Shown here: positions 1-24,625 of the stretch, in pieces
Numbering within the stretch: position 1 is the stretch's first letter
Layout of the letters: every line of letters starts with the position of its first letter
Origin: Synergistaceae bacterium
GTDB lineage: Bacteria; Synergistota; Synergistia; Synergistales; Aminobacteriaceae
NCBI GenBank assembly: GCA_017458545.1
Contig: JAFTBA010000278.1
Location: 1 to 24,625, forward strand
DNA: 24,625 nt
Reading direction: 5' to 3'
Position numbers and translations under genes: made by a program
The notes under the pieces: generated by a model
What the model saw: the letters and a program-made list of their open reading frames with translations, nothing else
Told to the model about the DNA's origin: nothing
The model's database searches: none

Positions 1-520
1 ACTCGCTACTCTCGGAGTAACCATTCCCAATTTCGTGATAGCTTCGGCATTAGTCTACATATTCGCCTGGCATTTGGGCTGGGTAACAGTAGGTTTCTGG
101 GACGGAATTTCAACAGCCGTTCTCCCTGCTGTAACTCTCGGTCTTTACCCTGCAGCCTTCATCTCAAGGCTAGTCCGTTCTGGAATGCTCGAAGTATTAG
201 GGCAGGATTATATCAGGACTGCTTACGCTAAGGGATTGAGTGAGCGTTCAGTGATATACATTCACGCACTCAAGAACGCAGTTATTCCTGTTTTGACGTA
301 CTTAGGGCCTTTAACAGCAGGGATATTAACGGGAAGTTTCGTCATCGAACAGGTATATGGAGTTCCCGGATTGGGTACGTTCTTCGTAACAAGCATAACT
401 AACAGGGATTACACAACAATAATGGGTATAACTATTTTTTACAGCGCAATACTCGTGGCATTCAATATGATTACGGATATATGCCTGTCGTTTGTTGACC
501 CCCGTATAAAACTGAGGTGA
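1..520 (+). CDS. oppB: Oligopeptide ABC transporter permease OppB (5' truncated by the window edge)
   Basis: Frame is open from position 2 (LATLGVTIPNFVIA...). EAA motif region RLVRSGMLEVLGQDYIRTAYAKGL, GSFVIEQVYGVPGLG, and C-terminal DPRIK. Confidence 0.93.
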   Translation, partial: LATLGVTIPNFVIASALVYIFAWHLGWVTVGFWDGISTAVLPAVTLGLYPAAFISRLVRSGMLEVLGQDYIRTAYAKGLSERSVIYIHALKNAVIPVLTYLGPLTAGILTGSFVIEQVYGVPGLGTFFVTSITNRDYTTIMGITIFYSAILVAFNMITDICLSFVDPRIKLR

Positions 521-526
521 TTTAAC

Positions 527-1441
527 ATGAACTATAACCCTGAAGATTTCTTACCCCTCACTCCGGAAGAAAAATCTTCCGCTGAAATCATGAGGCCGTC
601 AAAAACTTATTGGGCTGATGTCTGGTCAAGACTCAAAACTGACAGGCTCGCTGTAATCGGTCTCATCACTATAACAGTAATAATGTTACTGGCAGTTTTC
701 GCACCTATGTTATCGCGTTATGCCTATGATGAGATGGACTTCAATTTCAGCAATGACCCTCCTGGTTTCACACACTGGTTCGGGTGCGACAGGCTCGGAA
801 GAGATCTGTTCGTCCGAGTTATGTACGGCGCAAGAATCTCATTAGCCGTAGGATTCTTAGCGAGTTTCATTGAGCTTTTTATAGGAGTGATTTACGGGGG
901 CATTTCGGGCTTCAAAGGCGGTAAAGTTGATGACGTTATGATGAGAATTGTTGACGTAATTTACAGTGTACCTGCGATGATTTATGTAATTCTCTTAATG
1001 GTCGTTGTAGGGCCGGGATTAAAGAGTATTTTCATAACGCTCGGTATCTCCTACTGGGCACCTATGGCAAGAATGGTACGCGCTGAAGTAATGAGACTCA
1101 AAAATGAGGAGTTCGTCATTGCCGCTCGTGTAACAGGTGCTTCATCAGCAAGAATATTATTCCGTCACATTATCCCTAACGCTATGGGAGCAGTCCTCGT
1201 AACTTTAACGTTCTCAGTACCGGGCGCAATATTCACTGAGGCGTTTCTGTCGTTCGTCGGACTCGGAGTCAATGCTCCTATGGCAAGCTGGGGAGTGTTG
1301 AGCAGTGATGCTGTCGAGGCGTTAGCGGTTTACCCCTATCAATTATTCTTCCCTGCTGCCGCAATCTCAATAACTATACTTGCGTTTAATTTTCTGGGTG
1401 ACGGACTCAGGGACGCTCTAGACCCTAAACTCAGGAAGTGA
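527..1441 (+). CDS. oppC: Oligopeptide ABC transporter permease OppC
   Basis: HWFGCDRLGRDLFVRVMYGARISL, EEFVIAARVTGAS, FNFLGDGLRDALDPK are typical OppC/DppC motifs. Confidence 0.93.
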   Translation: MNYNPEDFLPLTPEEKSSAEIMRPSKTYWADVWSRLKTDRLAVIGLITITVIMLLAVFAPMLSRYAYDEMDFNFSNDPPGFTHWFGCDRLGRDLFVRVMYGARISLAVGFLASFIELFIGVIYGGISGFKGGKVDDVMMRIVDVIYSVPAMIYVILLMVVVGPGLKSIFITLGISYWAPMARMVRAEVMRLKNEEFVIAARVTGASSARILFRHIIPNAMGAVLVTLTFSVPGAIFTEAFLSFVGLGVNAPMASWGVLSSDAVEALAVYPYQLFFPAAAISITILAFNFLGDGLRDALDPKLRK

Positions 1442-1446
1442 TTAAC

Positions 1447-2406
1447 ATGATGAATGACGAGATTTTAAGAGTCGAGAACCTTCACATAACGTTCACTACT
1501 TCAGCAGGTGAAGTGAAAGCGTTGAACGGCGTATCGTTCGGAGTTAAACGCGGCGAAGTCTTAGGGATAGCAGGTGAGTCCGGAAGCGGTAAGAGTACTG
1601 CTATGCTCTCAGTAATGGGATTAACGGGTGAATACGGACATGTTCACGCTGACAAAATGACATTCATGGGTGAGGAGCTTACCCCCGAAAGAGTGAAAGT
1701 ACTTCGCGGAAAAAACATCTCAATGATATTCCAGGACCCTATGACCAGTCTTAACCCTGTGTTATCAGTAGGTTACCAGCTTGAAGAGGCGTTAAAGCGT
1801 CATCACTGGGAAGGCAGCATCAGGGAAAGAGTGATTGATATTTTGACGAAGGTCGGTATTGTTCCTGCCGAACAGAGAATGAGAGATTACCCTCACGAGT
1901 TCAGCGGAGGACAAAGACAGAGAATCATGACGGCCATGTCTATTGCCTGTAACCCTGAGCTGTTAATCGCCGATGAACCTACTACAGCACTCGATGTTAC
2001 GGTTCAGGCTCAAATCCTAAAGTTGTTACGAGAACTCCGCAGCTCTTCGGGAATGTCAATGATACTGATAACTCATGACTTGGGAGTCATAGCAGGTGAG
2101 GCTGACAGGGTCATAGTGATGTACGGAGGCAAAATAATGGAGGAAGGAACAGTGCGCGAAATCTTCAATGAGGCTCATCACCCTTACACTGTTGGACTGC
2201 TGCGTTCAGTTCCTAAAGCTGACGGTTCACACGAACGCTTAATCCCTATTGAGGGTCAGCCTCCGGATTTGCTTAACCCTCCGAAAGGCTGCCCGTTCGT
2301 TAAAAGATGTCCTAAAGCCATGAAAATTTGTCTCAGTCAACAGCCTGAACCCTCAACGCTCAGTGAGACTCATAAATATTCCTGCTGGTTAGGAGTGAAA
2401 AACTAA
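1447..2406 (+). CDS. oppD: Oligopeptide ABC ATP-binding protein OppD
   Basis: Walker A GESGSGKS, signature FSGGQ, Walker B LIADEPT, C-terminal Cys-rich oligo_HPY region. ATG 1447 preferred over GTG 1438 from spacing to AGGAAG. Confidence 0.92.
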   Translation: MMNDEILRVENLHITFTTSAGEVKALNGVSFGVKRGEVLGIAGESGSGKSTAMLSVMGLTGEYGHVHADKMTFMGEELTPERVKVLRGKNISMIFQDPMTSLNPVLSVGYQLEEALKRHHWEGSIRERVIDILTKVGIVPAEQRMRDYPHEFSGGQRQRIMTAMSIACNPELLIADEPTTALDVTVQAQILKLLRELRSSSGMSMILITHDLGVIAGEADRVIVMYGGKIMEEGTVREIFNEAHHPYTVGLLRSVPKADGSHERLIPIEGQPPDLLNPPKGCPFVKRCPKAMKICLSQQPEPSTLSETHKYSCWLGVKN

Positions 2407-3342
2407 ATGCTTGAAGTAACGGACTTGACTAAATATTTTGAGACACCTTCGGGTAAACTTCATGCCTGTGAAGGTGTAAGCCTCAATATCAATAAGGGTG
2501 AGACACTCGGACTTGTCGGCGAGTCTGGCTGCGGTAAAACTACTACAGGCCGAACGATAATCAGACTCTATGAACCCGATGAAGGCCGTATAATTTTTGA
2601 CGGCCATGACATAACCCACATCACTCAACACGAAATGCTCCCGTTCAGGAAAAAAATGCAGATGATATTTCAGGACCCTTACGCCTCATTAAACCCCAGA
2701 ATGACGGCAGGCGATATTATCCGCGAACCTATGATAATTCACCGCCTCCCTAAAGACGAACATACTGACCGCGTTAATCACCTGCTTAAACTCGTAGGGC
2801 TTAATTCCGAACAGGCAGGGCGTTACCCTCATGAGTTCAGCGGAGGCCAGAGACAGCGAATCGGTATAGCCCGTGCTTTAGCTGCTGAACCTGAGATGAT
2901 TATCTGCGATGAACCGATTTCGGCATTAGACGTTTCGATTCAGGCTCAAATCGTCAATATACTTGAGGACTTGCAGAAATCTTTAGGACTGACTTACCTG
3001 TTTGTTGCTCATGACCTCTCAATGGTCAGGCACATAAGCACCCGTGTAGCAGTCATGTATCTGGGAAACATCGTTGAAACAGCTGAGAGCGATGAACTGT
3101 ATACACACCCACTTCACCCGTATACTGTCTCACTGCTTTCGTCAGTTCCGATTCCTGACCCTGATAAATCTGCGGCGAGGCAGATAATTCCGTTGAAGGG
3201 CGAAATTCCCAGCGCAGTTAATCCGCCCAAAGGGTGCAAGTTCCATACCAGATGCCCTAATGCTAAACCCGAATGTTCATCGTTAAAGCCTGAACTTGAG
3301 GACAAAGGCAGTAATCATTTCTGTGCCTGTCCGTTCGTATAA
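2407..3342 (+). CDS. oppF: Oligopeptide ABC ATP-binding protein OppF
   Basis: GESGCGKT, FQDPYASLNPRM, FSGGQRQRIGIARAL, DEPISALD, PLHPYT, Cys-rich C-terminus. Confidence 0.92.
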   Translation: MLEVTDLTKYFETPSGKLHACEGVSLNINKGETLGLVGESGCGKTTTGRTIIRLYEPDEGRIIFDGHDITHITQHEMLPFRKKMQMIFQDPYASLNPRMTAGDIIREPMIIHRLPKDEHTDRVNHLLKLVGLNSEQAGRYPHEFSGGQRQRIGIARALAAEPEMIICDEPISALDVSIQAQIVNILEDLQKSLGLTYLFVAHDLSMVRHISTRVAVMYLGNIVETAESDELYTHPLHPYTVSLLSSVPIPDPDKSAARQIIPLKGEIPSAVNPPKGCKFHTRCPNAKPECSSLKPELEDKGSNHFCACPFV

Positions 3343-3359
3343 AGGAGTAGTGAAAAATT

Positions 3360-4952
3360 ATGAGGAGAATTTTTACGGCATTAATCATAATGTTAATTGC
3401 CGTTTCAATATCGAATGCTGAGGATAAAGAAATAGTTTACGACTTAGGGATTGACCCTCAGACTATAGACCCTGCTGTTAATCACGCGCTTGACGGAGCG
3501 ATAGTTGACTACAATCTTTTTGAGGGTCTTCTGCGTACGGGTTTCAACAATGAGCCTGAAGCAGCATGTGCAGAGTCATGGGATGTTTCATCGGACGGAT
3601 TGAAATGGACATTTCATCTGCGCGATAATCTTAAATGGTCGGACGGTAAAACGTTAACAGCATCACATTTCAGGGACGGAATATTGAGGCTTGTTGACCC
3701 TAAAACAGGAGCTCCTTATGCTGATTTAGGTTTCTTCATCAGGAATGCCGAATCATTCTACAACGGCAAGGCAAAACGTGATGATGTCGGTATCTCAGCA
3801 CCTGATGACAGGACTCTGATTATTGAGCTTGAACGTTTTAACCCGTTAATGCTTTACTACATGACATTTCCTTCGTTTTTCCCTGCAAGAATGGATATTG
3901 TCAACGCTAATCCCAGAACATGGGCTGCTAAACCTGAGACGTTAATCTCTAACGGCCCGTTCAAACTTGAGAAATGGACTCACGGTTCAGGCGGTGAAAT
4001 TGCAATCGTCAAAAATCCTGAATACTGGGACGCTGAGAACATCAAAATTAACAGGGTAAGACTCGTTCTTATTGAGAACGGTAACACTGCATATGCTGCG
4101 TTCAAGGGAGGCTATATAGATTACATGACGAGTATACCTTCATTAATGAAGCCTTTGCTGATTAAGAGGGGTGAGGCTGAAGTAGTACCTTCATTCTCAA
4201 TAGCATTCTGTGATTTTAATGTTACCCGTAAACCTTTTGATGATGCAAGAGTTAGACGTGCGTTTGCGTTTGCAATAGACAGGAAAGTATTAACCGACAA
4301 AATAATTTTGGGAGGCCACCTGCCTGCAACAGGGTTAATATGTCCGTTAATACCCGGCAGGACTGACTTTGAGGATTTCAGGACTGAGGGAGGGGAATTG
4401 ATTCCTGCGAGGGCAGATGTTGAGGAAGCGAGGAGGCTTTTAGCTGAGGCAGGTTATCCCGAAGGCAAAGGATTTCCTAAAGTAACGTATAAATATTCGA
4501 CAAGCAAGGGCGGAAAGATGGTAGCAGAAGTTTTGCAGGGAATGTGGAAGACAGCATTAGGAGTGAAGGTTGAATTATACAGTGAGGAGTGGAAAGTATT
4601 TTTGACGACGAGGAAGAAGGGAGATTTTGACATAGCGATTTCAGGTTGGGCAATGGATTTTCCAGATGCAGCAGGATTATTTGAGGCATTCATCACGAAC
4701 GCTGCGAACAATCACACAAGATACAGCAATCCTGAACTTGACGGCATAATGAGGAAGTCATCAGTTGAGAGGGACAGGGTTAAACGCATAAATTATCTTC
4801 ATGAGGCCGAGAAAATTTTGGTGAAAGATATGCCGTTAATACCGTTGTATTTTGCTTCAACGGCAGTAATGCAGAGCAAGAGAGTTAAAGGGATATATTA
4901 TGTGCCTATGGGGTATGTGCTGTTCAGGGGAGCGGAAGTTTTGACGGAATGA
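3360..4952 (+). CDS. oppA: Oligopeptide ABC substrate-binding protein (family 5) with signal peptide
   Basis: AAGGAG RBS, hydrophobic signal, NLFEGLL, AESWDVSSDGLKWTFHLRDNLKWSDG, NGPFKL, DMPLIPLY. Confidence 0.9.
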   Translation: MRRIFTALIIMLIAVSISNAEDKEIVYDLGIDPQTIDPAVNHALDGAIVDYNLFEGLLRTGFNNEPEAACAESWDVSSDGLKWTFHLRDNLKWSDGKTLTASHFRDGILRLVDPKTGAPYADLGFFIRNAESFYNGKAKRDDVGISAPDDRTLIIELERFNPLMLYYMTFPSFFPARMDIVNANPRTWAAKPETLISNGPFKLEKWTHGSGGEIAIVKNPEYWDAENIKINRVRLVLIENGNTAYAAFKGGYIDYMTSIPSLMKPLLIKRGEAEVVPSFSIAFCDFNVTRKPFDDARVRRAFAFAIDRKVLTDKIILGGHLPATGLICPLIPGRTDFEDFRTEGGELIPARADVEEARRLLAEAGYPEGKGFPKVTYKYSTSKGGKMVAEVLQGMWKTALGVKVELYSEEWKVFLTTRKKGDFDIAISGWAMDFPDAAGLFEAFITNAANNHTRYSNPELDGIMRKSSVERDRVKRINYLHEAEKILVKDMPLIPLYFASTAVMQSKRVKGIYYVPMGYVLFRGAEVLTE

Positions 4953-5001
4953 TGTAATATACTCAGGTATTCATTTTTTTTGAGGAGATGGGCATTCGAC
5001 A

Positions 5002-5264
5002 TTGGAAGCTGAAAACGTAACGGATAAAAAGGGCTTTGAGTATTTTGCGTTCATAAGCTACAGCCATAAGGATATAAGGATATGGAATGGTATCAGAAAG
5101 CTGCTGCTCAAGGCTATGCCACTGCACAAAATAATATCGGTTATCTATACCTCAATGGTCTCGGTGTCCCCCAAAGCAAAGACAAAGCCATCGAGTACTT
5201 CACTAAAGCCGCCGAGCAAGGCCACAGGGGTGCCAAAACCGAACTGGAAAAGTTATCCCGTTAG
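5002..5264 (+). pseudogene. Remnant of a TIR-domain/Sel1-repeat gene: TIR first strand joined to terminal Sel1-repeat sequence, frameshifted by an 8-bp duplication
   Basis: 5002-5073 encodes ...EYFAFISYSHKD (TIR_2 beta-A motif). 5082-5264 encodes MEWYQKAAAQGYATAQNNIGYLYLNGLGVPQSKDKAIEYFTKAAEQG (Sel1 consensus). Removing one ATAAGGAT copy puts the two parts in frame. Confidence 0.75.
5066..5083 (+). repeat. Tandem 8-bp direct repeat (ATAAGGAT)x2 + AT
   Basis: Read directly: 5066-5073 and 5074-5081 are identical. Confidence 0.95.
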
Positions 5265-5271
5265 TATGCTA

Positions 5272-5299
5272 TGGACATTCGGGGCATTTCTGATAAAAT
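5272..5299 (+). promoter_or_regulatory. Candidate sigma70 promoter for the amino-acid ABC operon
   Basis: TGGACA (5272-5277), 16-nt spacer, TAAAAT (5294-5299) preceded by TG at 5291-5292 (extended -10), about 60 nt upstream of ATG 5362. Confidence 0.5.
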
Positions 5300-5361
5300 T
5301 TTCATGCACTTCAGCGTGTTAAAGCGTTGAAGAAATTTACTTGCAGGAGATGTTAATCCAA

Positions 5362-6129
5362 ATGAAGAAATTATTACTCGTCCTCGCCGTTGTTATGGCT
5401 TTGTGTTCGTGCGCTTTCGCTGAGACAGACTCCGAATACGTCAAGGCTAAAGGCGTTCTCGTCGTCGGCATCACTGACTTCAAGCCTATGGACTACAAAA
5501 ACGAAAAAGGCGAATGGATCGGTTTCGACGCTGATTTGGCTAAGGCTTTCGCTGAGAGTCTCGGCGTTAAAGTCGAGTTTCAGGAAATAGAATGGAACAA
5601 CAAAATTCTCGAACTCGACGGCAAAAATATCGACTGCGTTTGGAACGGTATGACCCTCACTCCCGAAGTCAAATCCGCAATGAGTACTTCTAACCCCTAC
5701 TGCAACAACGCTCAGATTGTCGTTGTCCCTGCCGGCAAAGCTGCTCAGTATGACACTCTAGAAGCCGTAAAAGACCTCACTTTCGCTGTCGAACACGGCA
5801 GTGCCGGTAACGAACAGGCTAAAGCTAACGGCCTCAAATGCGTTGAAGTTCAGGATCAGGCTTCGGCTTTAATGGAAGCTGCTTCAGGTACTGCTGACGG
5901 CGCAATCATAGACTCCCTCATGGCCGCAGCTATGGTCGGTAAAGGCACAGGCTACGAAAACCTCACTTACACCGTCGCACTCAACAGCGAGGAATACGGC
6001 GTTGGTTTCCGCAAAGGCTCGGATTTAACGTTCATGCTTAATGCGTTCTTCGAGACAGGCTACAATGACGGCAGTATCTCTAAACTTGCTGAGATTTACG
6101 GAATACAGGCCGCTTTAATCAAACAGTAA
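5362..6129 (+). CDS. Polar amino-acid ABC transporter substrate-binding protein (family 3)
   Basis: AGGAGA RBS then MKKLLLVLAVV signal peptide (so ATG 5362 rather than TTG 5341). VGITDFKPMDY, IGFDADLA, CVWNGMT, EEYGVGFRK. Confidence 0.9.
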   Translation: MKKLLLVLAVVMALCSCAFAETDSEYVKAKGVLVVGITDFKPMDYKNEKGEWIGFDADLAKAFAESLGVKVEFQEIEWNNKILELDGKNIDCVWNGMTLTPEVKSAMSTSNPYCNNAQIVVVPAGKAAQYDTLEAVKDLTFAVEHGSAGNEQAKANGLKCVEVQDQASALMEAASGTADGAIIDSLMAAAMVGKGTGYENLTYTVALNSEEYGVGFRKGSDLTFMLNAFFETGYNDGSISKLAEIYGIQAALIKQ

Positions 6130-6136
6130 CTTCAAC

Positions 6137-6823
6137 ATGGAAACTTTCATCGAACAGCTCCCGGTAGTAATCGGCGCATTAAATACGGGTTTCATTCAAA
6201 CTCTGAAACTCTTTTCGCTGACACTGCTGGGGGCTTTCCCTTTAGGGTTAATCATAGCGTTCGGCTCACTCTCCAAAATTAAAGCCATAAGCCTTACTAC
6301 ATCATTCATAATCTGGATAATCAGAGGCACTCCGTTAATGATTCAATTATTGATTGTCTACTATTTTCCGGGCTTAGTGCTTCACAATCCTATTTGGGGC
6401 GGTGGAGAGTCGGGAAGATTCTTAGCGGCAACGATTGCCTTCATCATTAATTATGCTTGCTACTTCTCTGAAATTTACAGGGGCGGTATTCAGAGCGTTC
6501 CAGTAGGACAAACTGAGGCAGGTTTAGTTTTGGGAATGACGAAGAGACAAATATTTTTTCACGTAACATTGCTGCAGATGATAAAGCGTATCGTTCCGCC
6601 TATCTCTAACGAAATCATAACGCTCGTTAAAGATACTGCACTCGCAAGAATAATTGCCCTTCAGGAAATCATTTGGGCAGGTCAGGCGTTCATGAAAGGT
6701 TCGCACGGTATATCAGGTGCTATTTGGCCGCTATTCTTCACGGCTGTGTATTACCTCGTGTTTAACGGTATCGTTACCGTACTGCTGGCTAAGTTTGAAC
6801 GCAGACTAAATTATTTCCGTTAA
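6137..6823 (+). CDS. Polar amino-acid ABC transporter permease (HisM/GlnP family)
   Basis: IRGTPLMIQL, YFSEIYRGGIQSVPVGQTEAGLVLGM, NEIITLVKDT. Confidence 0.92.
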   Translation: METFIEQLPVVIGALNTGFIQTLKLFSLTLLGAFPLGLIIAFGSLSKIKAISLTTSFIIWIIRGTPLMIQLLIVYYFPGLVLHNPIWGGGESGRFLAATIAFIINYACYFSEIYRGGIQSVPVGQTEAGLVLGMTKRQIFFHVTLLQMIKRIVPPISNEIITLVKDTALARIIALQEIIWAGQAFMKGSHGISGAIWPLFFTAVYYLVFNGIVTVLLAKFERRLNYFR

Positions 6824-6840
6824 GGGAGGAGAGATTTAAT

Positions 6841-7614
6841 ATGCCAATTCTTGAGGTTAAAAACCTGCGTAAGTCTTTCGGGAATGTTGAAGTCCTCAAA
6901 GGAATTGATTTCACTCTCGAAAAAGGTGAGGCTCTCTCAATCATAGGCTCTTCGGGCAGCGGTAAAACTACTCTTTTACGGTGTCTGAATTTCCTTGAAC
7001 GTCCCGATAACGGCAGTATCATTGTGAACGGTGAAACTTTGCTCGACTGTTCAGACCCTTCAACACTCAGTGATAGTCAGATTCGCAAGAAGAGACTTCA
7101 TTTCGGGTTAGTATTCCAGTCGTTTAACCTTTTCCCTCAGTACACTGCTATACAAAACGTAGTGCTCGCACCGAAACTCCTCGCTAAGGAAAATCATACT
7201 TGGGAAAAAATTAAGTATGATTTGTATGATGAAGCCTTTGACATTTTCAAGGAAATCGGATTAACAGCAAGAAAAGATAATTACCCCCATCAGCTTTCGG
7301 GTGGCCAGCAGCAGAGAGTAGCTATAGCAAGAGCGTTAATCATGCACCCTGATATTCTGTGCTTCGATGAACCCACAAGTGCTTTAGACCCCGAATTAAC
7401 GGGAGAAGTCCTAAAGGTAATACGCGAACTCTCAGTGCAGAAAACTACTATGATTATCGTAACTCATGAGATGGAATTTGCCAGAGACGTTGCCAATCAC
7501 GTCATATTCATGGACAACGGGGTAATCTGCGAACAGGGTAATCCCCTGGAAGTTTTCAACAATCCAAAAGAAGAAAGAACTAAACAGTTCCTTTCACGTT
7601 ACAGCCATAAGTAA
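6841..7614 (+). CDS. Polar amino-acid ABC ATP-binding protein (GlnQ-like)
   Basis: GSSGSGKT, LSGGQQQRVAIARAL, FDEPTSALDPEL, VTHEMEFA. Confidence 0.92.
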   Translation: MPILEVKNLRKSFGNVEVLKGIDFTLEKGEALSIIGSSGSGKTTLLRCLNFLERPDNGSIIVNGETLLDCSDPSTLSDSQIRKKRLHFGLVFQSFNLFPQYTAIQNVVLAPKLLAKENHTWEKIKYDLYDEAFDIFKEIGLTARKDNYPHQLSGGQQQRVAIARALIMHPDILCFDEPTSALDPELTGEVLKVIRELSVQKTTMIIVTHEMEFARDVANHVIFMDNGVICEQGNPLEVFNNPKEERTKQFLSRYSHK

Positions 7615-7628
7615 AAGAAAAATATAAT

Positions 7629-7661
7629 AAGAGGCTTGCAGAAAATTGCAGGTCTCTTTTT
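7629..7661 (+). terminator. Intrinsic terminator between convergent operons (possibly bidirectional)
   Basis: AAGAGGCTTGCA-GAAAAT-TGCAGGTCTCTT forms a 12-bp stem with two G-U pairs and runs into a T tract. It sits between two convergent stop codons. Confidence 0.7.
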
Positions 7662-8370
7662 ATCTCGACGAATAACGTAAAGGTAATTCCAAACCGTTAG
7701 CCTCAAGCAGTGATTCATCAGTGAAAAGTTCAGGCAACAAACCCTCAGCTGACACTACACCCTCGTTGAGTATCACAGCCCGTTCGCAAACATCAACAGC
7801 CATATCCAAGTCATGAGTAGCAAGCAATATAGTTCTCTTTGTTCCACGCAGAAAATTTATTACCCTCCTTCGCGCTTTAGGGTCTAATCCTGCACTAGGC
7901 TCATCAAGTACTAAAAGATCTGGTTCGGACGCTAATACCCCTGCAAATGTTACTATCCTCTTCTCACCTCCTGAAAGCCTGTGAGCCAGTCTGTCGGCAA
8001 GATGTTCAATCCCTAAATCAGAAAGTATTTTTTGAGCATGTTCACGGGCTGATAATACATTCATTCCTGAAGCAACAAAGCTAAATGATACATCCTCAAT
8101 CACCGTTGGCATCAGTATCTCATCATCCGCATTCTGGAACGTTAAGCCTACATTTTCGCGCAAGACCTCAGAGCCTTCACGACCACCGAAAATTATTCTG
8201 CCCTCCTGTACCTCTACTGCTCCTGCAATGTGCAACAGCAGCGTCGATTTACCTGAACCGTTAGCTCCTACAAGCGCAGTTTTCTCACCGTCTTTAACTC
8301 TGAGATTAACTCCCCTTAATGCCTCATGGCCGTCAGGATATTTATAGTGCAGGTCGATTACTTCAAGCAT
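7660..8370 (-). CDS. cbiO: ECF-type Co/Ni transporter ATPase (CbiO/NikO)
   Basis: GANGSGKS, FQNADD, LSGGEKR, LDEPSAGLDP, ATHDLD; follows CbiQ/CbiM homologs. Confidence 0.88.
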   Translation of the reverse strand: MLEVIDLHYKYPDGHEALRGVNLRVKDGEKTALVGANGSGKSTLLLHIAGAVEVQEGRIIFGGREGSEVLRENVGLTFQNADDEILMPTVIEDVSFSFVASGMNVLSAREHAQKILSDLGIEHLADRLAHRLSGGEKRIVTFAGVLASEPDLLVLDEPSAGLDPKARRRVINFLRGTKRTILLATHDLDMAVDVCERAVILNEGVVSAEGLLPELFTDESLLEANGLELPLRYSSR

Positions 8371-9085
8371 TATTCAGCAACACTATTCCCAAAACGTAAA
8401 ACGCATATCCAGTCATCATAACTATATCCCTGAGATTAAAACCGTCATTTTCAGACTGCTTGAAACCTCCGAAACCTCCACGGCATTTAACCGCCCTCAT
8501 AATATTCTCTGAACGTTCAGATGTCTGAAGCAGTATGTTCCCAATCATATACGCAAAAACTTTAAGCCTCATCATTCCGCTAAGTTCAGGGGCTCTGAGC
8601 TTCACTGAAGTTATTGATGAACTGTAACGCTCACTCAAAGTGTAAATCCCTCTCAGTGTCAGTATCACTAGTACACGCAATTTCATCGGAACGTTCAGCA
8701 CACACAATGCCTCATACATTCCTGCAGTCCCTAAAGGATATATCATTACACCGAACGCAACACATATCATGTTCACTCTCAGTGCTATAACCGCTCCCAT
8801 AACAAGACCGTCAATAAATATCGGCCAAGTCATAGCAAGTGTAAAAATCATTATGATGTTGACGATGTTTATTTTGACGAGGTGAGACAGCTTAAACCGT
8901 TTCGTCAATATAAACGTCAGCGGCATTAATAACGCTGTAAACAGTGCTGCTATTGAAGTGCTTATTGAAACCGCCAGCGCATAACTCAATGCACTCACAA
9001 GTACAACGGCAGGTGAGTTAGAGTTGGTGCTGTTGATGACGAGGGATTGACGCGGAAATTCAAGGGTATATATTCCTTTTGTCAT
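8363..9085 (-). CDS. cbiQ: ECF transmembrane T component (CbiQ/NikQ), divergent
   Basis: Multi-TM N-terminal half, TLRG and KCRGGF Arg motifs of T components, position between cbiM and cbiO. Confidence 0.75.
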   Translation of the reverse strand: MTKGIYTLEFPRQSLVINSTNSNSPAVVLVSALSYALAVSISTSIAALFTALLMPLTFILTKRFKLSHLVKINIVNIIMIFTLAMTWPIFIDGLVMGAVIALRVNMICVAFGVMIYPLGTAGMYEALCVLNVPMKLRVLVILTLRGIYTLSERYSSSITSVKLRAPELSGMMRLKVFAYMIGNILLQTSERSENIMRAVKCRGGFGGFKQSENDGFNLRDIVMMTGYAFYVLGIVLLNNA

Positions 9086-9681
9086 GACAGAAATTCAGGA
9101 GCTGCTCTCTTCAGCCACATCACTAAAAACATTGTTACTGCTCCCTCAACTAATGCCAACGGTACGTGAGCTATCAGCAGAATTTTGACGGCTCCGATGA
9201 AATTTCTGTCGGTCATTCCCAAAAACGCTCCTGCTAATGACGCTCCTGCCATTACCGCAAATACCCCAGCAATAAACGACATAACCCTAACATGCGCCCG
9301 TCCTTTTCCCTCACGGATTGCTTTGCCGAAAATTACATGTGTCAGAAGCGCAGCTCCTCCCATCACAAAAGTGTTAGCTCCCAAAACTAACAATCCTCCG
9401 AAATGAAACAGCAATGCCTGAAGCATTAACGCAACAAGTACAGCAGGAAATACAGAATTACCCAGAATAATTCCCATTGGTGCAAGCAATGACAAATGAG
9501 TTGATGAAGGACCTATACGGACGTTCACCAGTGAGGCCAGGAAAAATGCTGACGAGATTAACGCGGTTCTCACGGTCTTGTCGGTGTCAGTGTGTTTAAG
9601 ACCGTAAGCAGTCCCTATAATAGTACCTGCCCAGCACGTAACAAGAACACTTCCCGATAATATCCCCTCACTGATGTGCAT
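9082..9681 (-). CDS. cbiM: ECF S component CbiM/NikM
   Basis: N-terminal MHISEG metal-binding motif, second His in SSTHL, HFGGLLVLGAN, about 6-7 TM segments. Confidence 0.9.
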   Translation of the reverse strand: MHISEGILSGSVLVTCWAGTIIGTAYGLKHTDTDKTVRTALISSAFFLASLVNVRIGPSSTHLSLLAPMGIILGNSVFPAVLVALMLQALLFHFGGLLVLGANTFVMGGAALLTHVIFGKAIREGKGRAHVRVMSFIAGVFAVMAGASLAGAFLGMTDRNFIGAVKILLIAHVPLALVEGAVTMFLVMWLKRAAPEFLS

Positions 9682-10132
9682 GGCGTTTCCTCATGATTAA
9701 CATTGAAATGTTGAAGATGATACTCACTCCGAGTAATGCCCTCACTAAAAGCTCAGTCCCTCCGTATAATCCAATCTCCTCATGTGAGAGGGCTTTGTCC
9801 TCGTCGTCAGCAGTAATCTCAATTTCGGCTGTACACTGATGACCCTCCTCATCACGTACGATTACGCGCCACGTCCCTGCAACGTCGGGTACAAACGCAA
9901 AACGTCCTACCTCATCCGTCCTCCCTGACTGAAACGCATACTTCTCATCTTTCGGCGAATACACTTTTGCTTCGCGGTAACTCATCTTCTCACCGGTCGA
10001 GTACATAAACTCAAGCGCAACAGCTCTCAGTTCTGAACGCCTGTAACCCGTACCGTGTGCAGAAAGTTTATCCGTTGAAAAAAGCATCAGGCTCACCGTT
10101 AAGGCAAGCCCGATGAAAATCTTTGACCTCAT
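9668..10132 (-). CDS. NikL/CbiL-like accessory Ni/Co uptake protein (signal peptide, beta domain, C-terminal anchor)
   Basis: LSA-HG predicted cleavage exposes His, QSGRTDEVGRFAFVPDVAGTWRV prealbumin-like fold motif, single C-terminal TM, operon context. Confidence 0.65.
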   Translation of the reverse strand: MRSKIFIGLALTVSLMLFSTDKLSAHGTGYRRSELRAVALEFMYSTGEKMSYREAKVYSPKDEKYAFQSGRTDEVGRFAFVPDVAGTWRVIVRDEEGHQCTAEIEITADDEDKALSHEEIGLYGGTELLVRALLGVSIIFNISMLIMRKRHAHQ

Positions 10133-10920
10133 TACTTCACCCTGAACAGTAAGAACGCCCTGAGATTAAGATTGTCATAATCCCCTTCGACTCCCGGTAA
10201 TCCCGCCTGAGCTGCCCTTATTCCCCAAAGTCCGGGCGCAGTGATTTTGATGTGTGCTTCGCCGTTCTCAGCCTCCGTGTAATAAGCGTAGGTGTTCTCG
10301 TACTCGGTAACAAATCCGTCATATGTTGCCCATACCGGCCCCGTGTAAGGCTGACCGTTAAGCAGTATTTTCACGTGGAAATACTCACCGACTTTAGCGT
10401 CAGCAGGGTTCGTAACAGGAATAACCTCCAACGGATGACCGAGTACCAGAGCAAAATTCTTATCGTCATGCGAGGTGTTGAATATTGCTTTCGCGTACTT
10501 GTCGTACTTGTTGGCAGATATTACCTTGAGACCCTGAGCTTCAAGGTCTTTCCTTGCGCCCGATTTACCGCCCTCATTGGTTACGCACCACGACTCGCCG
10601 TCCTTAGTCGCAACAAGTATCACTGACTTCGACAAATCTTTGGGAGTAACAACGAAATTAATGCAAAGCCCTTTTTCGTTTGCGACAAGCTCGGAGGGAA
10701 CAAATTTCCCGTCCTCAATGATTCCTGCTTTGACACGTTCGAGAATCTCTACCTCTTCGGGAACTATAAACCTGTGTGCTGACTGTACCGTCGCTACAAA
10801 TGGCTGTCCTTCCTTCATGGCTTCATTCTCGGCCTTGATTGTCAGTTCGTGTGCGAACGCAGGAAGTGATGAGAGCGTAAGCACTGTTACAAGTGCAGGG
10901 ATAAGAAAACGTTTCAACAT
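10132..10920 (-). CDS. DUF4198-family (NikK-like) periplasmic metal-uptake accessory protein
   Basis: Signal peptide AFA-HE, KYAKAI, GHPLEVIPVTNP, LLNGQP, GEAHIKITAPGLW; first gene of the cbiMQO cluster. Confidence 0.75.
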   Translation of the reverse strand: MLKRFLIPALVTVLTLSSLPAFAHELTIKAENEAMKEGQPFVATVQSAHRFIVPEEVEILERVKAGIIEDGKFVPSELVANEKGLCINFVVTPKDLSKSVILVATKDGESWCVTNEGGKSGARKDLEAQGLKVISANKYDKYAKAIFNTSHDDKNFALVLGHPLEVIPVTNPADAKVGEYFHVKILLNGQPYTGPVWATYDGFVTEYENTYAYYTEAENGEAHIKITAPGLWGIRAAQAGLPGVEGDYDNLNLRAFLLFRVK

Positions 10921-10956
10921 ACAAAAAACCTCCGTCTCAAAATTTTAACGGAAGTT

Positions 10957-10965
10957 ATAATAACA
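10957..10965 (-). promoter_or_regulatory. Possible extended -10 element for the Ni/Co ECF operon
   Basis: Minus strand reads TG-T-TATTAT about 37 nt upstream of ATG 10920, with GGAGG RBS downstream. No recognisable -35. Confidence 0.3.
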
Positions 10966-10983
10966 CAATCATCAAAAAAAATA

Positions 10984-12099
10984 TTACTGTCTCATTACGC
11001 ACTCAGCCCAAAATTTTGCAGCGTTACAGTTTCCCATTGATGAACGCGCTTTCTCCAGTGCCGTATCAGTTTCGTTCTTAACTCTCTCATCGTTCAAGTA
11101 CCTTCCGAGTTCCTGAACAATTCGCTCTGGGGTTGCGTCATCGCATAACAGTTCGGGGTAAACCTGTTTATCCGTCAGCATGTTAGGTATTGAAATGTTG
11201 CTGACGTGAACAAGCCGTTTGAGTATCGCGTAGTTAAGTCGCTTCATGTTATAGATGACTACCATGTAACGCCTTAACAGCATCGCCTCAACAGCAACTG
11301 TTCCCGATACCCCTGCTGCAGCTAATGAACCCATCATCAATTCCCTTCCGCTTCCCTCCCAAAGCTCAAACCCCGACTCATTTACCCTCGTTCGCAGTTC
11401 ATCGGCAAGATCTTTACTCAAACCCTGAGCAACTGAGAACACAGGCAAATATCCTTCAGCCTTGAGCCTCTTGGCAGTTCCCAGCAGAATATCAAGGTGA
11501 AATTTTATGTCGTAACGTCTGCTTCCCGGCATGAGGGCTATAACTTTTTTGTTGACGAATCGGTTTCGGAACTCATCGGAGATTTTAACGCCCTCCAATT
11601 CGTGAACAAGAGGATGAGATTTCCAGAACGATTTAACCCCGTTTACCGTCAAAAATTCGTGTTCAAACAAAAATAACGGCAGACTAAAATCAAAATCCCT
11701 CTTCAAATTCTTCACCCTTCCTGAACGCCATGCCCATACTGTTGGAGGTATCAATGAAATTATCTTCCCCTTATACCCAGAACTCCTTAATGATTTCGCA
11801 AGCATTAAATGAAAATCAGGGCAGTCAGTCAACACTACTGCGTCAGGTTTTACCCTCATAATTTCACGCGTTATGTTACGTTTTAATCTCAGTATTCGGG
11901 GGATTGCAGGTATGATTTCAAGTATTCCCATCAGCTTTAACTCCTCGTAACTCCATACAGCTTTACCCCCTGAGTTAATGCTCTCAGTTCCCAACATACC
12001 CCAAATTTCTGTTGACGGGGCTATACTCAATATTTCACGGATTAAACTTCCTGCGTAAATATCTCCGCTCACTTCTCCGCATGACACAAATATATTCAT
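10984..12099 (-). CDS. lpxB: Lipid-A-disaccharide synthase
   Basis: CGEVSGD, TDCPDFHL, PPTVWAWRSGR, HPL, LMPGSR, SGTVAVEAML, ISIPNML. Confidence 0.93.
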   Translation of the reverse strand: MNIFVSCGEVSGDIYAGSLIREILSIAPSTEIWGMLGTESINSGGKAVWSYEELKLMGILEIIPAIPRILRLKRNITREIMRVKPDAVVLTDCPDFHLMLAKSLRSSGYKGKIISLIPPTVWAWRSGRVKNLKRDFDFSLPLFLFEHEFLTVNGVKSFWKSHPLVHELEGVKISDEFRNRFVNKKVIALMPGSRRYDIKFHLDILLGTAKRLKAEGYLPVFSVAQGLSKDLADELRTRVNESGFELWEGSGRELMMGSLAAAGVSGTVAVEAMLLRRYMVVIYNMKRLNYAILKRLVHVSNISIPNMLTDKQVYPELLCDDATPERIVQELGRYLNDERVKNETDTALEKARSSMGNCNAAKFWAECVMRQ

Positions 12100-13763
12100 G
12101 AGTTATATTTCTCCCTGTCAATCATATTCCCTCCGTCAGCAGCTATAACTGTACACGCTATATTTCCCATACAAGTTGTAGGTGTGTTGAACAGGTCTTC
12201 GAGTGCCTCAGTGCTTATCGCTATCCCAAGAAATTCAAGCGGACAACCTGTCTGCGTAAATAATGCTGACATTGATATTATCCCTGCTCCGGGTAACCCT
12301 GGTGTTGAAACCGTAAGCACTATTATTGAAAACGCAAGCGATATTAATGACGAAACTGACATTTCAACACCGTACATGTTCGCACCTGAAAGCGTTAAAA
12401 TCGCAAACGTTATCGGAAATCCTGCCTTGCATATTGACGTGGTTAATGGTATTGAAAGTGAGTAAACTTTCCGCGATATTCCCATATCCTCACAGCACTT
12501 CATACCGTCAGGGATTGCCGCTATGCTTGAACATGTACTGAATGCAGTTATTATCACCGGAAGGGATTTTCTCAGCATAACAAAAGGACTTAAACCGGTA
12601 CTCAGTTTCACTGCTATACACATAAAAATGTTCAGCAAAACATATGCAAAAATAAACGTCAGCAATATCCCAATTACTGACACTATAGTCTCAAGCCCTG
12701 TAGTTATTACCATTGAGGCTATAGAACAGAATATAGCCAGCGGAACTATCAGCATAAATATTCTCGTAGCCCTCATGAATACTGCTGTCAGTTCACCGAA
12801 AACATCCCGCAGAACTTTCGCTCCTGCTACGCCGACAGATATTCCGATAATTACTGCTATGACCATTATTTGAAGCATATCAGCCTCAAGCAGCGGTCTC
12901 ACTATATTCTCAGGAACTAAGTTCATCAGCATTCCAGTTAATGATAACGTTTCGGCCTGTACAGCCTCAACTGATGACGATGCAGTCAGTCTTACTCCTT
13001 TGCCTGTCCCGAATAAATATACAGATCCGAAAGCTATGGCAGTGCTTGCTGTCTGGAACAAAACTATATATTTCAATAGTCTTCCGCCCGATTTCTGAAG
13101 CCCTGAAGTACTGCCCATACCTGAAAGACAAGTTATTATCGAGAACAGCACTACAGGTACTGAACACATTTTCAGGCCGTTCATGAAGACAGTTCTGACA
13201 GGAGTGAATATATTATTGTTGACTGCCATGTAAACGTTCTCAGGGAAAAATTCCTTGAGTACTACTCCTGACACTACAGCAGCGAATAATATAGTCAATA
13301 TTTTGTACAGCCCTGAGTAATTCGAGAGCATAGCTTTGATGCGTACAGTATTAAACCTGCGGTAATGCTTATACCTCAGGTAACGGCTGAACGAACGAAG
13401 CAAAATACTTTGAACTGCTGCCTGTGTCTCTGACAGTTCATCATCATCATCATCAGCGTGATACTCGACTTCAGCGTTACCGTAAAAATCAAACTCATTA
13501 CCCGGTACTTTTATGTCAACGATTACATCTCCGAAAACTTTTCCGATGTTGACGACGAAATGTGACAGTTCCGAAAAATCTGCGTGTTTTAACAGCGTTG
13601 TCATTGTCTCCTCGCACATCAGCACGGCTCTGTCAGTGTCTTTAACGCTGAGTTTCATTTCGCCTAAACTCTCACGGATAAATCCGAGTGCTTCAGACAA
13701 TAATTTTTCAGTTTCAGCTTTAGTTCCGGTTCCGGTTCCAATAACCGTAAATTTTTTGAGCAT
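12096..13763 (-). CDS. DAACS (dicarboxylate/amino acid:cation symporter) family protein with N-terminal degenerate HATPase-like domain, paralog 2
   Basis: FMNGLKMCSVPVVLFSII, NLVPENI, HP1 AFSTCSSIAAIP, HP2 PGLPGAG. About 150-aa extra N-terminal domain. ATG 13763 (MLKKF) chosen because it aligns with the MQKKF start of the paralog. Confidence 0.85.
   Translation of the reverse strand: MLKKFTVIGTGTGTKAETEKLLSEALGFIRESLGEMKLSVKDTDRAVLMCEETMTTLLKHADFSELSHFVVNIGKVFGDVIVDIKVPGNEFDFYGNAEVEYHADDDDDELSETQAAVQSILLRSFSRYLRYKHYRRFNTVRIKAMLSNYSGLYKILTILFAAVVSGVVLKEFFPENVYMAVNNNIFTPVRTVFMNGLKMCSVPVVLFSIITCLSGMGSTSGLQKSGGRLLKYIVLFQTASTAIAFGSVYLFGTGKGVRLTASSSVEAVQAETLSLTGMLMNLVPENIVRPLLEADMLQIMVIAVIIGISVGVAGAKVLRDVFGELTAVFMRATRIFMLIVPLAIFCSIASMVITTGLETIVSVIGILLTFIFAYVLLNIFMCIAVKLSTGLSPFVMLRKSLPVIITAFSTCSSIAAIPDGMKCCEDMGISRKVYSLSIPLTTSICKAGFPITFAILTLSGANMYGVEMSVSSLISLAFSIIVLTVSTPGLPGAGIISMSALFTQTGCPLEFLGIAISTEALEDLFNTPTTCMGNIACTVIAADGGNMIDREKYNS
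13438..13455. repeat. (TCA)6 trinucleotide run encoding an acidic DDDDDE tract
   Basis: Six consecutive TCA on +; the minus strand reads gct gat gat gat gat gat gaa. Confidence 0.9.
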
Positions 13764-13784
13764 AATGAATAACAAACTCCTTTC

Positions 13785-15428
13785 TTAAGGACGGTTATAC
13801 TGTTCCCTGTCAATAAGATTACCGCTCGAAGCTGCCAGAAGTGTACAGACTATATGCCCCAGACATACAAGCACAGTCGCAGTAAAATCCGTCAATATAT
13901 CAATAGGTACTACTATTCCGATAAACTCAACAGGACATCCGAACTCACTGAAAAGTACTGACAGTGTTATCAGCCCCGCACCGAATATTGAAGGAGTTGC
14001 TATCGACATCAAAGACGACATTAATATAAGCATTATGATTGATACAGGAGGAATGTTAATACCGTAAAGATTTGACGCTGAAATCACTATCGTTACGTAA
14101 TACGCAGCACTGTATACCTTATTCACAGATGTTGCAAGAGGGATTGAAAATGAATACAATGAAGGTGAAATACCCATAGCAGCACAGCTCTTCAGGCCGT
14201 CAGGAATAGCAGCTGTACTTGTACATGTACTGAAAGCAGTTATCAGCATTGGCGCGGATTTCCTCAGCATTGTTAAGGGACTTAGTTTTGCTGAAAACTT
14301 CACCAGAAAACAGAGTGCTATCGCCGTTACTATATGCCCCCCAATAACTGTACATATTATGCCTGCCAATGATGACAAAGTTCCCGTTCCCGTTACAATA
14401 ATCATTGAGGCTGCGGAACAGAACATTACGGGGACAATAAATTTCAGGAAAAATCCCATTATCTTCATGAATATCATATCGACTTCGCCTGAAAATTTCC
14501 GTACACATTTAGCGTCCGTAACTGATACTGCAAATCCTGCCATGAACGCAAGCACAATTAACTGAAGCATATTGCCCTCAAGAAACGGCCTGAAAATATT
14601 TCCAGCAACTAAATCTGTAAACATACCGATTAATGATACTGACTTAACGTTAACCGTCTCTCCTGAAGTTAAAGGGATATTAACACCCGTGCCCGGCCTG
14701 AATATATATATTGAGCACAAGCCTACAATAAGTCCGATAATCTTGCATATCACGAAATACTTGAAGAGAGTTCCGCAAGTTTTCTTTATTCCCGAAAGCC
14801 CTCCCATATCTGCAACGCATGACATAACAGAGCAAAATACTATAGGAACTGCGCACATTCCGAGACCGTTAAGGAAAACAGTGCGTACAGGGACAAGTAT
14901 ATTATTGTTGACCGCCATGCAGACGCTCTCAGGAGCAAAAGACCTCAGCGCAAGGCCTGACGCTACTGCCAGGAACAATGCCGTCAATGTCCTGTACAGC
15001 CCCGAATAATAAGACTGCACAGCCTTTATGCTCACAGTGTTGAAATCCCCCGAATGCCTGTAGCTCATATAGTGTGTGAACGGACGAAGTACTAGACGAC
15101 GAATTGCCCCGTAAGAGTTCAGAATATCATCGTTACTCTTCAGCACGGAAACATCAGCAGGACTCAAAAATTCAAACTCATTGCCCGGTACTGCCAAATC
15201 AATAATCACATCACCGAAAACTTTTCGTATATTCACCCGTAAATACCCTGTTCCCGAAAAATCAGAATGGTTTATCAGGGTCAGTAACGTCTCTTCGCAC
15301 ATCAGTTCGGTACGGAGTGAGTCTTTCGTTTTCAGCTTCATTGCTCCGAGCTGTTCACGGATAAATCCGAGTGCCTCAGCCAATCCGCAGTCATCAGCTT
15401 TACCTGTAACATCAAATTTCTTCTGCAC
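13785..15428 (-). CDS. DAACS family protein with N-terminal degenerate HATPase-like domain, paralog 1
   Basis: FLNGLGMCAVPIVFCSV, GNIFRPFLEGNMLQLIV, HP1 AFSTCTSTAAIP, HP2 IFGAG. N-terminal domain closely matches that of 12096-13763. GTG start overlaps the lpxI 3' end. Confidence 0.85.
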   Translation of the reverse strand: MQKKFDVTGKADDCGLAEALGFIREQLGAMKLKTKDSLRTELMCEETLLTLINHSDFSGTGYLRVNIRKVFGDVIIDLAVPGNEFEFLSPADVSVLKSNDDILNSYGAIRRLVLRPFTHYMSYRHSGDFNTVSIKAVQSYYSGLYRTLTALFLAVASGLALRSFAPESVCMAVNNNILVPVRTVFLNGLGMCAVPIVFCSVMSCVADMGGLSGIKKTCGTLFKYFVICKIIGLIVGLCSIYIFRPGTGVNIPLTSGETVNVKSVSLIGMFTDLVAGNIFRPFLEGNMLQLIVLAFMAGFAVSVTDAKCVRKFSGEVDMIFMKIMGFFLKFIVPVMFCSAASMIIVTGTGTLSSLAGIICTVIGGHIVTAIALCFLVKFSAKLSPLTMLRKSAPMLITAFSTCTSTAAIPDGLKSCAAMGISPSLYSFSIPLATSVNKVYSAAYYVTIVISASNLYGINIPPVSIIMLILMSSLMSIATPSIFGAGLITLSVLFSEFGCPVEFIGIVVPIDILTDFTATVLVCLGHIVCTLLAASSGNLIDREQYNRP

Positions 15429-16230
15429 AGTTCACACCCCAAACTGCTATGTTATACTTGTCGGCAAGCTCAAAGAATTTTTCAGGCTCTAAAATTAATG
15501 TTTTACCTGCTTCTACTCCCAGACATGTTAATCCTGCTTTTCTCATGTTATCGAGCGTTACTGTTCCTACGGTAGGCAAATCGTACCTCATATCCTGAGT
15601 TGCTTTCATCATTTTAACGACAACTCCCCTGCCCGAAATTTCACCCGAACGCTCTATCATTTTGTCAGTACCTTCCATAGCCTCGACAGCAACTACTGCC
15701 CCGTCAGCAATACAAACAGCCTGACCGAATGAGCACGGCAAAGTTACCCTCAAAATTTCCCGGCCGTAAGCTATATCACTGAGTTCTTTTTCTGTCGGTG
15801 AACGGGATGATAATTTACCTGATGACGCTATAAATTCGGGGAGTATCTGCCAATAAGGTATTACCTGAATATTCTCGTCCTCGCAAGCCTTCACTACAGC
15901 CCCTAAAAGTGAATGGTCATCCCTCAAACTCCTGCGCAATACTGAGCGCGTCAGTCTGTCGAAAAGAAGAGGCAGGCAGTAAATCACCTTCTTAGGTATA
16001 CGTCCTGCCATTATTACTTTGTCAGCACCGAATGATTTTACTTCACGTATTCCGCGCCCTAAACTAGGCGTTCTCATTCGGATTAATTTTCCCTCATCCC
16101 CTGCAAACTGTCTCAAGGTTTCAGGGTCATCACGCAGGGCTAATATGAGTGTTGACGGCTGAAGGCTCATCAGTTTACGCGCGATCTCAACAGGTAATAT
16201 CCCTTCACCGGCTACAAGTGCTATGCTCAA
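15412..16230 (-). CDS. lpxI: UDP-2,3-diacylglucosamine diphosphatase LpxI
   Basis: VAGEGILP, GQAV, AVEAMEGTD, VKMMKATQDMRYDLPTVG; near lpxB. Confidence 0.9.
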   Translation of the reverse strand: MSIALVAGEGILPVEIARKLMSLQPSTLILALRDDPETLRQFAGDEGKLIRMRTPSLGRGIREVKSFGADKVIMAGRIPKKVIYCLPLLFDRLTRSVLRRSLRDDHSLLGAVVKACEDENIQVIPYWQILPEFIASSGKLSSRSPTEKELSDIAYGREILRVTLPCSFGQAVCIADGAVVAVEAMEGTDKMIERSGEISGRGVVVKMMKATQDMRYDLPTVGTVTLDNMRKAGLTCLGVEAGKTLILEPEKFFELADKYNIAVWGVNCAEEI

Positions 16231-17333
16231 ATCCTGTCGACCCTCCGCGCGAAATACAATGCTGCGAACAGGAACACTATGTTAGGTCCCCATCCTGCTA
16301 TGAACGGAGGTAATGACCCTGCTTCGCCCAAAGCCCTGCACAATGACATGACGACATAGTAAGCAAACACTATAACTACGCTTATGCCGAAACCTACACC
16401 TCCACCTGACCTGCCTTTTCTCGAAGCACCGAATGACGCTCCTAATACTGCCATGATTACGCACGCCCAAGGGATAGCGGTCTTCAAATGGAACATAACC
16501 CAGAGTTCGGACAACTGAGAGTCTATAGCTTCGCCCTGTTTAATGTAACTCCATAATTCATGCGCACTCATATCGGCAGGTCTTCTGGTACTCCTCTGCA
16601 GCTGTTCAGGGGAAAGCCTTAATGCTAACATCTGACGCTCGAACCTCAGCAGTAAATTCACTTCACCTTCAGCATTAACGTCATACATTCTGCCGTCCTC
16701 TATCCACCATTGGGAGTTCTGCCACATTCCGCGCCTTGCGTTGAGAGTGTGAGAGAGTCTGCCTTCATTGTCGAACTCGTGCATCATTATTCCCCTGAGT
16801 ATTCCTTTGTCGGGGTCAAGCTCATCAATGTAGAGTACACGTTTCAGTTTTCCGCCCTCTTCATCGCGCAGGAACACTTTTTCCTGAATGACTGATGCCT
16901 GATTCTTCATTATCTCGAACTTCATCAGCCTGTCAGCAGCTATTGCCCCGAAAGGCACAACAGTCTCATTAAGGCCGAACCCTATGAGTGAAATCAGGAT
17001 TGACGCGAAGAATACGGGTCTTAATATTCTGGTGAAAGGTATTCCCAATGACCTGAGCGCGATTAATTCGCTTGCGCCGTTAAGGGTTGACATTCCGAGA
17101 AGTGTTGAGAGCAATGAGGACATAGGTATAGTCATCACTACGACTTCAGGCAGACGGTAGAAGAACAGTCTGGTTACCACTCCGAACGCAACGCCCTGTT
17201 CAATGATTAACTTGGCCGCCTGGAACAGCAAATCACCTGCAACAAATATCAATACGAAAATTAATATCCCGAACATGAACGGCCCAGCACATGCACCGAG
17301 TATTAATTTGTTTAATAGGCTTCTTCTAATCAT
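16227..17333 (-). CDS. lptF: LPS export ABC permease, LptF/LptG (YjgP/YjgQ) family
   Basis: RLPEVVVMTIPMSSLL, SELIALRSLGI, periplasmic beta-jellyroll (ARRGMW, WWIEDG), GFGISVVIVFAYY, AGWGPN. Cannot distinguish LptF from LptG. Confidence 0.88.
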   Translation of the reverse strand: MIRRSLLNKLILGACAGPFMFGILIFVLIFVAGDLLFQAAKLIIEQGVAFGVVTRLFFYRLPEVVVMTIPMSSLLSTLLGMSTLNGASELIALRSLGIPFTRILRPVFFASILISLIGFGLNETVVPFGAIAADRLMKFEIMKNQASVIQEKVFLRDEEGGKLKRVLYIDELDPDKGILRGIMMHEFDNEGRLSHTLNARRGMWQNSQWWIEDGRMYDVNAEGEVNLLLRFERQMLALRLSPEQLQRSTRRPADMSAHELWSYIKQGEAIDSQLSELWVMFHLKTAIPWACVIMAVLGASFGASRKGRSGGGVGFGISVVIVFAYYVVMSLCRALGEAGSLPPFIAGWGPNIVFLFAALYFARRVDRI

Positions 17334-18484
17334 TGTGTTAAGGCTGTCGCAGAATATTTGCGTGTCATCTGGTTAGTGAGTTTGTCAACAAGCTCCTGAG
17401 CCGTAGGAAGATTAGTACCCCCCTCGTAAGTCTCGCTGACATTCAGAACAGTTACATGAAGGAACTCTTCAAACGTTGCGCATAATGAGTTGACAATTAG
17501 CGTAAGCCTTTCGATTATGCCGTCAACCATCTGATAAGGGCATTCCGAGAGTACACCGATAATCTGAAACTCTCCTGCCTGTATAACCGTATCGGTCTGC
17601 CTTATATCTTTCCTTACGCTCTCACAGTAAGCCCTGAAAGGTCTGACATATCTGCCCATGTCATCATCGGGCAGCAGTTGAGGGAATACAAGCCTTATCA
17701 TGAACGCGCTCACAGGATGGTTATATCTTCCTGCCCTGTATAACTCATCGGCAATCCTCGCCATTCCGTAACGGTATGAATGAAGCTGCGTATCAGGATC
17801 TGTGAACTCAGCTGCTTCACTGTTACCGGCTCTTGAAGTTGCCTCAGCATTCTCTATAGGCAGTCCTTTGGGGTTAAGCTCGAAATAGAATCTTTTCCCG
17901 TCAGCTATACTCTTGCGTTCAATGTCCCAGATTTTACCGTTAATTTCAGCAGTTGTTGATACGGGACTGAACCAGTCGCTTATATTTTTGCCGACAGAGT
18001 CCATTCTTGAAATGTCGAGAACATCAAGCATGTTTTCAGTGAGATTCATTATTGCCCCTGTGTTGTCGGTAATTACGAAGTTTAACGGTAACTGTTTAAC
18101 GTCATCGGCAATTTCAACGGGGACAATTTTATTGCGTTCGTTCTCTTCCTGATTGTAAGCGACCAGTAAGGCAGCAGCACCGCATACGGCAATTATCACG
18201 CCGAGCCACTGAAACATTCTTGCTCCGTAAGTGATGGCCATAGGGCATAACAGTACACCCTGAGCCAATGCCTGAAGCGATATTAACCCTACATTGAAAC
18301 CGTGAATGATAAACAGGCCGTAGAGAATGCTCATGATGATGAACAGCAGCCATACTAATCCCCATACGGCCAAGTCAACTTCACCGACAACGCTGCCCGT
18401 ACCCATTGCGCGCGCAAGCATTATGGTTAAGATTGCTACAACGGGAGGGATAGTTATCCATTTGAGAAAGTTGTTCTGTCCCAT
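17330..18484 (-). CDS. Membrane protein with 4 TM, PAS-like domain and degenerate GGDEF domain retaining RxxD
   Basis: Four hydrophobic segments (aa ~9-110). PAS-like LPLNFVITDNTGAI...VGKNISDWF. GGDEF-like start TDPDTQLHS...ELYRAGRYNHPVSAFMI, then IRQTDTVIQAGEFQ. Confidence 0.72.
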   Translation of the reverse strand: MGQNNFLKWITIPPVVAILTIMLARAMGTGSVVGEVDLAVWGLVWLLFIIMSILYGLFIIHGFNVGLISLQALAQGVLLCPMAITYGARMFQWLGVIIAVCGAAALLVAYNQEENERNKIVPVEIADDVKQLPLNFVITDNTGAIMNLTENMLDVLDISRMDSVGKNISDWFSPVSTTAEINGKIWDIERKSIADGKRFYFELNPKGLPIENAEATSRAGNSEAAEFTDPDTQLHSYRYGMARIADELYRAGRYNHPVSAFMIRLVFPQLLPDDDMGRYVRPFRAYCESVRKDIRQTDTVIQAGEFQIIGVLSECPYQMVDGIIERLTLIVNSLCATFEEFLHVTVLNVSETYEGGTNLPTAQELVDKLTNQMTRKYSATALTQ

Positions 18485-20079
18485 TATCTGTATAACAGCT
18501 CCTCACCGGAAGGATAGCTCAGTGTATAGTCAACAATTATCGGTACAGTTGCGCCTGAAGGAACAGTGATTTCCCAAGTGAGTCTGTTTTCCTTGTCGCG
18601 TTCTTTTTCTTTAGGGTCAATTCTTTTGACATCGAGTTTGATTTTCTCGTCAGTCGGTATCGGGAGTCTGTCCCTTACTTTAATGACCTGTTCAAATTTA
18701 GTGCCGTTAGTGATTTCGAGTCTGTAACCGCTGGTAAAAACTCCGCTGAACCATGAGACACCTGTTTTCTCAATGAGTGCTTCTTTTTTGACTGTTATCT
18801 GTTCAGCGTAACCGAACGGGATTCTTTTCTGGTTCTGATTTTTGCCGTATTCATCGAGATAAATTTTCCCTGACGAATGACCGTCAACCATAAGTTCAGC
18901 TTCACCGGGTATTAAATGTTCGTTTCCTTCGTCCATGCTTGCGACTATCCAGGCGTTGTTGCGCTGTTCGGGGATGAGAGTGAGTTCGAGTTTACCTGCG
19001 AGAATCATTTTGCCCGCAGTAATCTCAAAATCCCTGTCAGTTCCATCGCCGGGTAATTCGCCCTTAATTTCGAGCGTTCTGTCTGCAAGAGTCTCTTTAA
19101 CTTCGGGAACTGCAGGAGCTTCATCAAAATCTTCGAGTGCAGTGTCTTCGTCAGCTTTCAACATTTCCATAGGTGCTGCAGCTCTTGCTGACTCGTACAT
19201 TCTGTTAGTCCTCATGAGTCTTACGCCTGAACCTCTTGCAAGCACTTCAGCTTTAGGTTTAATGCTGACCCTTAACGGGTTAAGTTCGGGGGCAGTAACG
19301 CGTTCATCAGGAGTTTTTGTGTGAAGGGTCATTTTACCGTTGTAATCGAGTCCTGTTTTCTGCGATGCCCTGATAAACATTGAGGCTTCAATGTTGCCTG
19401 TCTCCGATGAAAGGTTAAGGGCATATCTTGGTTTCCATGATGCTGCGTTTGTGAACGCTTCGATGTACATAGTGCCGTTAGCTTTTCCGGTAACAAGAAT
19501 GAAATTTGTTGAGCCTCTCGGAGATTTGCCCTGCATTTCGGAGTTAAGCATTTTGAGTTTCTCCTGTTCCTCAGTGAGTATTACTTTGAGCGATGAGAGT
19601 TCGTCTTCAGTTTCCTGACGGAGTGCCTGAGCTTTCATGATGTAGGTCAATAATTCTTCGGGCTTTGATTTGTCTGGCTCTGAGTCATTGAGGAGTGAGA
19701 GCGTTTGTTCGAGAGCTGCTTTCTTTGAGTTGAGACTGCTGACTGTTTTTGACTGTGCTTCAATCTGAAGCCTCAAAGGTTCGAGCTGTGAGGGAGTCCA
19801 TTTAGTTCTGGGGTGAACTGAGGTGTGAATGTCACCGTAAAGGTTTTCGGGGTTTAACGGACGGATTGATTCAGCGTTGAATGAGCCGGGTATTACCAGT
19901 GAGAATGTACCGTCATTGTTCTGAGGTTCGACAGTGAAAGTGAATTTTGCGCCTGACGGGAAGAAGTCGACTGCTGAAATACTGTCCGAATAATTTTCGG
20001 GTACTTCGAGTGCTAATGAGCTGTCAGAACCCCAATGAACTGCAAGAACCAACGATAAGATAAAAATTACTGTCTTCAT
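18484..20079 (-). CDS. DUF4139/DUF4140 (MuiA-like) exported protein
   Basis: Signal peptide from MKTVIF (ATG 20079, AAGGAG RBS; ORF track start 20118 is probably too early). VDFFPSGAKF, coiled coil, ASWKPRY, LIPGEAELMVDG, VRDRLPI, LTWEI. Confidence 0.8.
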   Translation of the reverse strand: MKTVIFILSLVLAVHWGSDSSLALEVPENYSDSISAVDFFPSGAKFTFTVEPQNNDGTFSLVIPGSFNAESIRPLNPENLYGDIHTSVHPRTKWTPSQLEPLRLQIEAQSKTVSSLNSKKAALEQTLSLLNDSEPDKSKPEELLTYIMKAQALRQETEDELSSLKVILTEEQEKLKMLNSEMQGKSPRGSTNFILVTGKANGTMYIEAFTNAASWKPRYALNLSSETGNIEASMFIRASQKTGLDYNGKMTLHTKTPDERVTAPELNPLRVSIKPKAEVLARGSGVRLMRTNRMYESARAAAPMEMLKADEDTALEDFDEAPAVPEVKETLADRTLEIKGELPGDGTDRDFEITAGKMILAGKLELTLIPEQRNNAWIVASMDEGNEHLIPGEAELMVDGHSSGKIYLDEYGKNQNQKRIPFGYAEQITVKKEALIEKTGVSWFSGVFTSGYRLEITNGTKFEQVIKVRDRLPIPTDEKIKLDVKRIDPKEKERDKENRLTWEITVPSGATVPIIVDYTLSYPSGEELLYR

Positions 20080-20442
20080 TAGGAAGATAACTCCTTTCAA
20101 AAATTTTGCGTAATACATCGATTAAATTAAACGAGTATTCCCAGTGAGTTTTAACAGCTATTATAATGTATTCATGAAAAATATTTTGCACCTGTTTTTC
20201 TGAATGGTGTGAAAGTTTTTTCGATGTCATTTTCAGGCAGAGTGAAAATAAAAGCATTATTGGTGTAAAATTAATGCGATAAAAATTTTAAGAGGCGAAA
20301 GAATTTTATAACCGTGTGCCTTTTAAGGATGATTGGCTGACGGATTTTTTCTCCATTTTTCCAGCCTCGCAGAATATCAATTAAAATTAAAACTAATTAA
20401 GAACATCGACGGAGCGAAATTATTAAATCGGGAGGCCTATGT
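20080..20442. promoter_or_regulatory. AT-rich divergent promoter region between the envelope operon and the flagellar operon
   Basis: The only long non-coding interval between divergent operons. TATAAT on both strands at 20160-20167 with no matching -35. RBS GGAGG at 20431. Confidence 0.6.
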
Positions 20443-20787
20443 ATGACGGAGCGTCTGTTAATAGATTTTTCACAGGTATACGGACAGAACAGAACTGACA
20501 AAACCGCTAAGAGTGTTTACAGTACTTACGCTGGTACTCAAGTAACTAAAGATAAAGAAACTCCGAATGTATCATTTGAAGAAATGCTCTCGGACTCCAT
20601 CAGGAAAGTAAATTCCCTCCAGCTCGAAGCTGATAAGAAAATCCGTGATTTAGCCATAGGAGATGCTGAGGATATTTCCGAAGTAGTGTTGGCATCATCA
20701 AGAGCAGATACAGCTTTAAGGCTTGTCATGGAAATACGTAACAAGTTTCTTGATGCCTATCAGGCATTGTCGCGCATAACAGGCTGA
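20443..20787 (+). CDS. fliE: Flagellar hook-basal body protein FliE
   Basis: SFEEMLSDSIRKVNSLQ, GDAEDISEVVLASSRA, EIRNKFLDAYQ; GGAGG RBS. Confidence 0.93.
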   Translation: MTERLLIDFSQVYGQNRTDKTAKSVYSTYAGTQVTKDKETPNVSFEEMLSDSIRKVNSLQLEADKKIRDLAIGDAEDISEVVLASSRADTALRLVMEIRNKFLDAYQALSRITG

Positions 20788-20795
20788 TTTAGAAA

Positions 20796-22373
20796 ATGGA
20801 CAGTTTAAGACGCTGGTTCGCCTCGTTCCTTAACTTTTGGGCATCTCTCAAACTCTGGCAGAGAGCGTCAATAATTTTTGCTGTTCTGCTTGTACTGGGA
20901 GGTCTCGGGGCGTTAATCTTCATGACCGGCAACACAACCTATGAACCTCTTTATGCCGGCCTTGAAGTGTCAGATCAGGCTGCAATAGTTGATTACCTCA
21001 AGGAAAATAATTTGCCTTACAGGTTAGACCCAAGTTCGAGCGCGATACTTATGCCCGGAGGAGCAATTTATGAGACACGTTTAACGCTTGCTCAAATGGG
21101 ACTGCCTAAGGGCGGTACTAAAGGTTTCGAGATTTTTGACGATTCAGCAATGGGAATGAGCGAGTTCCAGCAGAGAATAGCTTACACGCGTGCAATAGAG
21201 GGTGAATTGGCTCGTACAATTTCGCAAATGTCTCAGGTAGATAACGCCCGTGTCAGTGTAGTTATCCCTGAACAAAGACTTTTTCTTGAGCAGCAGAAAC
21301 CTTCAACGGCTTCAGTACTTTTGAGGCTGAGACCCGGAGCAACTATAGGACCGACTCAGGTCAAGTCAATAATTCACTTAGTGGCACATTCAGTTGACGG
21401 CTTAGAGCCTGATGCAGTTACCGTTGTCGATACCAACGGGAGAATTTTATCTGACATGGTTTCGGACAGCATGATTATGTACAATCCTGACGGCACTAAC
21501 TCAGTTACATCTGTACAGCGCGAACTTGAACGCCAGCATGAACGCGAACTCGAAAACAAAGTGCGCGTTATGCTCGAACAGGTTTACGGGCCCGGTACTG
21601 CTGTCGTAAGAGTGAGGATAGATTTGGACTTCGACAAACGCACGAACTCATACGTCGAGTACTCACCCAACCCTGAAACAGGTACAGGAGTTCCGAGAAG
21701 CAATGAGCGTCAGGAAGAGAGTTACACCGGTCAGGGCAACCCCGTTAACGGCAACCCGGGCACAACGACTAACATACCAGGTTACGCGATAAACTCTACG
21801 CAGGTTCAGAGCGAGTATAACAACTCAAAGGCGACGACTAACTACGAGATTACGACAAGGAAAGGCGATCAGGTAGTTACGCCCGGAGGAGTGAGGAGAT
21901 TATCGGCGTCGGTATTGATAGACGACAAATATAACGAGATTAACGAGGAGAGGCTCGAAGCGTTACAGGAGGTTATCTCGTCTGCAATAGGTTTCAACAA
22001 GGACAGGGGAGACAGTTTAGTAGTGAGGGCGATGAGATTCTCAACGGCATTCGCAGACTCAATGGCAGAACAGATGAGACAGGAACGTATGTGGAAAATG
22101 ATTTACGGTTCTGTAGCTGCCGCTATAGTTCTGTTAATAGTTCTGGGAGCACTCTATGCCTGGATTAGAATGAAGCGTGCAAGATTAGCAGTTGAGGAGA
22201 TAGAAGCAGAAGGAAGGAAAGTACCTACGATACAGGAGATGTTGACCTCGCCTGATTTGTTAGCGTTTCAGGGTGAAATGGCAGTGCTTGAGGAACAGCT
22301 CAAGGCATACGCTAAGAGTCATCCCGATGAGATTGCGACTCTCGTCAACGAATGGCTGTCTATGGACAGTTAA
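20796..22373 (+). CDS. fliF: Flagellar M-ring protein FliF
   Basis: GLPKGGTKGFEIFD, SEFQQRIAYTRAIEGELARTI, ARVSVVIPE, PSTASVLL, VTVVD, two TM segments. Confidence 0.95.
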   Translation: MDSLRRWFASFLNFWASLKLWQRASIIFAVLLVLGGLGALIFMTGNTTYEPLYAGLEVSDQAAIVDYLKENNLPYRLDPSSSAILMPGGAIYETRLTLAQMGLPKGGTKGFEIFDDSAMGMSEFQQRIAYTRAIEGELARTISQMSQVDNARVSVVIPEQRLFLEQQKPSTASVLLRLRPGATIGPTQVKSIIHLVAHSVDGLEPDAVTVVDTNGRILSDMVSDSMIMYNPDGTNSVTSVQRELERQHERELENKVRVMLEQVYGPGTAVVRVRIDLDFDKRTNSYVEYSPNPETGTGVPRSNERQEESYTGQGNPVNGNPGTTTNIPGYAINSTQVQSEYNNSKATTNYEITTRKGDQVVTPGGVRRLSASVLIDDKYNEINEERLEALQEVISSAIGFNKDRGDSLVVRAMRFSTAFADSMAEQMRQERMWKMIYGSVAAAIVLLIVLGALYAWIRMKRARLAVEEIEAEGRKVPTIQEMLTSPDLLAFQGEMAVLEEQLKAYAKSHPDEIATLVNEWLSMDS

Positions 22374-22388
22374 ACTGAAATTTCTATG

Positions 22389-22419
22389 CTCCCTGAGATG
22401 TTGCAGGGAGAATTTTTTT
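22389..22419 (+). terminator. Terminator-like hairpin between fliF and fliG
   Basis: CTCCCTG-AGATGTTG-CAGGGAG perfect 7-bp stem followed by AA and T7. Confidence 0.55.
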
Positions 22420-22443
22420 CTGAAGGAGTTGAGGTAAAAAAAA

Positions 22444-23475
22444 ATGCCCCCTAAGGATAAGAAAGATGACAGCAAAAGAGGTTTAACGGGCCGTGAGAAA
22501 ATAGCGGTCTTAATGGTCTCATTAGGAAGCGAAATAGCTCCCGAAGTCTACAAAAAACTTGACGATTCAACAATAGAGTTAATCACTCTCGAAATAGCAA
22601 ATCTCAGAAAGGTTACGCCTGACGTAAAACTCACAGTATTAAAAGAGGCTCAGGAGATTTTAATGGCACGTGAGTTTATGGCGCGCGGAGGTGTTGAATA
22701 TGCACGTGACGTATTGGAGAAAGCTCTCGGACCTGAGAGGGCGCAAACATTATTGGCGAGGATTACGGCGAGCCTGCAGGTTAAGCCGTTCGATTTCATG
22801 AGACATACAGACGCAGGGCAGATACTCGGTTTTATACAGAACGAACACCCTCAGACAATAGCATTAATACTCTCATACTTAGAGCCTACTCAGGCTGCAA
22901 TGATTCTCAGCGGTCTTAATCCTGTACTTCAGGCCGATGTTACAAAGCGTATAGCTAACATGGACAGGATAACGCCGGAAGTATTGAGGGAGGTTGAAAG
23001 GGTGTTGGAACGCAAATTAAGCACAGTAATGGGTCAGGACTTCACCGTTGCAGGAGGTATTGACGCAGTTGTAGCTATCGTCAACAGTACTGACAGGGCA
23101 ACAGAACGCAACATCATGGAGTACTTAGAGGAGAATGATCCCGAACTGGCAGAGGAAATTAAGAAGAGGCTTTTTGTGTTCGAGGACTCAATGCGGCTTG
23201 ATGACAGGTCGTTACAGAGAGTATTACGTGAAGTTGATATGAAGGAACTCAGCCTTGCGCTTAAAGGTGCAACAGAGGACCTCAAAACGAAATACCTCAA
23301 GAACATGTCGAAACGTGCTGCCGAAATGTTACAGGAGGATATGGACTTTATGGGGCCTGTACGTGTCAAGGATGTTGAGGAGGCCCAGCAGAAAGTAGTT
23401 AATATAATTCGCGGACTCGAGGAACAGGGCGAAATAGTAATTGCATCGGGCGGAGGAGACGATATGATTGTCTAA
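22444..23475 (+). CDS. fliG: Flagellar motor switch protein FliG
   Basis: LTGREKIAVL, EHPQTIALILSYL, GGIDAVV, LFVFED, MSKRAAEM, GPVRVKDVEEAQ. Confidence 0.97.
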   Translation: MPPKDKKDDSKRGLTGREKIAVLMVSLGSEIAPEVYKKLDDSTIELITLEIANLRKVTPDVKLTVLKEAQEILMAREFMARGGVEYARDVLEKALGPERAQTLLARITASLQVKPFDFMRHTDAGQILGFIQNEHPQTIALILSYLEPTQAAMILSGLNPVLQADVTKRIANMDRITPEVLREVERVLERKLSTVMGQDFTVAGGIDAVVAIVNSTDRATERNIMEYLEENDPELAEEIKKRLFVFEDSMRLDDRSLQRVLREVDMKELSLALKGATEDLKTKYLKNMSKRAAEMLQEDMDFMGPVRVKDVEEAQQKVVNIIRGLEEQGEIVIASGGGDDMIV

Positions 23476-24424
23476 CGGTCTTGCACATCAGAGGGTTCTC
23501 AGGACAGTAAGGTTGTTGCCGCAGGCCGTTAAAATAGGAATCCTTGAGAGTGAAATCAAACAGTCAGGGGCGAAACCTCAAGACCCTAAATCAGCCCGTC
23601 CTGACCCAATAAAATCTCAGCCTCCTCAGCCCAAAGCTGAGCCGTCAAAAGTTCAGGTTAAAATGCCTCCTCCTAATGCGCGCGAAATTGAAGAGCTTTC
23701 GGCAAAGGTTAAGGAACTTACTGCAAGGCTGAGTGATGCTGAAGTTGAGAACGCAGAACTGTCAGAGGCGAAATCAAAACTTGAGGGCGAAATCGGCGGC
23801 ATAAAATCCGACTACGAACGCAGGCGCAAGCAGTTAGAGGACGAGGCCAAGAACAATGCTGACAGGATAGCTGAAAAGGCGCGTACTCAAGCGATGAGTG
23901 AAGGACAGGTTAAGGGTTACGAGGAAGGCTTGAAGAAAGCGAGAACGGAAGTTGAGCAGGAATATTTCGAGAAGTTTTCCGAACTTGCAGGAGTTATTGA
24001 CGGAGTAGGGAAGAAACTCGAAGCAGATTTTGCCGAACTAGTCAAACTTAATCAGCCCCGTTTAATCAGAGTATGGACTGAGATGTTGCGCCGAATGTTA
24101 CACAGACAGGTTGAATTGAACCCTGACACTATTGATTCAGTGCTTGCCGAACTGTTATCGCGTTTGAGCGACAAGAACCAAATATTGATATACGTTTCGC
24201 CCGATGATATTAAACACGTTGAGGCAAATGTAGATACTAAGTTCCGCGAGGCATTAAGGGGTGTCAAAAAGTTAGAGCTAAAATCAGACCCTAACATTGA
24301 GAACGGAAGCTGCATAGTTGAGACTGGACTGGGAGTTTACGACGCAAGATGGAAGACTCAAATGGGACAGGTAGAGGCAGTAGTTGATGAGGTGTTCCAG
24401 CAGTCGGCAAAAGAGGACAAGTAA
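23468..24424 (+). CDS. fliH: Flagellar assembly protein FliH
   Basis: Coiled coil with AxxxG(xxxG) repeats (AMSEGQVKGYEEG), IYVSPDD, DPNIENGSCIVET; lies between fliG and fliI. Confidence 0.88.
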   Translation: MSNGLAHQRVLRTVRLLPQAVKIGILESEIKQSGAKPQDPKSARPDPIKSQPPQPKAEPSKVQVKMPPPNAREIEELSAKVKELTARLSDAEVENAELSEAKSKLEGEIGGIKSDYERRRKQLEDEAKNNADRIAEKARTQAMSEGQVKGYEEGLKKARTEVEQEYFEKFSELAGVIDGVGKKLEADFAELVKLNQPRLIRVWTEMLRRMLHRQVELNPDTIDSVLAELLSRLSDKNQILIYVSPDDIKHVEANVDTKFREALRGVKKLELKSDPNIENGSCIVETGLGVYDARWKTQMGQVEAVVDEVFQQSAKEDK

Positions 24425-24427
24425 ATC

Positions 24428-24625
24428 ATGAATGACGTTGAAGATGTAGATTTGTTTCAGTTATTTGCGGTAGACCTTCTGCAAAAACCTTTGGTGAAAA
24501 TCAACGGAAGAATAGTTCAGGTTGTCGGCCTCGTAGCCGAGTCGCAAGGTCCTGACGTGAGAGTAGGGGATTTATGCCATATTTGCTTTCGTGACGGTTC
24601 TCATGAACTTGACGCTGAAGTAGTA
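24428..24625 (+). CDS. fliI: Flagellar export ATPase FliI (N-terminus only, runs off the window; not in the ORF track)
   Basis: Translated by hand: MNDVEDVDLFQLFAVDLLQKPLVKINGRIVQVVGLVAESQGPDVRVGDLCHICFRDGSHELDAEVV, matching the FliI/F1-beta N-terminal barrel pattern. Confidence 0.88.
   Translation, partial: MNDVEDVDLFQLFAVDLLQKPLVKINGRIVQVVGLVAESQGPDVRVGDLCHICFRDGSHELDAEVV

Follow-up and report, generated by a model that had tools for sequence, protein, structure and literature searches.

The window, a stretch of 24,625 nt from a Synergistaceae bacterium (GCA_017458545.1, JAFTBA010000278.1:1-24625), carries two tandem fusion genes on the minus strand, whose products share 47% identity along their entire length (E 1e-178). 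The upstream gene, copy 2 (13785..15428, minus strand), encodes 547 aa from a GTG start that agrees with the MQKKF start of its homologues. For the downstream gene, copy 1 (12096..13763, minus strand), the listed ORF begins at TTG 13775, but the start is most likely ATG 13763, giving 555 aa, because GGAG lies 13 nt upstream of it and the homologues begin with MLKKF or MQKKF. In the same operon and on the same strand, lpxI for UDP-2,3-diacylglucosamine hydrolase (15412..16230; Pfam LpxI_N and LpxI_C) lies immediately upstream of the pair and lpxB for lipid-A-disaccharide synthase (10984..12099; Pfam LpxB, 243 bits) immediately downstream, and lptF/G also belong to this operon. The lpxI stop and the copy 2 GTG share an overlap of 17 nt, and the copy 1 TGA overlaps the lpxB ATG as ATGA. 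Short contigs from RNA libraries match parts of both fusion genes at 97-100% identity, giving weak evidence of expression.

Each gene encodes an N-terminal domain of about 140 residues followed by a full-length SDF/DAACS core. About 150 extra N-terminal residues had been predicted for both ORFs, and indeed both ORFs were confirmed, with SDF beginning at residue 145 or 158 and no Pfam match before it.

Fold of the N-terminal domain

The N-terminal domain comprises residues 1-140 of copy 2 (15009..15428, minus strand; from AF2 models and fold matches) and residues 1-144 of copy 1 (13332..13763, minus strand; family profile E 5e-67). The two are 51% identical, in line with the close likeness that the original prediction had pointed out. 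Pfam gave no match, HATPase_c_2 included, for the N-terminal ~145 residues of either window protein even at E<=10. Two AF2 models of the domain (pLDDT 74 and 86.6) have the topology b-a-a-b-b-loop-a-b-b, a Bergerat-type alpha/beta sandwich with the RsbW topology. Their best Foldseek matches were SpoIIAB, UsfX, SiaB and RsbW, with E-values of 1.2e-5 to 9e-4 and TM-scores of up to 0.72 against SpoIIAB and UsfX, the highest TM-score of the better model (0.72) being that to UsfX. The exhaustive VIA search gave Z-scores of 11.9 for the RsbW domain of Rv1364c, 11.3 for UsfX, 10.9 for RsbW and 10.6 for SpoIIAB, but only about 6.5 for the CA domains of histidine kinases. Structural neighbours in the ESM Atlas and AFDB were HATPase_c_2 proteins and SDF proteins with the same N-terminal domain (TM 0.82; A0A172RX48).

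Of 62 family members, 21 gave weak matches to PF13581 (HATPase_c_2) at E<=0.01, the best with E 6.7e-8; one relative, P0102, reached 28.4 bits, exceeding the gathering cut-off of 27.4 bits. Since such relatives match the profile and the window domains do not, homology to HATPase_c_2 is supported only transitively. These matches, together with the models, support an RsbW/SpoIIAB-type fold (GHKL, HATPase_c_2-type) for the domain, much as had been proposed for a non-catalytic domain of this type on a DAACS fold; a non-GHKL fold would have gone against the original prediction, and the models gave the RsbW-type GHKL fold instead. The linker is very short in the models, where the last strand of the domain stops at residue 137 and a helix of residues 142-149 continues into TM1. 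By homology to the GltPh topology, the domain is probably cytoplasmic.

Lost and retained motifs

The motif register was taken from a profile alignment of the N-terminal domain family to RsbW, in which E46 corresponds to the N-box Glu, position 50 to the Asn, H54 to the His and V80-P81-G82 to D-E-G. This alignment reproduced exactly the register proposed before (Glu, Asn replaced by Thr, His, DxG replaced by VPG, GxG missing), and the strings EETLLTLINH, EETMTTLLKH and VPGNEF were all found in the copies to which they had been assigned. The degenerate N-box is EETLLTLINH in copy 2 (15267..15296; E46, Thr50 replacing Asn, H54) and EETMTTLLKH in copy 1 (13584..13613), and the degenerate G1 box is VPGNEFEF in copy 2 (15168..15191; V80-P81-G82 replacing D-x-G) and VPGNEFDF in copy 1 (13485..13508). 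All four are on the minus strand and were placed by locating the strings in the sequence, those of copy 2 also having the RsbW register behind them.

The N-box Asn of E-x3-N, a ligand of Mg2+-ATP, is Thr in both copies and variable (T/S/N/R/K and others) over the 62 members. The adenine-binding Asp of the G1 box D-x-G-x-G is missing in 62/62 aligned members, with V-P-G in both copies, and the glycines of the G2 box and ATP lid are missing in 62/62 as well, where GGLGLYL of RsbW aligns with AIRxLLRSF; the loop before the G2 position is acidic and of low pLDDT. G82, the Gly of the G1 box, and E45 are invariant in the 62 sequences, and L42, E46 and G72 are conserved at 90% or more across the family. 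Judging from these residues, the domain probably does not bind ATP. E45, E46 and G82 would line the former nucleotide pocket, which may still bind a ligand of some kind, conceivably a nucleotide in an atypical mode.

Carrier core

The SDF/DAACS core (Pfam PF00375) lies at 13830..14996 in copy 2 (residues 145-533; 228 bits) and at 12138..13304 in copy 1 (residues 158-546 of the ORF as listed from TTG 13775; 243 bits), both on the minus strand and both covering profile positions 3-385 of 387. The Ser-rich HP1 motif is kept in both copies as STC(S/T)S(I/T)AAIPDG, and the HP2 hairpin motif is kept as PGLPGAG in copy 1 and PSIFGAG in copy 2. In TM7, NMDGT, the motif that coordinates Na+ and substrate, is replaced by NKVYS in copy 2 (14109..14123, minus strand; alignment to PDB 9bgz and family table) and by ICKAG in copy 1 (12420..12434, minus strand; family motif table), and nearly all members of the Fretibacterium-type group, to which the pair belongs, have Lys at the Met position of NMDGT. 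The TM8 motif D..R T..N...D, which with the TM3 pair stands for the Na1/Na3 sites and the binding of the substrate carboxylate, retains the first Asp (D394 equivalent) in both copies, while the equivalent of R397 is replaced by Ala or Asn, that of N401 by Val or Thr and that of D405 by His or Asn; the Thr/Ser pair of TM3 (T-T/S) is replaced by C-K or F-Q. The Fretibacterium-type lineage has lost the acidic Na1/Na3 residues as well as the substrate Arg. The NCBIfam models for DctA, GltP and SstT scored 82-111 bits, far below their cut-offs (308-638 bits).

The original prediction had spoken of a DAACS symporter. The full-length SDF fold bears out the first part of this name, but 'symporter' is doubtful for the window pair because the Na+ and substrate residues are lost. 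From the replaced residues, the pair probably carries a different solute without Na+ coupling, and it may not transport at all, as neither Na+ site is left and the substrate Arg is missing too. Distant members of the fusion family keep the canonical NMDGT carrier; therefore, the N-terminal domain arose on working transporters.

A family of fusions

Across 30 close homologues the N-terminal domain is conserved, with a mean column identity of 52% and 16 invariant columns, and in a set of 1.84 billion proteins its family comprises 97 clusters when grouped at 50% identity; therefore, the resemblance is not by chance. All 60 proteins of at least 500 aa in the family set align as N-terminal domain plus SDF core, and Pfam found SDF in 18 of 20 fusion-length or intermediate matches. 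Among the matches long enough to judge, the domain was seen only fused to SDF carriers. At the level of sequence, it is a family of its own. The fusion occurs beyond the window locus, and the family also takes in canonical carriers in other phyla. Our literature search, which addressed the possibility raised beforehand of an already characterised family, found no paper on an RsbW-like domain joined to an SDF carrier, and the fusion family is previously undescribed.

Discussion

We give about even chances to a model in which the N-terminal domain controls the carrier as a non-catalytic module for binding or regulation. The domain would act on the carrier from the cytoplasmic side and without enzymatic activity, held against the scaffold helix TM1 in a predicted contact. 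Its ligand could be a small molecule or a partner protein, whose binding would allow or prevent the elevator motion of the transport domain. The rewritten Na+ and substrate sites of Fretibacterium-type carriers would then reflect a different solute and the loss of Na+ coupling. There is a precedent in Mycobacterium smegmatis, where neither RsbW1, the orthologue of UsfX, nor RsbW3 phosphorylates RsfB, but SigF is bound by RsbW1 (PMC7693655), so that RsbW-type proteins are able to act by binding alone. A working carrier may also be backed by the retained HP1 and HP2, the full-length SDF and the metabolic neighbourhoods of sister paralogues, which adjoin citrate lyase CitDEF and TctA, Fe-ADH and flavodoxin, or a LysR regulator. 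An RsbW-type protein is dimeric and a DAACS carrier trimeric, and this mismatch in geometry counts against a regulatory module.

Alternatively, the protein may be a sensor rather than mainly a transporter, relaying the occupancy of the carrier through the RsbW-like domain, which would capture or release a STAS antagonist or a sigma factor. The fold is specifically of the RsbW/SpoIIAB/UsfX subtype known to bind STAS proteins and sigma factors, the kinase-less mycobacterial members still work by binding (PMC7693655), and the rewritten substrate and ion sites would fit a carrier turned sensor. Moreover, the genome encodes a small STAS protein of 105 aa, one true RsbW-like kinase and two SpoIIE phosphatases, all of them away from the fusion genes. 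It had been suggested to look in other genomes for the architecture and for STAS or sigma genes beside it; the architecture did recur, in the 97 clusters, but no STAS, sigma or PP2C gene adjoins any of about 25 fusion loci examined, the sole nearby case being a SpoIIE and HATPase_c_2 pair about 4 kb from one canonical fusion on the opposite strand. With the fully canonical carriers of distant members and the metabolic look of the paralogue neighbourhoods, this makes such a relay unlikely.

The domain may instead be a relic that does no more than help the carrier to fold, to enter the membrane or to oligomerise, and that conveys no signal, which would agree with the loss of all catalytic motifs and with its lower conservation than the carrier in canonical fusions (24% vs 36%). 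However, in the Fretibacterium-type group the domain exceeds the carrier core in conservation (52.5% vs 48.1% mean pairwise identity), and the residues conserved family-wide, from invariant E45 and G82 to L42, E46 and G72, stand at GHKL ligand-binding positions. A purely structural part is thus quite unlikely.

With regard to lipid A, the pair, which lies between lpxI and lpxB with translational coupling, might take part in the synthesis, either by scaffolding or regulating the peripheral enzymes LpxI and LpxB at the membrane through the RsbW-like domain or by moving a precursor. The arrangement of lpxI, one to three fusion copies and lpxB persists where the fusion proteins share only ~42-60% identity and even where the flanking genes differ, and the lpx-embedded copies form one clade. 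This retention, with overlapping stop and start codons at both ends and lptF/G in the operon, hints at an envelope-tied role that a regulatory module leaves unaccounted for. On the other hand, nothing but a gap of 18-110 nt separates lpxI from lpxB in every other Synergistaceae genus sampled, and the same holds for 12 of 21 same-genus species with computable gaps (G036, G044, G046, G053, G065, G074, G076, G087, G090, G098, G101 and G116), and some genomes with adjacent lpxI and lpxB carry fusion genes elsewhere. A conserved tie to lpx genes across taxa was not found, the insertion being confined to one clade of one genus. Gene order in the sampled genomes shows the place between lpxI and lpxB to be one lineage-specific insertion, followed by tandem duplication. 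Sister paralogues lie in unrelated metabolic contexts, LpxK is present in the genome, so there is no missing lipid A step to fill, and lipid handling is not known for any DAACS member. We regard a role in lipid A synthesis as decidedly unlikely.

It is improbable that the kinase-dead domain makes a Na+-uncoupled DAACS fold into a membrane sensor that is read by capture or release of STAS, a sigma factor, LpxI or LpxB. If true, it would tie solute sensing to lipid A (envelope) synthesis in rumen Synergistaceae and would provide a partner-switching input of a previously undescribed kind. Kinase or ATPase activity through an unconventional nucleotide site is hardly credible, despite the retained general-base-like Glu (E46) and central G1 Gly (G82), as all 62 aligned members lack the Asp that would bind adenine and the glycines of the G2 lid, the Mg-binding Asn is not kept and the window domains have no HATPase_c_2 match.

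A non-catalytic module on a carrier, our preferred model, can be set beside several known systems. The SpoIIAB/RsbW Ser kinases share with the N-terminal domain the fold, the topology, the size of about 140 aa (Z 10.6-10.9; Foldseek E down to 1.2e-5) and a profile alignment in register, with the conserved Glu, His, central Gly and F-D/E-F after G1. They possess the N-box Asn, G1 Asp and G2 glycines, which the window domains lack, and they are soluble dimers, whereas the N-terminal domain is covalently joined to a membrane carrier with no STAS or sigma gene adjoining. UsfX and the M. smegmatis RsbW1 and RsbW3 have the same RsbW fold, and for them the loss of kinase function with binding kept is on record (PMC7693655). 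They are free cytoplasmic proteins encoded beside sigF, whereas gene context suggests no such partner for the N-terminal domain. The carriers GltPh, GltTk, DctA and SstT share with the window pair the full-length SDF core, HP1/HP2 and the D394 equivalent, but in the pair the equivalents of NMDGT, the TM3 Thr/Ser pair, R397, N401 and D405 of GltPh-type carriers are replaced. Alignments to GltPh, GltTk and the other solved DAACS chains begin only at query residue ~141; therefore, these chains have no such N-terminal domain, as the original prediction held for characterised DAACS members. STAS proteins are the natural ligands of RsbW-type proteins. SLC26/SulP transporters are described as carrying a STAS domain (PMC8256260). 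With this domain at the C-terminus, the SulP/SLC26 carrier is joined to the other half of the partner-switching pair, and it differs from the window fusion in its carrier fold, in bearing an antagonist domain instead of an anti-sigma fold and in bearing it at the opposite terminus, which makes the two architectures conceptual mirror images.

Results

Two tandem genes on the minus strand encode the fusion proteins. The upstream one (copy 2, 13785-15428) is an ORF of 547 aa. The downstream one (copy 1), listed as an ORF at 12096-13775, most likely starts at the ATG at 13763, giving 555 aa; a GGAG 13 nt before this ATG and homologues with the N-terminus MLKKF or MQKKF favour this start. The two proteins are 47% identical over their full length (E 1e-178). 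Pfam recognized a single domain in each, SDF (PF00375; 228 bits in copy 2 and 243 bits in copy 1), and this match spans profile positions 3-385 of 387 in both copies, beginning at residue 145 of copy 2 and at residue 158 of copy 1 (ORF as listed). The ORF calls and the start of the SDF match confirm the original observation of about 150 extra N-terminal residues before the DAACS core, and the motif strings quoted in it were located at the expected places in both genes. The alignments of solved DAACS carriers, including GltPh and GltTk, begin only at query residue ~141, and these carriers therefore lack the N-terminal extension, as had been stated for characterized DAACS members.

Sequence databases gave little for the N-terminal part: the first ~145 residues of both proteins had no Pfam match even at E<=10, NCBIfam matched only the carrier part and far below the cut-offs, and the only PDB matches that phmmer returned for the N-domain were spurious ones to Rho N-terminal sequences (E 0.15). 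A first AF2 model of the N-domain, built from an alignment of 30 close homologues (pLDDT 74), predicts a strand, two helices, a beta-hairpin, a disordered acidic loop, a helix, another beta-hairpin and then a helix running into TM1 through a very short connection. The top Foldseek matches of this model in PDB were only SpoIIAB, SiaB, UsfX and RsbW (TM 0.57-0.69, lowest E 2.5e-4). VIA, an exhaustive search independent of Foldseek, ranked the RsbW domain of Rv1364c (Z 11.9), UsfX (11.3), RsbW (10.9) and SpoIIAB (10.6) above LvrC and SiaB (8-9) and the CA domains of histidine kinases (~6.5). A second model, for which 62 sequences from across the wider family were aligned, was of higher confidence (pLDDT 86.6, pTM 0.78) and led to the same fold (SpoIIAB E 1.2e-5; UsfX TM 0.72). 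Neighbours in the ESM Atlas and AFDB were HATPase_c_2 proteins and also other SDF proteins with the same N-domain. Moreover, Pfam HATPase_c_2 matched 21 of the 62 family members at E<=0.01 (best E 6.7e-8), and a full-length relative, P0102, scored 28.4 bits against the cut-off of 27.4. Foldseek, VIA and both models thus agree on the proposed RsbW/SpoIIAB-like fold, and the outcome that would have spoken against it, a non-GHKL fold, was not obtained.

A weak alignment of the family profile to RsbW of B. subtilis (E 0.66) gives the motif register that had been proposed. In this alignment, with copy 2 numbering, E46 corresponds to the N-box Glu, position 50 to the Mg-binding Asn, H54 to the His, V80-P81-G82 to D-E-G and F-E-F to F-D-F, while the G2 segment GGLGL falls on AIRxLLRSF. 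The ATP site is degenerate throughout the family, as it is in the two copies: the N-box Asn and the G1 Asp occur in none of the 62 members. E45 and G82 are invariant in them, and L42, E46 and G72 are conserved in at least 90%. By its sequence, the N-domain falls outside the catalytic HATPase_c_2 domains. The RsbW-type fold, the register and the family-wide loss of the Asn and the G1 Asp argue that it belongs to the GHKL superfamily, on the RsbW/SpoIIAB branch, as a divergent and kinase-dead member.

A phmmer search of 1.84 billion representative proteins yielded 97 clusters at 50% identity. In the alignment, all 60 proteins of at least 500 aa consist of the N-domain and an SDF core that has recognizable carrier motifs (SDF was found by Pfam in 10 of 10 submitted), and no fusion of the N-domain to anything but SDF was found among family members. 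Stand-alone matches of ~125-150 aa were considered as true kinases ancestral to the N-domain and rejected, as they show the same degenerate motifs. Most probably, short contigs encode only the N-terminal part in these cases, since 8 of 10 intermediate-length matches that were checked are likewise truncated SDF fusions (the other two gave no match). Apart from this family, the N-terminal domain of AFDB A0A6L7WUY2 ('Xanthine/uracil/vitamin C permease', 399 aa) is structurally similar (TM 0.56), and so other carrier families may also be fused to RsbW-like domains.

The N-domain was present in 28 of 201 genomes sampled from the phylum. Among these are 24 of 37 same-genus genomes and one genome from another genus of the family, besides two weak matches elsewhere in the phylum. 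A search for related loci with alignment A1 returned only Synergistaceae/Fretibacterium MAGs from goat and sheep gut. The few taxon labels among Atlas neighbours suggest that the relatives with canonical cores are largely Bacillota.

The best solved relative of the carrier part is 9bgz (E 5e-44). NMDGT, the Thr-Thr/Ser pair of TM3 and N..GD of TM8 are all present in distant fusions, among them P0069, P0073, P0089, P0102, P0103 and P0106. In the Fretibacterium-type group, the lineage of our pair, the NMDGT position reads NKVYS in copy 2 and ICKAG in copy 1, and nearly all members have Lys in place of the Met. The TM3 pair and the Arg, Asn and last Asp of TM8 are also replaced in this group, which retains HP1, HP2 and the first Asp of TM8. 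Our two carriers are SDF members by profile but do not have the Na+ and substrate sites expected of the family. Since the distant fusions are canonical and the Fretibacterium-type ones are not, the N-domain arose on ordinary Na+-type carriers, with the ion and substrate site rebuilt later in the Fretibacterium-type lineage. For this group, the database name 'dicarboxylate/amino acid:cation symporter' probably misstates the substrate as well as the coupling.

Both genes lie in a minus-strand operon encoding a DUF4139 protein, a 384-aa protein, LptF/G, LpxI, copy 2, copy 1 and LpxB, and this order is repeated in relatives even at loci with different downstream genes. The GTG of copy 2 overlaps the final 17 nt of lpxI, and the TGA of copy 1 overlaps the ATG of lpxB in the sequence ATGA. 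Pfam did not match the 384-aa ORF (17330-18484, minus strand; cluster 'unk383'), which follows the DUF4139 gene and precedes lptF/G and is conserved in this position in 7 related loci. Just downstream of lpxB (7660-10920, minus strand) are genes for DUF4198, a 154-aa unknown protein, CbiM, CbiQ and an ABC ATPase, a Ni/Co-type ECF uptake set kept in several relatives and missing in others. In four sheep or gut metatranscriptome runs, short contigs matched parts of both fusion genes, lpxI and lptF/G at 97-100% identity; this is weak evidence for transcription, since RNA libraries can contain DNA and none of these contigs spans a gene junction.

The insertion history was traced in 81 genomes of the family from the distance that separates the LpxI match from the LpxB match. 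The two genes are adjacent (gap 18-110 nt) in every other genus sampled and in 12 of the 21 same-genus species for which a gap was obtained (G036, G044, G046, G053, G065, G074, G076, G087, G090, G098, G101 and G116). One fusion copy lies between them in G017, G041, G059 and G111 (~1.4-1.7 kb), two in G015, G016, G027 and our genome G000 (~3.3 kb), and three in G040 (~4.7 kb); in G009 a contig break splits the locus, which therefore yields no gap size. At the G040 locus (C7:87939-94015) the middle copy has a frame of only 457 aa, and at the G041 locus (C21:2793-5580; 1.4-kb gap) the single copy is shortened, with a frame of 463 aa. FastTree, with the canonical fusions as the root, placed all lpx-embedded copies in one clade, with P0035 and P0045 (context of both unknown) in or beside it. 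The single clade and the gap states point to one insertion between lpxI and lpxB, followed by tandem duplication and loss. These gaps and the contexts of 20 further loci led us to reject the idea that all family members are linked to lpx genes.

We also rejected the GHKL-like domain as a substitute for a missing lipid A kinase, because LpxK is present (268 bits). The open frame that contains this match (G000:C356:1333-2322) has 739 aa, double the normal size of LpxK, and may represent a fusion to another envelope enzyme.

Other same-genus paralogues, all with non-canonical cores, occur in four further settings: with citrate lyase (CitD/E/F-like) and TctA, with Fe-alcohol dehydrogenase and flavodoxin, with a LysR regulator and an MBL hydrolase, and with DAGK and a DnaJ-like gene. 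At two loci (L046, G087:C101; L057, G199:C9) the paralogue is flanked on one side by a citrate lyase operon (CitD ACP, CitE and a 523-aa ORF at the CitF position, assigned by position only) and on the other by the TctA tricarboxylate-transporter gene, which hints that the substrate of this branch is a tri- or dicarboxylate. Beside Fe-alcohol dehydrogenase/flavodoxin, the fusion gene is split into ORFs of 219 and 350 aa (L062, G165:C55) or 225 and 302 aa (L063, G017:C5), and these look like decaying paralogues.

Discussion

We consider, with about an even chance, that the N-domain is a non-enzymatic binding module regulating the carrier. From the topology of GltPh, whose N-terminus we take to be cytoplasmic and joined to the scaffold part, the N-domain would be cytoplasmic and attached to the scaffold of its carrier. 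A cytoplasmic ligand or protein would bind the conserved EE/G pocket and, for example, permit or block elevator movement. The domain would work like RsbW, SpoIIAB and UsfX. The metabolic neighbourhoods of the sister paralogues support a working carrier. Mycobacteria provide documented examples of RsbW-type proteins that have no kinase activity and act solely through binding (PMC7693655).

Alternatively, the protein could be a transceptor feeding a partner-switching pathway. Elsewhere in the genome there are a 140-aa HATPase_c_2 protein, a bona fide RsbW-like kinase by its profile match (86 bits), beside two SpoIIE phosphatases (G000:C206:6662-9261) and, on a separate contig, a 105-aa STAS protein (G000:C52:1965-2243), a predicted conventional partner-switching set. 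No STAS, sigma-factor or PP2C gene adjoins the lpx-embedded or paralogue loci examined, and we regard the transceptor as unlikely. The N-domain is under strong sequence constraint: mean pairwise identity in the Fretibacterium-type group is 52.5% for the N-domain versus 48.1% for the carrier core, while the canonical group is reversed (24% versus 36%). Beside this constraint on one hand and the lost catalytic residues on the other, a purely structural relic seems rather improbable. A role linked to lipid A synthesis, set against both the repeated operon order and the many species with adjacent lpxI and lpxB, is to us a quite doubtful one. An unconventional active kinase, with an RsbW-like fold and an ATP site degenerate in every member, is very improbable.

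Among elevator transporters, the DAACS/SLC1-fold carriers belong to the best studied, yet we know of no cytoplasmic regulatory domain in their characterized bacterial members. Full-text literature searches found no paper describing the N-domain and SDF architecture, and nothing relevant on Synergistetes lpxI/lpxB or on the NMDGT-to-Lys change. Here, a known carrier fold and a known regulatory fold are joined in an undescribed, dedicated combination. A dedicated, kinase-dead RsbW-fold domain on TM1 would be a new means of control for an elevator carrier, or a new use of such a carrier as a sensor. Moreover, family members range from canonical NMDGT carriers to forms in which Lys occupies the Na+ site, a natural series that could reveal how Na+ coupling gets lost or replaced. 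The modelled N-domain is a structural relative of RsbW, SpoIIAB and UsfX, and its fusion to SDF is the mirror image of the SulP/SLC26 carriers with a STAS domain.

What the first reader, a model, noticed from the sequence alone, without database searches (positions are those of the whole stretch)
12160..14330. Na+ and substrate sites rewritten in both DAACS paralogs, with a shared Met-to-Lys at the NMDGT position
Seen, aligned by eye to GltPh. TM7 NMDGT (310-314) reads CKAGF in paralog 2 (Lys codon 12426-12428) and NKVYS in paralog 1 (Lys codon 14118-14120). TM8 D390/D394/R397/T398/N401/D405 reads E/D/N/T/T/N and D/D/A/T/V/H. D394, T398 and the Ser/Thr-rich HP1 are kept, while R397, N401, D405 and D312 are lost in both. 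Established: R397 binds the acidic side chain of the substrate; D405, N310/D312 and M311 shape the Na+ sites. In other folds a basic side chain substitutes for Na+ (ApcT Lys158, CaiT Arg262). Inference: these are not Na+/aspartate symporters. The Lys kept in both divergent copies may plug a cation site, giving an Na+-independent exchanger or facilitator for neutral solutes, or a non-transporting sensor.
Basis: partly seen in the sequence, partly recalled or inferred. Interest (0 to 1): 0.75.

Follow-up and report, generated by a model that had tools for sequence, protein, structure and literature searches.

The report
Glutamate-transporter homologues with built-in lysine
Two neighbouring genes of a ruminant-gut Synergistaceae bacterium encode glutamate-transporter-fold carriers in which every sodium-binding side chain is replaced and an invariant lysine sits where a sodium ion normally binds, so they probably work without sodium, an uncharacterised natural variant of a very well-studied transporter family.

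Summary
NMDGT reads CKAGF in paralog 2 and NKVYS in paralog 1. R397, N401 and D405 are lost, while D394, T398 and HP1/HP2 are kept.

New here:
- The Lys is fixed (43 K + 2 R of 45) in a well-supported Synergistaceae clade.
- That clade is nested in a larger family of ~545-aa DAACS proteins with an N-terminal dead RsbW-like GHKL domain. The other members of that family keep the full Na+ signature.
- With M311K, all the Na+ ligands changed: Y89F, T92 to hydrophobic, S93 to Q/N/H, and D312, N401 and D405 lost.
- Both genes are under purifying selection (dN/dS 0.12-0.25). They fold confidently as GltPh, with TM7 unwound at CKAG.
- An unrelated, widespread DAACS family (motif FKxNR) acquired K311 independently.
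- In GltTk the Met sulfur lies <3 Å from Na2, so a Lys amine can reach that site.

Best reading: Na+-independent carriers with a tethered cation. Whether they are H+-coupled, exchangers or uniporters is unresolved, and the substrate is unknown.

The position between lpxI and lpxB is a lineage-specific insertion, not a core LPS function.

This scan has noted similar Lys-bearing DAACS proteins and GHKL-DAACS fusions on other DNA before.

The parts
13785..15428 (-). Paralog 1 CDS (547 aa, GTG start overlapping the lpxI 3' end by 17 nt): RsbW-like N-domain + DAACS/SDF transporter, K311 type
12096..13763 (-). Paralog 2 CDS (555 aa from ATG 13763; an upstream in-frame TTG at 13775 is too close to the AAGGAG); its stop overlaps the lpxB start (ATGA)
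   Evidence: P0003 (99% identical) starts MLKKF
15015..15428 (-). Paralog 1 N-terminal cytoplasmic domain (~138 aa): degenerate RsbW/SpoIIAB-like GHKL fold
13326..13763 (-). Paralog 2 N-terminal domain (~146 aa), same fold; model pLDDT 87.8
14109..14123 (-). Paralog 1 NMDGT-equivalent NKVYS; Lys codon AAG at 14118-14120
12417..12431 (-). Paralog 2 NMDGT-equivalent CKAGF; Lys codon AAG at 12426-12428; predicted non-helical break in TM7
13854..13901 (-). Paralog 1 TM8 motif; D390/D394/R397/T398/N401/D405 read D/D/A/T/V/H
12162..12209 (-). Paralog 2 TM8 motif; the same positions read E/D/N/T/T/N
14742..14747 (-). Paralog 1 TM3 positions equivalent to T92-S93 (Na3 ligands): C-K
13053..13058 (-). 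Paralog 2 TM3 positions equivalent to T92-S93: F-Q (Gln is the clade consensus at S93)
12282..12305 (-). Paralog 2 HP2 tip TPGLPGAG (conserved gate; supplies main-chain Na2 ligands in GltPh/GltTk)
12516..12533 (-). Paralog 2 HP1 tip CSSIAA (Ser-rich hairpin kept; S277 in 44/45, S278 in 35/45 of the clade)
15412..16230 (-). lpxI (upstream neighbour, same strand)
10984..12099 (-). lpxB (downstream neighbour, same strand)

Best explanation
Both genes encode functional elevator-type carriers of the DAACS/SLC1 fold. They belong to a Synergistaceae-restricted clade that has given up Na+ coupling.

In this clade all side-chain ligands of the three GltPh-type Na+ sites have been replaced. M311 of the NMDGT loop has become an invariant Lys.

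The most likely mechanism, which is inferred, is as follows. The Lys ε-ammonium acts as a tethered cation that swings to the Na2 position between the TM7 break and the HP2 tip. There it is bound by main-chain carbonyls and lets the HP2 gate close on substrate without Na+. Asn at 405 and Gln/Asn/His at 93 fill or neutralise the former Na1 and Na3 sites.

Transport is therefore Na+-independent. It could be H+-coupled through Lys (de)protonation, or it could be exchange or uniport.

The conserved D394, T398 and Ser-rich HP1 suggest an amino-acid-like substrate with a free amino group that is not aspartate or glutamate. The substrate probably differs between the two paralogs. It is unknown.

The N-terminal dead RsbW-like domain is a cytoplasmic regulatory or interaction module inherited from the wider family. 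It is not specific to the Lys variant.
For: Shown here:
- The register is confirmed by three methods.
- The K/R311 clade has 43 rows with SH-aLRT 99. It is nested inside the N-domain+SDF family, whose other members keep NMDG.
- 45 K-clade sequences were compared with 38 M-type sequences. M311K has JSD 1.0. S93 becomes Q/N/H (JSD 0.98). T92 becomes hydrophobic. Y89 becomes F. D312 becomes N/A/I. D405 becomes N/T/S. N310, G313 and N401 become variable.
- The M-type proteins keep N310 38/38, M311 38/38, G313 38/38, T92 36/38, N401 36/38 and D405 36/38.
- In the K-clade these are kept: S277 44/45, D394 41/45, T398 38/45, HP2 P356 35/45 and G357 39/45.
- Pocket positions vary between paralogs while K311 does not. 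R397 is A/N/D/G/I and T314 is F/S/T/N/G. This fits a mechanistic role rather than a specificity role for the Lys.
- dN/dS is 0.12-0.25.
- The full-length model has pLDDT 87.8, with TM7 broken exactly at CKAG. It matches GltPh at TM 0.85-0.89 and rmsd 2.2-2.9 Å.
- K311 arose independently in the FKxNR DAACS family (111 K + 1 R of 112), again with T92/S93 and D312 lost. That family is a separate clade at 100 support.

From the literature:
- In GltTk the sulfur of M314 (= GltPh M311) is <3 Å from Na2. It lies at the centre of the Asp/Na1/Na2 triangle, and Na2 is otherwise bound only by main-chain carbonyls (PMC5110648).
- D405N lets GltPh open HP2 and bind Asp without Na+, and S93 and M311 interact sterically (PMC9171649).
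- Hydrophobic-92 and N405 are signatures of non-Na+ (H+) coupling (PMC12668577).

Weak evidence: contigs from three RNA libraries, with 0-4 mismatches, lie on both paralogs.
Against: - There is no functional data and no atomic coordinates, so the position of the Lys amine is inferred from the literature and not measured.
- Both acidic residues that could pair with a buried ammonium (D312, D405) are lost. The amine would therefore have to be stabilised by carbonyls, Gln/Asn or the substrate.
- The Lys could instead be a substrate ligand.
- Reddy et al. show that Na+ independence can arise without changing any site residue (AncInt). Site residues alone are therefore imperfect predictors of coupling.
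- Copies are frameshifted or stop-interrupted in two related species, so the genes are dispensable.
- The RNA evidence is weak, because DNA carry-over cannot be excluded.
Confidence: 0.55

Rival explanations
1. The Lys is mainly a substrate ligand. With R397 and often N401 gone, the K311 amine binds a carboxylate or other anionic group of the substrate. Loss of the Na+ sites is then a separate event.
For: M311 lines the substrate pocket, at the centre of the Asp/Na1/Na2 triangle (PMC5110648). R397 is absent and N401 is variable in the clade. The convergent FKxNR family combines K311 with R314 and K397, a strongly basic pocket that suggests anion binding.
Against: K311 stays invariant while the other pocket residues vary widely, including Asp at 397 in 6 of 45 clade members. 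The strongest covariation is with S93 in the Na3 region, not with pocket residues.
Confidence: 0.2
2. The proteins are still Na+-coupled (for example 1 Na+ at the main-chain-only Na2 site), as SstT is despite lacking NMDG.
For: The Na2 ligands are main-chain atoms, and HP2 is conserved (PMC5110648). The same genome's SstT-like DAACS also lacks NMDG, reading HLCGS.
Against: A Lys at the residue whose sulfur touches Na2 would compete sterically and electrostatically with Na+. All Na1 and Na3 side-chain ligands are gone. D405N alone uncouples GltPh (PMC9171649).
Confidence: 0.08
3. The proteins are non-transporting sensors (transceptors). Ligand binding to a crippled carrier is relayed by the N-terminal pseudokinase domain to a partner, such as a STAS or partner-switching protein.
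For: The N-domain has the RsbW/SpoIIAB/UsfX fold, TM 0.6-0.7. The genome encodes a stand-alone STAS protein and an RsbW-like protein. The canonical coupling sites are lost.
Against: The same N-domain is present on NMDG-type members with intact sites, so it does not mark loss of transport. HP1, HP2 and the scaffold are conserved and modelled confidently. No partner-switching genes lie next to any of the sampled loci.
Confidence: 0.1
4. The pair has a dedicated role in lipid A/LPS biogenesis, because it sits, translationally coupled, between lpxI and lpxB.
For: The order lptG-lpxI-DAACS(1-3 copies)-lpxB, with overlapping stop and start codons, is seen in about 12 species of the genus.
Against: Other species of the same genus, and another genus, have lptG-lpxI-lpxB directly adjacent. 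Clade members also sit at unrelated loci next to LysR, GntR, TctA, DcuC and Fe-ADH genes. Copies are broken in G017 and G111. LpxK is present elsewhere in the genome. dS is lower than in the flanking genes, which suggests a separately exchanged cassette.
Confidence: 0.05
5. The genes are decaying relics whose motifs are randomly degraded.
For: Orthologs diverge faster than the neighbouring genes (38-75% identity against 70-90%). Two species carry broken copies.
Against: dN/dS is 0.12-0.25. The frames are intact. The Lys is invariant and the hairpins are conserved over more than 1 substitution per site. The fold is confident.
Confidence: 0.02

Closest known systems
GltPh / GltTk (archaeal Na+:aspartate symporters, DAACS/SLC1, PF00375)
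   Same: Full-length PF00375 match. Same 8-TM + HP1/HP2 elevator fold (TM 0.85-0.89). Unwound TM7. D394, T398 and the Ser-rich HP1 and HP2 tip are kept.
   Different: All Na1 and Na3 side-chain ligands and R397 are replaced. M311 is Lys. There is an extra ~140-aa N-terminal GHKL-like domain.
H+-coupled GltP/GltT-type clade and the uncoupled ancestor AncInt (PDB 9BGY/9BGZ/9BH0; PMC12668577)
   Same: AncInt is the best PDB sequence match (E 1e-42 to 5e-44). Hydrophobic residue 92 and Asn405 are shared with the H+-coupling signature. Na+ independence within this fold is established.
   Different: The H+ clade has L311, not K311, and keeps N310, D312 and R397. AncInt keeps all site residues. Here the sites are dismantled and a basic residue is added.
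ApcT Lys158 / CaiT Arg262
   Same: The concept is the same: a basic side chain occupies the place of a coupling Na+ (Na2), giving Na+-independent transport. In ApcT this transport is H+-coupled.
   Different: The fold is unrelated (rocking bundle against elevator). No experimental data exist for the present proteins.
SstT / ASCT-type neutral amino-acid DAACS members
   Same: R397 is lost and the substrate is not an acidic amino acid. SstT also lacks a canonical NMDG; the same genome's copy reads HLCGS.
   Different: They have no Lys at position 311 and they keep D405 (GD). NCBIfam SstT scores are far below cut-off (83 and 42 bits against a cut-off of 308).
Uncharacterised 'FKxNR' DAACS family (~435 aa; Acidobacteriota, Bacteroidota, Planctomycetota and other MAGs)
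   Same: Lys at M311 (111 of 112), with T92/S93 hydrophobic and D312 hydrophobic. D394, T398 and N401 are kept.
   Different: Independent origin (separate clade, 100 support). No N-domain. N310 is F, T314 is R, R397 is K. D405 is kept in 80 of 112.
RsbW / SpoIIAB / UsfX anti-sigma factor kinases (GHKL, PF13581), for the N-domain only
   Same: Same α/β Bergerat-type fold by Foldseek (probability 1.0, TM 0.6-0.7).
   Different: No Pfam hit even at E 10. The N-box Asn is replaced by T/S/L, G1 DxGxG reads VPGxEF, and there is no G2 box (read by eye). It is probably not an ATPase or kinase.

Membership tests
DAACS / SDF (PF00375) | Significant full-length match to the family profile | tested here: met
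   243 and 228 bits against a cut-off of 27.9, covering profile positions 3-385 of 387
DAACS / SDF (PF00375) | GltPh-type fold with HP1, HP2 and an unwound TM7 | tested here: met
   AF2 model pLDDT 87.8. DSSP shows breaks at CSSIAA, CKAG and TPGLPG. Foldseek against GltPh gives TMt 0.85-0.89
Na+-coupled glutamate/aspartate transporters (GltPh/EAAT type) | NMDGT motif (N310, M311, D312) | tested here: not met
   CKAGF and NKVYS
Na+-coupled glutamate/aspartate transporters (GltPh/EAAT type) | Na1 and Na3 side-chain ligands [S/T]92-93 and [D/E]405 (signature in PMC12668577) | tested here: not met
   F-Q and C-K at 92-93; N and H at 405
Na+-coupled glutamate/aspartate transporters (GltPh/EAAT type) | R397 binding the substrate side-chain carboxylate | tested here: not met
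   N (paralog 2) and A (paralog 1); clade A/N/D/G/I
Na+-coupled glutamate/aspartate transporters (GltPh/EAAT type) | Na+-dependent substrate transport | not testable with these tools
   Needs proteoliposome or binding assays
H+-coupled GltP/GltT-type clade | Signature of hydrophobic-92, L311 and N405, with R397 kept (PMC12668577) | tested here: not met
   Hydrophobic-92 and N405 (paralog 2) fit, but 311 is K and R397 is lost. NCBIfam GltP scores 108 and 85 bits against a cut-off of 638
SstT (serine/threonine transporter) | NCBIfam equivalog score | tested here: not met
   83 and 42 bits against a cut-off of 308
RsbW-like anti-sigma kinases (HATPase_c_2, PF13581), N-domain | Bergerat/GHKL fold | tested here: met
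   Foldseek PDB top hits are UsfX, SpoIIAB and RsbW. AFDB and Atlas agree
RsbW-like anti-sigma kinases (HATPase_c_2, PF13581), N-domain | Profile match and ATP-binding N, G1 and G2 boxes | tested here: not met
   No Pfam hit at E<=10. Not found by a six-frame PF13581 search of the genome. Motifs read by eye from A1
Raetz-pathway / LPS operon component | Co-occurrence with lpx genes wherever the pathway is present | tested here: not met
   lptG-lpxI-lpxB are contiguous, without the insert, in 4 species of the same genus and in another genus

The most novel reading that the evidence does not exclude
Replacing the NMDGT methionine by lysine is a general, repeatedly evolved route by which SLC1-fold elevator transporters abandon Na+. 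The tethered ammonium takes the Na2 place at the HP2 gate, and the Na1 and Na3 sites are then dismantled. It evolved at least twice: in the Synergistaceae GHKL-fused clade and in the widespread FKxNR family. It may make the carriers proton-coupled through the Lys. This would be the elevator-fold counterpart of ApcT Lys158.
Probability: 0.4. Interest if true: 0.75.

Novelty: new variant of a known kind. Interest (0 to 1): 0.6.

Why it matters
Glutamate-transporter homologues are the reference system for how ion binding is coupled allosterically to substrate binding and gate closure. M311 is the central coupling residue in that system.

This is a natural clade in which that residue is an invariant Lys and all Na+ ligands have been lost in a coordinated way. 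Sister proteins that still carry the full Na+ signature are available for comparison. An independent lineage reached the same solution.

Together these give a ready-made evolutionary experiment on how ion coupling is lost or switched in an elevator transporter. The experiment is directly testable with K-to-M swaps and Na+/pH dependence. It also warns that the database label 'dicarboxylate/amino acid:cation symporter' is probably wrong for these proteins.

Tried and rejected
1. LpxK replacement by the GHKL-like domain. Rejected: LpxK (PF02606, 269 bits) is present in the genome.
2. Core LPS role. Rejected as the main reading: relatives lack the insert.
3. HMMER's pairwise register in TM3 (T92 to T, S93 to A, with a 2-residue gap). 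Rejected in favour of the gap-free MAFFT and hhalign register, S93 to Q.
4. The search for related loci with the N-domain alignment.
5. Biopython cal_dn_ds. Timed out and was replaced by my own Nei-Gojobori script.
6. Literature searches for a described Lys at the NMDGT Met, or for a Na+-independent DAACS of this type. Nothing was found. One query was malformed.
7. RNA evidence. Only short contigs from three metatranscriptome libraries lie on the genes. This is a weak hint, not proof of transcription, and says nothing about co-transcription with the lpx genes.
8. Partner-switching neighbours of paralogs elsewhere in the genus. None was found in 10 flanking ORFs.
9. The distance from the Lys amine to the Na sites in the model. 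Not possible, because the tool returns no coordinates.
Full report
**What is there**

The region holds two tandem genes on the minus strand. Paralog 1 is 13785-15428 (547 aa). Paralog 2 is 12096-13763/13775 (555/559 aa). The ATG at 13763 follows an AAGGAG by 13 nt and matches the start of a 99% identical database protein, so it is the likely start of paralog 2.

Both proteins match Pfam SDF (PF00375) over the whole profile, with E 7e-72 and 2e-67. They fall far below the NCBIfam cut-offs for GltP, DctA and SstT. Each has about 140 extra N-terminal residues with no Pfam hit.

The genes lie on the same strand between lpxI (15412-16230) and lpxB (10984-12099), with overlapping stop and start codons. 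lptG and further genes lie upstream.

**Check of the observation**

These relatives are the reconstructed uncoupled aspartate transporter 9BGY/9BGZ and GltTk.
- NMDGT reads CKAGF in paralog 2 and NKVYS in paralog 1.
- D390/D394/R397/T398/N401/D405 read E/D/N/T/T/N and D/D/A/T/V/H.

A profile-profile alignment of 29 clade members against 23 NMDG-bearing relatives gives the same columns. The Lys codons are AAG at 12426-12428 and 14118-14120, as stated.

**Who else has it**

Homologs of 39-99% identity, all about 545 aa, come from Synergistaceae metagenome bins of ruminant guts. In 151 genomes sampled across the phylum, full-length matches occur only in the window's own genus, in about 15 of 26 species.

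A profile of the N-domain finds 1,563 cluster representatives (283 at E<=1e-10). The full-length ones are nearly all 530-560 aa, so the N-domain + SDF fusion is a sizeable family. Of 67 full-length members examined, 39 have Met, 19 have Lys and 6 have Leu at position 311.

On a maximum-likelihood tree the Lys/Arg proteins form one clade of 43 rows (SH-aLRT 99). Three more K proteins sit in the sister group. The clade is nested among NMDG-type fused proteins. Paralogs 1 and 2 are sister subclades inside it, so the shared Lys predates their duplication.

**Coordinated rewriting**

I compared 45 K-clade proteins with 38 Met-type fused proteins.

The most discriminating columns are:
- M311 to K (43 K, 2 R)
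- S93 to Q/N/H
- D405 to N/T/S
- D312 to N/A/I
- Y89 to F
- T92 to hydrophobic

N310, G313 and N401 become variable.

The Met-type proteins keep the complete Na+ signature: N310 38/38, M311 38/38, G313 38/38, T92 36/38, N401 36/38 and D405 36/38.

In the K-clade the following stay conserved: the HP1 serines (S277 44/45), D394 (41/45), T398 (38/45) and the HP2 tip (P356 35/45, G357 39/45). The Lys is one of only 15 invariant columns out of 555 in the clade alignment.

Pocket positions that set specificity in known members vary between paralogs. R397 is A/N/D/G/I and T314 is F/S/T/N/G.

**Are the genes alive?**

For pairs with unsaturated dS, dN/dS is 0.18-0.25. Over all pairs it is 0.09-0.25. 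This is purifying selection, somewhat weaker than for lpxB, lpxI and lptG.

An AlphaFold model built with 54 homologs has pLDDT 87.8. It shows TM7 broken exactly at C-K-A-G and loops at the HP1 and HP2 tips. It superposes on inward-facing GltPh with TM 0.85-0.89 and rmsd 2.2-2.9 Å.

Short contigs from three sheep or gut metatranscriptome libraries, with 0-4 mismatches, lie on both genes. This is only a weak hint of expression. Copies in two related species are frameshifted or carry stop codons, so the genes are dispensable there.

**Mechanism**

Published structures of GltTk place the sulfur of the equivalent Met within 3 Å of Na2. [quoted passage not shown] Na2 is otherwise bound only by main-chain carbonyls of HP2 and TM7, and its binding closes the gate (PMC5110648).

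A Lys side chain extends two atoms beyond the position of the Met sulfur. Its amine can therefore reach the Na2 position, and the carbonyl ligands do not depend on sequence.

In GltPh, D405N opens HP2 and allows aspartate binding without Na+. S93 and M311 are steric partners in the Na+-driven switch (PMC9171649). A hydrophobic residue at 92 and Asn405 are signatures of non-Na+ coupling (PMC12668577).

Taken together, the most likely reading is a Na+-independent carrier in which Lys311 is a tethered cation at the gate. Residues 93 and 405 would fill the former Na3 and Na1 sites. This step is inferred, because no coordinates or assays were available.

The coupling mode cannot be told. H+ coupling through the Lys, exchange and uniport all remain possible. 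The substrate is unknown. The conserved D394 suggests a solute with an amino group. The lack of R397 excludes an aspartate/glutamate-type pocket.

**Convergence**

A weak hit of the first search, P0054 (440 aa, no N-domain), also had Lys at 311. Its family has 333 proteins at E<=1e-30, from Acidobacteriota, Bacteroidota, Planctomycetota and other bins. NMDGT reads F-K-x-N-R in it (K 111/112), T92/S93 are Met/Leu-Leu, D312 is hydrophobic and R397 is Lys.

This family forms a separate clade (support 100), with NMDG-bearing proteins lying between it and the fused family. No NCBIfam equivalog or solved structure covers it. M311K with loss of the Na3 site therefore evolved at least twice.

An earlier report of this scan on other DNA reached a similar conclusion for a Vampirovibrio-type protein. 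I did not test whether that protein belongs to the FKxNR family.

**N-terminal domain**

The domain model (pLDDT 87.8) matches the anti-sigma kinases UsfX, SpoIIAB and RsbW, with probability 1.0 and TM 0.6-0.7.

By eye, the Mg-binding Asn of the N box is T/S/L, the G1 box reads VPGxEF and no G2 box is present. No HATPase profile matches. The domain is probably a dead kinase used for regulation or protein interaction.

It occurs on Met-type members too, so it is not tied to the Lys variant. Similar fusions to SDF in Bacillota, and to MFS transporters, exist. The genome has a stand-alone STAS protein and an RsbW-like protein, but none lies next to any locus examined.

**Genomic context**

The order lptG-lpxI-[1-3 DAACS copies]-lpxB is seen in about 12 species of the genus. 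Four other species of the genus, and another genus, have lpxI directly followed by lpxB.

The copies at the lpx locus belong to several different subclades. Other clade members sit next to LysR or GntR regulators and to TctA, DcuC or Fe-ADH genes.

Synonymous divergence of the DAACS genes is lower than that of the flanking genes between the same genomes. For G015 against G016 it is 0.18-0.36, compared with 0.80-0.98 for the flanks. This hints at lateral exchange of the cassette.

The array is therefore an accessory insertion into the operon, not a core LPS component.

**Verdict**

The Lys-as-cation idea is plausible. It is strengthened by covariation, by convergence and by published geometry, but it remains untested.

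I found no paper describing a DAACS member with Lys at this position. I classify this as a new variant of a known kind, of good interest to transporter specialists.

Noticed in passing
P0054 and P0261-P0379; no window coordinates: A large uncharacterised DAACS family of ~435 aa (Acidobacteriota, Bacteroidota, Planctomycetota, Gemmatimonadota bins). NMDGT reads F-K-x-N-R, R397 is Lys and T92/S93 are Met/Leu-Leu. Its origin of K311 is independent, and its pocket is very basic.
   Followed up: partly
window 12096-15428 versus 10984-12099 and 15412-17333; L009, L010, L012: Between the same genome pairs, synonymous divergence of the two DAACS genes is 2-5 times lower than that of the flanking lpxB, lpxI and lptG. 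Their GC3 is also slightly lower (0.39-0.41 against 0.40-0.52). This suggests the cassette was exchanged between species more recently than its flanks.
   Followed up: partly
L019 (G017:C17) 5012-6680; L026 (G111:C34) 5091-6762; L012 6695-8017: The lpxI-lpxB insert varies from 1 to 3 copies between species. It is frameshifted in one species, carries 3 TGA + 2 TAA stops in another, and one copy is truncated (440 aa).
   Followed up: partly
window 17330-18484 (-): A 384-aa ORF between the DUF4139 gene and lptG has no Pfam hit at E<=0.001, although it is 70-84% conserved in relatives. It sits where lptF might be expected. Another first-reader note calls it a degenerate GGDEF protein.
   Followed up: no
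L034 (G000:C356) 1333-2322 (-): The LpxK match lies in a 739-aa open frame, so LpxK may be fused to another domain in this genome.
   Followed up: no
P0098, P0050: Two further fused-family proteins outside the main clade also carry Lys at 311 (HKDGS with T-K at 92-93 and D405 kept; FKPAS). These are possible additional independent origins.
   Followed up: no
ESM Atlas row 8: A cluster of 70 proteins fuses an HATPase_c_2 (RsbW-like) domain to an MFS transporter. Anti-sigma-kinase-like domains on transporters therefore recur across transporter folds.
   Followed up: no
window 7660-10920 (-): Downstream of lpxB lies a DUF4198-CbiM-CbiQ-ABC ATPase cluster (ECF-type metal uptake). It is syntenic in all relatives examined.
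   Followed up: no
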